A stretch of DNA of 64,000 nt from Bacteroidaceae bacterium (GCA_045643405.1 JAZUKS010000084.1:1299-65298); one strand, 5' to 3'. Numbered from the stretch's first letter, positions 1-64,000 are shown. The notes: generated from the letters alone by a model not told the origin. Numbers and translations: made by a program.

Positions 1-501
1 GGTAGGACCAATACTGATGCAATGCTGCAAGGTGGGGCAGTAAGCACGAGCACGGATAACATTGCGCAATACAGGTTGGTCGCCTACTGCAACAATAGCC
101 TTGATTTCGGCAGCATGGCAACGATATACAATATCCTTATCGGTAAGCAAGTGAGTAGCGGGAATGGCTACAGCACCTATCTTGTGCAATGCTACCATAG
201 TAATCCACCACTCTATTCGGCGCTTGAGAATCAACATGACGCAATCGCCACGACTGATTCCTAAACTCATGAAGAAACTGGCAGCATTGTCGCTGAAAGC
301 CTTCAACTCTGCATAGTTAATATGGCGGACGTTGCCTCGCTCGTTAGTCCAAAGTATGGCCTCACGCTCGGGATCTTCTGCTGCATAAGCATCAACAATG
401 TCGTATGCAAAGTTAAAATCGTCGGGGACATTAACCTTAAAATTCTGCATAAAGTCCTCGTATGATGAGAACTCCATTTGAGGTACATATTTGCGTATCA
501 T
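1..501 (-). CDS. AMP-dependent synthetase/ligase (acyl-CoA synthetase family), N-terminal 167 codons; the 3' end lies beyond the window
   Basis: Absent from the supplied ORF track because it has no stop in the window. Reading the reverse complement from the ATG at 499-501 is open to position 1: MIRKYVPQMEFSSYEDFMQNFKVNVPDDFNFAYDIVDAYAAEDPEREAILWTNERGNVRHINYAELKAFSDNAASFFMSLGISRGDCVMLILKRRIEWWITMVALHKIGAVAIPATHLL. This is the typical N-terminal layout of AMP-binding ligases. Confidence 0.7.
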   Translation of the reverse strand, partial: MIRKYVPQMEFSSYEDFMQNFKVNVPDDFNFAYDIVDAYAAEDPEREAILWTNERGNVRHINYAELKAFSDNAASFFMSLGISRGDCVMLILKRRIEWWITMVALHKIGAVAIPATHLLTDKDIVYRCHAAEIKAIVAVGDQPVLRNVIRARAYCPTLQHCISIGPT

Positions 502-758
502 TTTGCACTTTTATTTTTTTTCATTTGCAACAAACTAATCATTTCATAGTCGATTTAGTTCGGTTATATCAGATTTATGAAAATCGTGAAAACCGGATGC
601 AAAAGTACTTAAAAAATATCATCTTGGCATCTATTTTTTGCCATAACTATCGAAAATGACCATTATTGCCACAAAAATAGGGTAAAACTGGCTAATTATT
701 TTGTTGCAAAAATAACAATGCATTTTGAGGAAAGTATGTCGCGAAACACACGAAACGT

Positions 759-795
759 TAAATAGTGTTACGTGCGAGCACTAAATAGTGTTACG
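759..795. repeat. Direct repeat TAAATAGTGTTACG x2 (759-772, 782-795; period 23)
   Basis: Exact 14-nt duplication read directly in the spacer between the nahK-like gene and the acyl-CoA ligase gene. Confidence 0.8.
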
Positions 796-804
796 CATGA
801 ACAC

Positions 805-835
805 GGAAAAAGGCTCCCAAAGGAAGCCTTTTTCC
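805..835. terminator. Hairpin terminator downstream of the nahK-like gene
   Basis: GGAAAAAGGCT-cccaaagga-AGCCTTTTTCC. Perfect 11-bp stem whose A/T runs lie inside the arms. Lies 50 nt past the stop at 885. Confidence 0.55.
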
Positions 836-884
836 GGTATTGTGAGGTTCTGGAGCAGACGTTCAGAACAAAGAAACAGTCCCA

Positions 885-1988
885 TTATGCCATTTGCTCG
901 GCAATGAAATTCTTCATCTCATCGTAGTGACTTTCGATGCTGAGAAGAAGATGCAATTGGTTATTGGCACGAGTAAAATTATGGGTGGGGTACTTTACTT
1001 TCCAGTATTTGTCGCCATTGAGGTAGTCCCACAAGAAGCGCACACACTGCATATAGGGGAAGAGTGCAGTGGCATAGGGAAGGTTTTCTATTTCGACTGG
1101 CAAGAGGAAACTCTTTGCACTGGCAAGATACCCTTCTGTAAATGCCTTGAAGATATCAATATCAAACTGTACTTCGTTCATTTCAGGATGGTCTTCTGCC
1201 ACCTTATTGGCTCCTGTACGCAAGAAGTCACCATAGTCCGAGAAGATGAAATTGGGCATCACGGTATCGAGGTCGATGACACAAAGCACGTTGTCGTTGT
1301 CATCGAACATCATATTATTGACTTTCGTGTCGCAATGACAAACACGCTTGGGAAGCGTACCTTCGCGCCCCATACGTTCTGCTTTACACATTTCTTCCGC
1401 GCGCTTTTCTATCTCTGCCACCATAGCTTTGACCTGAGGTTCGTCTGCACGACCGGCAAGATTATCCCTGAGGGCTTGGTGCAACTGCTCCAGACGGAAC
1501 TCCATGTTGTGGAAGTCCTTGATGGTTTCACCCAATTCTACGGGAATGTCAGCGAGCATAGCCTGGAAGTTGCCGAATGCCTTACCAGCAGCACGACTGG
1601 ACTCTGGATTGACGGCTTGCTTGGTGATGGCATTGGGAATGAACACCATCATACGCCAATGACCGCCATTAGTCTGGTTGGCATCCACCTCAACATATAG
1701 CTTCTCTTCATTGTCCTTGGCGGACACGAAGTTCAAAACCTTGCGGTCGATGTCATCTTCACCCTTTGCCTCGAGTTTTTGACGGATATGACCAGTTACT
1801 GCTCGGATATTACGCATCACCATGTCTACATCGGGAAAGACATGCGTATTGACACGTTGCAAGACGTAGTCGGGAGCATCCGATTCCTCGGTAATAACCT
1901 TATAAGTATCGTTGATGAGACCTTCGCCCAATGGCTTAATCTCCTTTACGGTGCCTCGAATGGCAAATTGTGAAACGATGTTTTTCAT
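885..1988 (-). CDS. nahK: N-acetylhexosamine 1-kinase-like phosphotransferase (APH/choline-kinase fold)
   Basis: 367 aa. Collinear with my memory of Bifidobacterium NahK/LnpB. Shared features are an N-terminal FAIRGTV.EIKPLGEGLINDTY, RVCHCDTKVNNMMFD (catalytic HxDxxxxN), VIDLDTVMPN (DxD metal site) and a C-terminal KYPTHNFTRANNQL. Confidence 0.7.
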   Translation of the reverse strand: MKNIVSQFAIRGTVKEIKPLGEGLINDTYKVITEESDAPDYVLQRVNTHVFPDVDMVMRNIRAVTGHIRQKLEAKGEDDIDRKVLNFVSAKDNEEKLYVEVDANQTNGGHWRMMVFIPNAITKQAVNPESSRAAGKAFGNFQAMLADIPVELGETIKDFHNMEFRLEQLHQALRDNLAGRADEPQVKAMVAEIEKRAEEMCKAERMGREGTLPKRVCHCDTKVNNMMFDDNDNVLCVIDLDTVMPNFIFSDYGDFLRTGANKVAEDHPEMNEVQFDIDIFKAFTEGYLASAKSFLLPVEIENLPYATALFPYMQCVRFLWDYLNGDKYWKVKYPTHNFTRANNQLHLLLSIESHYDEMKNFIAEQMA

Positions 1989-2151
1989 GTCTATTTTATC
2001 TTTTTGATATTTTTTATGGCTATTTTATTATTATATTATGAGAGGGGCATTCTCTGTGAAGTAAAGCAACATCCACATTTCTGAACCCAATACCGCCGAA
2101 GAAACCCAAAACATACCAGAAGTGCACCTTACGTTTCTTTTTCCTCCGCCA

Positions 2152-2247
2152 GTTCCGGAGAGTTTCAGTATAGACTAAAACTTACGCCGAACTCTGCAAT
2201 GCTCGTGCGTGGATTCTGTTCCGGAGAGTTTCAGTATAGACTATAAC
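2152..2247. repeat. Two 30-nt direct repeats separated by 36 nt (CRISPR-like geometry, only two units)
   Basis: GTTCCGGAGAGTTTCAGTATAGACTAAAAC (2152-2181) and GTTCCGGAGAGTTTCAGTATAGACTATAAC (2218-2247). 29/30 identical, period 66. No third unit and no cas genes in the window. Confidence 0.6.
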
Positions 2248-2300
2248 CTCTGTCGGCAGGAAGCCTCAGCGCAATAGAACTCACTACTACCACCACGAGG

Positions 2301-5186
2301 CTATTCGTAGTATCCATTCAGCAAGTCGCCCTTGAGTGTCATGCCCTGGGCATCAACCACGATTTGCGTCTGCTTGCTGTTATTGTAGAACTGGATGCTA
2401 GCCTTGCCCTCCTTGTCGAGTTGCAGATAGGGGTTCCAATAGAGCGTGCGACGATAGTCTTTGACTGTAGGCAAAGGACGCTTACTATAATTGGGATGGT
2501 AGAAGTCGGCACACTCAGAGTAGCCAGAGAGCACATAACGACGGTCACGATAGGTCATACGCTTGCTGTTGTCCTCGAAGACGTGCAGGTCGACGGTAAC
2601 GGGTGGCTGGTTGCCGCCCTCGAAACGATGAGAACCCTCAAGGCGTGGCGAGTAGTCGGTGTAGATGTATACCTTGTCAAGGTTGGGCAGGTGGCAGTAT
2701 TCGTATTGCTGGCTGGGGGATTTAAAGAAGGTTTCGTTCTTTCCGTTCCATCGGCGTTCCAACTCGTAGGAACGCGCAATGCCCATCTCGCCTATATAGT
2801 TGCGGGCCAAGTTGAGAGCGAAGGACTGAAAACCTGTGTAGACGCCCGGACAGAAACCAGCATCACATACCTCGTTGAAGGCCTCGTAGGCATCCACCAC
2901 AAAGGCAGGTTTTGCCGATGAGAAACCACGTCGGCCGTTATGGCGCGCTCCGATGGTGACTTGGTCGAGGGTACGTACCTTGGCGTCGTCAACGGTATAG
3001 CGCTTGTGTTTATCACTTCGTTGCAGGTTGAAATTGTTGTTCTGGTAGTAGGTGTAGGGCTTGGGGAATCGGGGATAGATGTGGTTCAGTTTGATGTAGA
3101 ACTCAGGAACCTCCAGCTCATCCCTCTTGTTTTCGCTACTCTGCACCCATGCGTGGTCCTGAGACTTCCATTTTGTGGTGTCAGAGGCGCTGAGGAAGAA
3201 GTATACATGGTTCCCGAATCCAGGCACCTCGATGCGGAACTTACCGCCATTGCTTGTCTGCATATCGCCTATGGCAATGTCGGGCTTGGCATCGCTGTAG
3301 GGCAGAACAAACTCGGCATGCAACTGCATCTCCTGACTGATGGGAGTGGCACTCTGCAAAAAGGTGTGATCGTTGTGACTGGAGACAAAATAGATGGACT
3401 CGAAACCACTTATTCGGGCGTTGCTGAACTTTTGGAATTGTCCGGAATAGTAAAACTTAGGGTCTTTGGTGCTGCCGATGATATAAACCTCGGTGCTGTC
3501 GGCCGGTTGTCGCAGACGTAGTACCTCTTCAAGAAGCGGACCGCTGGAACCTCCGCTGACAATGCCACCTTTGTCCACATTGCGGAAGAGGTCCTTATGG
3601 TTGTCCCCTGTTTGTACATAATAGTAATCCTCCACGTCATCTGCCGTGTACTTGTAGAGTTGGCCGTTGAGTATCTGTGTCTTTTCGTAAGGGTGCGTCA
3701 GCGTAAAAGCCTTGGGTGTGGCCATGGTTACCCAGTCATACCGGCGCCATCCCTGCACCATGAGCAGAAGGTCAAGAGCGCGTCGGTGTTCTTGGTCGTC
3801 ACTCTCGAAGAAGTATTCGGGTTGCTCCACAAATCCCTTTATCTGACTGGCCAAGAGCATCTCGGTGAGGATGTTGCCCGAGTCAAATGTATAGTCGGTG
3901 TGGGCAGCATCGCGAACCGCCACGGAGAGGATGCCAGAGGGCTTTCCCTGCAATTGGATTTCGATGGGTGCAAAGGCTTGGTAACCATTCTCGTTGATAC
4001 CATCGAGGGCAATGTTCTGAGCCTGGAAGTCGGGTTGGCGTACAAAGACCATTCGATCGGCATAGACACGTCCCTCGCTGTTGAAAATGGTTATCTGGGC
4101 AATGCCAGTGGGCAGTTTAGTCAATGGAATGTCCAACTGAGCGGTTGTGCTGGTCAGCTTCTGGTACTCCTGCTGAACACCATGTTCCATGATGGTCAGA
4201 CCTAACTGTTGTTGTGTTGCCACACCGGCAGCCTGGATGTCGAGATGAAGGGATTGGTCAGTAAGGTCTGCCTTTAAGCGTACGCCATCGGCCACAATCT
4301 TGGGCAGATTGACCTTTTTTGAGTGGTTGTCCCAGTTGAAAGTGGCCTTGTACTTCTCGCCAGACTTGCAAGGCAGGTCGAATGTTCCGCGTCCACGACT
4401 CTCGGTTGAAGCTGTGGCTACGGTGTTGCCGTTACTGTCGGTCACGGTGAGCGTTCCCTTCAGATGCTTGCCCTCCTCGTTGTTGGCCTCAAAGGCTACT
4501 CGGCAGGTGGTGCCTTCAACCAGCGAACCTCCCTCGGGGAAGAAGGTTACCTCGGCTTCAGGTTCACTATTGTCTGCCTTGAAGTAGCGTTGCAAGGGAC
4601 GTGTGGTCATGTCCTGATAGTATTCACCTTGCTTCTGGGGTTTGTCGTAGACGGGGAATACACGACTGTAAATCTTGTCATAGTCGCGAAAGTACTGCTT
4701 GGACATTTCCTTGTTGAGGAACCATTTTTCCACAAATGCGGAGTGGGCATGCTCGTACTCGCCCCAGTTGAGTTGCCATCGCGTATAGGCTCGCAACTCG
4801 TAGAATCCGCCATAAATGGTATCAGGGAGAGCTATTGAACCAGCTCCTTGTCCATACTCCATCTTCACCTTCTGTCGTTCCACCAGGTAGCCGTCCTGAT
4901 TGAGCAATTCCACATAGAGCAGACCGCTCAGTCCGCTGGGCAAACCGTTGTCACTACGACGCAGGTAGGCCTTGTAGAAGATGGTGTCACCCAGAAAGTA
5001 GCAGGTGTTGTCCATATGAACGAATACCTCCTCCTGTGGCACCGTCTTGCCAAATTTCTCAATGCGTGTAGCGAACTCATCGAGGCTTTGTGCACGGGTG
5101 AAGAGGCATACAAATAAAAGGAGTAGGACGAGCATTTTTGCTCGTCCTGCCATTATTATTTCCACGTATCTACTTTCTGATTTCAT
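2301..5186 (-). CDS. Large secreted protein with an MG2 (alpha-2-macroglobulin-like) N-terminal domain; function unknown
   Basis: 961-aa ORF. The more likely start is M12 at 5153, giving the signal peptide MAGRAKMLVLLLLFVCLFTRAQS. The segment VFVHMDNTCYFLGDTIFYKAYL...LLYVELLNQDGYLVERQKVKMEYGQGAGSIALPDTIYGGFYELRAY matches the MG2-domain pattern. Confidence 0.55.
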   Translation of the reverse strand: MKSESRYVEIIMAGRAKMLVLLLLFVCLFTRAQSLDEFATRIEKFGKTVPQEEVFVHMDNTCYFLGDTIFYKAYLRRSDNGLPSGLSGLLYVELLNQDGYLVERQKVKMEYGQGAGSIALPDTIYGGFYELRAYTRWQLNWGEYEHAHSAFVEKWFLNKEMSKQYFRDYDKIYSRVFPVYDKPQKQGEYYQDMTTRPLQRYFKADNSEPEAEVTFFPEGGSLVEGTTCRVAFEANNEEGKHLKGTLTVTDSNGNTVATASTESRGRGTFDLPCKSGEKYKATFNWDNHSKKVNLPKIVADGVRLKADLTDQSLHLDIQAAGVATQQQLGLTIMEHGVQQEYQKLTSTTAQLDIPLTKLPTGIAQITIFNSEGRVYADRMVFVRQPDFQAQNIALDGINENGYQAFAPIEIQLQGKPSGILSVAVRDAAHTDYTFDSGNILTEMLLASQIKGFVEQPEYFFESDDQEHRRALDLLLMVQGWRRYDWVTMATPKAFTLTHPYEKTQILNGQLYKYTADDVEDYYYVQTGDNHKDLFRNVDKGGIVSGGSSGPLLEEVLRLRQPADSTEVYIIGSTKDPKFYYSGQFQKFSNARISGFESIYFVSSHNDHTFLQSATPISQEMQLHAEFVLPYSDAKPDIAIGDMQTSNGGKFRIEVPGFGNHVYFFLSASDTTKWKSQDHAWVQSSENKRDELEVPEFYIKLNHIYPRFPKPYTYYQNNNFNLQRSDKHKRYTVDDAKVRTLDQVTIGARHNGRRGFSSAKPAFVVDAYEAFNEVCDAGFCPGVYTGFQSFALNLARNYIGEMGIARSYELERRWNGKNETFFKSPSQQYEYCHLPNLDKVYIYTDYSPRLEGSHRFEGGNQPPVTVDLHVFEDNSKRMTYRDRRYVLSGYSECADFYHPNYSKRPLPTVKDYRRTLYWNPYLQLDKEGKASIQFYNNSKQTQIVVDAQGMTLKGDLLNGYYE

Positions 5187-5207
5187 TATCGATTTATCTT
5201 GCTGGAC

Positions 5208-6203
5208 TTAGTACTGTTCCAAGTAGGCAATTCTACTCTCGGTGCTGGGATGCGTGCTGAACATATTGCTGAACCATTGCGAAACGCCTCCGGCCAGGGC
5301 TTGTGGATGCACGATGTAAAGCTGTGCAATGTCCTCACGACCATTGGGAGCAGCCGCAGGCATGCCCGAAATCTTGCGCAAGGCAGAAGCCAACGCCAAA
5401 GGGTTGCCACAGAGTTCTGCACCACCGGCATCGGCCATATACTCGCGCTTGCGACTGATGGCAAAACGAGTCATGATGGTAAAGAAATAACCCAAGGCAG
5501 CCAAAACAGCGGCAACTATCATAGCTACAAGAACACCACCTCCGTTCTCCTTCTTATTGTTGCGTCGGGAACTACCACTGCCACCAAAAAGCAGGGTATT
5601 CCAAAGCAAACGTAAGACGATAGACATCAAGGTGCTCATGATGCCCACAAAGATGATGCTGACAATGAGCAGTCGGGTATCCTTGTTGCGGATGTGTGTC
5701 AACTCATGACCAATGACACCTGCCAGTTCGTCGTCATCCAGCATATTCATCAGTCCTGTGGTTACGGTCACCGTATAACTCTTGTTGTCAATGCCACTGG
5801 CAAAGGCATTCAGTTCGTTGGTGTTCATGATGTTAATCTTGGGCATGGGCATACCACAAGTCATGGTGAGGTTCTCCACGATGTTGTACAGACGTGGATT
5901 CTCCTTACGCGTCACCTCATGGGCACCGGTTGACTGACGAATCATAGCCGTATTGCAGAAGTAGGCGATGACAAACCAAACGCTTACGCCACCAACCACC
6001 CAAGGCAACACTTGAATAAATTGGTCATTAACTGCGTCTATACCGCCACCGTTAGCATAACCATCGCTCCCCTCAGCAAGCATATCCATCACGAAGAAGA
6101 AGATATAGACCAAAGCCAGGATGATACAAGGGAACATGATAAGCAACAGCAGGGACTTCCTGTTGTTGCTTGCCTGTTGTGTATATATTCCTACGTATTT
6201 CAT
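5208..6203 (-). CDS. M48-family zinc metalloprotease (HtpX-like), membrane-bound
   Basis: 331 aa with HEXXH in GVIGHELTHIRNKD. Has several hydrophobic segments and sits next to lemA, a frequent pairing. Confidence 0.85.
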   Translation of the reverse strand: MKYVGIYTQQASNNRKSLLLLIMFPCIILALVYIFFFVMDMLAEGSDGYANGGGIDAVNDQFIQVLPWVVGGVSVWFVIAYFCNTAMIRQSTGAHEVTRKENPRLYNIVENLTMTCGMPMPKINIMNTNELNAFASGIDNKSYTVTVTTGLMNMLDDDELAGVIGHELTHIRNKDTRLLIVSIIFVGIMSTLMSIVLRLLWNTLLFGGSGSSRRNNKKENGGGVLVAMIVAAVLAALGYFFTIMTRFAISRKREYMADAGGAELCGNPLALASALRKISGMPAAAPNGREDIAQLYIVHPQALAGGVSQWFSNMFSTHPSTESRIAYLEQY

Positions 6204-6350
6204 TTACAATTCGTTATAGATTAAAACTGACGGTTGTTCATATAACAGGGATTGATTCTCCTCCATGGAGAGTGCATCGATCTAAAAGAACAAGCACTCA
6301 ACCCAAGGCATCTAATCAGTCTGCAACCGCCATTCTACAACCTTAATATA

Positions 6351-6917
6351 TTAGAACTTGATCTCGGGAGCCTTATCCATAGCAGCACGCTGCTCGGTAG
6401 GAATCTCGAACATAGGCTCGGTGTGGAAACCGAATGTGCCAGCCAGCAGGTTAGCGGGGAAACTCTGAACTGCAGTGTTGAGTTCACGAGTAGCGCTGTT
6501 GAAGAAACGACGGGTTGCAGCCAACTTGTTCTCGATGTCGCTGATCTCGCCCTGCAACTGCATGAAGTTGGCATTAGCCTTCAAGTCGGGATATGCCTCA
6601 ACAGCAACCTTCAAACCAGAAAGAGCGCTGCTCAATGCATTGTCGGCCTGAATCTTATCGTTGATGCTACCTGCATTCATAGCAGCAGAACGGGCTGCGG
6701 TAACCTTCTCCAACAATTCCTTCTCGTGAGTAGCATAACCCTTTACGGTGGCTACCAACTGAGGGATAAGGTCATAACGCTGCTTCAACTGAACGTCGAT
6801 GTTAGCAAAAGCGTTTTCACGATTGTTACGACGGTTTACCAAACCATTGTAGATGCTAATAACCCAGATTACGATAATTGCTACCACTGCGATAGCGATA
6901 ATAACTCCTGTACTCAT
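6351..6917 (-). CDS. lemA: LemA family protein
   Basis: 188 aa. N-terminal TM helix followed by YNGLVNRRNNRENAFANIDVQLKQRYDLIPQLV and ...FNSATRELNTAVQSFPANLLA, which is diagnostic LemA sequence. Confidence 0.9.
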   Translation of the reverse strand: MSTGVIIAIAVVAIIVIWVISIYNGLVNRRNNRENAFANIDVQLKQRYDLIPQLVATVKGYATHEKELLEKVTAARSAAMNAGSINDKIQADNALSSALSGLKVAVEAYPDLKANANFMQLQGEISDIENKLAATRRFFNSATRELNTAVQSFPANLLAGTFGFHTEPMFEIPTEQRAAMDKAPEIKF

Positions 6918-7017
6918 TTTGTTTTTTAATTTTTAAATGGTTAATATTTGTGACTTGTTTTTGTTTGCTTTAGCGGTTTCCACGAAGGATTGGCTTAATA
7001 GCAGAGCAGTTTCCTTG

Positions 7018-7025
7018 CAAAGATA
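7018..7025 (-). promoter_or_regulatory. Candidate Bacteroidetes -7 box (TAtcTTTG on the minus strand) for lemA-M48
   Basis: Plus strand reads CAAAGATA, about 100 nt upstream of the lemA ATG. The motif is short, so this is weak evidence alone. Confidence 0.35.
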
Positions 7026-7121
7026 CATTTTTTATTAGATGTAAACAAACTAATGCTCTCTTTTTTCTTCGTTTTCAGTTTTTTTAAGTTTCTAATGACC
7101 TGTATTCTTAAAAAATATTAC

Positions 7122-7129
7122 TAATTTTG
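7122..7129 (+). promoter_or_regulatory. Candidate -7 box TAatTTTG
   Basis: TAATTTTG followed by CA, 37 nt upstream of the ATG at 7166. It overlaps the TTG at 7127 that the ORF track uses as the start. Confidence 0.5.
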
Positions 7130-7165
7130 CAAAGATTTAACGATTTATACCTAATTTATACAAAC

Positions 7166-9526
7166 ATGAAAAGAAATTTTGTTTCAAAGTTCCTTCGTGG
7201 ATTCTTCATGCTGGCTTTTGCCTTTGGTTTCTTTGGCAGCACACCAGCATCAGCAGGACTATTCAAGAAAAAGAAGAAAGCAAAAACTGCACAGCAGACT
7301 CCCCAACCTAAACCCCAGCCCAAAGCCACCGTTGACCGCAACGGACTGTTTCACGTCACCAAGGTCAAGGAGGACTGGTTCTTTGAGATACCCGATTCAT
7401 TGATGGGTCGCGACTTCCTCACTACCACCCGTTTCACCTCAGCCCCCGCTGGCAGCGGTCAGTTTGGCGGTGAGCAGGTCAACGAGCAAACCGTATACTT
7501 TGAGATGGTGGCCGACAGCCAGATTGTGATGCGTGCCCGTCTGCTCGTCAACTATGCAGACTCTACCCAGCAAATCAACAAGGCTATCATCGTAAGCAAC
7601 GAGAACCCCATCATCGGTACGTTCAAGATTGAGAAGCGCGAGAAGAACAGTTTCAAGATCAAGGTAAAGCAGTTCTTCAACGAGGACAATCCTGCCATTG
7701 GCGTACCTCAGAATGCCAAGAAGCAGTTCAACCTCACCGGTATGGCAGGCAGTTACATCGAGGATATCAAGTCGTTCCCCACCAACACCGAGGTACGCAT
7801 GGTCAAGACCTATGGTTCTACCAGCACATCCTTACCTGCAGCCCGTGCTACCGGCAAGGTGACCATCGGACTGAACGTATCATTCGTATTGTTGCCCGAA
7901 GTGCCCATGATGCCTCGCTACTACGACCCACGCATCGGTTACTTCACTCACGACTACAATACATACAACGATGACCAGCAGCGTGTTAAGTCGGTTCGCT
8001 ACATTGCACGCTATCGTCTGGAACCCCGTCCTGAGGACGTTGAGAAGATGCGCCGTGGCGAACTCGTTGAACCTCAGAAGCCCATCGTTTACTACATCGA
8101 CCCCGCTACTCCCAAGCAGTGGCGCAAGTACCTTATCCAGGGTGTCAACGACTGGCAGAAAGCCTTCGAGCAGGCTGGTTTCAAGAATGCCATCCGTGGC
8201 GAGGAATGGCCCGAGGATTCTACCATGAGCATGGAAGATGCTCGTTACTGCGTCATCCGCTACCTGGCTTCTCCCATTGCCAATGCATACGGTCCTCACG
8301 TGAGCGACCCCCGAAGCGGTGAGATTATCGAGAGCCACATTTGCTGGTACCACAATGTTATGTCGTTGGTGCACGATTGGTATATGGTTCAGGCTTCAAG
8401 CATTGACGAGGCTGCCCGCAAGATGCACTATGACGAGGAACTGATGGGACAGCTCATCCGTTTCGTGTCTTCTCACGAGGTAGGTCACTCACTCGGTTTG
8501 CGTCACAACTTCGGTTCTTCCAGCACCGTACCCGTTGACTCATTGCGCAACAAGGCATGGGTCGAGAAGTACGGTCACACGCCCAGTATCATGGACTACG
8601 CTCGTTTCAACTACGTGGCACAACCCGAGGACGGCATCTCTCAGGCAGGCATCTTCCCCCGCATCAACGACTACGATATGTGGGCCATCCAGTGGGGTTA
8701 TTCGCCCATGTTCGGCGCCAAGAACGCTGACGAGGACCACAAGCAACTGGAAAGCCTCATCGGCGATCGTCTGAAGAACAACAGGCGCCTGTGGTGGGGT
8801 GATGGCGAAGGCTATCGCAACGACCCTCGCCGTCAGACCGAGGACTTGGGTGATGATGCAGTCAAGGCAAGCGAGTATGGTATCAAGAACCTGAAGCGCG
8901 AGATTGTGAAACTGCCCGAGTGGACCAAGGACGAGTCGGACCTCTACGATGATAACGTGAGCACTATGTGGTCGCAGATCTGCAATCAGTTCATTCGTTA
9001 CAACAACCATGTCATTGGCAATATCGGTGGAACCTTGATGAACTACAAGACCGCTGATGAACCTGGTGACGTCTATGCTCCCCAGCCACGTGCCAAGCAG
9101 TTGGCTGCACTCGAGTACGTTAAGCGCAACATCATCAACGAACCTACCTGGTTGCGCGATGTAAGCTATGCTAAACGCATTACTTCCGATCCTCAACAGC
9201 TCACCATCAGCATTGCCAACAACGCCGTAAGCAACTTGATGAATCGTGTCAACTATCTCAACGATACCTACACCGTAGAGGAGTATCTCAACGACCTTAC
9301 CAAGATGATTGTACCCTCAACGGCCAAGCCCGACCGTTATCACGAGGCAATGCAGTCGGCTTATGTTGAGTCGCTTATCAGTATCTTCAAGACTACCGGT
9401 TCTACCACTCGACGTGCAGCTGCGCTATCTGTGCTCAAGCAACTTAAGACAAAGACCGCAGCCAGCACCGTTGCACACTTCCAGAACATGAACGACCTCA
9501 TCAGTCGTGCGCTGGTAATAAAATAG
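7166..9526 (+). CDS. Secreted zinc-dependent metalloprotease (metzincin-like HEXXHXXGXXH)
   Basis: ORF track 7127..9526. I prefer the ATG at 7166 (MKRNFVSKFLRGFFMLAFAFGFFGSTPASA signal peptide). Zinc site is SSHEVGHSLGLRHNFGSS. Confidence 0.8.
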   Translation: MKRNFVSKFLRGFFMLAFAFGFFGSTPASAGLFKKKKKAKTAQQTPQPKPQPKATVDRNGLFHVTKVKEDWFFEIPDSLMGRDFLTTTRFTSAPAGSGQFGGEQVNEQTVYFEMVADSQIVMRARLLVNYADSTQQINKAIIVSNENPIIGTFKIEKREKNSFKIKVKQFFNEDNPAIGVPQNAKKQFNLTGMAGSYIEDIKSFPTNTEVRMVKTYGSTSTSLPAARATGKVTIGLNVSFVLLPEVPMMPRYYDPRIGYFTHDYNTYNDDQQRVKSVRYIARYRLEPRPEDVEKMRRGELVEPQKPIVYYIDPATPKQWRKYLIQGVNDWQKAFEQAGFKNAIRGEEWPEDSTMSMEDARYCVIRYLASPIANAYGPHVSDPRSGEIIESHICWYHNVMSLVHDWYMVQASSIDEAARKMHYDEELMGQLIRFVSSHEVGHSLGLRHNFGSSSTVPVDSLRNKAWVEKYGHTPSIMDYARFNYVAQPEDGISQAGIFPRINDYDMWAIQWGYSPMFGAKNADEDHKQLESLIGDRLKNNRRLWWGDGEGYRNDPRRQTEDLGDDAVKASEYGIKNLKREIVKLPEWTKDESDLYDDNVSTMWSQICNQFIRYNNHVIGNIGGTLMNYKTADEPGDVYAPQPRAKQLAALEYVKRNIINEPTWLRDVSYAKRITSDPQQLTISIANNAVSNLMNRVNYLNDTYTVEEYLNDLTKMIVPSTAKPDRYHEAMQSAYVESLISIFKTTGSTTRRAAALSVLKQLKTKTAASTVAHFQNMNDLISRALVIK

Positions 9527-9629
9527 TTCAGAGTTCAGAGTTCAGAGTTTAGAGTTTAGAGACTATACCCAACGTTCTGAACTTAGAGCTTAGAGTTTAG
9601 GGACTATAACCAATGCTCAGAGCTTAGAG
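9526..9629. repeat. Heptamer tandem array GTTYAGA x5 (9526-9560), then dispersed CTTAGAG/TTTAGGG units and a 24-nt duplication
   Basis: GTTCAGA GTTCAGA GTTCAGA GTTTAGA GTTTAGA begins at the last base of the stop codon. AGAGTTTAGAGACTATACCCAACG (9551-9574) recurs as AGAGTTTAGGGACTATAACCAATG (9592-9615). Related GAACTCA GAACTCA units lie at 9729-9742. Confidence 0.9.
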
Positions 9630-9764
9630 ACTCCATATCTGATTTACTTGAACACAAAGACGCAGAGTCTTTAATAGCCCATAGAGCCGAAAAGACTATC
9701 TTTGCGTTGAATTACAAGCAACAGGGCTGAACTCAGAACTCAGAGTTTAACGTCAGTTGAGCGG

Positions 9765-11324
9765 TTACAGATTTGCTATTGCAAACTGCATACGACGCAA
9801 CACCTCATCCTTGCCCAGGAATGCAGCCAACTCATACATATCAGGACCCTGGCCAGCACCAACGAGGCACACACGCCAAGCGTTCCAGGGACGCAACTGC
9901 TCTGCCTCAACCCAAGGATCGATTTCTGCCTTCAAGCCTTCTGCAGAGAAGTCTGCCACCTGAGCCAGACGGTCTGCAAAGCGACTCATCTCACCAGCGG
10001 TCTCTTCCTTCCAATTCTTCTTGATAAACTTATCCTCCTTGTCAAACTCTGTGGGAGCCACAAAGAAGAACTTGGTGAGAGGCCAAAGGTCGGAAGCAAA
10101 ACTAATATTGCGCTTCTTCTTGTTGCCCTGTCCGTCAACATACTCTATTACCTTGGTCTTCATCATGCGTACCACCTCTGCCATCTGCTCGGTAGTTGCC
10201 TCGATGCCCTGCTCTGCCAATACCTTTCCGTAGGCAGGAGCCCAAGCCTCATCAGGTTGCTGGATGAGATACTGGTGGTTGAACCAAGCTGCCTTGACAT
10301 AGTCAAACTTGGCACCATTCTTGGAACACTTTGAAAGGTCGAAATACTGTACCAACTCATCCAATGTCATCATCTCATCGTGTGCTTCACCAGGATTCCA
10401 TCCCAACAAAGCCAGGAAGTTAACAACGGCCTGAGGCAAGTATCCTTTCTCGCGGTATCCGCTTGAAATCTCACCACTCTTGGGATCATGCCACTCGAGA
10501 GGGAATACAGGGAAACCCAACTTGTCACCGTCACGCTTTGACAACTTGCCATTGCCTATAGGTTTCAGCAACAAGGGAAGATGTGCGAAACGGGGCATGG
10601 TGTCTGCCCAATCGAAAGCTTCGTAAAGCAATACATGAAGAGGTGCGCTGGGCAACCACTCCTCACCGCGGATAACGTGGGTAACCTCCATCAGATGGTC
10701 ATCAACAATGTTAGCGAGGTGATAAGTAGGCAACTCATCTGCACTCTTATAAAGTACCTTATCGTCAAGGATACTGCTGTTGATGACAACCTTACCACGA
10801 ATGATGTCGTCAACCTCTACATCACGACCGGGTTCAATCTTGAAACGCACCACATACTGATGTCCGCCAGCAATCAATGCATCGACTTCCTCCTTTGAAA
10901 GAGTCAATGAGTTGCGCATCTGCAAACGAGTGCTGGCATCATACTGGAAGTTCTCTACAGCGGCACGCTTGGCATCCAGCTCCTCAGGAGTATCGAACGC
11001 AATATATGCCTTGCCGTTGTCAAGCAGAACCTGCACATACTTCTTGTAGATGTCGCGACGCTCACTCTGACGATAGGGACCATGCTCACCGCCGAAGCTT
11101 ACGCCTTCATCAAACTGGATGCCCAGCCACTTGAAACTTTCGATAATATACTCCTCTGCTCCGGGCACAAAACGGGTAGAGTCGGTATCCTCTATACGGA
11201 AGATTAAATCGCCACCATGCTGGCGCGCAAAAAGGTAGTTATAAAGAGCCGTTCTGACACCACCGATATGAAGAGGACCGGTAGGACTTGGAGCAAAACG
11301 AACTCGCACTTTCTTGTCTGACAT
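9765..11324 (-). CDS. gltX: Glutamate--tRNA ligase
   Basis: 519 aa. Carries the class I motifs [21 protein letters not shown] (HIGH) and GKLSKR (KMSKS). Confidence 0.95.
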
Positions 11325-11347
11325 AACGATATTTACATTATTTTCTG

Positions 11348-11355
11348 CAAAATTA
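11348..11355 (-). promoter_or_regulatory. Candidate -7 box (TAatTTTG on the minus strand) for gltX
   Basis: Plus strand reads CAAAATTA, 24 nt upstream of the gltX ATG. Confidence 0.4.
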
Positions 11356-11419
11356 CGACTTTTTTTCGTAATATTATGTATATTTTTCGTATTTTCGCAT
11401 CGAAATAAACTTTTAGCAA

Positions 11420-13609
11420 ATGAATCGCTATAATCATCCGAAAAATCTCACTTCGCGCGACATTATGTTTCGCATACTCGTTGTAGCATTAGGTATCGTG
11501 CTATTGTGTATCTTCTGTCCCCGTGAAACCACCACCCAGTTGCACTACAGGCTGGGCGAACCCTGGGATGGACAGGAACTCATTGCAAAGGATAGTTTTG
11601 ACATATACAAGAGCGATCTGGAACTTGCCAGGGAGCGCGACAGCATGCGCCGATACTACGAGCCTTATTACGAGAAGAGAGTCGACGTGTCGGAGAAGCA
11701 GATTCAGCGTTTCCTGCACGAATTGGACTCTGTTGCCGATGCCGACATGATTTCAAGAACCTTGGGACATATTGCCGTCAACAAACTCAAAGACGCCTAC
11801 GAACAAGGAATCCTGCCCGATAGCAGTTATGCCAATCTGCAGAACAACAGCATTAACCGTGTGCATATCTTTACGCTTAACGAAAGTGAGAATGCCACCA
11901 CCGACAAACTGAAATCGCAAAAGATGGTCTATAGCGAGATCATGACGGAGAATGAGACCCTGCACAACATGTTGCTCAAGATCAAGGTCAACCATTTCAT
12001 CCAGCCTAATCTCATCTATGATGCAACCAAGAGCATCAACCAGCAAAACGAGATTGACCAACTTGTGACCATCTTTGCCGGTCGCGTGCAGGCAGGCGAG
12101 AAGATCGTAGACAAGGGACAGATTGTGACACAAGCCATCCTCGACAAACTGATGTCGTACGAGAAGCACGAGATGGAGCGCCACAAGACACCCGGCGAAT
12201 TATGGAGTCAGTTGGGCGGTCAGGTACTCTACATCACGCTGATGATGGTATGCCTCTTCTTCTTCTTCAGTCAGTTCCGAAATGACTACACCCATAGTCT
12301 AAAGCACAGTCTGCTCATTTGGTTGTTGGTACTCATCTTCCCCATCATAACCTATATCCTGACGGCACACGAATGGGCAAGTCCCTATGTCGTCCCGTTC
12401 TGTATCCTGCCCATTTTCATACGAGTCTTCATGGATTCGCGTACCGCGTTCATCACGCACTTGGTTTGTATCATGCTGAGCGCTATTGCCATCGACAAGC
12501 CTTTTGAATTCGTCACCGTGCAAATGCTGGCAGGATTGATTGCCATCTATTCGCTCAAGCAACTGCAACAACGCTCCGAAGTCTTCATTGCCGTGGTGTA
12601 TGTGATTCTCATCTCCGAACTGGCCTATTTCTGTTTGGACCTTGTACACATGAATTTCTTCAATTCGCAAGGAGTAGACGGAAGCGTATACATCTACATC
12701 GCCACCAACGGAGGTTTGCTGTTGCTATCCTACCCCCTTCTCTTCCCCATCGAGAAAGTCTTCAAGTTCACCTCTACGGTGACATTGGTAGAATTGTCAA
12801 ACATCAACAACGATGTGCTTCGTCGCCTGTCAGAAGAGGCACCCGGCACCTTCCAGCACTCGATGCAGGTTGCCAACCTGTCGGCGGAGGTTGCCAACAA
12901 GTTAGGTGCCAATGCACAGTTGGTACGAACCGGTGCCCTTTACCATGACATTGGCAAGTTGAAGGAACCCGTTAACTTCACCGAGAACCAGAACGGATAC
13001 AACCCCCATAACAATCTGCCGTTCGAGGATAGTGCCCAGATTATCATCCAGCACGTCAAGTATGGTTTGGAACTTGCCAACAAGTACCGTCTGCCCCAGA
13101 GTGTAAAGGCTTTCATTGCCTCACATCACGGACGAAGCAAGGCGAAGTTCTTCTACGTGTCATATGTGAACCAGAATCCCGACAAGGAAGTGAACGATGA
13201 GATTTTCACCTATCCCGGTCCCAATCCCTCATCGCTGGAGGAGGCCATCTTGATGATGGCAGACTCTATCGAAGCCGCTTCACGAAGCCTGAAGGAATAC
13301 ACCGAGGAGAGTGTCAGCAACCTGGTAGACCGCATCATCGACACGCAAGTCAAAGAGGGATACTTCAACCATTGTCCCATCACCTTTGAGAACATCGAAA
13401 CTTGCAAGAAGGTCTTCAAGAATAAGTTAAAAAGCATCTACCACACCCGCATCAGTTACCCTGAATTGAAAAAGAGCGTAACGGAAGAGACACACAAACC
13501 TGTGTCGAATGCTGTAGTAGATAAAATCCTGGAGAACGTTCAGGCAGGGCAGGCAACGGAAAAACCTGCTCCCAACAAAGACGAGTTCAATCCACTTCAA
13601 AGTAGATAA
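11420..13609 (+). CDS. 7TM-receptor HD-domain phosphohydrolase (PgpH/YqfF-like)
   Basis: 729 aa. Has a large extracytoplasmic N-domain, seven hydrophobic segments (about aa 265-450) and a C-terminal HD domain ([10 protein letters not shown]...GALYHDIGK...ASHHG). Confidence 0.85.
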
Positions 13610-15866
13610 CCGCAGCCTTGTACTTATCTTGTGCAAGGTAGTATTGGTGTGCCTGACGAAGACGGTTGCGCACCTCCTGCATATTGGCACTAAGCTCAAC
13701 TTTCAAAACAATCTTACGGATAAAAAGGTTCTGGATACGCGCCACGGGTGGCGTATCCGGACCTAATACTCTTTCTCCGAAAACCTTTCTCAGTAGCATC
13801 GCCATCTCATAAGCCAATCCGTTGAGCGTTGACTCGTAACGATGCTTCATATAGATGCTGACCAATCGGCACATGGGCGGATAGTGGAACATTCGGCGTT
13901 CCTCCATCTGGTCGTTATAGAGTGAGGCATAGTCGTTGTCTACCACCTGCTTGACGACGGGCAAGTCGGGTGTCTTGGTCTGCAGAATAACACGTCCCTG
14001 CTTGTTGCGACGGCCGGCACGGCCAGCCACCTGCGACATCATCTGGAAAGCATGCTCATAACTGCGGAAGTCGGGCATATTGAGCATGGTATCCGCATTC
14101 ATAATGCCAACCACGCTCACGTGGTCAAAATCCAAACCTTTTGTCACCATCTGTGTTCCCACCAGAATGTCGGTCTTGCCATGCTGGAAGTTCGACAATA
14201 TCTGCTCGTATCCCTGACGGCTACGTGTTGTGTCAAGGTCCATGCGCGCCACCGATGCCTCCGGGAAGATCTGCTTTATCGTATCTTCGATGCGTTCCGT
14301 ACCGAATCCCACATTATCCAATTGCTCACATTCGCAGTTGGGACATTTGGTAGGTATCATCGTCGTGTAGCCACAATAGTGGCAAGTTACCTGATTCAAT
14401 CGTTTGTGGAAGGTCAGGCTTACATCGCAATGCGGGCAACGGGGCACCCATCCACAAGTATGGCATTCTATCGTTGGCGCATATCCACGTCGGTTTTGGA
14501 AGAGAATGACCTGCTCCTTGTTGTCAAGAGCATTCTTCATCTCATCCAACAACACGGAAGTGAATGGACCCGTCATCATTTTCTTACGACGTTCCTCTGC
14601 CATGTTGACCACTTGGATTTCGGGCATCATTACCTGCTGATAGCGTTCAAAGAGTTCCACCAAACCATACTTGCCATTCTTGCAGTTATAGTACGTCTCG
14701 AGCGAGGGCGTTGCCGTTCCCAGCAACGTCTTGGCACCTGCCATGTACGCCAGCATCAATGCCACATTGCGTCCATGATAGCGGGGTGCTGGGTCTTGTT
14801 GCTTGAAACTGGTTTCATGTTCCTCATCCACTATCACCAGACCCAATTTCTGAAAGGGAAGGAATACAGACGAACGTACACCCACGATGATTTCGTAGGG
14901 AGACTTAGATAGTTGCTTCTGCCAGATTTCCACTCGCTCTGCATCCGAGTACTTGGAATGATACACGCCTAACCTGCCACCGAAGACACGCTTCAAACGG
15001 TTGACAAGCTGTGTGGTCAGCACAATTTCGGGGAGCAGATACAGCACTTGCTTCTTCTGCTCCAGTGCCTGATGAATAAGATGTATGTAGACTTCTGTCT
15101 TTCCGCTTGATGTTACACCATGAAGCAGACAGACATTGTGACTCTCGAACTGTTTGTTTATATTGTCCAACGCAAACTGTTGGGCAGGACTGAGCATGTG
15201 AAGCACCATTTCGGTGGGCATCTCATCATGCTCCAATCGGTCCACTTGCTTGTCGTAAGATTCCAGTATACCCTTCTCAGCAAGGGCATTATAAATGGTG
15301 GTATTGCAGTCTGCTTGCTTGAGCAGTTCCAGTTTCTCTACTTCGAGCAGAAGAGAAGGATTCTTCAACGTGAGCGAAGCTGCAGCCTTGCTCATGTCCA
15401 GGTACTTCATCAACAAGGCAACCTGCTTTGGCGAGCGTTTCAGTTCAACTAATACACTCACTATCTTCGACTCGTCAAAGTATGCCTCGGTGAGTCGCAC
15501 GCATTGCACAAGCTTGGGTTTGTAACTGCTCTCCTCATCTTGCTCTTTCAATCCACTGGGAAGGGCCGCCTTATAAACCGTACCAATAGGACAGAGGTAG
15601 AACTCTGCCATCCATTGCCATAGTTTCAACTGGGAAGGAAGCAAGATGGGATCGTCTTCCAGCAGAGCAATCGCTTCCTTGATTTGGTAACCGCCCTGTG
15701 GTTTTTCATCGTGCACACGTTGCACGATGGCTGAATAGCTTTTCTTGGCGCCAAAGGGAACCGTAAGACGACATCCTACCTGCACCTTGTACTTCAGATG
15801 GGCGGGCAAGGCGTACGTGAAAGTACCTTCCAGAGGAAGGGGAAGGATGACGTCAACGTAGTTCAT
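13587..15866 (-). CDS. priA: Primosomal protein N' (replication restart helicase)
   Basis: 759 aa. Walker A is LLHGVTSSGKTEVY and the DEAH-type box is VIVDEEHE. The Cys-rich zinc region is CHTCGWVPRCPHCDVSLTFH...CHYCG...CPNC. Confidence 0.95.
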   Translation of the reverse strand: MNYVDVILPLPLEGTFTYALPAHLKYKVQVGCRLTVPFGAKKSYSAIVQRVHDEKPQGGYQIKEAIALLEDDPILLPSQLKLWQWMAEFYLCPIGTVYKAALPSGLKEQDEESSYKPKLVQCVRLTEAYFDESKIVSVLVELKRSPKQVALLMKYLDMSKAAASLTLKNPSLLLEVEKLELLKQADCNTTIYNALAEKGILESYDKQVDRLEHDEMPTEMVLHMLSPAQQFALDNINKQFESHNVCLLHGVTSSGKTEVYIHLIHQALEQKKQVLYLLPEIVLTTQLVNRLKRVFGGRLGVYHSKYSDAERVEIWQKQLSKSPYEIIVGVRSSVFLPFQKLGLVIVDEEHETSFKQQDPAPRYHGRNVALMLAYMAGAKTLLGTATPSLETYYNCKNGKYGLVELFERYQQVMMPEIQVVNMAEERRKKMMTGPFTSVLLDEMKNALDNKEQVILFQNRRGYAPTIECHTCGWVPRCPHCDVSLTFHKRLNQVTCHYCGYTTMIPTKCPNCECEQLDNVGFGTERIEDTIKQIFPEASVARMDLDTTRSRQGYEQILSNFQHGKTDILVGTQMVTKGLDFDHVSVVGIMNADTMLNMPDFRSYEHAFQMMSQVAGRAGRRNKQGRVILQTKTPDLPVVKQVVDNDYASLYNDQMEERRMFHYPPMCRLVSIYMKHRYESTLNGLAYEMAMLLRKVFGERVLGPDTPPVARIQNLFIRKIVLKVELSANMQEVRNRLRQAHQYYLAQDKYKAAVIYFEVD

Positions 15867-15872
15867 GAAAAA

Positions 15873-16946
15873 CTATCTCCTCTGACGACGGGCAGTAGAA
15901 CGGGGTGCAGAACCAGCTTCTTCTGTTGATTCCGACTTGCTATTGGTGCGACGGGTACGAGAAGCCTTACGCTCGGCAGCTACGGCTGCCTTCTGCGCTT
16001 TCTTCTCCTCCTTGCTGTTTACCGCCTGCTGGTTGTCAACCGAGTCAGTCTTCTCAACATGACCCCACAAATGCTCTTCAAAGTCAACCAACTGCTTATC
16101 GATGCGTTTCTGCTCCTTGACAACGGCAGAATCGGTCTTGCAATACTCCTTGATGGTCTTGCCCTGCATATTGTTGGTCTTGTAGATCTTACCATCATAA
16201 TGATTCAGGGTAAAATAATCATCGGCAGTCATATTGGTCACATTGTTGAGGTCGCTTGCCATAACGGGCAACTTAGCCAGATAGGGAGCAATGTCGTCGT
16301 ATTTCAGCCAGAAAAGGGCAATGAGATTTGAATAATCGTCAGAATCCTCCTCATCACCAAAACCGCCTCCCTCTACCATAATGGGGCAGATGGCAGTCAC
16401 CTTGGTATGGGTAGTTCCCGTGCGCTGGTCAAGATAACTGCTCTCCCTGATGTAATAGCGCTTTACAAACGCGCTGGGGATATCAGCATCCTCTACCGTT
16501 ATCTTCTTGTTTTGCCTATCCGTCTTGTAGTCAATATTTCTATCCTTCAGCAATTCCTCGATGTCAATCTCGTCCTTTGCCTCAAACGACTCAACACCAG
16601 TTACCACGTTGTACTGGTACGCCTTGACACGTCCCGTAATAATCAGACGGAACAGATAGGTGAACAGATTGCACTGGTTGTCGATTGGAGTCACAGGATA
16701 ATACAACGGAGCATTCTTATCCTTTGTCAGGTCGAGTTCGCGATACATATCACGTCGCCAAACCACATCCTCGGGCATAGCATCGCTGGTAGGAAATGAT
16801 ATCGAGAAACGGTCGCTTGCCTGAACGGCTTTCTGCTGTCCTCGCTGGGCAGCCTCGTTGGATGTGGTGGTTCTACGCTTGGCAGGTTGAGCCATCACAG
16901 ACATCGAGAATACACTCAGCAATATGAATATAAGACCTTTTTTCAT
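15873..16946 (-). CDS. porN: T9SS periplasmic ring protein PorN/GldN
   Basis: 357 aa with a signal peptide. The GldN-like core is VVWRRDMYRELDL..NAPLYYP...NLFTYLF. It is the last gene of the porPKLMN arrangement. Confidence 0.85.
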   Translation of the reverse strand: MKKGLIFILLSVFSMSVMAQPAKRRTTTSNEAAQRGQQKAVQASDRFSISFPTSDAMPEDVVWRRDMYRELDLTKDKNAPLYYPVTPIDNQCNLFTYLFRLIITGRVKAYQYNVVTGVESFEAKDEIDIEELLKDRNIDYKTDRQNKKITVEDADIPSAFVKRYYIRESSYLDQRTGTTHTKVTAICPIMVEGGGFGDEEDSDDYSNLIALFWLKYDDIAPYLAKLPVMASDLNNVTNMTADDYFTLNHYDGKIYKTNNMQGKTIKEYCKTDSAVVKEQKRIDKQLVDFEEHLWGHVEKTDSVDNQQAVNSKEEKKAQKAAVAAERKASRTRRTNSKSESTEEAGSAPRSTARRQRR

Positions 16947-16957
16947 AAATTCATTGA

Positions 16958-18508
16958 TTAATTTATTTTCAACTCCATTGCGCCCTTCAACGTACGCTCT
17001 GCGCCAGTTTTATCCTTGGCCTTGATTTTGGTAATGAAGAAACGCTTGCCTCGAGAGAGCTGACGCATAATGCTCTTTTGTTGCTCGGTAAAGGCAGAAC
17101 TCGTGGATACTTTCTCTACGCTCACACCAGTGTTGTCGAAGAACACGCATGTGAAACCGGTTACCTGGAAAGGTACGTTCAGCAAACCGTCATCGATACC
17201 GGCATGCAGATGCTCAGTTGCCATCAAGGTGCTCTTGCTGATGTTACCTCCGAAGAAGTGGTCGTCACCATCAATGATGTAAGCCGTTGGATCGGGCAAC
17301 TTGCGCACGCGGAACTTGAACTGTCCCATCTGCTGGGCACGGCCTTCGAGCTGGGCAGTAACCGTAAACACAGCATCGGTTCCCGCGCTGGTAGGTTCAG
17401 CAATGTACTTGCCTTCACCCTTGGATATGAGTTTGCCACCCGTCATGGTCAGACTGACCTTACCGTTGGGAATACCGGGCACGCTGACGCTCATGGGGTT
17501 CTCATAACCTGCATAAAGCACGTTCATGATGTCGGCACTTACCGTAGCACTGGGAGCCACAACCGTATATTGCTGTTCGAAGTCACGCTTTACCTTCTCG
17601 CCACTTCCGTTGATCATCTCAATGAAACCCTTCAGGGTGAACTCACCGGTACTTCCGCACACGGTTTCGTACACACCGTTCTCGCTCTTGAACTCCTTAC
17701 CACCAATAAAGATGGTAGGACGGTTCGTGGTATCGACTGCCGCCATGATAATCTGAGCGCTGAAACGTCCTCCCTGCACCACCGTTTGCGACTTGGGAAT
17801 AACGTAGGCATTCAGTTCGTTCACACGGATATCCTTGACGTCGATATTGCTGACCAGCTTATGCAACACCTCACCCTCGGCATAGCGAACGTCGTTCTGC
17901 AACTTTGTCAGCAAGGTTACGGCAGCACTGGTAGGCATGGTTTCAAACATATACTCCTGCCAGTTCTTGTTCAGTTCGATGCCCTTCTTGGGAACCTCTG
18001 TGGTAAGGTTGCTCTCGATGATCTTCTTTTGCTGAGGGTCATTCACCATCTTGAGAATATCCTCACGATAACTGTTGATTGCGTCGTAGAGTTCCTTGCC
18101 TCGTCCCGTTCCGGGAGCCAGCATGATGGAAGTAGCCGCTTCAAGGTCCTCGCGGTTGCGGATGTCGTGTACATCGCCATCCTCACCATCACTCTTCTTG
18201 ACGATAGCCACCTTCAGTTCCTCGGCCAGGTTGAAGAGTTTGTCGCTGATCTGGCGCACATACTGTGCCTTGTCATACCACTCCTTTACCTTTGCGGGAT
18301 TGCTCTTATACTGCTCTTCGAAGTTTTCGTAGATGCCCTGGTTCACCTCATTGGCGTTTTCGGTGGAACGGTTCAGACTCTCGTCAACGAGCGAGAAACC
18401 ATTCAGCACGTCGCTACTGACGTTGAGCGCCAGCATCGCCATCAGAACCACATACATCAGATTAATCATCTTTTGACGTGGGCTAACCTTCTTCTTCTTT
18501 ACTGCCAT
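16958..18508 (-). CDS. porM: T9SS motor/periplasmic shaft protein PorM/GldM
   Basis: 516 aa. The N-terminus SPRQKMINLMYVVLMAMLALNVSSDVLNGF is the conserved GldM TM helix and start. Confidence 0.9.
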   Translation of the reverse strand: MAVKKKKVSPRQKMINLMYVVLMAMLALNVSSDVLNGFSLVDESLNRSTENANEVNQGIYENFEEQYKSNPAKVKEWYDKAQYVRQISDKLFNLAEELKVAIVKKSDGEDGDVHDIRNREDLEAATSIMLAPGTGRGKELYDAINSYREDILKMVNDPQQKKIIESNLTTEVPKKGIELNKNWQEYMFETMPTSAAVTLLTKLQNDVRYAEGEVLHKLVSNIDVKDIRVNELNAYVIPKSQTVVQGGRFSAQIIMAAVDTTNRPTIFIGGKEFKSENGVYETVCGSTGEFTLKGFIEMINGSGEKVKRDFEQQYTVVAPSATVSADIMNVLYAGYENPMSVSVPGIPNGKVSLTMTGGKLISKGEGKYIAEPTSAGTDAVFTVTAQLEGRAQQMGQFKFRVRKLPDPTAYIIDGDDHFFGGNISKSTLMATEHLHAGIDDGLLNVPFQVTGFTCVFFDNTGVSVEKVSTSSAFTEQQKSIMRQLSRGKRFFITKIKAKDKTGAERTLKGAMELKIN

Positions 18509-18522
18509 ATATTTATTATTGT

Positions 18523-18530
18523 CAAAAGTA
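18523..18530 (-). promoter_or_regulatory. Candidate internal -7 box (TActTTTG on the minus strand) just upstream of porM
   Basis: Plus strand reads CAAAAGTA, 15 nt upstream of the porM ATG at 18508. Confidence 0.35.
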
Positions 18531-18540
18531 CTGGGTTAAA

Positions 18541-18630
18541 AGTCAATAAGTCAACGAGTCAATAAGTCAACGAGACAACAAGTTCTGTAAGTCAACGAGA
18601 CAACAAGTCAATAAGTTCTGTAAGTCACAG
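18541..18630. repeat. Array of four 8-9-nt words in the porL-porM spacer
   Basis: With A=AGTCAATA, B=AGTCAACG, C=AGACAACA and D=AGTTCTGTA, the contiguous string reads A B A B C D B C A D followed by AGTCACAG. Confidence 0.9.
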
Positions 18631-18778
18631 GCTCCCTCCCTATACATTTCGTCAAAGAACAAAAGTAGAGGGCGGGCGGAGAGTCTACAAGACATTGAGT
18701 TATCGAATTGCCGGAAGACCGTACCGACTCATCAGACATCAATTTATCGACCTAACAATCCCCATCCGTTTTCAACTT

Positions 18779-19852
18779 TCAATTCTGCACAGGAGGCATG
18801 CCTGCTGCACCACCCATATTCACGGTCAGAGCTGCAATCATGCGTGAGTACACACTATTGAGTTCTTCTATCTGCTTAGCCATGCGCTTGGTCTGTTCAT
18901 CAATCTGCTCGATGGTCGACACCTGCTTGCTGATGGTCTTAAGCTGCATCTCGTACACCTTGCAAATACCGGTAATCGTACGATTGAGATTCTCCATCTC
19001 CTCGCTGTCGGTACTCATCTTGTCGGCCTGAACCTTTACGCGACCCAGCGTCTCGGTGAGTTCCACCAACTCCTCGGCATAGTTCTTGACTGCCTCTTCG
19101 ATGCTGGCTGGGTCGGTTGCCTTGATAGCGGCCACGCTGATGCCTGCACCTGCGCCACCCTGCAACTGGCTCAATGCCAACTGCGCCTCTGCTGCAGCCT
19201 GTCCGGCAGCAGCCAGGTTTGCAGCGGCAGCACTCAAACCGGTGCCTGCTGCAATAGCATCAGGATCAAGGTTAGCGGGCTGACCAGAAACGGGAGTTTC
19301 ACCACTTACAACAGGACCACCCGTTACAACAGGACCGCCTGTAACCACGGGACCACCTGTTACGACAGGACCACCTGCCCAAACGGGACCGCTGGTCACT
19401 ACGGGCGAACCGGTATAAACAACACCAGGCTGGCTACCGCCAATCACTACAGGGCCGCTCTGCACCACACCTTCGGCGGGAACCATATTCTCGTCACCCT
19501 CTACGGGAGTACCTGTTACGATGGGACTGCCCGTCACGATGGGACCACCCATTACAGGTGTGCCAACCACACCGTTTACAACCACACCACCCTGCTGGTT
19601 CTGAGCAGCCTGCTCGGCCTCCGTGGGTTTCTCCGTGACACGCTCAAAGGCGGCAATGAAGAACACGAACACCTCAGTACCCATACCAACGAAAAGCATC
19701 AGGTTCGCTCCGGGAATGTGAGTCAGTTTAAACAAAGTACCCAAGATAACCACCGCAGCACCCCAGCTGTAGGCATACTGCATAAAGGTTTGTCCAGCAA
19801 AAGTGTCCATCCACTTTTGTATGCGGGCTATAGGATTCAATTTACTTGCCAT
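18779..19852 (-). CDS. porL: T9SS motor protein PorL/GldL with an expanded Gly/Pro/Val-rich linker
   Basis: 357 aa. The N-terminal two-TM segment is QYAYSWGAAVVILGTLFKLTHIPGANLMLFVGMGTEVFVFFIAAFE. The C-terminal region is predicted helical, and the gene sits between porK and porM. Confidence 0.9.
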   Translation of the reverse strand: MASKLNPIARIQKWMDTFAGQTFMQYAYSWGAAVVILGTLFKLTHIPGANLMLFVGMGTEVFVFFIAAFERVTEKPTEAEQAAQNQQGGVVVNGVVGTPVMGGPIVTGSPIVTGTPVEGDENMVPAEGVVQSGPVVIGGSQPGVVYTGSPVVTSGPVWAGGPVVTGGPVVTGGPVVTGGPVVSGETPVSGQPANLDPDAIAAGTGLSAAAANLAAAGQAAAEAQLALSQLQGGAGAGISVAAIKATDPASIEEAVKNYAEELVELTETLGRVKVQADKMSTDSEEMENLNRTITGICKVYEMQLKTISKQVSTIEQIDEQTKRMAKQIEELNSVYSRMIAALTVNMGGAAGMPPVQN

Positions 19853-19882
19853 ATCGTTTTTCTTTAGAAGTTATAGGAAAGT

Positions 19883-19890
19883 CAAAAGTA
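19883..19890 (-). promoter_or_regulatory. Candidate -7 box (TActTTTG on the minus strand) upstream of porL
   Basis: Plus strand reads CAAAAGTA, 31 nt upstream of the porL ATG. Confidence 0.3.
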
Positions 19891-19904
19891 AGTTATTGGT
19901 GAAG

Positions 19905-21428
19905 TTACCTTCTCGTCTTACGTGCGCTGGCACCAGCACCACCGCCACTGCTTCTCGGAGCCTTGGCTCTCGAACCCTTTGCAACGGCTCTTGAGTCTGC
20001 CTTATTGTTATCGGTCACCATGCTGCGAACGCAACGGAAACCAATGTACGAGCGGGGCTGGTTCTGGTATTCGTAACTACGCCAAGCAGAGAGAATCATG
20101 CTCTCGGGGTCCTTCCACGAACCACCACGAACCGACTTCTTCTTCAGTCTGTAGGGGTCCTCCTTGGCGGCATTGTACTTCAGCTCGGGGTTCATGTCGC
20201 TCATGCTCTCCACACCTGCCTCAGTATATACGGTACTGGTCCACTCGGCCACGTTTCCGGCCATGTCGTACAAACCGTTTGAGTTGGCGCTGAAGATACC
20301 ACAACGCGAGGTAATCAGACTACCATCCTTGGTATAGTTACCACGATCGGGCTTGAAGTTGGCATAGAAGCAACCCTTGTCACTCTTCACGTCCTGACTC
20401 TCCCAGGGGAAGGGATTACCCTCCTTGCCACGGGCTGCAAACTCCCACTCCACCTCAGTCGGCAGACGATAGCGCTGGATGTTCTTGGCAGCATCGCCCA
20501 AACCCTTGAGCAGGAAGTTGGTACGCCAAACGCAGAAGGCATTGGCCTGCTCCCAAGTGACACCTACCACAGGATAGTCGTCATAGACGGGATTCGAGAA
20601 ATAGAGTTTCATATAACGCTCGTTGTCAGCATTGCGGAAGTCGTTCACCCAGCAAGTAGTGTCGGGGAAGATGTTGACAATGTACGTATTCAGGAAGTCA
20701 TAAGGACCCGTCAGAGGACGTGTGATGGTTTGACGCACAATCTTGCCATCATCATCAATCCATGCCGTATCCTTGCTAATCATGGGCACCTCATCGCTTA
20801 CCGCATGATCGGTATTGAGGTCGCGCTCCTCGGGATTAAGACGATAGCGACGCTGAGCAGCAGCGGCATAGTCGTAGATTTCATAACGGTAGTTCATCTG
20901 TCTGGCATCCAGCATCTTGGTACCATCAATGGGATGGTACACATAGAGACTCTCAATGGCACGCTCCTCCTCCTCGTTGGGCTTGCGGGGCAGAGCCTTG
21001 TTCCAGTTCAGACGGGGAACAGGCAGGTCATTGCCATCCTTGTCCACCTCAATCTTGTAAGTCTCGTCACCACCATAGGCAGGGTCAGCCAAACGCTCGC
21101 GGATGATGCTGTCGCGCACCCAGTAGACAAACTGACGATACTTGGAGTTAGAAACTTCGTACTCGTCCATCCAGAATCCGTCAACAGAAATGTCACGGGT
21201 AGGCATCTGCAGACCCCACAACGAGTCGGCCTCCATACCCACCTTGAGCGAACCTTTGTGAACTGCCACCATGCCAAAAGGTGCAGGTTCGTTGAAGGCC
21301 TGGCCACGCGAGCCAGTCACCTCGCCTCCCGTAGCCATGGCTGAGGATTGCGAACCCATACAGGCCGTGAGCGCTACGCTCACCACCATGATGGCCATCA
21401 TTACTATTGTCTTTATCTTCATAATCAA
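19905..21428 (-). CDS. porK: T9SS outer-membrane-associated lipoprotein PorK/GldK (FGE-sulfatase fold)
   Basis: 507 aa. The lipobox is SVALTAC. FGE/SUMF1-type motifs are present (VTWEQANAFCVW, NVAEWT, RGGSWKD). It follows porP directly. Confidence 0.9.
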   Translation of the reverse strand: MIMKIKTIVMMAIMVVSVALTACMGSQSSAMATGGEVTGSRGQAFNEPAPFGMVAVHKGSLKVGMEADSLWGLQMPTRDISVDGFWMDEYEVSNSKYRQFVYWVRDSIIRERLADPAYGGDETYKIEVDKDGNDLPVPRLNWNKALPRKPNEEEERAIESLYVYHPIDGTKMLDARQMNYRYEIYDYAAAAQRRYRLNPEERDLNTDHAVSDEVPMISKDTAWIDDDGKIVRQTITRPLTGPYDFLNTYIVNIFPDTTCWVNDFRNADNERYMKLYFSNPVYDDYPVVGVTWEQANAFCVWRTNFLLKGLGDAAKNIQRYRLPTEVEWEFAARGKEGNPFPWESQDVKSDKGCFYANFKPDRGNYTKDGSLITSRCGIFSANSNGLYDMAGNVAEWTSTVYTEAGVESMSDMNPELKYNAAKEDPYRLKKKSVRGGSWKDPESMILSAWRSYEYQNQPRSYIGFRCVRSMVTDNNKADSRAVAKGSRAKAPRSSGGGAGASARKTRR

Positions 21429-21430
21429 AT

Positions 21431-22372
21431 TTATAGTATTCTTACACTCTGATGCTTATTCTTGCCCTTCTTGAAAAGGTTGAGGTCGGTACTGTAGCCC
21501 AGCACAATCTCATGTGTGCCTTGCAGGGCTCCCACACCTCCGGTGAACATCTCGTAACTGTAACCTATGTTGATACCCTGAAAGGTGGTACCGAAGAGGA
21601 GTCCCACTGAGGTCATCGGACTATAGGTCAAACCGCCATAAAACCTTATCTTCTCGCCGTTGTAGGCCAGACGGGCAGAGATGTCGCCTCGCCATGCCAC
21701 CAAGTCGGTACGCAAGATACCGCTGGTGTAGAGCACATACTCCTTTTGGCGGAAATGGAACGTATAGCCTGCCGTGGCAAAGAGGTTGGGCGAATAGTCA
21801 ATCTCGTTGACCTTGTCGTCGCCTAACATTACCTTGGGCGAGAGTACGTGCATGGCACTCAAACCCGCATACCACTTGTCCTTGTACGTGTAGCGGACTC
21901 CGGCATCAAGGTCGAAAGCCGTACCGTCTACCTGCCCCGACGCAAACACGGGGTCGCCCGAGTCAGAGACATCTACCTTCGAACCATCAAAGTCCTCCGT
22001 CAGCAATGCCGGACGGAAACCAAAGCTGAGGCGCCCGCCCTTGAAAGGCTGATGATATGCGTATTGCAAATAAATCTTTTTGTGTGTGAAGAGGCCAATA
22101 GCATCATTCACGAAACCAACGCCAGCTCCATGGCGCGGACCGAGGAAATAGACAGGCAAGTCAACACCCACCAACATGGTGGCTGGGGCATGCTCGTACC
22201 CCATCATCTGCATCGAATAGGCTCCTTGCAGGGTAAGTTTGCCGTCAAGACCACTTGAGGCAGGGTTGTAGAAACTTTGAAGCGCCCAATAGTTGGTGAA
22301 CGCCACATCCGACTGCGCCTTCATGCCGAAAGCTGCCAGCCAAGCCAGTCCTAACCACAGCAGTCTTTTCAT
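21431..22372 (-). CDS. porP: PorP/SprF family T9SS outer-membrane beta-barrel protein
   Basis: 313 aa with a signal peptide. The start QSDVAFTNYWALQSFYNPASSG is typical of PorP/SprF. It is the first gene of the por operon. Confidence 0.85.
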   Translation of the reverse strand: MKRLLWLGLAWLAAFGMKAQSDVAFTNYWALQSFYNPASSGLDGKLTLQGAYSMQMMGYEHAPATMLVGVDLPVYFLGPRHGAGVGFVNDAIGLFTHKKIYLQYAYHQPFKGGRLSFGFRPALLTEDFDGSKVDVSDSGDPVFASGQVDGTAFDLDAGVRYTYKDKWYAGLSAMHVLSPKVMLGDDKVNEIDYSPNLFATAGYTFHFRQKEYVLYTSGILRTDLVAWRGDISARLAYNGEKIRFYGGLTYSPMTSVGLLFGTTFQGINIGYSYEMFTGGVGALQGTHEIVLGYSTDLNLFKKGKNKHQSVRIL

Positions 22373-22446
22373 CAGTACGTATTATAACGCAAAGGATGGC
22401 CTTTTTATTGTGCCACCCTCCACATTTTAATCTTTTTTCTGCTTTC

Positions 22447-22668
22447 TTAGTACTCGTCCTCGTTGAACAAGAAGTCCTCCTTGGTAGGATAATCAGGCCA
22501 AACATCCTCGATGGTCTCGTAGATGTCGCCCTCATCCTCAATTTCCTGCAGGTTCTCAATTACCTCCATAGGGCAACCCGAACGCATTGCATAATCAATC
22601 AACTCATCCTTGGTTGCAGGCCAGGGAGCATCCTCAAGCTTAGACGCCAATTCCAATGTCCAATACAT
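22447..22668 (-). CDS. DUF2795 domain protein
   Basis: 73 aa. LEDAPWPATKDELIDYAMRSGCPMEVIENLQEIEDEG fits the DUF2795 pattern as I remember it. Confidence 0.7.
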   Translation of the reverse strand: MYWTLELASKLEDAPWPATKDELIDYAMRSGCPMEVIENLQEIEDEGDIYETIEDVWPDYPTKEDFLFNEDEY

Positions 22669-22688
22669 AGTGATATAAATTAGGTTAA

Positions 22689-22727
22689 CAAGTTATCTGT
22701 TTTTGATCAAGTTATCTCTCTTTTGAT
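22689..22727. repeat. Tandem duplication CAAGTTATCTGTTTTTGAT / CAAGTTATCTCTCTTTTGAT
   Basis: Two adjacent 19-20-nt units read directly, lying between a candidate -7 box (22738-22745) and the DUF2795 start. Confidence 0.85.
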
Positions 22728-22737
22728 TAAACGGGCG

Positions 22738-22745
22738 CAAATATA
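22738..22745 (-). promoter_or_regulatory. Candidate -7 box (TAtaTTTG on the minus strand) for the DUF2795/por operon
   Basis: Plus strand reads CAAATATA, about 70 nt upstream of the ATG at 22668. Confidence 0.35.
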
Positions 22746-22786
22746 CACATATTTTATAATAAAACCAAATTATGCGTCTACTTTTT

Positions 22787-23344
22787 TCAGAAATTCACCA
22801 CATAATCCATCTTGTTCAGTTTCAGTCCTTGCATCACGATGCCCACGTCATAAAGGTCGAAAGACAAGGTGGTTCGTGGATCCTTGATGACCTTTTGCCA
22901 TAGCGAAAGATTCTTACGTAGATTATCCACTACCATCACCTTTGCCTGTGGCAAAGCATTTGCATCATCAACACCCTTCGAAAGATATATGAAATCCACT
23001 CCTTCCTGTATGTCAACGACATCAGTCTCCCACTCTGCCTTGGGAACTGCCATTTTCATATAGGTCAATGCCAAAGCATCGTCTCCCAGGAACAGGGAAC
23101 GTTTTGCTTCCGAGAAATTGACAACCCGGAACAGCAACCTCAGCAGTTTACGCGGTCGCATACGGAACGTATTGATGTACCATGGCAACAAACCATCCAG
23201 TTCCTTATAGGCATAATACTGTCCGCGCTCGTAGATGACCTGCGTGATGAAATCAAAGGCAAAGGGCGAATGCACGCCATACCCGCAACGCTTCCTGAAG
23301 CGCTTGAGCCAAATCCAAGGAGAGAGAAATAGCGGTTGTGTCAT
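22787..23344 (-). CDS. Hypothetical protein, possibly a degenerate class I methyltransferase-like fold
   Basis: 185 aa. The N-terminal KRCGYGVHSPFAFDFITQVIYE resembles the start of a Bacteroidetes family usually annotated as SAM-dependent methyltransferase. No intact glycine-rich SAM motif is seen. Confidence 0.45.
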   Translation of the reverse strand: MTQPLFLSPWIWLKRFRKRCGYGVHSPFAFDFITQVIYERGQYYAYKELDGLLPWYINTFRMRPRKLLRLLFRVVNFSEAKRSLFLGDDALALTYMKMAVPKAEWETDVVDIQEGVDFIYLSKGVDDANALPQAKVMVVDNLRKNLSLWQKVIKDPRTTLSFDLYDVGIVMQGLKLNKMDYVVNF

Positions 23345-23566
23345 TTATTCGAAACCATAAAACGTATACCTCTGTCGCGCCAAGCGGTCTTGCCCAGCGC
23401 TTAGGACTGATGGTCAACGGAGAAGGGGCAACACCCTCCCCAAGGAAGGTGACCGAAGGACAGAAGGAGCCCTCTCTTCACATTATAAAAGAGGTGTCAC
23501 AGCGTGACGGAAAGAAATCAGTACCAGCAAAGTACGGACTCAGTACCGACTTGGTATTGGCTTCGC

Positions 23567-24397
23567 CTATCTGTAGCTCTCAATCGCCTTCTCACACTGC
23601 TCCTCCGAGGTGTACTTTTCGAGCAATGAGTTGCAGACCTCCATGATCTGGACACCCGTCATCACGCCCTTGGGCGAGTTGCGCTTTCGCACAATGGCAA
23701 AACCACCTTCACCCTCGGCTTTCATGCAGAGATAGCCCTCTTCATTTACCTTCAATTCAATGGCATCCAGCATACGGTCCAGCGAACTGCGGTCTACCGT
23801 GTCAAGCGTAAGGTTAGCATAGTCGCAAGTCACATTTCCGCCGACTACCTGACCGTTTTCATCCTTCTTGGCCAACTGCTTGCACACGATGAACTCCAGC
23901 ACGTCGTCCTTCTTCCACTCATCATTATTTCCCAGGACTGCCTCTGCCAACTCGCACAACTTCGTCTGGCTGGTCAGCTGGAAATCATCCACAAAAATGT
24001 CGCTCACCAACCAACCGTCCTGCAAAACATAGCCCACCGAAGCCAGCGTGCCAAACGACACCACATAGGGCGCCACGATGGCATTGCTCGCCAACATGGC
24101 CTCCTGCTTCGTCAAGTACACAGGTTGCTGGGAGAGATTGCAACCGACAAACATCGAGTAGTCCGACTGTCCGCCTTTCTTGCCCTGGAAGTTATCCTTC
24201 AAGGATGGTTTCAGACCGCCATACAATGCCACGATGTTCTGTTTTTTAGTTCGTTGCATCATCTGGCCACGCGTCTGAGGATTGCGAACACGATCTTGCT
24301 TTGCATACACAAACGTCTGACCGTTGTAACTTCTAAAAATGGAATTGCCTGCCAAACCCGACAAGGTTCCGTTGCTGTTCATTCTTGCCATAATCAA
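23567..24397 (-). CDS. Hypothetical protein, faintly DUF6266-like at the N-terminus
   Basis: 276 aa with no signal peptide. The N-terminus NGTLSGLAGNSIFRSYNGQTFVYAKQDRVRNPQTRGQMMQR recalls the DUF6266 pattern, from memory only. Confidence 0.45.
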   Translation of the reverse strand: MIMARMNSNGTLSGLAGNSIFRSYNGQTFVYAKQDRVRNPQTRGQMMQRTKKQNIVALYGGLKPSLKDNFQGKKGGQSDYSMFVGCNLSQQPVYLTKQEAMLASNAIVAPYVVSFGTLASVGYVLQDGWLVSDIFVDDFQLTSQTKLCELAEAVLGNNDEWKKDDVLEFIVCKQLAKKDENGQVVGGNVTCDYANLTLDTVDRSSLDRMLDAIELKVNEEGYLCMKAEGEGGFAIVRKRNSPKGVMTGVQIMEVCNSLLEKYTSEEQCEKAIESYR

Positions 24398-24486
24398 TCG
24401 TTCGAGGTGACTCTAATGTTCCTCCGACGCAAAATTAATGAAATCCCATTAAAATACCAAGTAAATTACAATATTTTTTAGAAATC

Positions 24487-24530
24487 ATTGGACTTTAATT
24501 GGAGTTTAATTGGAATTTGATTGGAGTCAA
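24487..24530. repeat. 11-nt tandem repeat x4 (ATTGGANTTTA)
   Basis: ATTGGACTTTA ATTGGAGTTTA ATTGGAATTTG ATTGGAGTCAA, read directly. Confidence 0.9.
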
Positions 24531-24762
24531 GGTGCAAGCTCCTCGCAAAAAGCACACAGTTTCAGGACTGTATTTCGGATCTGAAATCTGGCATTTCTCA
24601 TGTTCCGCACAAAAGCAGAAACAACTGAGCACGAGGGGAAAACGCGCAAAACAAAGCAACGAAAAACGCAAGAACACGCATAATTAGGCAATTAACTAAT
24701 AAAATAAGGTATAAACAGACCAAAAATATGACCAAAGATTTGGTTAGTTGACAAGGAAATCG

Positions 24763-24770
24763 TATTTTTG
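24763..24770 (+). promoter_or_regulatory. Candidate -7 box TAttTTTG for the first cargo gene
   Basis: TATTTTTG followed by CA, 64 nt upstream of the ATG at 24834. Confidence 0.5.
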
Positions 24771-24833
24771 CAAGAAACTAATACGTGAAATTTTCAACTA
24801 ATTAAATATTTACTTACCTAAATCCAAAACGTT

Positions 24834-27800
24834 ATGAAGAAATTTACTTCTTTATTGACAATGTTGCTATTGTGCCTATGTAGCACGACAGCATGGGCAG
24901 ACGAAGAGATGATTGTGCTCGACAAAGAGACCAATCTGATTGAAGATGCCAGTCAGATTTCATCGCCCATGACAGAGCCCAGCGAGGGTTCCATCGAGGC
25001 AATGATTGACGGTAATGCCGATTCATTCTGGCATTCAAAGTGGAGCGGTGGCCGTAATCCCGGTCACGGAGTGGACTACTTCCAGGTGAAGGTAGATGAA
25101 ATGACCGAGTATTTCGGTTTCACCTTTACCCGTCGCAACAACAACGGCAACCAGATTACACAGTGGAGCGTGTATGGCGTTCCCGCAGACAAACTGGACG
25201 CAGAGAAAAGCGAATGCGAACTGTTGGCAGAGGTTGAGACTCCTTGCAGCAACTACACCGAGACCCTGAGTTCACAGGTAATCGAGAGCAAGGGCTACAC
25301 AGTTATCCGCTTCTACGAGGAGAACACGACCGGCGATGCAGGTTTCTTCCACGTAGCAGAGTTCGCCATCAATCCCGGCATGGTTATCGAGGCAAGAGAC
25401 GCCATCATGGAGGAACTCACCGCAACCTACGCTCAGATAAGCGAGGTTATCGAGAGCATGGTGGCTGGTACACGTCCTACACAGTATGACGAGGCTGCAT
25501 TGGCAGCACTTCAGGCAGCCTACAACGCTGCTGCCGTCATCGACGAGCCCGAGGCAGAGGAACTGACCACCGACCAGCTCAAGAAACTCAACAGCGACTT
25601 GCTGGAGGCCTATAAGGCAGTTCAGGCAACACGCGTTCCCTACGCAATGGACATCAAGCCCGGTTACTACTACCTGCGTGCAGGTTTGGGTTACTACACC
25701 GAAGAGACAACCGAGGACACCGAAGATCCCGAGACTGGCGAGACCATTCCCGGCGAGAGCATCAGAACCTACCACGTAAAGGGTATGTATGCTGACGACA
25801 CCAAGGCTATGTGGGGCGACCTGGACAAGGAGAGCGTCAAGTTCCTTTGGAAGATTGATGCCGTAGCCGACACCACTAAGTGCTACACCCTGACCAACAT
25901 GGCCAAGAAATATCAGCCCACCGCTACCATCGGTACCTTGGGTGCAGAAGGCAAGCCCGTCAGCTTCGACTATGCCGGCGAGAGCGAGAGCGACAACTTC
26001 CAAGAGGGTCTTGTAGAGTACTACAACATCCGTCTTACTACTGCTAAGGAGCGCGAGGGTGCTACCTATATTCATCAGAACAATCACGCTAGCGGTGCCG
26101 GCAAGGGCAGCAACATCGTAGGCTGGTACAACACCTTCGATGCAGAACTCGAAAAGGCAAACGGTAGCGAGTGGGTACTCATCCCCGTTGACGAGGAGAC
26201 TGCCAAGAAGATCATCGAGGGTCCTGCTACCCAGATTGCCAACATGATTGAGGAGGCACAGAAGATCAGCGAGAATGCTCCCGAAGAGTTCAAGATTGCC
26301 AAGGACATCCACACCGACCTCAACCTGGAGAAGGGTCTTATCACCGACGCCAGCCAGTTCAGCAGTCCCTGGACCCAGAGCAAGTTTGGTGCTCCCGACG
26401 GTGGAGAGTTGGAGGATGGCGTACTTATCGACAACGACCCCAACACCTACTGGCACAGCAAGTGGGCAGCAGGCGGTACAGAGCATGGTGTGCAGTACCT
26501 GCAGATCAGCGACATTGATACCAGCATCGACGGTGTAGCCTTCCAGATGGTTCGCCGCAAGAACAATTCAGACCACCTCTCTAAGCTCAGCGTATATGGT
26601 GTGACTCCCGCTCAGGCTGACGATGAGGAGAACAAGGACGAGCTCGAGTTGCTCGCTACTTTGATTCTCGGCAACACCTCTTCTGGTGCTACCGCTATCA
26701 CCGAGCCTTTCGAGACCAAGGGCTACTCTATCATCCGTATCTACGAGGAAGAGACCTTCCAGTGCACAACCTCTGGTTGCTGGCATGCTGCCGAAATCCA
26801 GCTCTATCCCGCTAAGATGGGTCAGTACTGGAAGGATGGCGTATCACAGTACGACGCCAACAAGGCACTTGCAGAGGCATTGCAGAGCGCTATCGACGCA
26901 TGGACTGCCAAGGAGTATGTTGCTGACGCTATCAACAGTCCCGAGGACAAGCCTTTTGCTGACGACTACAAGAAGGTAATTGATGCTTACAACGCTTGGA
27001 AGGCTGTATACGTTGATCCTACCGACCTCCGTGCTGCCGTTGAGGCTGCAGGCAAGGCTGCAGCAGGTGCCAACACTGCTATCGGAAACAACCCCGGTCA
27101 GTTCAAGAGTGCTGACATTGAGGCTGTCAACAGCAAGATTGCCGCTGCGAACGATTATGACAAGGCTGGTAAGTACACTCCCGAGAAGTCACAGGAGATC
27201 ATCGACGGTTTGGCTGTTGCCAACATCATGGCAAAGGCCAACCCCATCCAGACCGGCAAGTGGTACAGCATCCGCTTCGGTACCGAGCAAGAGTATGAGG
27301 CTGCTGGTTGGGACAAGAGTCCTGTGAAGGAAGTCATGAACGAGACTGCTAACGTAGAGGTTAGCCACGCATTGTATGGCAAGGTAATTGCCGTAGCAAA
27401 GCATGTCAACCAGACCATCGAGTATACCAATGGTGAGGGTGAGACCGTCAAGGACACCCAGTACAATGTAGAAGAGTGGAACGCAGAGGACGCATCGCTC
27501 AACGCTGGCGTTGCCTTTATCAGCACAGACGAGTTGACCAACAACGACGCAGCCTTGTGGCAGTTCATCGCTATTGGCGATACCGCTTATGTACTGCAGA
27601 ACAAGGCTACCGGCCTCTACCTGCGTGCCAACGGTGCTGCTGGCGCTACCCGCCTGAGCGTTCAGCCTACCACCTTCAATACCAGCGCAGTAGGTTATGG
27701 CAAGAGCCCCATCAAGGCATACGCTTTGACCGGTGAGGACAACACTTACCTGCATACTGAGCGTGCTACCAACAACCTCGTAACCTGGAACGCTTACACC

Positions 27801-28502
27801 GTCGACAGCAACTCGGCACTCTACATCGAGGAGAAGGGCGACGTTACCGAGCAGCCCAGCAACGAGTTCACCATGAGCGTATGGCCCGGTCAGATTAAGA
27901 CCATGTGCTACCCCACCTCACTCGAGGCTAAGGATGGCCAGTTCTACAAGGCAGAAATCAACGGAACCGTTGTTACCCTGAGTCCCATTGCTGGCAATAA
28001 GGCCAATGCAGGTCAGCCCGTGGTTTACATCAAGGGCAGTGCAGAGGACTACAAGCCTCTCCAGGACGACAAGGAGAAGGAAGGTTACAATGCTGACCTT
28101 TATGAGACTGCTACCCTTATCCACGGTACAGAGTTCGTAGCAGAAGCTGGCGTATTCGGTGCCTTGACCGGTAGCTTCAGCCAGATTACCATTGCCAAGG
28201 GTAACATCTGGGCATCAAACGAGGAGGCAGAGAAGGCTGGCTTCGAGATTACATCAAAGAGCAGTAATACCCTGGGCGCTAACACCGCTTATATCAACAC
28301 AGAGGTTGAGGACGCAGAGATTACCATCGAGATCTCAGGCAATGAGGTTGACGGCATCAGCAGTGCTATTGCAACCGTCAGCAAGGTGGGTGGCATCTAC
28401 ACCATCGACGGCAAGTTCGTTGTCAACGGAAACATCAATTCTCTGAAGAATATGCCTAAAGGCATCTACGTAGTAAACGGTGTTAAGGTTGCAGTGAAGT
28501 AA
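24834..28502 (+). CDS. Giant T9SS-secreted protein: tandem duplicated module (discoidin/F5-8 type C-like domain, then a helical linker, then a carbohydrate-binding-like domain) plus a C-terminal T9SS sorting domain
   Basis: 1222 aa with signal peptide MKKFTSLLTMLLLCLCSTTAWA. There are two discoidin-type signatures (MIDGNADSFWHSKWSGG and LIDNDPNTYWHSKWAAGG), each followed by F.F.RR.NN....Q.SVYG. The C-terminus GGIYTIDGKFVVNGNINSLKNMPKGIYVVNGVKVAVK is a typical Por/T9SS CTD. Confidence 0.75.
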   Translation: MKKFTSLLTMLLLCLCSTTAWADEEMIVLDKETNLIEDASQISSPMTEPSEGSIEAMIDGNADSFWHSKWSGGRNPGHGVDYFQVKVDEMTEYFGFTFTRRNNNGNQITQWSVYGVPADKLDAEKSECELLAEVETPCSNYTETLSSQVIESKGYTVIRFYEENTTGDAGFFHVAEFAINPGMVIEARDAIMEELTATYAQISEVIESMVAGTRPTQYDEAALAALQAAYNAAAVIDEPEAEELTTDQLKKLNSDLLEAYKAVQATRVPYAMDIKPGYYYLRAGLGYYTEETTEDTEDPETGETIPGESIRTYHVKGMYADDTKAMWGDLDKESVKFLWKIDAVADTTKCYTLTNMAKKYQPTATIGTLGAEGKPVSFDYAGESESDNFQEGLVEYYNIRLTTAKEREGATYIHQNNHASGAGKGSNIVGWYNTFDAELEKANGSEWVLIPVDEETAKKIIEGPATQIANMIEEAQKISENAPEEFKIAKDIHTDLNLEKGLITDASQFSSPWTQSKFGAPDGGELEDGVLIDNDPNTYWHSKWAAGGTEHGVQYLQISDIDTSIDGVAFQMVRRKNNSDHLSKLSVYGVTPAQADDEENKDELELLATLILGNTSSGATAITEPFETKGYSIIRIYEEETFQCTTSGCWHAAEIQLYPAKMGQYWKDGVSQYDANKALAEALQSAIDAWTAKEYVADAINSPEDKPFADDYKKVIDAYNAWKAVYVDPTDLRAAVEAAGKAAAGANTAIGNNPGQFKSADIEAVNSKIAAANDYDKAGKYTPEKSQEIIDGLAVANIMAKANPIQTGKWYSIRFGTEQEYEAAGWDKSPVKEVMNETANVEVSHALYGKVIAVAKHVNQTIEYTNGEGETVKDTQYNVEEWNAEDASLNAGVAFISTDELTNNDAALWQFIAIGDTAYVLQNKATGLYLRANGAAGATRLSVQPTTFNTSAVGYGKSPIKAYALTGEDNTYLHTERATNNLVTWNAYTVDSNSALYIEEKGDVTEQPSNEFTMSVWPGQIKTMCYPTSLEAKDGQFYKAEINGTVVTLSPIAGNKANAGQPVVYIKGSAEDYKPLQDDKEKEGYNADLYETATLIHGTEFVAEAGVFGALTGSFSQITIAKGNIWASNEEAEKAGFEITSKSSNTLGANTAYINTEVEDAEITIEISGNEVDGISSAIATVSKVGGIYTIDGKFVVNGNINSLKNMPKGIYVVNGVKVAVK

Positions 28503-28554
28503 GCAAAAAATGAGGAACAACGGAATAGTATAAACTATTTTATCCTCAATAGTC

Positions 28555-28595
28555 AAAAAAAAGTCCGAAGGTTTGCTCCTTCGGGCTTTTTTTTA
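28555..28595 (+). terminator. Rho-independent terminator after the first cargo gene
   Basis: A-run, then GTCCGAAGG-tttgct-CCTTCGGGC (9-bp stem with one G-U pair), then TTTTTTTT. Confidence 0.8.
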
Positions 28596-28603
28596 TAATT
28601 TTG
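28596..28603 (+). promoter_or_regulatory. Candidate -7 box TAatTTTG for the M60-like gene
   Basis: TAATTTTG lies directly after the terminator, 65 nt upstream of the ATG at 28668. Confidence 0.45.
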
Positions 28604-28667
28604 TACGATTAATATTCTAAAAAGAAAGTCTGAAAACCACCAACGCTCACAAAAAACATAGAATACC

Positions 28668-31600
28668 ATGATGAAGAGAGTCATTTTTTCGATTGCTAGC
28701 ATGCTGATTTGTGCAGTAGCTTTCTGCGCTCAGTTTGAGTCGGGTAAATACTACCGTGTTTTGAATGCCAGTTACAACGGTTACGCTTTGGAGGAAGACT
28801 ACCTTTCAAGCAATACCGTCTGCAAGGAAACCGGTTCGGCAACCGATTACCAGCAGATGTGGCTCTGGAACGGAAGCACCCTGCAGAATGTCTACACAGG
28901 TCACTACATCCAGCCCCAGGGCTCTACCAGTAGTATCTTCAAGACGGGCACCACAAGTTCTACCATCACGGTCACCAAAGGTGCCAATGGCACCTATAAA
29001 CTGAAGTGCGGTGGCAACACCATGCATTGCGATGCCAGCAAGAATGTGGTGAAATGGGAACCCGAAGCAGATGCCAGCTACTGGAGTATCGAAGAAGTGA
29101 GCATCACGAAAGAGGAGGTGAGCGCTGCCAGAAAGGTCTTCAACGAATGGGAGAAAGGCGAAAACGAGTTTAAGTCGCAATTGTCGAAACTCCAGTCTGC
29201 CAAATACACGGCTCTCAGCACCTTCTTTACAGACAAGGCATGTACTGAACTGAAATCAGAATACAAGACCCAGAGCGACGAAGACCTCAAGCTTGCGGTT
29301 ACCAAGGCTGGTCTGCCCGAGCAGATTGCTGATATTGCCGTCAAGGTGAAGAACGGTTGGAAAGACGAAACCGACGCATCGATGTCGGCAGAGTTCCGTG
29401 TGCAGAACTACGGTGCTTACGCCGCAGCAGGCATCTGGCGCTGGAACAGCAACGACGGCAAGGGACTCAATGCCAGTCAGATTAGCGACATGAACAACCC
29501 CACCGGCATCTACACAACCGGTCGCGACGTACTCTTCGTATTCGTGGAAGGCACCGTGCCTTCGGGATGCGAACTCCGTCTCAGTTCGGTTAGCGAAGGC
29601 ATCAGCGGATTCGGTTACAACAACTACGACAACGGTACCGTACTGAAAGAGGGCATCAACATCATCGGCGCAGAGGTTGACCTTCGCGAGTACTGGGTGA
29701 TGTACACCGTGACCAACAAGAACCTGAAGCCTGCCGACATGGACAAGATAAAGATTCACATTGAGGGAGGTCACGTCATGGGCTACGTCAACTACTACCC
29801 CAACGACGAGGAAAAGACCAATGCAGAATACAAGAGAATTCTGCTGGCAGCCAATGCCTCGGCCAATGCAAGCGGAGCAGACAAGTGCCGACTCCGCATG
29901 GCAACACGCGGTGAATACGGTTTGTTCTACTGGCAGATAATGTGCTACAACCTGATATGGAGCGACGGTAGTGCCAACCTGCTGAAGAACAAGGCATCGT
30001 GCACGTTCGAGGCGGAGAAGTTCAACAGCACCTACTACAAGAACGGTTACGGCTTCAAGATATGGAAGAGTATGAGATTCTACGACAACGTGCTACACCA
30101 GGAGTGGGCAACAATGGGTATACTGAAGGATGTTGCCGATGCTGACGCCAGCAATGCCGTGTACAACTGCTTCGGAGGCCAGGACCTCTACCCCACCTAT
30201 TGCAACTGTCACGCCTACACCATCATGGGTACACAGGGCGGTAACCCACACTCATCAACAGGATACACACACATGCCCGGAGTTGGTGCGGTGGAGAGTT
30301 CGTACAACGGCGAGCGTGCCGACTTCGACGTTTGGTGCGTTGGTCACGAGAGCGGTCACAACAACCAGGGCGCCATCAACCTGCAGAGTTCTACCGAATC
30401 GAGCAACAACCTCTTCTCGAACATCATCACATATTACTACGGCTACCGCATGAGCCGTGGCGGTACCATCAGCGACAACGAGGCATACTTCCAGAATGGC
30501 ACGCAGTTCTCTCTACGCGACATTGGTATGACCATGCGCATGTACTACCAGCTTTATCTCTACTACCACGTAGCAGGATACAAGAAGGACTTCTACCCCA
30601 CCCTGTTCACGGAGTTGCGTGCCGATGCCATGAACCTGAACTCGGGCAAGGAGAGTTGGCTCAAGTTCTACCAGAAAGCTTGCCGTGCGGCAGGCGAAGA
30701 CCTTACCGAGTTCTTCCGCTTCTGGGGCTTCTTCGAAGCATTCGACACCACCACATTCGGTGACTATACCAACCATACACTTAGTCTCAGCCAGGCCACC
30801 ATTGACGAGGCAATTGCCGAGATTAAGGCAGAAGCCAAGGAGAAAGGCTGGCGCGAGAATCTTGAAATCATGTTTATCGACGACCGTTCGCAACTGCGCC
30901 CTCGTACCGACATCTGGGCAAGCAACGAGACCAATGCCAGCAAGCAGATGAAACCCGACAACAGCGGTACATGGAGAAGTCTGGAATACATGCTGAACTA
31001 TACCGGCGAACTGGGCGACGTACTGACCTACACCCAGGACGCAGAGAAGGCCAGCTACAGCTTTACAGCCAGCGGATCGAAGATTCAGATGAACGGCAAG
31101 GGCGGTGTTGGTTTCCTCGTATGCGACAAGGAGGGCAACATCGTTGCACACAGCAACCACTATGCGTTCACGCTCCCCTCGCAGATTGCCACCAGTGCAT
31201 TCACCATCAAGGCCATCAATGCTGATGGAACTATGGTTGAGGCAACCAACGAAACCGGTACAGAGCAATATCGTGAGGCACTGCAGAATGCCATCACCGA
31301 AGCCAACAAGATATTGGCATTGGTTGACGAAACCGGTACCAAGATGGGATTCTACAAACCCGAGCAGGTGAGCACACTCAAGCAGTTGGTTGAGGAAGGA
31401 AAGAGCATCCTGACAAGCAACGAGGAGAGTGCATACCTCAGCAAGTACAACGAAATAGCAGTGGAGACCAAGCGCATACTGGATGACGAAAACGTGCAGA
31501 AAGTGACCAACACCGGCATCTACCTCATCCAGAGCAACCGCAACAAGACACGCTATCTGGACGGTCAGGACAAACTGGTAGCAGTAACCACCAAGAACGA

Positions 31601-32798
31601 ACAGCAACAGTGGGCATTCATTGCTACCAAAACTGCCGACACATACTACATCCAAAACATGAAGACACATTGCTTCATGGCTCCCGTTATCGACAGCAAC
31701 AGTCAGAAACTCACGGGTTGGTCCGTCAGCAACGACAAACTCGAGGATGCAGGAACATTCACGTTGGAAGAGGCTGGTTCTGGTTCGTTCTACATCAAGA
31801 CAAATGGCGTGGAGAAGGGCGACTACTACATGAACATTGACCCCAGCAACAACATGGCGGTATGGAGTGCCGATGACGGTTCGAAATGGAACATCATTCG
31901 CATCCAGGAGATTGAGGAGTTCACCGACAAGGATATGAAGACCTTGATGGCCAACACCAACAGCCTCATCAACGAAGTCTGCACTTACAGCGTCAAGAAC
32001 GACCCCATTACCGTACAGAATACCAATGCCGACGCACCCTATTACATCTCGAGCAATGCTTCTGCTGGAATAGAGGATGCACATAGTCTTGACTACATGA
32101 TTGACGGTAAGAGCAACACCTACTTCTCAACCATTGGTGCTACTGTCAAAGCCAAGCGCTTCGTAACCCTGACACTGGGCAAAGGCAACGAGTTGTCTGA
32201 AATGAGAATCTTCTACCGCACCGCCACAGGTATGCACAACTACAAGCCTACAGAGATTCTGGCAAGAGCAGGAGAAACGACGTCAGCACTCAAGAACATT
32301 GCAACACTCACAGGATTGCCCAGTTCGAAGACCGCAACAGAGACCTATACCAGTCCTGCACTGGTGGCAGAGACTCCTGCCAACGTTTGGCGCTTCGTCA
32401 TCAACGCCACCAACAACGAGGACGCAGGCACGTATCCCGACTTCGCCTTGGCGGTAATGAAGTTCTACAATATTGCAACCATCATTGAGCTGAATGCCGG
32501 TTATGAGGCAGTAGACACTCAGCTCATCAAGAATGCGAAGAGTGAGAGCGAGAATGCTGATGAACTCTTGCAGACAAAGACGACTCCCCTCATCAACTAT
32601 TATCAGTACAAGAGCCTGCTCAAGGCATACGAAGCATTGAAGGAAGCTTCCGAGGCAACCGGAATCGACTTTACCGAGGCAGAGCCTGTGCAAGACAATG
32701 CCAAGAGTGGCATCTACGACCTCAACGGACGCAGAGTGGAAAAGGTCACCAAGAGCGGTCTGTACATCATCAATGGCAAGAAGTTGATGGTAAAATAA
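28668..32798 (+). CDS. Giant T9SS-secreted M60-like (enhancin/mucinase-type) zinc peptidase with lectin-like and discoidin-like domains
   Basis: 1376 aa with a signal peptide. The zinc motif VGHESGHNNQGAINLQSSTE (HESGH at nt 30345-30359, with a Glu 12 residues after the second His) fits the M60-like HEXXHX(8,28)E. A discoidin-like DYMIDGKSNTYFS lies near the C-terminus. The CTD is SGIYDLNGRRVEKVTKSGLYIINGKKLMVK. Confidence 0.7.
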   Translation: MMKRVIFSIASMLICAVAFCAQFESGKYYRVLNASYNGYALEEDYLSSNTVCKETGSATDYQQMWLWNGSTLQNVYTGHYIQPQGSTSSIFKTGTTSSTITVTKGANGTYKLKCGGNTMHCDASKNVVKWEPEADASYWSIEEVSITKEEVSAARKVFNEWEKGENEFKSQLSKLQSAKYTALSTFFTDKACTELKSEYKTQSDEDLKLAVTKAGLPEQIADIAVKVKNGWKDETDASMSAEFRVQNYGAYAAAGIWRWNSNDGKGLNASQISDMNNPTGIYTTGRDVLFVFVEGTVPSGCELRLSSVSEGISGFGYNNYDNGTVLKEGINIIGAEVDLREYWVMYTVTNKNLKPADMDKIKIHIEGGHVMGYVNYYPNDEEKTNAEYKRILLAANASANASGADKCRLRMATRGEYGLFYWQIMCYNLIWSDGSANLLKNKASCTFEAEKFNSTYYKNGYGFKIWKSMRFYDNVLHQEWATMGILKDVADADASNAVYNCFGGQDLYPTYCNCHAYTIMGTQGGNPHSSTGYTHMPGVGAVESSYNGERADFDVWCVGHESGHNNQGAINLQSSTESSNNLFSNIITYYYGYRMSRGGTISDNEAYFQNGTQFSLRDIGMTMRMYYQLYLYYHVAGYKKDFYPTLFTELRADAMNLNSGKESWLKFYQKACRAAGEDLTEFFRFWGFFEAFDTTTFGDYTNHTLSLSQATIDEAIAEIKAEAKEKGWRENLEIMFIDDRSQLRPRTDIWASNETNASKQMKPDNSGTWRSLEYMLNYTGELGDVLTYTQDAEKASYSFTASGSKIQMNGKGGVGFLVCDKEGNIVAHSNHYAFTLPSQIATSAFTIKAINADGTMVEATNETGTEQYREALQNAITEANKILALVDETGTKMGFYKPEQVSTLKQLVEEGKSILTSNEESAYLSKYNEIAVETKRILDDENVQKVTNTGIYLIQSNRNKTRYLDGQDKLVAVTTKNEQQQWAFIATKTADTYYIQNMKTHCFMAPVIDSNSQKLTGWSVSNDKLEDAGTFTLEEAGSGSFYIKTNGVEKGDYYMNIDPSNNMAVWSADDGSKWNIIRIQEIEEFTDKDMKTLMANTNSLINEVCTYSVKNDPITVQNTNADAPYYISSNASAGIEDAHSLDYMIDGKSNTYFSTIGATVKAKRFVTLTLGKGNELSEMRIFYRTATGMHNYKPTEILARAGETTSALKNIATLTGLPSSKTATETYTSPALVAETPANVWRFVINATNNEDAGTYPDFALAVMKFYNIATIIELNAGYEAVDTQLIKNAKSESENADELLQTKTTPLINYYQYKSLLKAYEALKEASEATGIDFTEAEPVQDNAKSGIYDLNGRRVEKVTKSGLYIINGKKLMVK

Positions 32799-32810
32799 CA
32801 AAAACAAAGA

Positions 32811-34469
32811 ATGAGTAAAAACAAAAACAAACAATCAACGGGAGGCAACCGCAGACAGGCGGTTGCCCCTTCGCATACCACAGCAAAAGGTGTTTTGGGG
32901 ACAAAGGCATCCAACCAAGTCCCACCAAAGAAGCGCCGGACCATACTATTGCCCATACCTGTCATCGTTTTCCTGCTGATGTGGATATGGATTGCATGGT
33001 GGCAGGGCGATGTGTTCCGCATGGTTCGCGAGAACAGTTTCTTTGCTACGGACAGTACGCTGATGAACTACGAGATGTGCAAGCCATACGGAATGTTGTG
33101 GTGCTTCGGACGCATGCTACTCACCACCTTCCGCTACCCTTGGCTGGGAGGACTGTTGCTCTCGCTCATCATCACCGCAAGTTGCTGGCTTTTGGGATAC
33201 GCTATGCGCCTGAAGGCAACATGGCGATGGATACAATACCTGCCCATAGGAGTCTTCACATGGATATTCACCTATAACGGACTCAACAACTATTATGAAG
33301 CGGAAAGCGGAAAAGTAATGGGCATTCCCGTCTGCATCCTGTTCATACTATGCGTTTGGGGCATCATCATACGCTCATTCAGCAGGAAACCATCGCCCGC
33401 AGTCATCCGACTGCCCAAGGACGAGACACCCTTGCAAAACCGAATGCAGTTGCTGATTGCCGTATTGGCCATTGCCATACCCATGGTGTATGGTCAGTAT
33501 TCTCGTGCCTACGTACGACCCACAGCACAGATGCAGGTGGGTGTGATGAACCAGGACTGGCAACGTGTCATCGACGTGGCACACGACAATGCAGAGATCA
33601 GTACACGCCCAATGGCGGCCAACTATGCCATTGCCCTGGTGCAGACAGGACAGATTGCCGAGCACATGTTCGACATCCGATTGGACTACGATTCCATCTA
33701 TACCTGCGGACTGAACGGTGAGGTGACCAGCAATGCCAACATGTATGAGATGGAGTGCAGTTACCATGCCGGAATGATGGCTACCGCCTATCATCTTGCC
33801 ATGGAGTCAATGGCGATGGAGGGACCAACCATCCGCAACCTGAAGATATTGTGCAAGGCATCGCTCTTGCAGGGCGAATGGGCTGTTGCAGAAAAGTACC
33901 TGACCATCCTGGATAAGGTTCCTTTTGAAGGCGAGTTCGTAGAGAAGTACCGTCCTATGGTGGGCGATACCGCACGCATCAATGGTGACAGAGAGATGGC
34001 AATGGTAAGACTTACCGAACCCATCCGTGACGCGTTTGAGAACAACTACGTCAAACCCATCTTCCTGGGTTACAATGCCACAGTACTGGAGGCACGTAGC
34101 ATGAACGCACTCTACAATTGCCTGATGGTTCACATCTACACCAAGACATTGGAACCCTTCCTCTACCGTACGCAACCTATGGCGGGAACAACGCCTCCTA
34201 CCAGTTTTGCAGAAGCGCTCACCCTGATGTCGGGAAAGGATCCCAACATCCTAAAGGCATTTAATGGTCTCAACATGCATCGAGACCGTCTGCAGGCATT
34301 CTTCAGCGACACGCAACAGTACATGAGTTCGCCTGAGGAACGAGCCAAGCATGCAAAGGAACTCTTCCCCAAGTACAAAGGATACTATCCTTATTACTAC
34401 TTCTTCGGCAACCTGAAAGCCACCAAGAAGAGTCCACAAAAGGAGAGTTCAAATGCAGGTGTGAATTAA
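32811..34469 (+). CDS. Multi-pass integral membrane protein with a soluble helical C-terminal half (DUF6057-like)
   Basis: 552 aa. Has a basic N-terminal tail and at least six hydrophobic segments in aa 45-230, then a TPR-like helical region. It starts 13 nt after the M60-like stop. The DUF6057 assignment is from memory. Confidence 0.55.
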   Translation: MSKNKNKQSTGGNRRQAVAPSHTTAKGVLGTKASNQVPPKKRRTILLPIPVIVFLLMWIWIAWWQGDVFRMVRENSFFATDSTLMNYEMCKPYGMLWCFGRMLLTTFRYPWLGGLLLSLIITASCWLLGYAMRLKATWRWIQYLPIGVFTWIFTYNGLNNYYEAESGKVMGIPVCILFILCVWGIIIRSFSRKPSPAVIRLPKDETPLQNRMQLLIAVLAIAIPMVYGQYSRAYVRPTAQMQVGVMNQDWQRVIDVAHDNAEISTRPMAANYAIALVQTGQIAEHMFDIRLDYDSIYTCGLNGEVTSNANMYEMECSYHAGMMATAYHLAMESMAMEGPTIRNLKILCKASLLQGEWAVAEKYLTILDKVPFEGEFVEKYRPMVGDTARINGDREMAMVRLTEPIRDAFENNYVKPIFLGYNATVLEARSMNALYNCLMVHIYTKTLEPFLYRTQPMAGTTPPTSFAEALTLMSGKDPNILKAFNGLNMHRDRLQAFFSDTQQYMSSPEERAKHAKELFPKYKGYYPYYYFFGNLKATKKSPQKESSNAGVN

Positions 34470-34478
34470 AGCATTGCT

Positions 34479-34690
34479 CATAGTCACAAGTAGACATAGT
34501 GCATAGTGAAAATCTCACAATAATAAGTAGACATAGTGCATAGTACATAGTCACAAGCGGACAATTCCGCCATAGTGATAAGTGAACATAGCACATAGTG
34601 AAAATCTCACAGCAATAAGTGAACATGTGCATAGTGCATAGTATAGGGCATAGTATAGTGTTGTTTAGTGCATAGTGCAAAGGTCATAGT
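34479..34690. repeat. CATAGT-rich repeat field (13 copies in 212 nt) containing a 33-nt duplication
   Basis: CATAGT was counted 13 times by eye. CATAGTGAAAATCTCACAATAATAAGTAGACAT (34502-34534) recurs as CATAGTGAAAATCTCACAGCAATAAGTGAACAT (34594-34626). Confidence 0.9.
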
Positions 34691-34711
34691 TCTAAATATA
34701 TTATTCAAAGT

Positions 34712-36298
34712 TTGAAATTGAAAAAGTTATTTTATATTATAATAAGTGCAGTGTTGCTGAGTTGTTCAAAGACTGCAGTATTGCCCGGTTCGTTTAGCGA
34801 GCAGGACGTAGAGGCTGATATCTTTCCCGATTACAAGAACGTAACCGTTCCCTCCAACATTGCTCCTCTTAACTTTCAGGTAAAGGACACAGAGGCATCT
34901 GATTTTGTCGTAGAACTTAAAGGTGACAAAGGAGAGGCAGTTCTTGTTGCTTCTGCAGACGAGGGCGTTATCGAGATTGACACCACGGCATGGCGCCAGT
35001 TACTGACGAGCAACAAGGGTGGCCTCATCAAGGTAAACGTGTACGCTCAGCATCCCAACGGATGGACACACTTTAAGACGCATACCATTGAGGTGGCAAA
35101 CGAAGACATCGACCCCTACCTCAGTTACCGCCTCATAGAACCCGGTTACGAACTGTACCGTCAGTTGGGACTCTACCAACGCAACCTCACCAATTGGGAT
35201 GAGCACACCATCTACGAGAACAACCGTGTCTTCAAGGACGAGGACAACCATTGCATCAACTGCCACAACTACCAGAACTACAGCACGCAGAAGATGCTCT
35301 TCCACGTTCGTGCCAAGCATGGAGGTACCATCATGATAGATAATGACAAGGCACACAAAGTGCAGATAAAGGACGCCACCATCCTTACTGCAGGCGTCTA
35401 TCCCAGTTGGCACCCCAAGCGTAATTGGGTAGCATTCTCTACCAACAATACCGGACAGGCATTCCACATCTATCACAAGGAGCGACTCGAAGTGCTGGAC
35501 AATGCCAGCGACTTGCTCTTTTACGATGTTGACAAGAACGAGGTGCGACACATCCTGCGCTCAAAAACAGACCTCGAGACCTTCCCATGCTGGTCACCCG
35601 ATGGTAAAATGCTGTACTACTGTTCGGCAAACGAACCAGGTCTGGCACACACACCCGACTCTCTTGCTCCGCAATACGCGCTTTCTCGCTACGACAGCAT
35701 ACATTACAACCTGATGCGTATGTCATTTGACGAAAACACGATGGAGTTCGGCGAACCCGAAATGGTTGTAGATGCAGAGTCACAGCAGAAGAGCATCTCC
35801 GTGCCACGCGTCAGTCCTGACGGACGATACATACTCTACACACAAGGCGATTACGGACAGTTCCACATCTGGCACAAGTCAAGCGACCTATGGGTAAAGG
35901 ATCTCCAAACAGACTCTTGTTATGCATTGACAGAAGCCAACTCACCCGACGTAGACAGTTACCACACGTGGAGTTCCAACGGACGATGGATAGTCTTCAG
36001 TAGCCGTCGCATGGATGGCAACTACACCCGTCCCTTCATTGCCTATTTCGACAAGGAAGGACGCGCACACAAGGCATTCTGTCTGCCTCAGCAGGATCCT
36101 CGTTACAACGTACTCTTACTCAAGAGTTTTAACGTACCCGAGTTGACAAAAGATGCAGTCCGCATCAGCGAACAGACGCTCCGTGAGTGCATCTACAACA
36201 CAGAGGGTGACAATGCCAAATACATCACGACTCCTCGCACCCAGATGCACGACACCCAAACGGATGCAACAACCGGTGCAAGCGTGAAAGCCAATTGA
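34712..36298 (+). CDS. PD40/TolB-like beta-propeller lipoprotein with a single CXXCH motif
   Basis: 528 aa with a TTG start in the track and lipobox LLSC. PD40-type repeats are WSPDGKMLYYCS, VSPDGRYILYTQ and WSSNGRWIVFSSRR. The motif NHCINCHNY contains CINCH, a possible c-type heme site. Confidence 0.65.
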   Translation: MKLKKLFYIIISAVLLSCSKTAVLPGSFSEQDVEADIFPDYKNVTVPSNIAPLNFQVKDTEASDFVVELKGDKGEAVLVASADEGVIEIDTTAWRQLLTSNKGGLIKVNVYAQHPNGWTHFKTHTIEVANEDIDPYLSYRLIEPGYELYRQLGLYQRNLTNWDEHTIYENNRVFKDEDNHCINCHNYQNYSTQKMLFHVRAKHGGTIMIDNDKAHKVQIKDATILTAGVYPSWHPKRNWVAFSTNNTGQAFHIYHKERLEVLDNASDLLFYDVDKNEVRHILRSKTDLETFPCWSPDGKMLYYCSANEPGLAHTPDSLAPQYALSRYDSIHYNLMRMSFDENTMEFGEPEMVVDAESQQKSISVPRVSPDGRYILYTQGDYGQFHIWHKSSDLWVKDLQTDSCYALTEANSPDVDSYHTWSSNGRWIVFSSRRMDGNYTRPFIAYFDKEGRAHKAFCLPQQDPRYNVLLLKSFNVPELTKDAVRISEQTLRECIYNTEGDNAKYITTPRTQMHDTQTDATTGASVKAN

Positions 36299-36366
36299 AA
36301 CCGCTAACGAGACCAACACAGATAAGTTGAAACAAAAATATGCTGAAACAAAGATTGGCGTACTAT

Positions 36367-36446
36367 ACTGATAACCAACAAAGGTAACTGATAACCAACA
36401 AAGACAACGGATAATTAACAAAGATAACTGATAATTAACAAAGGCC
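36367..36446. repeat. 20-nt tandem repeat x4
   Basis: ACTGATAACCAACAAAGGTA / ACTGATAACCAACAAAGACA / ACGGATAATTAACAAAGATA / ACTGATAATTAACAAAGGCC, contiguous, 72 nt upstream of nagB. Confidence 0.9.
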
Positions 36447-36517
36447 CAGAAGCCCCAAAGGCCACCCTAATGAAACAACCAACAAAAGTACAGGGTTAAA
36501 AGGGGGCAAGAACGATT

Positions 36518-37309
36518 ATGAGAGTAATTATTGAACCCGATTACAACGAGATGTCTCGTTGGGCAGCAGAGTATGTTGCATCAAAGATCAACGAAGCAAA
36601 ACCCACCGCAGAGAAGCCCTTCAAGTTGGGTTGCCCCACCGGCTCAAGTCCCCTTGGTCTCTACAAGCACCTCATCGAGATGTACAAGGAGGGTAAGGTA
36701 AGCTTCGAGAACGTCATCACCTTCAACATGGATGAGTATGTAGGTCTTCCCGAGGAGCATCCCGAGAGCTACCACAGCTTCATGTGGACCAACTTCTTCA
36801 GCCACATCGACATCAAGAAGGAGAATGTTCACATCCTCAATGGTAATGCTGCCGACTTGGCTGCTGAGTGCGCTCAGTACGAGGCTGCTATCGAAGCTGC
36901 AGGCGGGATCGACCTCTTCATGGGTGGTATCGGTCCCGACGGTCACATTGCCTTCAACGAGCCTTTCTCAAGCTTGCAGAGCCGTACCCGCGTAAAGAGT
37001 CTGACCACCGACACCATCATCGCTAACAGCCGTTTCTTCGACAACGACGTTAACAAGGTGCCCAAGACTGCCCTCACCGTTGGTGTAGGTACCGTTATGG
37101 ATGCCAAGGAGGTACTTATCGTTGTTAACGGTCACAACAAGGCTCGCGCATTGCAGCACGCTATTGAGTGTGGCGTAAGCCAGGAGTGGACCATCAGCGC
37201 ATTGCAGATGCATCCCCATGCTATCATCGCCTGCGACGAGGCTGCCACCGATGAGTTGAAGCACGGCACCTACAAGTACTTCAAGGATATCGAGAAGGAC
37301 AACTTGTAA
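36518..37309 (+). CDS. nagB: Glucosamine-6-phosphate deaminase
   Basis: 263 aa. [21 protein letters not shown] and [13 protein letters not shown] are canonical NagB motifs. Confidence 0.95.
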
Positions 37310-37359
37310 TCACAAGACATACATAAGAGGGGAAGCAAACTCCCTCCCCTTGTAAGATC

Positions 37360-37389
37360 ATAATGGCGACCTAGAATGGTCGCCATTAT
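37360..37389. terminator. Hairpin ATAATGGCGACC-tagaat-GGTCGCCATTAT after nagB
   Basis: Perfect 12-bp stem. Nearly the same stem sequence recurs at 38891-38920. Confidence 0.6.
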
Positions 37390-37495
37390 TCGTATAGCAA
37401 GCAGGAAAAACACCCCAACTCTAAATAAATGTTAATTTTCCGTGCAATTGAACATTCTTAACACAAAGAGAAATCTAATGAGAAGAATTTCTGTA

Positions 37496-37503
37496 TATCT
37501 TTG
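37496..37503 (+). promoter_or_regulatory. Candidate -7 box TAtcTTTG
   Basis: TATCTTTG, 46 nt upstream of the ATG at 37549. Confidence 0.45.
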
Positions 37504-37548
37504 TAGTGCGATACAAACAATCATCTTACACCAAAATTAGTATTAGTT

Positions 37549-37851
37549 ATGAAACGATTCTTACCACTCATTATGCTCTTCATAATTGTGATGGGCTCAT
37601 GCGATGGACCTGGCATTGTTAAATTGTCGTCTTACAGCAAATCCGTCATTTTAGGCCCACATCTGCTTGACCCCAACAAAATTGCATGGGATTATTATTA
37701 TTGTGCAGAAGCGAGTTTTCAGAAAGGTAGACTTAAACAAGCGAAAGAGTTCATAGAATATGCCAAGGACTACAAAGAGGATAGCGAACTGAACGAAAAA
37801 TTTGCTAAACTGCAAGCAGCCATAGACAAAGACATCGCAGCAAACAATTAA
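37549..37851 (+). CDS. Small lipoprotein, hypothetical
   Basis: 100 aa with lipobox IVMGSC. The gene is AT-rich. The C-terminal half is helical (KQAKEFIEYAKDYKEDSELNEKFAKLQAAIDKD). Confidence 0.5.
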   Translation: MKRFLPLIMLFIIVMGSCDGPGIVKLSSYSKSVILGPHLLDPNKIAWDYYYCAEASFQKGRLKQAKEFIEYAKDYKEDSELNEKFAKLQAAIDKDIAANN

Positions 37852-37947
37852 ATTAGCGAGAATACCCTTCAGCAAAACTATCTATATTTTGAGAAATCGA
37901 TTGCAAGATAGCTCGATGTATCTATGCGGAATTTTTCCAGTTTAAGA

Positions 37948-37982
37948 AAAATCGGTTAATCGACAATCGATTAACCGATTTT
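37948..37982. terminator. Bidirectional terminator between convergent small genes
   Basis: AAAATCGGTTAATCGA-caa-TCGATTAACCGATTTT. Perfect 16-bp inverted repeat whose A/T runs lie inside the arms. Confidence 0.8.
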
Positions 37983-37990
37983 CTAATTAG

Positions 37991-38025
37991 TCGAATTTCG
38001 TAATTCGTAATTCGGATCTCGCAAT
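37991..38025. repeat. Heptamer tandem array TCGNAAT x5
   Basis: TCGAATT TCGTAAT TCGTAAT TCGGATC TCGCAAT, lying between the terminator and the stop codon at 38033. Confidence 0.85.
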
Positions 38026-38032
38026 TACCCCC

Positions 38033-38644
38033 TTATGCTCTCTGGTTGTAAGCAATGCGGTTTGCCTTCTGTGTGTAGCGTTTAGCGATGTGCATGCTGT
38101 GCAGAATCTCCTGAGCCACGTTCAGTTTTTCCTCGAGCGAAGCCTCTGTCTGCTCTTGTACTAATCTGATCTGCTCCTGAGCCTGCTTCATCTCCTGACG
38201 TGCATGCTTGACAGCCTTCTTGTAGTCGCGACGATCCTTCTTGCTCATCTTGGCAAGTTCCTCTTCGCTTAGTTCGGTGATACGGAATGACATCGTGTTT
38301 ACGGGCTGCATAGCCAAAGCATTGTGAGCAGGCATAGCCATGAAAGCGTTGCGTGTTGACATTGCCATGGGGGCAGTGGGGAATCCTCCGCGATGGTGAC
38401 GGAAACCTCTTCCGTGATGCATGCCGCGCATGTGGCTTCCGGGCATTGCCATGACGTGATGGCGTAAACTTTCTTTATCGTTGTTCTCTGTGCAGAACTT
38501 GTCGTTTGCAGGTGCTTCATCCTTGTCGCTTACTTGCTCGGTGGCGTTGAGCTTATCATCCACGTTGTTGAACTGCTGTGCGTTGCATACGTTAGAAACT
38601 GCAAAAAATGCTACTGCCAAAATTGAAATGCCTAAAGTCTTCAT
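38033..38644 (-). CDS. Secreted His/Met-rich protein with a C-terminal helical region; possibly a Spy/CpxP/ZraP-like periplasmic metal-binding chaperone
   Basis: 203 aa with a signal peptide. The tract is LRHHVMAMPGSHMRGMHHGRGFRHHRGGFPTAPMAMSTRNAFMAMPAHNALAM, followed by a charged helical segment (LSEEELAKMSKKDRRDYKKAVKHARQEMKQAQEQIRLVQEQ). The function is inferred. Confidence 0.5.
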   Translation of the reverse strand: MKTLGISILAVAFFAVSNVCNAQQFNNVDDKLNATEQVSDKDEAPANDKFCTENNDKESLRHHVMAMPGSHMRGMHHGRGFRHHRGGFPTAPMAMSTRNAFMAMPAHNALAMQPVNTMSFRITELSEEELAKMSKKDRRDYKKAVKHARQEMKQAQEQIRLVQEQTEASLEEKLNVAQEILHSMHIAKRYTQKANRIAYNQRA

Positions 38645-38890
38645 GTTGTCTTGTTTTTATAGTTATTAATTTTTTTGCTTTTGTTTTTCGGCAATGTTTT
38701 ATCGTTGCCTTCTGTACATTTGACTCCGAAAAAGGCTTTGGGTTTAGTCGGGTTTTCCCTATATCCGAGGGGAAAAACCCTAAGCTGCATTGAAAGGAAC
38801 AATACAAAGTAAACAAAACAAAATAAAGGTAGCAAAAGAGTACAAAGAACTCAGAACTGAGAATTCAAAACAAGATAATCCACATAAACG

Positions 38891-38920
38891 AATAATGGCG
38901 GCCAAACGGTCGCCATTATT
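38891..38920. terminator. Hairpin AATAATGGCGGCC-aaac-GGTCGCCATTATT after glmM
   Basis: 13-bp stem with one G-U pair, 23 nt past the glmM stop (38943). Confidence 0.6.
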
Positions 38921-38942
38921 AAATGTATGTACTGGAAGAATA

Positions 38943-40328
38943 TTAAACCATGCTATACACTACGTCCATAACCTTTTTGCCAATCTCATCGGCAGCTTCC
39001 ATAGTGCTTGCCTCTGAATAGACGCGGATGATGGGCTCGGTGTTCGACTTGCGAAGATGCACCCACTTGTCGGGGAAGTCAATCTTCACACCATCGATGT
39101 CGTTTACCTCCTCATCCTTGTACAGTTCCTTCACCTTGACAAGGATAGCATCCACGTCAGTTTCGGGAGTAAGGTCGATGCGGTTCTTGGCAATAAAGTA
39201 AGGAGGATAGGTGGCACGCAACTCACTTGTCTTCATCTGCTTCTTGGCCAAATAGGTCAGGATGAGAGCGATACCTACCAAGGCGTCGCGACCACTGTGA
39301 GCAGCGGGATAGATGACTCCGCCATTGCCCTCGCCACCAATAACAGCATTGGTCTCACACATCTTGGTCACCACATTCACCTCACCCACAGCAGCTGCGG
39401 TGTATTTGCAACCAGCGTACTTGTTGGTCACGTCGCGCAGAGCACGGGTAGAAGAGAGGTTGCTGACAGTATTGCCAGGAGTATGCTGTAAGATGTAGTC
39501 GGCCACGGTAACGAGAGTGTACTCCTCACCATACATGGTACCATCCTCACAGAACAATGCCAGACGGTCCACATCGGGGTCAACAACGAAACCGATATCA
39601 TGACCACCCTTCTGCATCAAGGCCTTGATGTCACCAAGGTTCTTCTCCAAAGGTTCGGGGTTATGCTGGAAGTCGCCAGTAGGTTCGGTAAACATACCCG
39701 TGTACTCCACACCCAACTGGTCGAACAACTTAGGCAGGATGATACCACCAACAGAGTTAACGGCATCGAATGCCACCTTGAACTTGGCGGCCTTCACAGC
39801 CTCTACGTCAACGAGGTCCAGACCGAGCACCATATCGATGTGCTTCTGGTCGTAACTATTGTCCTCAATATACTTGCCCAGGTGATCTACATCAGCGTAT
39901 TCAAAATCCTCTGCCTCTGCAATGCGAAGCACCTCCTCGCCCTGCTCCTTGTCGAGGAACTCGCCCTTCTCGTTGAGCAGTTTCAAGGCATTCCACATAC
40001 GGGGGTTATGGCTGGCAGTAAGGATGATACCGCCACAAGCACCTTCGCCCGTTACGGCAATCTCGGTGGTAGGTGTTGAAGCCAGACCGATGTTCACCAC
40101 ATCGAATCCCATACCCATAAGGGTACCACAAACCACATTCTTTACCATCTCGCCCGAGATACGAGCGTCGCGACCAACCACAATCTTATTGCTGGTCACC
40201 TTGGTGGTCTTACGAATCAGCGTAGCGTATGCGCTGGTAAACTTTACGATGTCAAGTGGATTAAGGGTATCACCAGCCTTGCCACCGATGGTACCGCGAA
40301 TACCTGAAATTGATTTGATAAGTGTCAT
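38943..40328 (-). CDS. glmM: Phosphoglucosamine mutase (alpha-D-phosphohexomutase family)
   Basis: 461 aa. The phosphoserine loop is GIILTASHNP and the Mg site is FVVDPDVDR. The sugar-binding region is GGEGNGG. Confidence 0.85.
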   Translation of the reverse strand: MTLIKSISGIRGTIGGKAGDTLNPLDIVKFTSAYATLIRKTTKVTSNKIVVGRDARISGEMVKNVVCGTLMGMGFDVVNIGLASTPTTEIAVTGEGACGGIILTASHNPRMWNALKLLNEKGEFLDKEQGEEVLRIAEAEDFEYADVDHLGKYIEDNSYDQKHIDMVLGLDLVDVEAVKAAKFKVAFDAVNSVGGIILPKLFDQLGVEYTGMFTEPTGDFQHNPEPLEKNLGDIKALMQKGGHDIGFVVDPDVDRLALFCEDGTMYGEEYTLVTVADYILQHTPGNTVSNLSSTRALRDVTNKYAGCKYTAAAVGEVNVVTKMCETNAVIGGEGNGGVIYPAAHSGRDALVGIALILTYLAKKQMKTSELRATYPPYFIAKNRIDLTPETDVDAILVKVKELYKDEEVNDIDGVKIDFPDKWVHLRKSNTEPIIRVYSEASTMEAADEIGKKVMDVVYSMV

Positions 40329-40517
40329 AAGGACCTTCCCTCCTGCCCCGTCCCTGATGTCCGGAGAGTAGAATGATTAGTGGAGGGAGCATTCTACTTT
40401 TATGGTTAATTATCTTTTTTTATTGTCTGGCGCGAGCAGTAACCTGAACAAGGAGATGCCCGCAGGCAAAATGAAAACAAGAAAGCACTTGTCATCACAC
40501 CTATTTATATTATTATG

Positions 40518-40525
40518 CAAAGTTA
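40518..40525 (-). promoter_or_regulatory. Candidate -7 box (TAacTTTG on the minus strand) for glmM, implying a ~185-nt leader
   Basis: Plus strand reads CAAAGTTA preceded by TG. This is the only good box I see between 40329 and 40700 on this strand. Confidence 0.4.
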
Positions 40526-40993
40526 CAATTTCCATTCGAAAGCACAAAATTTTTCACTTCATAATTAAGCGATGGCTGAATAATAACTACGTGCGTTTTT
40601 GTTTTTCTGTTGGACGCCTCGCACTATTTTGATGGCAGTCCTGTGCCCACCTCATCTATCATGACCCCCACACCTATCGTTCCCGATGGTGACTGTTTGG
40701 CACCCTCCCCTACGGTCACAGTCGTTCCTCGCATCACCTAAAAAGTGCAACAAAACCAAGTCGTCTATAGCCGTTTTTCATTTCATCATTACCTTAAAAA
40801 AATGGTATTTTGCTCATCAACAGCAAAAAAAATATCCTTCAGCATGAGCATTTTCTACCCAAACCTACCACAATTTTGCCATGCACATTTGTCATTAAGT
40901 AAAAACTCCGTCAAAAAGTAAAAAAATTATGATTTTAAGTACATATTCCACGTCATATCGGTAAAAAGTATTGTGCAATCAGAATATTATATT

Positions 40994-41001
40994 TATCTTT
41001 G
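40994..41001 (+). promoter_or_regulatory. Candidate orphan -7 box TAtcTTTG with no ORF downstream
   Basis: TATTATATTTATCTTTGCATC. The next credible terminator is at 41193-41228. Confidence 0.35.
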
Positions 41002-41192
41002 CATCAGAAAAAGATAGCATGACGTATATTGAATATCAGATTGTGAGGTTTTAATGTCGTGAGATATGGAACTTTTCCTGAGCCTACAACAGGTTCATCA
41101 AAGGTTACTCCAATTTGTTATTTAATTTAGTTACAAAGGTTGAATATTTTGCATAAAAAATTCACCGAATCATTTTATGATTATGATCTAGT

Positions 41193-41228
41193 AAAAAAAG
41201 AGGTTGTCGTGAGACAGCCTCTTTTTTT
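41193..41228. terminator. Bidirectional rho-independent terminator
   Basis: AAAAAAA-GAGGTTGTC-gtga-GACAGCCTC-TTTTTTT. It lies 90 nt past the GH25 gene stop on the minus strand. Confidence 0.8.
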
Positions 41229-41236
41229 ATATATAA

Positions 41237-41278
41237 TTCAAGTTTCGCAGACTCAACTTCTTTGGGAGTTATGCGCCT
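41237..41278. repeat. Left copy of a ~40-nt direct repeat flanking the GH25 gene
   Basis: TTCAAGTTTCGCAGACTCAACTTCTTTGGGAGTTATGCGCCT compared with 43446-43485 TTCAAGTTTTGCAAGCTCAACTTGTAGCAGTTATGTGCCT. About 33 of 42 positions match. Confidence 0.6.
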
Positions 41279-41318
41279 AAAGGCAGAAGAACTTCCCAAA
41301 GCGACGAAGGAGCTTGCG

Positions 41319-43346
41319 CTACTTTATTCCATTCTCACTTACAAACTCCTCAAACTGTTCGTACGATCCGTTGAACACGTCAATGTCAACATCGGGAGTA
41401 ATACCCTTCACGTTTCCGTCGTCAGAGAGTTGCCAGAACACCAGACGCACATAGGGGCGATACTGACTGTAGCGTGCCACCCACACCGGGCATGCCTTCA
41501 CCTCATCAGGAGCCGTAGCCATATAAGTATCCACAAAGTTCTGGTTAACGTAGAGCACAGGTTGGGTATGGCAATGTGCCTTCACCACACGTATCCATTC
41601 CACCATCTCTCGCAGCATCACCTCAGCGCCACCCATCTGTTCAATCTGCTTGGTCGACAGTTCCACGTCAAGCATGGGAGGCAAGTCTCCCTTCTTCAAA
41701 GAGGCATGTTGCAGGAACCATTCAGCCTGGCTCTTTCCGTCCATTGGCGAGAAGAAATGATAATGCCCCACGTGTACGCCTACCTGACGTGCCTGGAACG
41801 CATCCTCGGTACTGTAATCGCTCTTGGTGCGGACACCCTGTGTTGCCTTGATGTAGCAGAACGACACGGGATAGTCGGTACTGCCATGTACGGTCTTCTT
41901 CGTGCGCGTACCTAAATTAGTAACGCGCATGTCCTGCCAGCGTATGGGGAACTTACGCTTTCCCTTCTCATGCTGATAACGGGCAATATCGATACCATAT
42001 ACACGGTCTGCATGATAGATGATGTGCTCACCCATGAATTTGCCCTTCTTCCACGAACCGATGCTGACAATACGCCCAGGCATGATGCCGATGCCGAAAC
42101 CATGACGGGCACCATCAAGCCACTCGCCTTCGTAGTAGGACTGTCCCATGACCTTGCCCTCGCCACACGGACGAAGCATTCCGTCGAAATCTCCTATATA
42201 GCGCTCCACACGCAAGGTGTCGAACACACTCTGACGGTATCCCTTCCATCGTTCGCCACGAGGCAGGGTATCTGCCTCCCACACGCCCACGAAAGTATAG
42301 CCCAACGAGTCGGTATAGGTACCGAAACCCTCGTGTGGACGCTCTCCCACTCTGCACAGATACTCAACAGGTTCCGATGCGCTGGGCAGGGAACCGCCAA
42401 ACCAACTGCCAATCCACTGGCGGAAACTGCTCCACCAGGCGCCAGGGGCAAAGGCGTAACCGCCTCTCTCCACCCATCCCGTTGGCGTTACCACTGCCCT
42501 CAGATGGGCACGCGCATCCACTACCGGCGCTCCCGAGAAGATGGATGGGAAAGGAGTATCGTTGGAAACGTTCTCCATATCCACTATCTTGGGCACAAAG
42601 GCGAGCGAATCAGAAGTTGCTTGAGGTTCAACAAGATAACCTATTGCCATACGTTGCTCATTGCCCCAACGCAAGGATGTAGGATTGAACACATAAGCAC
42701 CCTCAGGCAACTTCCCGTCGCTGAGTCGGCAATGACTCTCGTCCACACTTTCCGCCTTGAAGCATCTCAGCGTATCGCTCAGGGTGGGACGATAGTAAAC
42801 CACCAACGAGCGTTGGAAACGTAACGAAAACTCGTCCTTCTGCAAAGCGGTCTCCAAGGCATCCTGCAACAGTTTCAAGCTGTCCACCTCGTGTATCAGC
42901 ACGTCGCGCAATGCCATTACCTGGTTGTATCCGTCATCCACCACGGTGTGTGTACGGTCGTAGTACGCCATCTCATCCAGCATGTCGTCGAGTTCGCCCT
43001 GTCGCATCGTAGTGCGTGCCTGCAGGTCGGTGAGCAGCACACGGATGCTGTCCTTCGAGAGTGCCTCCACCGAGTCGTCGGCATGAGCCCAATGTGTCTC
43101 AATATCACCGCCACGGCTCACAAAGAAACCCGTGCAATAGGTCTTCTCTATGCCTGTCAGCGCCAAGGCCTTGTCCTCGCCATAGCACAGCATCAGCTGG
43201 TGGTCGCTCTCTATCAGCACCACGCCGCGCACCATGCGCTCAATGGGTACGCTGAACAGGGTGTACATGTATGCGAATACACACCACAGCACAATGCCCA
43301 CCAATGCTATGATGCCGGGTTTCTTTCTTATCGTTATTTTTTTCAT
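41319..43346 (-). CDS. Membrane-anchored GH25 muramidase (lysozyme) with MORN repeats
   Basis: ORF track 41319..43436. I prefer the ATG at 43346 (MKKITIRKKPGIIALVGIVLWCVFAYMYTLF as a TM anchor). MORN-like repeats are GFGTYTDSLGYTFVGVW and YYEGEWLDGARHGFGIG. The C-terminal GH25 motifs are YGIDIARYQ, YIKATQG and LPPMLDVE. Confidence 0.75.
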   Translation of the reverse strand: MKKITIRKKPGIIALVGIVLWCVFAYMYTLFSVPIERMVRGVVLIESDHQLMLCYGEDKALALTGIEKTYCTGFFVSRGGDIETHWAHADDSVEALSKDSIRVLLTDLQARTTMRQGELDDMLDEMAYYDRTHTVVDDGYNQVMALRDVLIHEVDSLKLLQDALETALQKDEFSLRFQRSLVVYYRPTLSDTLRCFKAESVDESHCRLSDGKLPEGAYVFNPTSLRWGNEQRMAIGYLVEPQATSDSLAFVPKIVDMENVSNDTPFPSIFSGAPVVDARAHLRAVVTPTGWVERGGYAFAPGAWWSSFRQWIGSWFGGSLPSASEPVEYLCRVGERPHEGFGTYTDSLGYTFVGVWEADTLPRGERWKGYRQSVFDTLRVERYIGDFDGMLRPCGEGKVMGQSYYEGEWLDGARHGFGIGIMPGRIVSIGSWKKGKFMGEHIIYHADRVYGIDIARYQHEKGKRKFPIRWQDMRVTNLGTRTKKTVHGSTDYPVSFCYIKATQGVRTKSDYSTEDAFQARQVGVHVGHYHFFSPMDGKSQAEWFLQHASLKKGDLPPMLDVELSTKQIEQMGGAEVMLREMVEWIRVVKAHCHTQPVLYVNQNFVDTYMATAPDEVKACPVWVARYSQYRPYVRLVFWQLSDDGNVKGITPDVDIDVFNGSYEQFEEFVSENGIK

Positions 43347-43397
43347 AATAAATCTGTATTTTCTTGGAGGAATTCTCGCCATCCCAAAAAGATTGTG

Positions 43398-43405
43398 CAA
43401 ATATA
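43398..43405 (-). promoter_or_regulatory. Candidate -7 box (TAtaTTTG on the minus strand) for the GH25 gene
   Basis: Plus strand reads CAAATATA preceded by TG, 52 nt upstream of the ATG at 43346. It lies inside the N-terminal extension of the track ORF. Confidence 0.45.
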
Positions 43406-43445
43406 CAAAAAAAAATATGGATAAGTTAGTGAACAAAATTATTTT

Positions 43446-43485
43446 TTCAAGTTTTGCAAGCTCAACTTGTAGCAGTTATGTGCCT
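43446..43485. repeat. Right copy of the direct repeat flanking the GH25 gene
   Basis: See 41237-41278. Confidence 0.6.
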
Positions 43486-43489
43486 TGGC

Positions 43490-43552
43490 GTGAAAGTTAA
43501 AGGAAGTTATGAGAAGTTAAGGGGAGTCAAAAAGAAAAGTTAGAGGAAGTCA
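43490..43552. repeat. Purine-rich AAGTTA word repeats with 10-nt phasing
   Basis: AAGTTA occurs at 43494, 43504, 43514 and 43537. Confidence 0.8.
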
Positions 43553-43578
43553 TCGCTGTCGCTTCCTTAATTTGGGAG

Positions 43579-43626
43579 CGCAAAAACTGCATTTTATCGG
43601 AGTTTAAGGACGCAAAAACTGCATTT
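43579..43626. repeat. Direct repeat CGCAAAAACTGCATTT x2 (period 32)
   Basis: Exact 16-nt copies at 43579-43594 and 43611-43626. Confidence 0.85.
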
Positions 43627-43663
43627 CGCATATTTTCAGCGAAATCCCCTCCAAGACAACGAG

Positions 43664-44992
43664 TCAAAATACCGACTGCACAGCGTGGAGAAGGCGGGTG
43701 AGTGCCTCCTGAAGCACCGAACGTGGGACGGCCACATTCAGTCGCATGTAGCCAGCGGCGCAGTTGGGCGTAGTGCCCACACCAAACATCTCGCCATCGT
43801 TGAGAGCCAGGTGAGCCTTGTCGATGAAGAAGTCGAGCAGACGGTTGCCCTGAGGCGAATAGGGCGTATGGGGGTCGGGAGCCATGAGGTAATGGGGCAA
43901 GCGGTCGAGGTATGCCTTCAGCTGACGGCAATCAAGCCACACCAGGAAGGAGGCCTCGGGACGTATCACCCTGACGAGCCGACAACCAGCCGCATTGGCA
44001 GAATGAGCCGCCACGGCATTGATGTGGGCATCGACAAACTGCTCCACGTAGAGGATGTTCTGCTCCACATACCCCAGCATCTGCCTGCGCCACTCCTCGC
44101 CATGCTGCAAGGCCTCGATGGTGGCAATGGGAGCAAAGATGTCGGGATCGTTCAGCTCGTTGACAGTCAGCCAGCTGTAGAAGCGACGGCGCAAGGAGTC
44201 GTCGGGCACGATGGCGTATGACGACACAATGCCTGCAATGTTAAACGTCTTGGAGGGTGCCTGGAAGGTGATGCTGATGCTCCGAGCCTCATCCGACACG
44301 CTGGCAAAGGGGATGTGGCGGTGGCCAAAGAGTGCCATGTCGGCATGTATCTCGTCGGAGATAACCAGTACACCATACTCATGGCACAGATGCGCCAGGC
44401 GTACAAGCACTTCCCTACCCCAGCACACGCCACCAGGGTTGTGAGGGTTGCAGAGTATCAGCACGGCACGTGGATGGAGTGCTAAGGCGCCCTCGTCGGT
44501 GGATGGCAACCTACGCAGCATGTCTTCAAGTCCTTCAAGATCCATGTCATAGAGGCCATCCTCACGCTGCACAAGCGGATTGTACACCACCTTGCGCTCG
44601 TTGCCCTGAGGGGTGAGACGGAAGGGATGATACACAGGGGGCTGTATGATGACCGTATCGCCTGGCTTGGTAAACACGTTTATCGCCATGCCGATGCCCT
44701 TGACAATGCCCGGAATGAAGGTCAGCCACTCGGGTTGCAGTTGCCAATCGTGATGCTGCCTAACCCATTCTATGACGGTTGGCCATAGTTCGGCAGGCGT
44801 CATGGTGTAGCCAAAGAGTGAGTGCTGCAAACGCTTGCGCAATGCCTCGGTAATGAACTGAGGCGTTTCAAAATCCATATCGGCCACCCAAAGGGGCAGC
44901 AGGTCGTCACGTCCCCAGCGAGGCAACAGGGCACCTTGCTTCAAATCGCCGCTACCCGAACGATCTATTATGCTATCGAAACTGTAAGTCAT
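43664..44992 (-). CDS. PatB/MalY-type PLP-dependent C-S lyase (cystathionine beta-lyase-like aminotransferase class I/II)
   Basis: ORF track 43664..45070. I prefer the ATG at 44992 (MTYSFDSIIDRSGSGDLKQGALLP...LPLWVADMDFETP), the canonical MalY/PatB N-terminus. The upstream 26 codons overlap a repeat element. Confidence 0.8.
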   Translation of the reverse strand: MTYSFDSIIDRSGSGDLKQGALLPRWGRDDLLPLWVADMDFETPQFITEALRKRLQHSLFGYTMTPAELWPTVIEWVRQHHDWQLQPEWLTFIPGIVKGIGMAINVFTKPGDTVIIQPPVYHPFRLTPQGNERKVVYNPLVQREDGLYDMDLEGLEDMLRRLPSTDEGALALHPRAVLILCNPHNPGGVCWGREVLVRLAHLCHEYGVLVISDEIHADMALFGHRHIPFASVSDEARSISITFQAPSKTFNIAGIVSSYAIVPDDSLRRRFYSWLTVNELNDPDIFAPIATIEALQHGEEWRRQMLGYVEQNILYVEQFVDAHINAVAAHSANAAGCRLVRVIRPEASFLVWLDCRQLKAYLDRLPHYLMAPDPHTPYSPQGNRLLDFFIDKAHLALNDGEMFGVGTTPNCAAGYMRLNVAVPRSVLQEALTRLLHAVQSVF

Positions 44993-45019
44993 TGTCTGTA
45001 TGTGAAAGAGAAAAAATGT

Positions 45020-45064
45020 CCCCCTAACCCCCAACTTTTGACTGGTCAAAATGTAGGGAATAAG
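45020..45064 (-). repeat. 45-nt hairpin element, copy 1 (reads CTTATTCCCTACATTTTGACCAGTCAAAAGTTGGGGGTTAGGGGG on the minus strand)
   Basis: Matches 54681-54727 on the plus strand (CTTATTCCCTACATTTTGACCGTAGTCAAAAGTCGGGGGGTAAGGGG). The core palindrome is TTTTGAC..GTCAAAA. Confidence 0.85.
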
Positions 45065-45121
45065 AGCCATGTTGAAACAACAAATTTGTTATACAAAAGA
45101 GATGAATTATTTCACCATCAC

Positions 45122-46339
45122 TTACAACGCTTGCAGGATGTCGTCGTAGAGGTCATCCACACACTCCAATCCCACCGAGATGCGCACGGTCGTATCCAGC
45201 ACATCCATTGCTTTGCGCTGCTCCTCGCTGAAGTTGGCAAAGATGGTCGAGGCAGGATGAATGGCCAGCGTCCTGTTGTCGAACAGGTTGGTGGCTCGGT
45301 GGATGAGCTGCAAGCGGTTAATGAACCGGTGACAACTCTCCCTGCTGTCCAGGTCGATGGTGAGCATAGCACTTATGGCAGCACCGCCAGGGGGGGCATG
45401 CAGGGCAGATGCCTTGCCATACTGCTGGCAGGCAAGTTCGTAGCCAGGGCAGCTTGCCAAACCAGGATAGTTTACGCGCACAATGGCAGGATGCGCAGAC
45501 AGGCGCTGGGCAAGCTCCAAGGCATTGGCCGACTGCACCCGATAACGGGCGTTGAGCGTCTCCAAACCTAATGTCTGCATATAGGCAGCATGAGGGGTCA
45601 TGTAGGCTCCCAGATTGAAGAGCAGCTCCCACTTGATGGCACGCGTCACCTCGGGAAATGTTCCGTAGCTGATTACCAAACCACCCAAGCTGGTGGCACC
45701 GCCCGAGACGTACTTGGTGGAGCTTACCAGTTCAAAGTCAACACCTAAGTCCTTGGCAGAGAATTCTGTAAACGGAACCATGGTTGTATCGGCCACCAGG
45801 GGTACCGACGCCCGTCCGTCCTTCTCGCTATGGGCTATTTGCGAGAGGGCCTTCAAGTCGGCCACCTCGAGTTGCGGATTGGTGATAATCTCCAGAAACA
45901 CGCATGCCGTATTGGCATCAATAGCAGCATCCACCTCATCCAGGTTTGTCATATCAACCAGACGGGCTTCCACACCATAGCGAGCCAATGTCTTGGTTAT
46001 CAAGGCAAAGGTATTGCCAAAAAGGTGGCGTGAAGTGACGATGTTCTTCCCTGCACCACTGCAAGCCAGCAAGGTGTTACTGATGGCAGCCATGCCGGAG
46101 TTGAATGCCACCACATCGGTGGCTCCGGTAAGCGCTTTCACCCTGTCCTCAAAATGCGTAACGGTGGGGTTCATCGTGCGCGAGTAGTCGGGTTCGAGCA
46201 CCCTGCCCGTAAAAGCCTCCGTCATCATGTCGGCGGTAGCAAACTCATAGGCGCAGGTGTGATATACTGGCATACTCAGCGAGCCGTATGCATCATGATG
46301 TGGATAGGGGGTGTTGATGGCTATTGTTCTTTTATCCAT
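45122..46339 (-). CDS. Cys/Met-metabolism PLP enzyme (O-acetylhomoserine sulfhydrylase / methionine gamma-lyase family)
   Basis: 405 aa. Family motifs are YSRTMNPT, AFNSGMAAI, the PLP-lysine region LVSSTKYVSGG and IRISVGLE near the C-terminus. Confidence 0.8.
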   Translation of the reverse strand: MDKRTIAINTPYPHHDAYGSLSMPVYHTCAYEFATADMMTEAFTGRVLEPDYSRTMNPTVTHFEDRVKALTGATDVVAFNSGMAAISNTLLACSGAGKNIVTSRHLFGNTFALITKTLARYGVEARLVDMTNLDEVDAAIDANTACVFLEIITNPQLEVADLKALSQIAHSEKDGRASVPLVADTTMVPFTEFSAKDLGVDFELVSSTKYVSGGATSLGGLVISYGTFPEVTRAIKWELLFNLGAYMTPHAAYMQTLGLETLNARYRVQSANALELAQRLSAHPAIVRVNYPGLASCPGYELACQQYGKASALHAPPGGAAISAMLTIDLDSRESCHRFINRLQLIHRATNLFDNRTLAIHPASTIFANFSEEQRKAMDVLDTTVRISVGLECVDDLYDDILQAL

Positions 46340-46341
46340 AA

Positions 46342-46989
46342 CTAAATATAATATTCGATGACATCAATCAAGCCAGCCTTGATAGCCACGCGAGTTGCCT
46401 CGTAGCTGGTGTTGACGTGTAATTTGCGAAATATGCTACGCTTGTGTGCCGTAACGGTGTGTACACTCAGGAAACGTTCTGAGGCGATCTCCTTCACCTT
46501 CTTCCCCAATGCCGTCTGGCGGAGAATCTCAATCTCAGTAGGCGTAAGCACATCGACCGGAGAATGAGAGACGCTGGAAGTGGGCGAAAGCAAGAGGTTC
46601 ATGATGAACTGGCAGAGATGTCGCTCGCCGTTGAGCAATGAGGTAAGGGCCGAGACAAGTTCTCTCCTGCGGTTTGACTTCAAAGCCATGCCAAAGACAG
46701 GAAACGAACTGAGCCTGCGAGCCATTGCTTCGGAGATCTCATCCGAAAGAATCAGCCAATGCGAATGAGGGTATTTGACTGACAAATCTACCAATGCCTC
46801 TGAATCAGAGAAACCTGATTCCACATAATCAATAACCACATAAGCATCGGGGTTACGTTCAAGTTCATCCAGGAATTGCGTCTTCGTAACGGCACGAATA
46901 AGGTTGATGTCACCATCTATCTCGTGCAGCAATGCCTCAGTACCGATGCGGGTCAAATCCTGTTTGTCAAATATAATGATATTTTTCAT
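46342..46989 (-). CDS. LuxR/NarL(FixJ)-type transcriptional regulator with a receiver-like N-domain
   Basis: 215 aa. The C-terminal HTH is LTPTEIEILRQTALGKKVKEIASERFLSVHTVTAHKRSIFRKL. The receiver-like domain has IIIFDKQD (DK instead of DD) and VVIDY. No histidine kinase is present in the window. Confidence 0.8.
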   Translation of the reverse strand: MKNIIIFDKQDLTRIGTEALLHEIDGDINLIRAVTKTQFLDELERNPDAYVVIDYVESGFSDSEALVDLSVKYPHSHWLILSDEISEAMARRLSSFPVFGMALKSNRRRELVSALTSLLNGERHLCQFIMNLLLSPTSSVSHSPVDVLTPTEIEILRQTALGKKVKEIASERFLSVHTVTAHKRSIFRKLHVNTSYEATRVAIKAGLIDVIEYYI

Positions 46990-46995
46990 AATTCA

Positions 46996-47046
46996 TTGTA
47001 ACTTTGCCTACGAATGCTTTATTGCTTTCGCTTTGCAAAGTTACAA
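46996..47046. promoter_or_regulatory. 12-bp inverted repeat TTGTAACTTTGC ... GCAAAGTTACAA, each arm containing a TAacTTTG box
   Basis: The arms lie at 46996-47007 and 47035-47046. The minus-strand box (plus strand CAAAGTTA, 47036-47043) is 47 nt upstream of the regulator ATG at 46989. Confidence 0.4.
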
Positions 47047-47130
47047 CAGAAAGTAAGCTATTTCCAAGCAGAAACGAAATCTAAGAAAAATAATCTGTTT
47101 AAAACAGCTTATGCAGTAGTGTTATTCTAT

Positions 47131-48393
47131 TTACGCAGCTTTTTCCGTTTCGGCAATGTCATGGTTCACCATAGCACACACGCACGAATCCGACCACACA
47201 TTCTCTGCCGTTTCAACCATGTCGATGATTGTGTAAATAGGCAGAATGATGCCCATGATGGCAATGGGAGCACCGATGCCCGTCATCAGCGAAAGAGTGA
47301 GGAAATAGCACCCCATGGGAACACCTGCATTACCGACAGCCGAGAATACCGAAAGCACAACCCACAACAGGAAGAACGGTATGAGAGCCACGAAACTGCT
47401 CCCTTCGGGAATCAAGCCACCATTCTGCATCACGAAGAGCGAGGTGACGAGGATAAAGGCTGCGCAACCATTCATGTTGATGGTGGTACAGATAGGCAAC
47501 ACAAAGCGTGCCACGCGAGGAGAGGCTTTCAGCCGTTGCTCGGCCGACGAGAGGGTAACGGGCAGGGTGGCTGCCGACGACTTGGTGAAGAGTGCCATCA
47601 GCACGGCAGGAGTCATGGCGCGGAAAGTCTTCAAGGGATTGATTCTGCGAGCCAGCAGGAACAAGGGCAGCACCACAAAGAACTGTACAGCATTGCCTGC
47701 CAGCACCACTGCCACATACTTGCCGATAGAGGCTACTGCCACGCCTGCACTAACCTGGGCAGACAACTGGATGGCAAAGGCCACAATACCGAGAGGAAGG
47801 GTATAGACAAGGCCGCGAATCAAGACGAAAAGCAAGTCCTGCAAAGCAAGGAAGCCTTTTACGAGGATTTCCTTTCGCTCATTGTTGGCCATCTTAGTCA
47901 ACCCGAAACCTATGGCAAAGCTAAGCAACAATATGCTGAGCACATTGCCTTCAAGGAAGGGGCGCACAATGTTGTTGGGCACTACTGAGAGGAAGTGCTC
48001 CTTGTACGAGAGTTCCTCCAAACCGTCCGATCCGGCAGCAAGCGAGGCATCCTGAATGAGTTCTGCAGGTAGGCTGTCAGGAGCTATCACCCAGTAGAGC
48101 GCCAACCCCACAAGTGCTGCCATGAAGGTGGTGAGCAGGGTGTACATTATGGTGCGGAGGAAGATGCGACCGGTGTCTTTCTGCTTACCGAAAGTGGCTA
48201 ATGTGGTGATTACTGCCAATGCTATGGTGGGCACGGCCAGCAACTGGAAGAGGCGGGTATAAACCGAGGCAACGAAGTCGGCTGTGGAGTTGACCCAATC
48301 CACTTGCAGGGTGCCTATGGCAGTACCCACAACGAGGGCTAATATCCAAAGCAGCATTTGCTTGGTTTGGGGTGATAGTTTCTGTAGAGCCAT
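47131..48393 (-). CDS. Dicarboxylate/amino acid:cation symporter (DAACS family)
   Basis: 420 aa and polytopic. DAACS-type segments include FQLLAVPTIALAVITTL, SSAATLPV and NMNGCAAF. The substrate cannot be told from sequence. Confidence 0.8.
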   Translation of the reverse strand: MALQKLSPQTKQMLLWILALVVGTAIGTLQVDWVNSTADFVASVYTRLFQLLAVPTIALAVITTLATFGKQKDTGRIFLRTIMYTLLTTFMAALVGLALYWVIAPDSLPAELIQDASLAAGSDGLEELSYKEHFLSVVPNNIVRPFLEGNVLSILLLSFAIGFGLTKMANNERKEILVKGFLALQDLLFVLIRGLVYTLPLGIVAFAIQLSAQVSAGVAVASIGKYVAVVLAGNAVQFFVVLPLFLLARRINPLKTFRAMTPAVLMALFTKSSAATLPVTLSSAEQRLKASPRVARFVLPICTTINMNGCAAFILVTSLFVMQNGGLIPEGSSFVALIPFFLLWVVLSVFSAVGNAGVPMGCYFLTLSLMTGIGAPIAIMGIILPIYTIIDMVETAENVWSDSCVCAMVNHDIAETEKAA

Positions 48394-48427
48394 AATTATA
48401 TAAGTAAGTAATAATTACTTAGAGTTT

Positions 48428-49480
48428 CTATTTATGAGTTTGGCGCCAGGTGTGCACGTAGTCAGCAATGATGCGCACGCGTTCTGGTTCGATATCGTTG
48501 GGCAGAGAGTCGTCGCCACCTAAGATGAAGTTGGCTGGCGCATTCTTCAGTATCTCGTCAATCTCTGCCTTTGCCTCCTCGATGGTACCCTTGTAGATAG
48601 CACCGTTCTTGCTGTTGAGCACACCACCCAGAACGGGACGGCCGAAGAGCTTGCTGATTTCCTTGAGCGAGAGGCCCTTGTCCTGCCAGTTGTGAACGGG
48701 AGGGTTGATAACCGAGCCGGGATAGTCGAGATAGTCGTTGAGCGTCTCGGGAGTGAAGTGGCCACCACTCTCGCAGATGTGCAGTATGTTGAAGGGTGCC
48801 ACCTCATTGGCAGCATCGGCCAACTGACGGTCGTAAGGCTTGAGTACTGTCTGGAACACCTTTCCGCCAAACTCCTCCAGGTCGTCGCCCTGACTTGAGA
48901 TGTAGAAACCATCGGCACCTGCCTTACGAGCTTCGCGGATGTAATACACCAGCTGTTCGGTAACCATCTTCAAAGCTGGCTCAATGGCCTTGGGATCCTT
49001 ACGGATGATTTCAACCATACGCTTGCGACCTTCGCGGTCAGAAGAGAAGGAAGAGCCGGTAGCTTGAATGAGCACGCGCAAGGGCGAGAACACGGTGGGA
49101 ATGATGAGAGCTTCCTTGCCCAGCTCCTGCTTCAGCTGACGAACCACGTTCAGCTGCTCGTCCCATACAGAGTGATCCCATGCCTTCACGTTCTTCCAGT
49201 CAGAGGGTGAGTTGACCTGCTGGATGACGGGGAAGTACTCGTACTTCACATTAACAAAATCCACGTGTGTCTGCTTGTACCAATCTATGTGGCTCTGCAC
49301 GGCCTTGTAACCGCTCTTCGCATCGAAATGGATATTGAAGAACACAGGCACGTAATCGTTAGCACGGCTCTGGTCGAGGGTTTGGAGCAATAACTCACGC
49401 TTGTTGAAATCACTATAGGTCTGTGCTGAAGTGTTCAGCGAAAATGCCAAGGCCAAGGCCCAAAATACGTTCTTTTTCAT
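48428..49480 (-). CDS. URO-D (uroporphyrinogen decarboxylase / MtaA-like) family protein with a predicted signal peptide
   Basis: 350 aa. The N-terminus MKKNVFWALALAFSLNTSAQ looks like a Sec signal. URO-D-like blocks are DYVPVFF, AGADGFYISSQGDD and FNILHICESGG. GGDDSLP sits where MtaA-type enzymes have a G-C-G zinc ligand. Confidence 0.55.
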   Translation of the reverse strand: MKKNVFWALALAFSLNTSAQTYSDFNKRELLLQTLDQSRANDYVPVFFNIHFDAKSGYKAVQSHIDWYKQTHVDFVNVKYEYFPVIQQVNSPSDWKNVKAWDHSVWDEQLNVVRQLKQELGKEALIIPTVFSPLRVLIQATGSSFSSDREGRKRMVEIIRKDPKAIEPALKMVTEQLVYYIREARKAGADGFYISSQGDDLEEFGGKVFQTVLKPYDRQLADAANEVAPFNILHICESGGHFTPETLNDYLDYPGSVINPPVHNWQDKGLSLKEISKLFGRPVLGGVLNSKNGAIYKGTIEEAKAEIDEILKNAPANFILGGDDSLPNDIEPERVRIIADYVHTWRQTHK

Positions 49481-49605
49481 CTTTGCTTTCTTTTTAGTTT
49501 ATTTTCTTTTTACCTTATTTCAACATCTCGCCTGGCTGGCATGAACTATGGCTTACGTTATTTATGAGAGGCCAACCTTGCGAGGTGTTGTGTTATTTTT
49601 TCTGC

Positions 49606-49705
49606 TGCAAAGGTACGGCGAAATCGGCACCTGCACAATCGCAACACAGTAGTATTCGTCATACCAAGAAACAATAAACCGCATACCAAACTTTTGGTAC
49701 ACGGC
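49606..49705 (-). promoter_or_regulatory. Promoter/operator module A (upstream of the URO-D-like gene)
   Basis: The -7 box is TACCTTTG (plus CAAAGGTA, 49608-49615). The 7-2-7 palindrome TACCAAA-CT-TTTGGTA is at 49684-49699. About 85% identical to modules B and C. Confidence 0.6.
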
Positions 49706-49729
49706 TTATTCCTATAACAGATAACTTCC

Positions 49730-51367
49730 TTACTGCCAACCCTTCTGCTCGTAGGTTGAGGTGCCTGTCTCGCCATCGTAACCCCAGTTCTGCCTGAGTG
49801 CAGGGTTGAGGGCTATCTGATCGGTGGGTATGGGCAGGAAGTAATGCTTGAACGAGATGTTCTTGTACTTCAAGGCTCCATACTCATCATCACGGTTCAC
49901 ACGCTCCTTGATGGTCTTGACCAGTATGTGCCAGCGCTTGAGGTCGAACCAGCGAGTACCCTCAAGCAAGAACTCGCGATAGCGCTCCTGCTGCAAGGCA
50001 GCACGAAACTGCTCCTTGGTAAGCCCTGACAGATCTATGCTGGTGCCATCGGTGGGAGTGTTGTACCTATGCTCCCAGGGATTGTAGTAGGCACGACGGC
50101 GCACCTCGTTGATGGCATTATACGCCTGGTTGGTAGGGCCGTTCAGCTCATTCTCTGCCTCTGCCTTGACCAGCAGCACCTCAGCATAGCGAAGCACCGA
50201 ACTGCTGGTGTTCTGACCCGACTCGTAGGCATTGGCGAAATTAGCCATGTAGAGTGTGTCAATATACTTGCGGAAGCGCACACGCTCAAACTGGAAGTCC
50301 TCCTGCGTATAGGGATTCCACAGATGCTCTACCACACTGGCATCGCGACGCTGGTCGGTCACGTCGAAGGTGTTGCGCACAGAGTTGTCAACGGCAGTAA
50401 TCACAGGATAGTTATTGGCACCATTGGCAAAGCCGGTGGAGAATACGCAATGGCCGGTAACGTTACGGTTCACGCCAAACAGGTGCTCTGCCGTGAAGAG
50501 CAGTTCCGAGTTGTCCTTCTTGTCGAGTGCCCAGTTGTCGCAGAACTTCTCGTTGAGCTTGTGGCGACCTGTTGAGATGAGCTTGTCGGCAGCATCCACG
50601 GCCTTCTGGTAGAGCGCATCCTTGTTGGCCAGCGAGTATTCGGTGTCTGCCTGCGCCCACCACAGGTAAACCTTTGAGAGCAAGCCCGTGGCAGCATCGC
50701 CCGACACTACGCTCGACAGGGTAGAGAAGCCTACCGGTATCTGCTCTGCCTCGATGAGGTCGGCCACAATCTGCTCGTACACCTTGTCCTGTGCGGTGCG
50801 TGGAGCACCTTCTGCCTCGCCATCGTGGAGTGCCAGGGGCACATCGCCATAGAAGCGAACGAGGTCGAAATAGAAGAGCGCACGCAGGAACTTTGCCTGG
50901 CGAACCACATTCTGTCGCACGTTGGCATCTATGCCATGGTTGGCTTCTGCCTTGTCGATGAGTATGTTGGCACGGTTGATGCCCGTATAGTGAACCAACC
51001 AGGTAGATTCAACAAACGAGTTGGTGGGTGTGATGGCAAAGTTGGCTATCTCGGCTATGTCGGCGCTGTTGGCCTTACCACGGCGTGCATACTCGCTCTG
51101 CAGATCGTTAAAGTATATCAGTTCATTGTTATAGATGCCGTGCATCTCGCCTGCTATCTCACGGTCGGTAAGTATCTGATACACACCATTGAGGGCTACC
51201 TGCAGGTCCGACTCCGACTGGTAGAAGTCGTTGACATCGATGTCTGAGAGCGATGTCTGCTCCAGGTCGGCGCACGAGCTAAAACCGCCACCTGCTCCCA
51301 CCAGGGGAAGGGTTATCCACGCCAAAGTCTTTATATTTTGCTTGATATGATTGATTATCTTTTTCAT
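49730..51367 (-). CDS. susD: SusD/RagB family outer-membrane nutrient-binding lipoprotein
   Basis: 545 aa with lipobox GFSSC. SusD-like helical TPR-type sequence includes RALFYFDLVRFYGDVP and a C-terminal RQNWGY. It lies immediately downstream of susC. Confidence 0.9.
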   Translation of the reverse strand: MKKIINHIKQNIKTLAWITLPLVGAGGGFSSCADLEQTSLSDIDVNDFYQSESDLQVALNGVYQILTDREIAGEMHGIYNNELIYFNDLQSEYARRGKANSADIAEIANFAITPTNSFVESTWLVHYTGINRANILIDKAEANHGIDANVRQNVVRQAKFLRALFYFDLVRFYGDVPLALHDGEAEGAPRTAQDKVYEQIVADLIEAEQIPVGFSTLSSVVSGDAATGLLSKVYLWWAQADTEYSLANKDALYQKAVDAADKLISTGRHKLNEKFCDNWALDKKDNSELLFTAEHLFGVNRNVTGHCVFSTGFANGANNYPVITAVDNSVRNTFDVTDQRRDASVVEHLWNPYTQEDFQFERVRFRKYIDTLYMANFANAYESGQNTSSSVLRYAEVLLVKAEAENELNGPTNQAYNAINEVRRRAYYNPWEHRYNTPTDGTSIDLSGLTKEQFRAALQQERYREFLLEGTRWFDLKRWHILVKTIKERVNRDDEYGALKYKNISFKHYFLPIPTDQIALNPALRQNWGYDGETGTSTYEQKGWQ

Positions 51368-51421
51368 AAGGCTTTTCTTTTTTTTGTTTGTTTGAGGGGC
51401 TTCGTCAATTTAGTTGTTGTT

Positions 51422-54400
51422 TTAAAGTGTTACCTGAACACCCACCTGTACGGTCTTTGCGGTGGGATAGGTAGCCATGTCGATGCCCTGGAAGAGTGAG
51501 CTCTGCTCATCCTGTCCGCTGCGTGCTGCCTCTGGGTCATAGCCACTATACTTGGTGATGGTGAAGAAGTTCTGCAGCGAGAGGTACAATCTCAGCTTCG
51601 CATCCTTGGTAATCTTCTTGAGGGGGAAGGTGTAACCCAACTGTATGTTCTTGAAGCGCAGGTAACTGCCATTCTCCACAAAGCGGTCGTCAGAGACGAT
51701 GGTGATGTCGTTGCTGGCCTTCTGAATCACGTTGCTGGGGTTGGTGGCTGTCCAGCGGTCGGCCACAGATGCCAGACAGTTGTAATAGCCCGTGAACTTG
51801 GTCATTCTTACAGCCAGCGCGTTGTACACCTTGTTGCCTGCTGTACCTGCCAATGCCAGGAAGAAGTCGAAGTTCTTGTATTTGAGCGAGGTGTTCAAAC
51901 CGAAGCTGATCTTTGGCTGGGCATTACCTATCACGGTTTGGTCGTCCGAGTTCACCACGCCATCGCCATTCACATCCTCGTAATAGGGATTGCCGGGTTC
52001 GAGGGCAATGAACGACTGGGTGGGGAGGGCAGCCACGTCGGTGCTGCTCTGCACAATGCCCTTGAACTTATAGCCGTAGAAGGTTCCGAGGGGCTCACCT
52101 ACCTTGATGACCGAGGGGCTGATGTAGCCAAGCGTAGCGCCTCCCACGCTGGGCACAATGCTCTCTGCCAAGCCCAGGTCGGTCACCTCGTTGACATTGT
52201 GTGCTATGTTGGCATTCACGTTCCAGCGCAGGTCTTTGCGGTCGATGAGCACGCCACCCACTTCCAGTTCGATACCCTTGTTGGTAACCGATCCTACGTT
52301 TCGGAGTGCTGTCTCGTAACCCGTGATAGCCTCTACGGGCACCTGCAGGAGCAAGTCGGAGGTCTTCTTGTAATAGGCATCGAGGGTCACAGTGAGGCGG
52401 TTCTTGAAGAAGCCCGAGCTGATGCCCACGTTGTAGCTGGCCGTACGCTCCCATTTGAGGTCGGGGTTCTGCTTGTTGGTGATGTAGTAGGCGGTTTCCT
52501 TCTGGCCGTTGGTGATGAAGTTCCAGGCAGTAGGACTCACATTGGCAGCAAACTGGTAGTCGCCAATCTCCTGGTTGCCCACCACACCTGCCGACAGGCG
52601 GAGCTGCAGGAAGTCAACCTTTCTGCCCAGGTGCAGGAAGCGCTCCTTGTCAAGGTTCCACGAGGCACCCAGCGAGGGGAACACACCCCACTTGTTGTTG
52701 CTTGCAAAACGGCTCGAACCATCGGCACGGAAGGTAGCAGAGAGGTTGTAACGGCTGTCGTATGAGTAGTTAACACGTCCCAGCCACGACTGCAGGGTGT
52801 TGACCGAACCCACGCTGGTGGTGGTAGCGCGGTCGCTACCTGCACTCAGGTTGTTGTAGCCAAAGGCATCGCTGGCAAACTGTCGCACGGTGCTGGCAAA
52901 GGCGCTGCGGTCGGTACGCTGAGCGGTGTAGCCACCCAGCAGCGAGAGGTTGTGACCCTTGCCGAAGGTCTTGGTGTAGCTGGCCGTAAACTCCGTCTGC
53001 CACACGTTGGTACGCACATCGCCTACCGATGCCACGCCATTGTACTGCAAGCCAGTCGAGGTGTATGAGGGAGCATAGTTGCTCTCACGGGTGTTCGAGA
53101 GGTCGGCTCCCACGCTGGCCTTCAGCTTCAGGTCCTTGACAACCTCATACTCCGCAAAGGCATTGGCCAGGAAACGGGTGTTGCTGGTTGAGGTTTGGGT
53201 ATTCTCAAGGTCAGAGATGGCGTTGCCAGCCACCGACTTGCCTGCACGTGTATAGATGTCCTGCGAGGTGGGGTTGGGAGCGTAGTTGAAGCTGCCATCG
53301 GCATTATAGATGGGTTGCGTGGTGGGGGTGGCAAGTACCGACATCCAGTTGTTGGCCGACCACTTGCCTATCTGGCCAGAGCCACCGTTCTTGTCCACAT
53401 TGCGCAGGCCTTGCAGGTTGTTGTATGCCCCCGAGGCATTGATGCCCACCAGGAGGTTGTCGAACACGTTGCGCTCAAAGTTGATTCTGCCTGCATAGCG
53501 CTTGAGGTCGGTGCCGCGCACAATGCCCTCCTGGCTCTTGTAGCTGCCGCTGATGGAGTAGCGCGAACGCTCGTCGCCACCTGCCACGCTCAGCTGATGC
53601 TCCTGGCTGCCAGCGGTACGCAGGGCGGCATCCTGCCAGTCGTAGTTCTCGCCTGCCGTGATGGGGGCACCGGGGTTGAGCTCGTTGTAGGCTTCGGCAA
53701 ACTGGGTGGCGTTGAGCAAGTCAAGCTTCCTGGCTGCCGTGCTCCAGCCGAAAGTGCCCGAGTAGATGATGTTGTTGCGTCCGTGGAAACCCTTCTTGGT
53801 GGTGATGATGATCACACCATTGGCACCACGCGTACCGTAGATGGCGGTAGCCGATACATCCTTCAGCACCTCGATGCTCTCTATGTCGGCAGGGTTGAGG
53901 AAGGCCAGGGGGTCGAGTGCTGCATCCGAACCCGAAGCACCGCTCTTGGTGGCCGAGGCGTCGTTATACACAATGAAGCCGTCGATGACGTAGAGGGGTT
54001 CGTTGCCACCGGTGATTGAGTTACCACCACGAATGCGTATGTTGCTCGTTGCACCTGGCTGACCCGAGTTCGAGGTTACGTTGAGACCTGCCACAGCACC
54101 TTGCAGGGCACTCTCCACCGAACTGTTGTTCTGCTTCAGGAGTTCCTCGTTCACGCTCGATATGCTGGCTGTCAGCTGCTGGCGCTTCTGCACGCCATAG
54201 CCCACCACCACTACCTGTTCTATGAGCGAGCCGCCCTCCACCAGTTCTATGGTGACAGGTTCGTCCACGTCATACACCTCTATCTCCTGAGCGCGATAGC
54301 CGGTAAAGTTCACCTTGATCACAGCAGGCTGTTCCTTGACGTTGAGTGTGAACTCTCCGTCCATATTGGTCACCGTTCCGTTTTTCTTATCGTTACCCAC

Positions 54401-54535
54401 ATAAACGGTAGCACCGAGGATGCTCTCACCACTTCTGGCATCTACTACCGTTCCTTTTAGCGTCTGAGCCAAGGCTCCGGTGACTGTCACCACAGCCAGG
54501 AACAAGACGGTCAAGAATCTTCTGACATTTTTCAT
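51422..54535 (-). CDS. susC: SusC/RagA family TonB-dependent outer-membrane transporter
   Basis: 1037 aa. Has a carboxypeptidase-regulatory-like N-domain (LKGTVVDARSGESILGATVYV), a plug region (VVVGYGVQKRQQLTASIS...IRIRGGNSITGGNEPLYVIDG) and a C-terminal barrel. There is no STN/anti-sigma extension. Confidence 0.92.
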   Translation of the reverse strand: MKNVRRFLTVLFLAVVTVTGALAQTLKGTVVDARSGESILGATVYVGNDKKNGTVTNMDGEFTLNVKEQPAVIKVNFTGYRAQEIEVYDVDEPVTIELVEGGSLIEQVVVVGYGVQKRQQLTASISSVNEELLKQNNSSVESALQGAVAGLNVTSNSGQPGATSNIRIRGGNSITGGNEPLYVIDGFIVYNDASATKSGASGSDAALDPLAFLNPADIESIEVLKDVSATAIYGTRGANGVIIITTKKGFHGRNNIIYSGTFGWSTAARKLDLLNATQFAEAYNELNPGAPITAGENYDWQDAALRTAGSQEHQLSVAGGDERSRYSISGSYKSQEGIVRGTDLKRYAGRINFERNVFDNLLVGINASGAYNNLQGLRNVDKNGGSGQIGKWSANNWMSVLATPTTQPIYNADGSFNYAPNPTSQDIYTRAGKSVAGNAISDLENTQTSTSNTRFLANAFAEYEVVKDLKLKASVGADLSNTRESNYAPSYTSTGLQYNGVASVGDVRTNVWQTEFTASYTKTFGKGHNLSLLGGYTAQRTDRSAFASTVRQFASDAFGYNNLSAGSDRATTTSVGSVNTLQSWLGRVNYSYDSRYNLSATFRADGSSRFASNNKWGVFPSLGASWNLDKERFLHLGRKVDFLQLRLSAGVVGNQEIGDYQFAANVSPTAWNFITNGQKETAYYITNKQNPDLKWERTASYNVGISSGFFKNRLTVTLDAYYKKTSDLLLQVPVEAITGYETALRNVGSVTNKGIELEVGGVLIDRKDLRWNVNANIAHNVNEVTDLGLAESIVPSVGGATLGYISPSVIKVGEPLGTFYGYKFKGIVQSSTDVAALPTQSFIALEPGNPYYEDVNGDGVVNSDDQTVIGNAQPKISFGLNTSLKYKNFDFFLALAGTAGNKVYNALAVRMTKFTGYYNCLASVADRWTATNPSNVIQKASNDITIVSDDRFVENGSYLRFKNIQLGYTFPLKKITKDAKLRLYLSLQNFFTITKYSGYDPEAARSGQDEQSSLFQGIDMATYPTAKTVQVGVQVTL

Positions 54536-54680
54536 ACCTTTTTACCTTTTATTATTATTATATTACGTTTATTTACACTCTGGTTCTTTCTATCGGTTTA
54601 GTTGAACTTTTTTATAGCCTTCGGCTAGAAATCTTCAGGAGGAAATCTCTTTGAAGAAATCATTTACTGAAGTTTCCCAC

Positions 54681-54727
54681 CTTATTCCCTACATTTTGAC
54701 CGTAGTCAAAAGTCGGGGGGTAAGGGG
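54681..54727 (+). repeat. 45-nt hairpin element, copy 2 (inverted relative to copy 1)
   Basis: CTTATTCCCTACATTTTGACCGTAGTCAAAAGTCGGGGGGTAAGGGG, located between the susC start and promoter module B. Confidence 0.85.
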
Positions 54728-54740
54728 CTTACCGCTTGAT

Positions 54741-54845
54741 TTCGAGTGCAAAGGTACGGCTAAATCGGCATGCCCACAATCGCAACAGAGTAGTATTCGA
54801 CATACCAACAATGAACATACCACATACCAAAGATATGGTATATCC
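54741..54845 (-). promoter_or_regulatory. Promoter/operator module B (upstream of susC)
   Basis: The -7 box is TACCTTTG (plus CAAAGGTA, 54749-54756). The palindrome ATACCA-N6-TGGTAT is at 54824-54841. Confidence 0.6.
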
Positions 54846-54886
54846 ATCCACACAACAGCTGTAAATTAAACACTTAGCATAATCCC

Positions 54887-54918
54887 AAAAAGCCCCAGCA
54901 TCGGTGTGATGCTGAGGC
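54887..54918 (-). terminator. Rho-independent terminator after the 32-aa ORF
   Basis: On the minus strand: GCCTCAGCATC-acacc-GATGCTGGGGC followed by TTTTT. Confidence 0.7.
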
Positions 54919-54941
54919 TTGATGTGATGGCTTCAGGGGAA

Positions 54942-55040
54942 TTAGCCAATGCTAAAGCCAAGTGCCGAGAGGAGGGCGGTGAGCGTGGTGAGTACAATGT
55001 TGATGATCACGCTCCACTTGTTTTTCTTTTCAGTTGTCAT
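54942..55040 (-). CDS. 32-aa single-TM micro-protein (resembles the Bacteroidales 'smalltalk' small-protein family)
   Basis: Absent from the ORF track (too short). ATG at 55038-55040 and TAA at 54942-54944. Sequence is MTTEKKNKWSVIINIVLTTLTALLSALGFSIG. It is followed by a terminator and preceded by a 2-TM protein gene. Confidence 0.5.
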   Translation of the reverse strand: MTTEKKNKWSVIINIVLTTLTALLSALGFSIG

Positions 55041-55095
55041 AGTCCATTGATTTTTAATTTTTAAGGTTTGGTAAACCTTGAAGTGAAATATTCGT

Positions 55096-55344
55096 TCATT
55101 TGCATCTACTCCCCTCGCCCTCTACGGGAGAGCGGCCAGAGGGAGAGGGTCTGCCATTAATCTTGTGGTTGATGTAACTGTCAATGCCAAAGATGCTGCC
55201 GCAGTAGATGAGTATCTGGGCGAAGATGTAGAGCACGCTATCGTGAATCTCCCCAGGGGGAGGCATCAGCAACGCCACGAAGGCGAGGATGATGCCGAAG
55301 ACCAGAAGCACGATGGCTGTCCATTCCTTGAGTTTCATTTTCAT
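55096..55344 (-). CDS. Small 2-TM membrane protein (resembles Bacteroidales holin-like family proteins)
   Basis: 82 aa. The sequence is MKLKEWTAIVLLVFGIILAFVALLMPPPGEIHDSVLYIFAQILIYCGSIFGI. The family resemblance is from memory. Confidence 0.5.
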   Translation of the reverse strand: MKMKLKEWTAIVLLVFGIILAFVALLMPPPGEIHDSVLYIFAQILIYCGSIFGIDSYINHKINGRPSPSGRSPVEGEGSRCK

Positions 55345-55427
55345 AGGCGAGAGAAGAATTTTACGCTATACTTTTGGATCATCATCCATCCATAGTGCTG
55401 CGCGAGAGCAAGACGTACAAGCGCCTG

Positions 55428-55682
55428 ATGCCCCTGCTGCTTGGCGTACCCGAGTTCAAGAATATCGTGCTGCGCACAGGCAAGACCGCAGAGCAATCGC
55501 GAGGTGACATCCTAGTAGGTAAGGCCTCACACCAGCCTTCCTCAGTAAGGGGGGAGTCATGGGAACTGAACGATGCCCGAACCACCTTCAACCTGCTATA
55601 CCAACTCATCGCCGAAGCCATCGACCATGGCGAAGACGTCAGCATGGAAGTGCTAAGCGCGAAGGAGTGGACGTATAGGTAA
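55428..55682 (+). CDS. Orphan ORF, unknown function (possibly a gene remnant)
   Basis: The track ORF 55374..55682 starts at a TTG that lies inside a TACTTTTG box (55369-55376). The first in-frame ATG is at 55428. The composition looks coding, but I recognise no family. Confidence 0.3.
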   Translation: MPLLLGVPEFKNIVLRTGKTAEQSRGDILVGKASHQPSSVRGESWELNDARTTFNLLYQLIAEAIDHGEDVSMEVLSAKEWTYR

Positions 55683-55736
55683 AATTATTTTTTACACTTT
55701 TTGGACGAAAACAAGATGTTTTTAGTAAACTTTTTA

Positions 55737-55744
55737 TATCTTTG
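55737..55744 (+). promoter_or_regulatory. Candidate -7 box TAtcTTTG for the GH3 gene
   Basis: TATCTTTG followed by CA, 32 nt upstream of the ATG at 55776. Confidence 0.5.
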
Positions 55745-55775
55745 CACGTAATTACTAACGAAATACTGAAATATT

Positions 55776-58052
55776 ATGAAAAAAACTATCATGGCCCTAT
55801 CATTACTTGCCAGTTCGGCTGCCGTGGCACAAGCACCACAGCTCACGAAGAACAACATTGACCAGGTTCTCAAGGCAATGACCCTGGAAGAGAAAGCCAC
55901 CCTGCTTGTAGGTGGCGAATACGATTTCTGGTCAACCACCGCTATCGCTGGAAACTCATCGCGCACCGTGCCAGGTGCAGCTGGTTCGAGCGTTGCCATA
56001 GAACGCCTCGGCATACCCGAGACGGTGCTCACCGACGGCCCTGCCGGCGTGCGTATCGACGCACATCGTGCAGGTACCGAAAAGACCTACTTCGCCACAG
56101 GATTCCCTGTTGGCACTTGTCTGGCTTCGACATGGAACACGGAGCTTGTGAATCAGGTGGGCAAGGCCATCGGCAACGAGACAAAAGAATACAACTGCGA
56201 CGTGGTACTCGGTCCTGGTGTAAACATACATCGCAACCCTCTCTGCGGACGAAACTTTGAATACTATAGCGAAGACCCATTGCTCACGGGAAAGATTGCC
56301 GCTGCCTACATCAAAGGCGTGCAGAGCGAAGGAGCTGGCGTAAGCATCAAGCACTATGCCGTCAACTCGCAGGAGACGAACCGCATGGGTGTGGACGAAA
56401 TCGTGTCGCCCCGTGCTGCCCGTGAGATCTATCTGCGCGGTTTTGAGATTGCCGTGCGTGAGAGCGACCCATGGACGGTGATGTCGGCTTACAACAAGGT
56501 GAACGGCACCTTTGCACAGGGCAGTCACGACCTGCTCACTAAGATTCTACGCGACGACTGGGGATTCAAGGGCATCGTGATGACCGACTGGTGTGGCAAG
56601 CGCGAGAGCCAGGGCCTCTTCACCGTGAACTCGATCAAGGCAGGCAACGACCTCATGGAACCCGGAAGCCCAGAACAGATTGCCGACATCGTGGAGGGCG
56701 TGAAATCGGGCAAACTCAGCATGGAGGATGTTGACAAGTGCGTACGCCGCATGTTGCAGTACATTGTGCGCACCCCACACTTCAACAAGTTCCAACCCAC
56801 CAACTCGCCCGACCTCAAGGCACACGCAGCCATCACGCGTGACGTAGCCGCCGAGGGCATGGTGCTCCTGAAGAACAACGGTGTGCTGCCCATCGACGTC
56901 AACCTGCGCATCCGTCGCCGTGTGGCACTCTATGGAACGGGTTCCTACAACTTCCTCTCAGGTGGTGTAGGTTCGGGTTGTGTGCATACGCCATACATCG
57001 TTGACCTGGTTGAGGGACTCAAGAACATTGGCATTGAAACCACCCCCGACCTTACCGAGATCTACAAGAAATACATTGACTACGCAAAGCTCAAGTTCGA
57101 AGCCGACCGCCATCCTGCACGTTGGTTCGAAGCCCCCAACATGGGTGACCAGAAGATGCCCGAGATAGAAATCACACCCCTGCACATCTCACGTCAGGTT
57201 CAGCAGTCGGAGATGGCCATCATCACCATCTCACGTCAGGCAGGCGAAGGCATCGACCGCAACATCGAAGGCGAATTCAACCTCACGGCACTCGAGAAGA
57301 AGATGATAAAAGATGTGACAGATGCCTACCACAAAGAGGGCAAGCCAGTCATCGTGGTCATCAACTCGGGTTCGGTTATCGAGACAGCCAGCTGGCGTGA
57401 CCTTCCAGATGCCATCCTCATTGCCTGGCAACCTGGCGAAGAAGGCGGCAACAGCGTAGTTGACATCCTTACGGGTAAGGTTTGTCCCTCGGGACGCCTC
57501 ACCATGACATGGCCCATAGCTGCCACCGACCATCCCTCAACCAAGAACTTTGCACACGAGGACGTGGCTCGTCACGAAGAGGGCATCTGGGTTGGCTATC
57601 GCTACTTCGACACGAACAACAAGAATGTGGCATACCCCTTCGGCTACGGACTTTCGTACACCACGTTCGACTTCTCTAACCCAACCGTGAAGAAGTCAGG
57701 CAAGAACATCGTGCTCAGCGTCACCATCAAGAACACAGGCAATGTGGCAGGCAAGGAAGTGGCACAGGTGTATGTGACGGCTCCTAAGGGTGGCCTTGAA
57801 AAGCCTGCAAAGGAACTCAAGGGATTTGCCAAGACACGCACCCTGAACCCTGGCGAGAGCGAGACGCTGAAGATCAGCATTCCTCAGCGCGACCTGGCTT
57901 CGTTTGACGAGGCAAACAGCCAGTGGCTGGCTGATGCCGGTACCTACAACTTCCAGGTGGGTGCTGACGTATCGACCATCAAGGGTACTGCCAGCATCAA
58001 GCTGCCACGCTATACCGAGAAGACCAGCAACGCACTCGCTATTAAGAAATAG
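55776..58052 (+). CDS. Glycoside hydrolase family 3 (beta-glucosidase/beta-xylosidase type) with a C-terminal Fn3-like domain
   Basis: 758 aa with a signal peptide. GH3 motifs are GRNFEYYSEDP, KHYAVNSQE and the GIVMTDW nucleophile region. Confidence 0.9.
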   Translation: MKKTIMALSLLASSAAVAQAPQLTKNNIDQVLKAMTLEEKATLLVGGEYDFWSTTAIAGNSSRTVPGAAGSSVAIERLGIPETVLTDGPAGVRIDAHRAGTEKTYFATGFPVGTCLASTWNTELVNQVGKAIGNETKEYNCDVVLGPGVNIHRNPLCGRNFEYYSEDPLLTGKIAAAYIKGVQSEGAGVSIKHYAVNSQETNRMGVDEIVSPRAAREIYLRGFEIAVRESDPWTVMSAYNKVNGTFAQGSHDLLTKILRDDWGFKGIVMTDWCGKRESQGLFTVNSIKAGNDLMEPGSPEQIADIVEGVKSGKLSMEDVDKCVRRMLQYIVRTPHFNKFQPTNSPDLKAHAAITRDVAAEGMVLLKNNGVLPIDVNLRIRRRVALYGTGSYNFLSGGVGSGCVHTPYIVDLVEGLKNIGIETTPDLTEIYKKYIDYAKLKFEADRHPARWFEAPNMGDQKMPEIEITPLHISRQVQQSEMAIITISRQAGEGIDRNIEGEFNLTALEKKMIKDVTDAYHKEGKPVIVVINSGSVIETASWRDLPDAILIAWQPGEEGGNSVVDILTGKVCPSGRLTMTWPIAATDHPSTKNFAHEDVARHEEGIWVGYRYFDTNNKNVAYPFGYGLSYTTFDFSNPTVKKSGKNIVLSVTIKNTGNVAGKEVAQVYVTAPKGGLEKPAKELKGFAKTRTLNPGESETLKISIPQRDLASFDEANSQWLADAGTYNFQVGADVSTIKGTASIKLPRYTEKTSNALAIKK

Positions 58053-58075
58053 AATTACACATCTATAACATAAAG

Positions 58076-58112
58076 CGAACGGCTTCCAAATCAAGTGGAA
58101 GCCGTTCGTTTT
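58076..58112. terminator. Bidirectional terminator between the GH3 and PBP-like genes
   Basis: CGAACGGCTTCC-aaatcaagt-GGAAGCCGTTCG followed by TTTT. Confidence 0.8.
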
Positions 58113-58116
58113 GTTC

Positions 58117-59010
58117 TTATCTCTTTGCCAGCAACTGCAACTGTTGCTTGGCATCGTGGTTGCTCAGGCGCAGGAAGCCTGCCTGGTTGTTGTACTGCTG
58201 ACCGTCTGTGACAACCCACGAAAGGAAATCGTCCACATCCGAGTTGAAGTTGTTCAGCTGGAAAGCCACATTCTCAACAGGAATAGTACTGATGGCCTCG
58301 TTCTCGAGCAGCTTGATGGTGTCGTCGAGGTTGCCCGACTGCAGGATGGCTTCAAACTCCTTCTTGACGTTGAGGGGCAGAACTGCAATGTCGTGCTTCA
58401 GCTGTCGTGAGTTGAGGTCGAAGAGGTAAGCCAGGTTGTTGAAGGTTACCGACTGCTTGTCCTTCTGTATGGCGTTGAGCAGGTAGAGGTCATCACCGGC
58501 AATACGCTTACCACGAATGTCGCCCTTGCTGAAACCGAAGTGCTGGGCAAATGCCTGCGCAGCAGACGAGGTGCTGGTGCCGCTAAACACTACAAGCTTC
58601 TCGCTGAGCTTCTCCTTCTTCGACTTCTCTGAAGCATCCTGGTAGAGGTCTTCCTCCGTCTGGAAGAACAGCTTCTTGATGTCCTTCTCGCCCCATTGCT
58701 TCTGTGCCACCTCCTTGTACAAGGGGTTATCGACGGGAGTCACGGGCAGCAAGGCAAATCGTCCTACGTTGGCCACGTCCAAGCCTTCGGAAATGCCATT
58801 TATGATAGAGATGTTGGCACCTTCTGCCTTATCCACGATTACGACGTTTATCTCGGGACGCACCTGCATGTAAGCATTAGCCCAGCTCTCAACAAGCTGC
58901 TTGCTTGCCTTGGTTGCCTTTACTGTGATGGTTCCGTTACCCTTGGTGGCTGCATTTGCCAATGAGGCTACTGCCAAAAACGCTGCTGCTAATACTGTCT
59001 TGAATTTCAT
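58117..59010 (-). CDS. Secreted periplasmic-binding-protein-like protein (PstS/PBP_like_2 type)
   Basis: 297 aa with a signal peptide. ITVKATKASKQLVESWANAY and VVFSGTSTSSAAQAFAQHFG resemble the phosphate/anion-binding PBP fold. No permease or ATPase partner is adjacent. Confidence 0.5.
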   Translation of the reverse strand: MKFKTVLAAAFLAVASLANAATKGNGTITVKATKASKQLVESWANAYMQVRPEINVVIVDKAEGANISIINGISEGLDVANVGRFALLPVTPVDNPLYKEVAQKQWGEKDIKKLFFQTEEDLYQDASEKSKKEKLSEKLVVFSGTSTSSAAQAFAQHFGFSKGDIRGKRIAGDDLYLLNAIQKDKQSVTFNNLAYLFDLNSRQLKHDIAVLPLNVKKEFEAILQSGNLDDTIKLLENEAISTIPVENVAFQLNNFNSDVDDFLSWVVTDGQQYNNQAGFLRLSNHDAKQQLQLLAKR

Positions 59011-59109
59011 AATGCGTCTCCTTTCGTTTATTTTTTAATAATGGTTTATTACTATGTTGATTTTTATTGTTTTATGAGTGCAACTCTTTGTGATTTGAGT
59101 GTAACTCTT

Positions 59110-59218
59110 GATTTCGAGTGCAAAGGTACGGCAAAATCGGCACCCCCACAATCGCAACAGAGTGGTATTCCATATACCCAAAAATAGTAAACGGCATACC
59201 AAACTTTTGGTATATGGC
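59110..59218 (-). promoter_or_regulatory. Promoter/operator module C (upstream of the PBP-like gene)
   Basis: The -7 box is TACCTTTG (plus CAAAGGTA, 59121-59128). GGTAT-TCCAT-ATACC is at 59164-59178. The 7-2-7 TACCAAA-CT-TTTGGTA is at 59197-59212. Confidence 0.6.
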
Positions 59219-59549
59219 TCCTGATTGCCCACCCTTTAGGTTCACCCAAGGTTCGCACACAGTTCGCACACGATTCTCCACGGATTTGTGAGTGCACCCT
59301 GAGTGAAACGTGAAGGAAACAGGCACGAGAGAGAACATAAAGTCTGCCCGTCATTCGGCCGCCATCATGATACCCGTTTTGCAAAAAAAAGCCTCATTTC
59401 GACAATAAACGAGCCAAGAAATTCATCTTTTTGCCCATTTCGTTGCATATCGTTTTTATATTTTGTATCTTTACACCCAATAATAGCGGGTCGTCATGAA
59501 TGGCCATGCCAAACAAGACCAAACTAACTAACAAAAAAACGAATTGACA

Positions 59550-61529
59550 ATGAAAATTAGAAACATCCTTCTTAGCGCTTGTCTGGCTGCTGGTGCATCG
59601 GCATCGGCTCAGGACAACACCATCACGGTTGAGACTGCCAAACTGGGTGCTCCTGTGCAGCCCACCATGTACGGCATATTCTTTGAGGACATCAACTATG
59701 CTGCCGACGGAGGTCTGTATGCAGAGTTGGTAATGAACCGTTCGTTCGAATTCCCCAACCCCTTTGCCGGATGGGACATCTCGGGCAAGGTGTCATTGCA
59801 GAACGATGGCCCATTCGAGAAGAACCCCCGCTACGTGCGCCTGGCTCCCTCCGGACACGGCCATAAGCACACCATGATTGAGAACAGCGGATTCTTCGGC
59901 ATGGGTATCAAGAAGGGTGCAGAATACAAGTTCAGCGTATGGGCACGCTGCCCCGAGGGTGGCAACTCAAAGATATGGGTTGACCTGGTGGACAACGCCA
60001 CGATGGGCGACGACCAGAAGATTGGCAACGGAGGCGTGGAGATACAGGGCAAGGAGTGGAAGAAATACACCCTGACCATCAAGGCCAGCAAGACCGTGGA
60101 GAAGGCTCACATGCGTGTGTGGGGCGACTCGAAGGTGACCACCGACCTGGAGCACGTGAGCTTGTTCCCCGTGGACACCTACATGGGCGACGAGAACGGT
60201 ATGCGCAAGGACCTGGCACAGGCATTGTATGACATGAAACCCGGCGTATTCCGCTTCCCCGGCGGTTGCATCGTGGAGGGTACCGACCTGGAGAGCCGCT
60301 ACCAGTGGAAGAACTCAGTAGGCCCCGTTGAGAACCGCCCCCTGAACGAGAACCGCTGGCACTACACCTTCACCAGCCGCTATTACCCCAACTACTTCCA
60401 GAGCTACGGATTGGGATTCTTCGAGTATTTCCGCCTTTCAGAGCAGATTGGTGCTGAACCCCTGCCCGTGCTTAACGTAGGTATGGCTTGCCAGTACCAG
60501 AACGACATCCGCGATGAGAAGAAGGTACACGTGGGCATGGATGACCTGCAGCCCTATATCGACGACTGCATCGACCTCATCGATTTTGCCAATGGCGACC
60601 CCAAGACCAACAAGTGGGCCAAGATACGTGAAGAGATGGGACATCCAGCTCCCTTCAACCTAAAGTTCATCGGCGTGGGCAACGAGCAGTGGGACTACAA
60701 GGACAACAAGGCATTCAGCAAGCGCCTGAAGTTGTTTGTTGAGGCCATCCGCAAGGCACATCCCGAGATTCAGATCATCGGTACCAGCGGTCCCGACAGC
60801 GAGGGTCAGAGCTTCGACCTGGGTTGGACTGCCATGAAGGAACTGAAGGCCGACTTGGTTGACGAGCACTTCTACCGCAACATCGATTGGTTCAAGAACG
60901 AGATGAACCGTTATGACGAATACGACCGCAAGGGTCCCAAGGTATTTGCCGGCGAGTATGCCTGCCATGACCGTGGCAAGAAGTACAATCACGCTGGTGC
61001 CAGCATCTACGAGGCAGCCTTCATGACCAACCTCGAGAAGAATGCCGACATCGTTCACATGGCAACCTACGCTCCCCTCTTTGCTCATGTTGAGGGTTGG
61101 CAGTGGCGCCCCGATGCCATCTGGTTCGACAACCTCCGTTCAGCCAAGACCGTAAGTTACTACGTACAGGCATTGTATGCCCAGAACAAGGGTACCAACG
61201 TTTTGGCAACCACCATCGCCAACCCCACTCCCAAGGGTCAGGACGGCATCTTTGCAAGTGCCGTTTACGACAAGGAGACTGGCGAGGTCATCGTGAAGGT
61301 CATCAACACCACCGAGGCAGACAAGACCGTCGACATCAAGATCAACGGTATGAAGAAGGGCATCGCAAAGGTCAGCACCATCACACTTGACTGTAGCGAC
61401 TACGATATGGAGAACACCGTGGACAATCCCAACGCCATCCTTCCCATGGAAGGAAGCATCAAGGCCGAGGGCAACATCGTAAAGGCTAAGGTAGAAGGCA
61501 AGAACTTCGTGGTTTACCGAATCAAGTAA
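59550..61529 (+). CDS. GH51 alpha-L-arabinofuranosidase
   Basis: The track starts at the TTG at 59544. The ATG at 59550 gives MKIRNILLSACLAAGASASAQ. GH51 motifs are FRFPGGC, GVGNEQW (acid/base Glu) and FAGEYA (nucleophile Glu). Confidence 0.88.
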   Translation: MKIRNILLSACLAAGASASAQDNTITVETAKLGAPVQPTMYGIFFEDINYAADGGLYAELVMNRSFEFPNPFAGWDISGKVSLQNDGPFEKNPRYVRLAPSGHGHKHTMIENSGFFGMGIKKGAEYKFSVWARCPEGGNSKIWVDLVDNATMGDDQKIGNGGVEIQGKEWKKYTLTIKASKTVEKAHMRVWGDSKVTTDLEHVSLFPVDTYMGDENGMRKDLAQALYDMKPGVFRFPGGCIVEGTDLESRYQWKNSVGPVENRPLNENRWHYTFTSRYYPNYFQSYGLGFFEYFRLSEQIGAEPLPVLNVGMACQYQNDIRDEKKVHVGMDDLQPYIDDCIDLIDFANGDPKTNKWAKIREEMGHPAPFNLKFIGVGNEQWDYKDNKAFSKRLKLFVEAIRKAHPEIQIIGTSGPDSEGQSFDLGWTAMKELKADLVDEHFYRNIDWFKNEMNRYDEYDRKGPKVFAGEYACHDRGKKYNHAGASIYEAAFMTNLEKNADIVHMATYAPLFAHVEGWQWRPDAIWFDNLRSAKTVSYYVQALYAQNKGTNVLATTIANPTPKGQDGIFASAVYDKETGEVIVKVINTTEADKTVDIKINGMKKGIAKVSTITLDCSDYDMENTVDNPNAILPMEGSIKAEGNIVKAKVEGKNFVVYRIK

Positions 61530-61631
61530 GTTGCAAGCCCTACTTACCCAAGGTGTTTTCACTTTTCCTCATTCACCTTTCACTTCGAAGACAAGAAACA
61601 AACCCCATAAAACTAATATTAACTAATTATT

Positions 61632-62525
61632 ATGAAAAAAACATTTCTTACCCTGACCATGGGTATGGCACTGGCAACCAGCATGGTAATGACCAGTTGC
61701 GGAGAGAAGAAAGCAGGTGCAGAACAGGCAGACGCCAAGGCTGAGCAGACCGAGGCTCCTGCAGGCAAGGCAAAGGCTCAGAAGCCTGCCGACCTGAAGG
61801 TTTACAAGAGTTCTGACTTGCAGGCTCAGATGAAGAACGAGGCTGCCAACGTTGGTTTCGACGAGAGCGTTATCTCGACCGTTGACGCCATGATGGAGAA
61901 CAACAAGGCTGTCAAGGCAGTATACTTCGACCACAAGATCAACATGATTGGTACCGCTTCATTCAAGAACTGTACCAACCTTGAGGCTGTATATTTTGAC
62001 GAGGCTATCGACGTTATCGGCGACGAGGCATTCATGGGTTGTACCTCTTTGAAGGAGGTTAAGGTAACCACCTCTACCCTCGGTTTGAACGCATTCGACG
62101 GTTGTACCTCTCTTGAGAAGGTGTTGCTCGACCAGCAGGGATGGAAGATTCGCGACAACGCGTTGGCTAACTGCCCCAACCTGAAGACCATCATCATCCC
62201 CATGACCATCGACGCCATCGAGGAGGACGCTTTCAAGGGTTCAAGTGGCATCGAGGAGTTGGCCATCCCCTACAACTTCAAGGACCGCATGTACACCTTC
62301 TGCTCAGCATCAAAGAACATCAAGAAGATCTACATCCTGACTCCCGCACTCTATCAGTTCCCCACAACTGCAGCTGCCAAGGCATTCAACAAGGTTCAGT
62401 GTGAGGCATACGTACCCGATGCATTGCTCAAGGACTTCCAGGGCGACGAGACATGGAAGGACTTTGCATCCATCAAGCCTCTTAGCGAGTCGGGCTACTT
62501 CAATGCCGACAGCTCTATCAAGTAA
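61632..62525 (+). CDS. Leucine-rich-repeat lipoprotein (BspA-type LRR)
   Basis: 297 aa with lipobox VMTSC. Repeated units are IG..AF..C..L..V (IGTASFKNCTNLEAVYF, IGDEAFMGCTSLKEV, LNAFDGCTSLEKV, IRDNALANCPNLKTI, IEEDAFKGSSGIEEL). Confidence 0.8.
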   Translation: MKKTFLTLTMGMALATSMVMTSCGEKKAGAEQADAKAEQTEAPAGKAKAQKPADLKVYKSSDLQAQMKNEAANVGFDESVISTVDAMMENNKAVKAVYFDHKINMIGTASFKNCTNLEAVYFDEAIDVIGDEAFMGCTSLKEVKVTTSTLGLNAFDGCTSLEKVLLDQQGWKIRDNALANCPNLKTIIIPMTIDAIEEDAFKGSSGIEELAIPYNFKDRMYTFCSASKNIKKIYILTPALYQFPTTAAAKAFNKVQCEAYVPDALLKDFQGDETWKDFASIKPLSESGYFNADSSIK

Positions 62526-62535
62526 TATATTTAGA

Positions 62536-63489
62536 ATGAATATAACCGAAATTATCAACAAAAAACAGGGGACAGCATTCTCATTTGAGGTGCTGCCCCC
62601 TTTAAAAGGAAATGGAACAGCAGCCCTGTTCCGCACAGTAGAACAGTTGAGCGAGTTTAACCCTCGCTACATCAACATCACCACTCATCGCAGCGAGTAC
62701 GTCTATCACGAGGTGGAAGGCGGTTTGCTGCAGAGACAACGTATCCGCCGTCGCCCTGGCACCATCGCCATTGCGGCAGCCATACAGAGAGAATTCAACG
62801 TGCCCGTTGTGCCCCACTTGGTGTGCAGCGGCAATACCCGCGAAGACCTCGAGTATATGTTGCTCGACCTCCAGTTCCTGGATATCAGCGACATCCTGGT
62901 GCTTCGTGGCGACAAGGCGAAGGAGGACAATGCCTTCCACCCCACGGGTGACGGTCCCTCGCACGCCACCGAACTCATCGAACAGATCAATCGCTTCAAT
63001 GCTGGCCAGTTCTTCGACGGCACTCCCATCAAGGTACCCGGAAAGCCCTTCCACTTTGGTGTGGCATGCTACCCCGAGAAGCACGAAGAGGCTCCCAACA
63101 TGGAAAGCGATTTGGCTATATTGAAGCAAAAGGCTGATATGGGTGCTGAATATGCCGTTACCCAGCTCTTCTATGACAACCAGAAGTATTTCGACTTCGT
63201 CAAGAAGGCCAGGGAGATTGGCGTCAACATCCCCATCATCCCAGGCATCAAACCCTTGGCAAAACTCAGTCAGCTGACAATGGTACCCAAGACCTTCCAT
63301 TGCGACTTGCCCGAAGCCCTCTATCGCGAGGCCATCAAGTGCAAGACCGACGAAGCATTGAAGCAGGTGGGCATCGAATGGGCAGCCGAGCAATGCCGTG
63401 ACCTCCTGAAGAATGGTGCTCCCAACCTGCACTTCTACACCGTGTCGGCTGTCGACAGCATCAAGGAGATTGCAAAGAAGATTTATTGA
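62536..63489 (+). CDS. metF: Methylenetetrahydrofolate reductase
   Basis: The track ORF 62401..63489 overlaps the upstream gene. The ATG at 62536 gives MNITEIINKKQGTAFSFEVLPPLKG, a typical MetF start. Supporting motifs are ITTHRSEYVY, HLVCSG, LVLRGD, AVTQLFYD and HFYT. Confidence 0.9.
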   Translation: MNITEIINKKQGTAFSFEVLPPLKGNGTAALFRTVEQLSEFNPRYINITTHRSEYVYHEVEGGLLQRQRIRRRPGTIAIAAAIQREFNVPVVPHLVCSGNTREDLEYMLLDLQFLDISDILVLRGDKAKEDNAFHPTGDGPSHATELIEQINRFNAGQFFDGTPIKVPGKPFHFGVACYPEKHEEAPNMESDLAILKQKADMGAEYAVTQLFYDNQKYFDFVKKAREIGVNIPIIPGIKPLAKLSQLTMVPKTFHCDLPEALYREAIKCKTDEALKQVGIEWAAEQCRDLLKNGAPNLHFYTVSAVDSIKEIAKKIY

Positions 63490-63522
63490 TCCGGGCAAAC
63501 CGGACAGGAAACAGGAAACCAG

Positions 63523-64000
63523 ATGCGATTAGGCGACATCATAGGACAGGAAGAGGTGAAGCAACGTCTGCTCAAGGACGTTGCCAACGACCGTGTGCCT
63601 CATGCCTTAATGCTTTGCGGACCGCGAGGAGCCGGAAAGATGCCCCTTGCATTGGCATTGGCACAAACGCTTCTCTGCGAGAATGCCGGTTCAAAGAAGG
63701 AGGCAGAACCCCAATTCGACATATTCGGCAACCCCATCCCTGCTGAAGGTGCTACAGTTGCCACAACCGAAGGAGGGACTGCCGACGGCACGAATACGGG
63801 CATCATGAATGGCGAAGCGTGCCACTCTTGCAAAGCGTGCAAGATGGTGGAGGCACTCTCCCACCCCGACCTGCACTTCTCGTTCCCTATCATCAAGAAG
63901 AAGAACAGCAGTTCGGCACCTATCTGCGATGACTACCTGAAGGAGTGGCGCGAGCAGTTGCAGGACAACACCTACTTCGACATCAACGACTGGCTGGAGG
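63523..64000 (+). CDS. holB: DNA polymerase III delta' subunit (HolB-like), N-terminal fragment running off the window
   Basis: Absent from the track (no stop in the window). The sequence is MRLGDIIGQEEVKQRLLKDVANDRVPHALMLCGPRGAGKMPLALALAQTLLC...CHSCKACKMVEALSHPDLHFSFPI, the AAA+ clamp-loader start with a Cys zinc module. Confidence 0.75.
   Translation, partial: MRLGDIIGQEEVKQRLLKDVANDRVPHALMLCGPRGAGKMPLALALAQTLLCENAGSKKEAEPQFDIFGNPIPAEGATVATTEGGTADGTNTGIMNGEACHSCKACKMVEALSHPDLHFSFPIIKKKNSSSAPICDDYLKEWREQLQDNTYFDINDWLE

Follow-up and report, generated by a model that had tools for sequence, protein, structure and literature searches.

The NarL/FixJ-family regulator BvgA of Bordetella pertussis binds inverted heptads at Pfha (and also at Pptx and Pfim3), with its dimers on one face of the helix. 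At Pfha three head-to-head dimers lie 22 bp apart; the consensus site is the one furthest upstream, and the proximal one abuts the -35 element (PMC7250471). NarL of Escherichia coli prefers 7-2-7 sites, for which a high-affinity version, TACCCCTAAAGGGGTA, has been engineered (PMC4549865). In the Bacteroidales, CdhR (PG1237) of Porphyromonas gingivalis has a C-terminal LuxR HTH at residues 134-188 and has been implicated in hmuYR control (PMC11018363). Few operators or activation geometries have been defined so far for the -33/-7 promoters of Bacteroidetes, and the regulators of non-glycan SusC/SusD loci are largely unknown.

We analysed a 64-kb stretch of DNA (64,000 nt, below called the window) from an uncultured gut Bacteroidaceae bacterium. 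It contains three promoter copies of about 100 bp, the modules A, B and C, which share one orientation on the minus strand (Table 1). Our main reading, which we hold at a probability of roughly 60%, is that these modules are primary-sigma promoters with three phased 7-2-7 operators each, that the NarL/FixJ-type regulator encoded at 46342-46989 probably activates them, and that an uptake locus would thereby be co-induced. We found no published description of these operator modules.

Table 1. Features of the locus, in window positions. Site scores are matches to the 10 specified bases of ATACC-N8-GGTAT.
Feature	Position	Strand	Description
C-S lyase genes	43664..46339	-	Cys/Met gamma-family PLP enzyme (45122-46339) and PatB-type C-S lyase (43664-45070), downstream of the regulator
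Regulator	46342..46989	-	215-aa NarL/FixJ-type response regulator, GerE HTH and divergent receiver; candidate trans factor
URO-D-like gene and transporter	47131..49480	-	URO-D-like protein with signal peptide (48428-49480) and SDF-family amino-acid transporter (47131-48393); predicted targets
Module A	49600..49705	-	Promoter/operator of the URO-D-like - SDF transporter unit
A, -7 box	49608..49615	-	TACCTTTG (TAnnTTTG), followed by C
A, site P	49638..49655	-	ATACT ACTGTGTT GCGAT, 7/10, centre -31.5; -33 TTG at 49636-49638
A, site M	49661..49678	-	TTTAT TGTTTCTT GGTAT, 6/10, right half alone intact, centre -54.5
A, site D	49683..49700	-	GTACC AAAAGTTT GGTAT, 9/10, centre -76.5
Hairpin	49673..49710	-	17-bp stem including A site D, then a T-rich run, straight after the susD stop
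susC and susD	49730..54535	-	susC (51422-54535) and susD (49730-51367); predicted targets
Module B	54735..54845	-	Promoter/operator of susC-susD; extra copy relative to L001
B, -7 box	54749..54756	-	TACCTTTG
B, site P	54779..54796	-	ATACT ACTCTGTT GCGAT, 7/10, abuts the -33 TTG
B, site M	54802..54819	-	TATGT TCATTGTT GGTAT, 5/10
B, site D	54824..54841	-	ATACC ATATCTTT GGTAT, 10/10
PBP-like gene	58117..59010	-	PBP-like (PstS-like) secreted 297-aa protein; predicted target
Module C	59105..59218	-	Promoter/operator of the PBP-like (PstS-like) gene
C, -7 box	59121..59128	-	TACCTTTG
C, site P	59151..59168	-	ATACC ACTCTGTT GCGAT, 8/10; with the right half of M gives GGTAT-N5-ATACC
C, site M	59174..59191	-	TTTAC TATTTTTG GGTAT, 7/10
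C, site D	59196..59213	-	ATACC AAAAGTTT GGTAT, 10/10

Each module consists of a Bacteroidetes -33/-7 promoter and, upstream of it, three tandem 18-bp inverted-heptamer sites (ATACC-N8-GGTAT, 7-2-7), centred at -76.5 (D), -54.5 (M) and -31.5 (P) relative to the first T of TAnnTTTG. Since the centres are 22-23 bp apart, the three sites lie on one face of the DNA helix. D is a near-perfect palindrome; M and P are degenerate. P ends exactly at the -33 element, as its last T together with the following TG forms the -33 TTG, which is separated by a 20-nt spacer from the -7 sequence TACCTTTGC found in all three modules. The heptamer palindrome TACCAAANNTTTGGTA has perfect copies at 49684-49699 and 59197-59212 and a one-mismatch copy at 54825-54840; with up to two mismatches it has 5 matches in the window vs 0.16 expected. 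ATACC-N8-GGTAT is perfect at 54824 and 59196.

An initial annotation of this DNA had described much of this anatomy. Its distal 7-2-7 palindrome is indeed perfect in A and C, while B has one heptamer mismatch but a perfect ATACC-N8-GGTAT, and its -7 box fits the Bacteroidetes primary-sigma consensus TAnnTTTG(Y) (PMC12632263) in all three copies. The inverted 7-2-7 heptamers stand as well, but where two palindromes per module had been counted, comparison shows three phased 18-bp sites. The supposed second palindrome, GGTAT-N5-ATACC (perfect at 59164-59178, one mismatch in A and B), is not an element of its own but the junction of sites 2 and 3. Similarly, what had been called an invariant block is conserved, but it turns out to combine three things, namely the right half of site 3, the -33 element and the spacer; within it, CTGTTGCGATTG covers that right half and the -33 TTG.

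In several respects the modules resemble Pfha, with three sites at intervals of 22-23 bp, of which the distal is the best and the proximal reaches the -33 TTG. On the other hand, BvgA uses TAAGAAATTTCCTA (7-0-7), whereas the heptamers here are TACCAAA-NN-TTTGGTA (7-2-7); the promoter is of the Bacteroidetes -33/-7 type, there is no BvgS-like kinase nearby, and binding and cooperativity are predictions here. With NarL and NarP the system shares inverted heptamers with 2 bp between them, the outer bases TACC...GGTA, and a regulator that has a GerE-type HTH and a receiver-like N-terminus. It differs from them in the A/T-rich inner heptamer bases, in having no NarX/NarQ, and in its targets, which form an uptake locus here and are respiration genes in the case of NarL.

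Across a span of 93 nt, which starts with the distal palindrome and includes the whole -7 box, the copies are 84.9% (A-C), 81.7% (A-B) and 80.6% (B-C) identical, and the DNA flanking them is unrelated. The three co-oriented copies had been put at about 85% identity, against the 81-85% that we measured, and they do lie upstream of the minus-strand starts of the URO-D-like gene, susC and the PBP-like gene, as had been proposed: the distance from the first T of TACCTTTG to the ATG is 135, 221 and 118 nt, respectively. The core block TGCCGATTTNGCCGTACCTTTGCA occurs exactly three times in the window (49606-49629, 54747-54770 and 59119-59142, all on the minus strand), with none expected in shuffled sequence. 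The related peptides of spurious ORFs that had been taken as a further sign of similarity exist, but they merely mirror the DNA similarity.

Potentially, the similarity could be nothing but the trace of a recent duplication, or of a small repeat or mobile element that plays no part in regulation. Recent copying would explain why the spacer TGCCGATTTnGCCG is almost the same in all three copies, and the closest species (L001; related loci are given L numbers) has nothing that corresponds to module B; the PBP-like gene, susC and susD adjoin one another there. However, orthologous and paralogous copies in L001 are equally similar (about 89-90% either way), so modules A and C must be older than the species split. 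The module borders match functional landmarks (from the palindrome to about +15), and the half-sites and their register persist in loci without other similarity. The possibility of a high-copy genome-wide element had been raised in the initial annotation; we scanned 185,579 species genomes with the full module and obtained this locus in two MAGs and one likely chance match, that is, locus-bound copies only apart from that match. We find a mere duplication or repeat hardly credible.

We find this layout again in about 10 related loci, where a promoter has between one and three sites and the PBP-like protein is 39-89% identical. Sites were scored as in Table 1, with the first T of TAnnTTTG, a box present in 20/20 related promoters, as the anchor. 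In 20 promoters from 10 loci, sites with a score of at least 7/10 are centred at -31.5, -54.5/-53.5 and -76.5/-77.5; many of these promoters are related by descent, so that such counts overstate the number of independent cases. As a control we took 255 TAnnTTTG boxes in 13 sequences and found a site at -31.5 in 19, at -54.5 in 8 and at -76.5 in 6 of them, with a median of 1 at other offsets. D-M and M-P spacing is 22-23 bp each in the 14 multi-site promoters, and in 12 of these the best palindrome is the most upstream site (L013_UROD is a tie, L015_UROD the exception). Scores in three-site modules are 9-10 for D, 5-8 for M and 5-9 for P, and single-site promoters have a strong P site (8-10 of 10). 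Half-sites and their distance to the -7 box are kept, with diverged surroundings, in L002, L013, L015, L016, L017, L018, L019 and L020, whose PBP-like proteins are 39-73% identical to that of the window. The series of one-, two- and three-site promoters suggests graded thresholds such as those described for the Bvg system.

The same sites might be bound by the local regulator as a repressor or roadblock, with its release inducing the locus. For example, P abuts the -33 element, and a site in that place could also repress; NarL represses frdA via a 7-2-7 site (PMC4549865). Furthermore, we see a second geometry, in which a site centred at -25.5/-26.5 overlaps the -33 element, in L020_REG, in L005_S41 and, weakly, at 24729-24746 of the window. 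Yet the -31.5 window retains at least 6/10 bases in 19/20 aligned promoters. Because this register is kept and all sites lie upstream of -33, contact with RNA polymerase fits better than occlusion, and strong upstream sites followed by weaker downstream ones are the layout of BvgA-activated promoters. We consider repression unlikely.

Two further explanations concern the promoter itself. The modules could be promoters of a dedicated alternative (ECF-type) sigma factor, with the conserved spacer as part of its recognition sequence, which would account for the recurrence of that spacer across distant loci. This seems very improbable, as all promoters have the primary-sigma TAnnTTTG(C) and, 20 nt before it, a TTG. 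The window ORFs scanned (at least 200 aa in 1-41000; the main ORFs in 41000-64000) and the related loci yielded no sigma or anti-sigma gene, and SusC has no detected STN domain. Alternatively, the conserved block may be transcribed and act as RNA, for instance as a leader, riboswitch or sRNA. The palindromes do fold, and the distal site of module A is part of a terminator-like hairpin after susD. The folding z-scores, however, are inconsistent across the copies (-5.5 for A, then -1.7 and -2.8), with no common fold; Rfam gave no match at the gathering threshold in the window and none over the modules at E up to 5; and most of the conservation is upstream of TAnnTTTG, hence upstream of the expected start. 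An RNA element is thus a still more remote prospect than an ECF sigma factor. The hairpin itself, in which the pairing is kept in the L001 orthologue via a G-U pair, is terminator-like and uses the same DNA as the operator of module A.

Pfam bears out the LuxR-HTH regulator proposed at 46342-46989: residues 146-202 match the GerE domain PF00196 above the cut-off (E=9e-15). VraR, RcsB and DesR can be aligned with the whole length of the protein, and its match to the NCBIfam NarL model is weak (E=2.8e-7, far below the cut-off). Pfam Response_reg gives no match for the window protein at E up to 0.001 and is recorded for some homologues. In 8 homologues we find D8, D54, K104 and the recognition-helix motif S-HT(I/V)--H(K/R)(K/R)(N/S)IF(R/S)K conserved and S82 mostly kept, while the second acidic residue of the receiver is replaced by K, N or S. 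Since the ORFs that we scanned in the 64-kb window include no HisKA/HATPase_c protein, we regard the regulator as an orphan; we found none next to it in L001, L002, L013, L015, L016, L020 or L021 either. A kinase encoded at a distance is possible. The stop codon of the regulator lies 2 nt before the Cys/Met PLP-enzyme gene; its orthologues usually adjoin C-S lyase genes, and this link recurs in L001, L013, L015, L020 and L021. Upstream of the regulator's own TAACTTTG box (47036-47043) we found no operator site.

Is this regulator the factor that binds the operators? An orthologue is encoded within 10 kb in 7/10 PBP-like loci (the window, L001, L002, L013, L015, L016 and L020), in three different gene orders. 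The regulator gene has its own two-site module in L013 and a site upstream of it in L020, and in L021 and L005 a perfect or near-perfect site adjoins it. Alternatively, the operators could be real but bound by another factor, either a paralogous LuxR-type protein or an unrelated dimeric one, with the local regulator controlling something else. L017 and L019 have canonical sites at -31.5 and -53.5 upstream of PBP-like, SusCD or peptidase genes, and no regulator orthologue was found there within 10 kb. From this it follows that the factor can act in trans, and the earlier view of a local regulon applies within this window but not beyond it. In L018 the GerE protein is of an unrelated TPR-GerE type only. 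Homologues that are about 40% identical and have the same recognition-helix motif occur in unrelated contexts elsewhere in Bacteroides and Dysgonomonas genomes, so that a paralogue is a possible binder; near the one in L007 we found no site. Against another binder stand the co-location and the adjoining sites listed above, as well as the 7-2-7 geometry with TACC...GGTA outer bases, which is the documented NarL geometry. We judge it improbable, and the proposal that the operators serve a NarL/FixJ-type dimer, probably the 46342-46989 regulator, is supported by the conserved distance between site and TAnnTTTG in about 10 loci together with the co-location in 7/10.

The predicted target genes are those of an uptake locus. 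Pfam confirms the proposed identities of URO-D, SusC (PF13715, PF07715 and PF00593) and SusD (PF07980 and PF14322), and the SusC-like TonB-dependent transporter and the SusD-like lipoprotein are adjacent. The 297-aa PBP-like protein has no Pfam match; JGI labels some of its homologues PstS-like phosphate-binding proteins, and PF12849 is present in three distant ones. As in canonical SusC/SusD loci, the pair is accompanied by accessory binding and enzyme genes and by a dedicated locus-encoded regulator, which is a candidate here. Unlike in those loci, this regulator is a small cytoplasmic NarL-type orphan, and we found neither an HTCS, SusR or ECF regulator nor glycan-degrading enzymes in the operon. 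Instead of glycoside hydrolases, the co-oriented genes encode the PstS-like and URO-D-like proteins, the SDF amino-acid transporter and the C-S lyases, and peptidases are among the neighbour genes in related loci. A GH3 gene between modules B and C is on the opposite strand and missing in L001. The regulator can also be likened to CdhR, another Bacteroidales LuxR-HTH protein, whose implied target hmuYR is a TonB-dependent uptake operon; CdhR, however, is tied to hemin and NO stress and not to Cys/Met enzymes, and the paper on it defines no DNA site (PMC11018363).

In the activation that we propose, the distal site D would be the nucleation point for dimers of the orphan regulator, which would then occupy the weaker M and P sites cooperatively, and the dimer on P would touch RNA polymerase and switch transcription on, as class II activators do. 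Three units would be co-induced: the PBP-like gene, susC-susD, and the URO-D-like gene together with the SDF transporter; transcription may also read through into the regulator gene and the two genes for C-S lyases. Jointly, these would make up a locus for outer-membrane uptake and catabolism, with sulfur-containing amino acids or peptides as the probable substrate (we infer both substrate and signal). Points against this model are the weak M sites in the window (5-7/10), the receiver without a second acidic residue and the 64 kb without a kinase.

The mechanism is a familiar, ordinary kind of regulation, and the gain is a new regulon and not a new principle. Motif and register together could be used to predict regulon members in any genome of the Bacteroidales. 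The model has base-pair resolution: three 7-2-7 sites are phased, the register is fixed at -31.5 and a candidate regulator is named. It ties an uptake locus to Cys/Met C-S lyases, enzymes linked to the production of hydrogen sulfide and methanethiol by gut bacteria. More tentatively, at somewhat less than even odds, the modules may belong to a regulon, so far undescribed, through which Bacteroidales at large scavenge sulfur amino acids or peptides. It would be run by a conserved family of orphan NarL-like regulators that act as BvgA-like phased dimers in a rigid register, the proximal dimer being centred at -31.5. Its members would be PstS-like/SusCD transporters, peptidases, amino-acid carriers, C-S lyases and cysteine-synthase-like enzymes, and its regulator family would be marked by a C-terminal EYYI and the HTH motif S-HT-x2-H(K/R)(K/R). 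If true, this would give the unusual primary sigma factor of Bacteroidetes an activation geometry of class-II type that is defined by sequence.

The spacer motif G..GAWWT.GCCG, which immediately precedes the -7 box, recurs in distant loci and is unaccounted for by the operator model; it may be an additional contact.

Three same-strand promoter/operator modules had been proposed in the initial annotation, and both a MAFFT alignment and repeat finding confirm the observation: modules A, B and C (see the table) lie before the URO-D-like gene, susC and the gene of the PBP-like protein, and their flanks are unrelated to one another. Compared over 93 nt, starting at the distal palindrome and including the -7 box, A and C are 84.9% identical, A and B 81.7%, and B and C 80.6%. 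The window has exactly three copies of the 24-nt core TGCCGATTTNGCCGTACCTTTGCA, with none expected from shuffled sequences. For the distal palindrome TACCAAANNTTTGGTA we see 5 matches where 0.16 would be expected; A and C match it fully, as had been described, and B deviates at one position. The second palindrome, GGTAT-N5-ATACC, is matched fully by C, and A and B each deviate from it at one position. The first T of TACCTTTG lies 135, 221 and 118 nt ahead of the start codon of the gene downstream of A, B and C, respectively. The spurious ORFs with related peptides that had been pointed out do exist, and they add nothing beyond the DNA similarity.

Table. Modules, operator sites, spacers and genes of the locus
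Feature	Position	Strand	Remark
Module A	about 49600-49705	minus	MAFFT and repeat finding
Module B	about 54735-54845	minus	MAFFT and repeat finding
Module C	about 59105-59218	minus	MAFFT and repeat finding
Module A, site D			GTACC AAAAGTTT GGTAT, then gap GCGG
Module A, site M			TTTAT TGTTTCTT GGTAT, then gap GACGA
Module A, site P			ATACT ACTGTGTT GCGAT, then TG, 20-nt spacer, TACCTTTG
22-nt P-to-(-7) spacer, module A	49616-49637		with spacer motif
22-nt P-to-(-7) spacer, module B	54757-54778		with spacer motif
22-nt P-to-(-7) spacer, module C	59129-59150		with spacer motif
Secreted PBP-like protein, 297 aa	58117-59010	minus	no Pfam match
SusC	51422-54535	minus	STN domain not detected
SusD	49730-51367	minus	
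URO-D-family protein with signal peptide	48428-49480	minus	
SDF-family amino-acid transporter	47131-48393	minus	
GerE-HTH regulator, 215 aa	46342-46989	minus	
Cys/Met gamma-family PLP enzyme	45122-46339	minus	start 2 nt past regulator stop codon
PatB-type C-S lyase	43664-45070	minus	

The main thrust of the earlier interpretation, operators for a NarL/FixJ-type regulator, is supported, and an alignment of 20 promoters from the window and related loci, anchored at the first T of TAnnTTTG, sharpens the anatomy. The repeating unit is an 18-bp site, ATACC-N8-GGTAT, that is, a 7-2-7 TACCnnn-NN-nnnGGTA with one flanking base per side. In this alignment the sites have fixed centres, at -31.5 for the proximal site (P), at -54.5 or -53.5 for the middle site (M) and at -76.5 or -77.5 for the distal site (D). 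Two elements that had been listed separately are present in the DNA and are not elements of their own: the second palindrome is formed at the M-P junction by the right half of the one and the left half of the other (in loci L002, L013 and L015 the same junction is found, but between D and M), and the block CTGTTGCGATTG consists of the inner and right part of P together with the -33 TTG. Among the five close copies the half-sites are nearly invariant, and variation is seen in the N8 cores, in the gaps and in M's left half.

As a register control we counted, relative to 255 TAnnTTTG boxes (13 sequences, both strands), the sites matching at least 7 of the 10 specified bases. There were 19 sites at -31.5, 8 at -54.5 and 6 at -76.5, against a median of 1 at other offsets. 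Three sites are found in window A, B and C, in both L001 promoters, in L002 and in the promoters of the PBP-like genes of L013, L015 and L020. Two are found in L013_UROD, L013_REG, L016_PBP and L017_PBP, and also in L017_susD and L017_YtkA if M is read at -53.5. Promoters with one site (L016_TBDR, L016_9052, both of L018, L019 and, at -30.5, the PALP gene of L021) have strong ones, with 8-10 of 10 matches. The best palindrome is the most upstream site, with a tie in L013_UROD and an exception in L015_UROD, where M is best and D and P are weaker. A candidate fourth site over the -7 box, ATGCC-N8-CGTAC, was rejected, as it reaches 7/10 in module B only and is out of phase (25 bp).

A minority of sites have an off-register geometry, centred at -25.5 or -26.5. 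For example, in the window a weak palindrome, TGACCAAAGATTTGGTTA (6/10; 24729-24746, plus strand), is centred 25.5 bp before the box TATTTTTG (24763-24770), upstream of a 1222-aa gene (24834-28502) with an M60 peptidase gene behind it. This off-register geometry recurs at the L020 regulator promoter and at the L005 S41-peptidase promoter. The window palindrome could be a fourth target with a different mode, or chance.

The three operator sites do not account for the spacer motif G..GAWWT.G(C)CG immediately 5' of TAnnTTTG, which recurs in L001, L013, L016, L017, L020 and L021, distant loci among them. The first ~15 nt of the predicted transcript, CAC(T/C)C(A/G)GAAATCAAG, are likewise conserved. 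Potentially, an alternative sigma factor could recognise the spacer; we consider this improbable. Scanned ORFs of the 64 kb included no ECF sigma factor, histidine kinase or hybrid two-component system. A sigma-70 promoter scan (10 found, 9.4 expected) is not informative for this phylum. That the conserved block is instead an RNA element is very improbable: Rfam gave no match over the modules, either at the gathering threshold in the whole window or at E up to 5 in 48-60 kb, and RNA folding of A, B and C gave inconsistent z-scores and no common fold.

Two hairpins lie at the modules. Site D of module A is inside a 17-bp-stem hairpin that precedes a T-rich run (49673-49710, minus strand), directly 3' of the susD stop, which looks like the susD terminator sharing DNA with the operator of the next promoter. 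Its L001 orthologue has an A-to-G change that gives a G-U pair, so that pairing is kept. The other, a GC-rich hairpin with TTTTT behind it (GCCTCAGCATC...GATGCTGGGGCTTTTT; 54880-54918, minus strand), lies a short way upstream of module B and past small membrane-protein ORFs (54942-55040 and 55096-55344); it would insulate the susC promoter against transcription from upstream. The terminator scan did not flag it.

The regulator, an orphan response regulator, aligns over its full length with the NarL/FixJ-family proteins VraR, RcsB and DesR. In eight homologues, including Bacteroides and Dysgonomonas proteins at about 40% identity, conservation covers D8, K104 and D54, the last of which aligns to the phospho-acceptor Asp, as well as the recognition helix S-HT(I/V)--H(K/R)(K/R)(N/S)IF(R/S)K and the EYYI at the C-terminus. 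Of the acidic pocket, the second residue has been lost, and the Pfam receiver model gave no match at E up to 0.001. A regulator orthologue is at most 10 kb away in 7 of the 10 PBP-like loci, in three arrangements (downstream, divergent, or with a receptor gene in between), and in the window, L001, L013, L015, L020 and L021 it forms one operon with the Cys/Met PLP-enzyme and PatB genes. The L013 regulator gene has its own two-site module, that of L020 has a site at -25.5 from its box, and the regulator genes of L021 and L005 have perfect or near-perfect sites beside them; no site was seen at the window regulator's own TAACTTTG box (47036-47043). On the other side of the account, L017 and L019 have operators, and no regulator was found there within 10 kb. 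These operators may possibly be served in trans, or by a paralogue. That another factor binds the operators seems unlikely to us. A TPR-GerE protein of L018 was rejected as an orthologue (44% identity over 50 aa, a different recognition helix).

NarL binds as a dimer and prefers 7-2-7 inverted heptamers such as TACCCCTAAAGGGGTA (PMC4549865). BvgA occupies Pfha with three head-to-head dimers that follow each other at 22-bp intervals along one helix face; the consensus site is most upstream, and the proximal site abuts the -35 element (PMC7250471). The modules repeat this layout, but on a Bacteroidetes core promoter; Bacteroides promoters have -33 and -7 elements, the latter TANNTTTGY (PMC12632263). 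Assuming that transcription starts 4-7 nt past the box, the site centres would be at about -44 to -47, -67 to -70 and -89 to -92. We suggest that regulator dimers nucleate at D and would spread cooperatively to M and P, where the bound dimer would activate RNA polymerase. The same regulator might instead bind and repress, which we likewise rate as unlikely; because the distance to the -7 box is near-invariant, the promoter architecture favours activation by contact over occlusion. We were not able to find a description of a Bacteroides LuxR-type regulon of this kind; the regulon and promoter class are previously undescribed in the searchable literature, and the proposed mechanism is familiar.

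In all, 185,579 species (one genome each) were scanned with the pattern TTGGTATG-N(24-29)-ATACNANTNTGNTGCNATT, which fits all six module variants then known. Matches were limited to the L001 MAG, which has two copies, to Horse_feces101, a Bacteroidaceae MAG whose copies B and C share 92-99% identity with the window, and to one Fontibacter (L011), where the rest of the module is missing and the match is likely chance. Apart from the Fontibacter match this set, which includes incomplete MAGs and leaves out the window's own genome, gave matches only at the locus; the module is therefore locus-bound and not a high-copy element. It is hardly credible that A, B and C are duplications without a function, or a mobile repeat. 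A scan of metagenome contigs with the PBP-like alignment gave a single match (L012), which was weak and irrelevant.

L001 comes from the closest species (regulator 84% identical). It has the contiguous order PBP-like, SusC, SusD, URO-D, SDF, regulator, Cys/Met enzyme, PatB, with modules before the PBP-like and URO-D genes only and a PBP-like-to-susC gap of 53 nt. In the window about 3.5 kb are inserted in this gap, and the insert holds module B. A plus-strand GH3 gene and small ORFs are located between B and C. A and C are each about 89-90% identical to both L001 copies and B is the most divergent copy (75-82% to all others). A and C are therefore older than the split of the two species, and B is a lineage-specific extra promoter for the detached susC. 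Further loci (L002/L003, L013/L014, L015-L021) were reached via regulator and PBP-like homologues. The Bacteroides and Dysgonomonas homologues L005-L007 (about 40% identity) were not counted as the same locus, because their gene contexts are unrelated.

In Horse_feces101 the susC 5' UTR is interrupted by a MITE-like insertion of 184 nt (L009 813-996; window 54638-54678), flanked by duplicated ATAAGGT; a related element with the ends GGAAGTTA...TAACTTCC lies upstream of an L001 module (L001 about 300-540). In the same MAG susC is fused straight to the Cys/Met gene (L009 about 2992-3002; window 52633 and 45406), and it lacks SusD, module A, the URO-D and SDF genes and the regulator. At the junction, identity falls from 98.7% to 90%. 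Either a 7.2-kb deletion or recombination has really taken place, or the assembly is chimeric.

Across loci, the genes behind the operators encode PstS-like proteins, SusC/SusD pairs, a TonB-dependent receptor, URO-D-like proteins, SDF and NhaC-type carriers, peptidases (M14, M28, S51), thioredoxin-like proteins, a serine-dehydratase-like enzyme and PALP enzymes, and C-S lyases adjoin the regulator. These genes suggest that the locus serves to take up and degrade amino acids or peptides, probably sulfur-containing ones. Homologues of the 297-aa protein include some named PstS-like phosphate-binding proteins and three distant ones with PF12849; sequence searches of the PDB with the PBP-like and URO-D-like proteins gave no matches. 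A MetF-type methylenetetrahydrofolate reductase gene (62401-63489, plus strand), 3.2 kb from module C, fits the theme of methionine and sulfur amino acids, and no operator site was seen before it. Elsewhere in the window there is a type IX secretion cluster (15873-22372, minus strand) with PorP/SprF, an FGE-sulfatase-like PorK/GldK, GldL, GldM and GldN; the GldL-like ORF (18779-19852) contains an 18-nt tandem repeat in 6 copies (19282-19545). Furthermore, short intergenic direct-repeat arrays are located at gene ends (9519-9614 and 34479-34626), with GTTCAGA/GTTTAGA heptamers and a 56-nt pair with CATAGT motifs.
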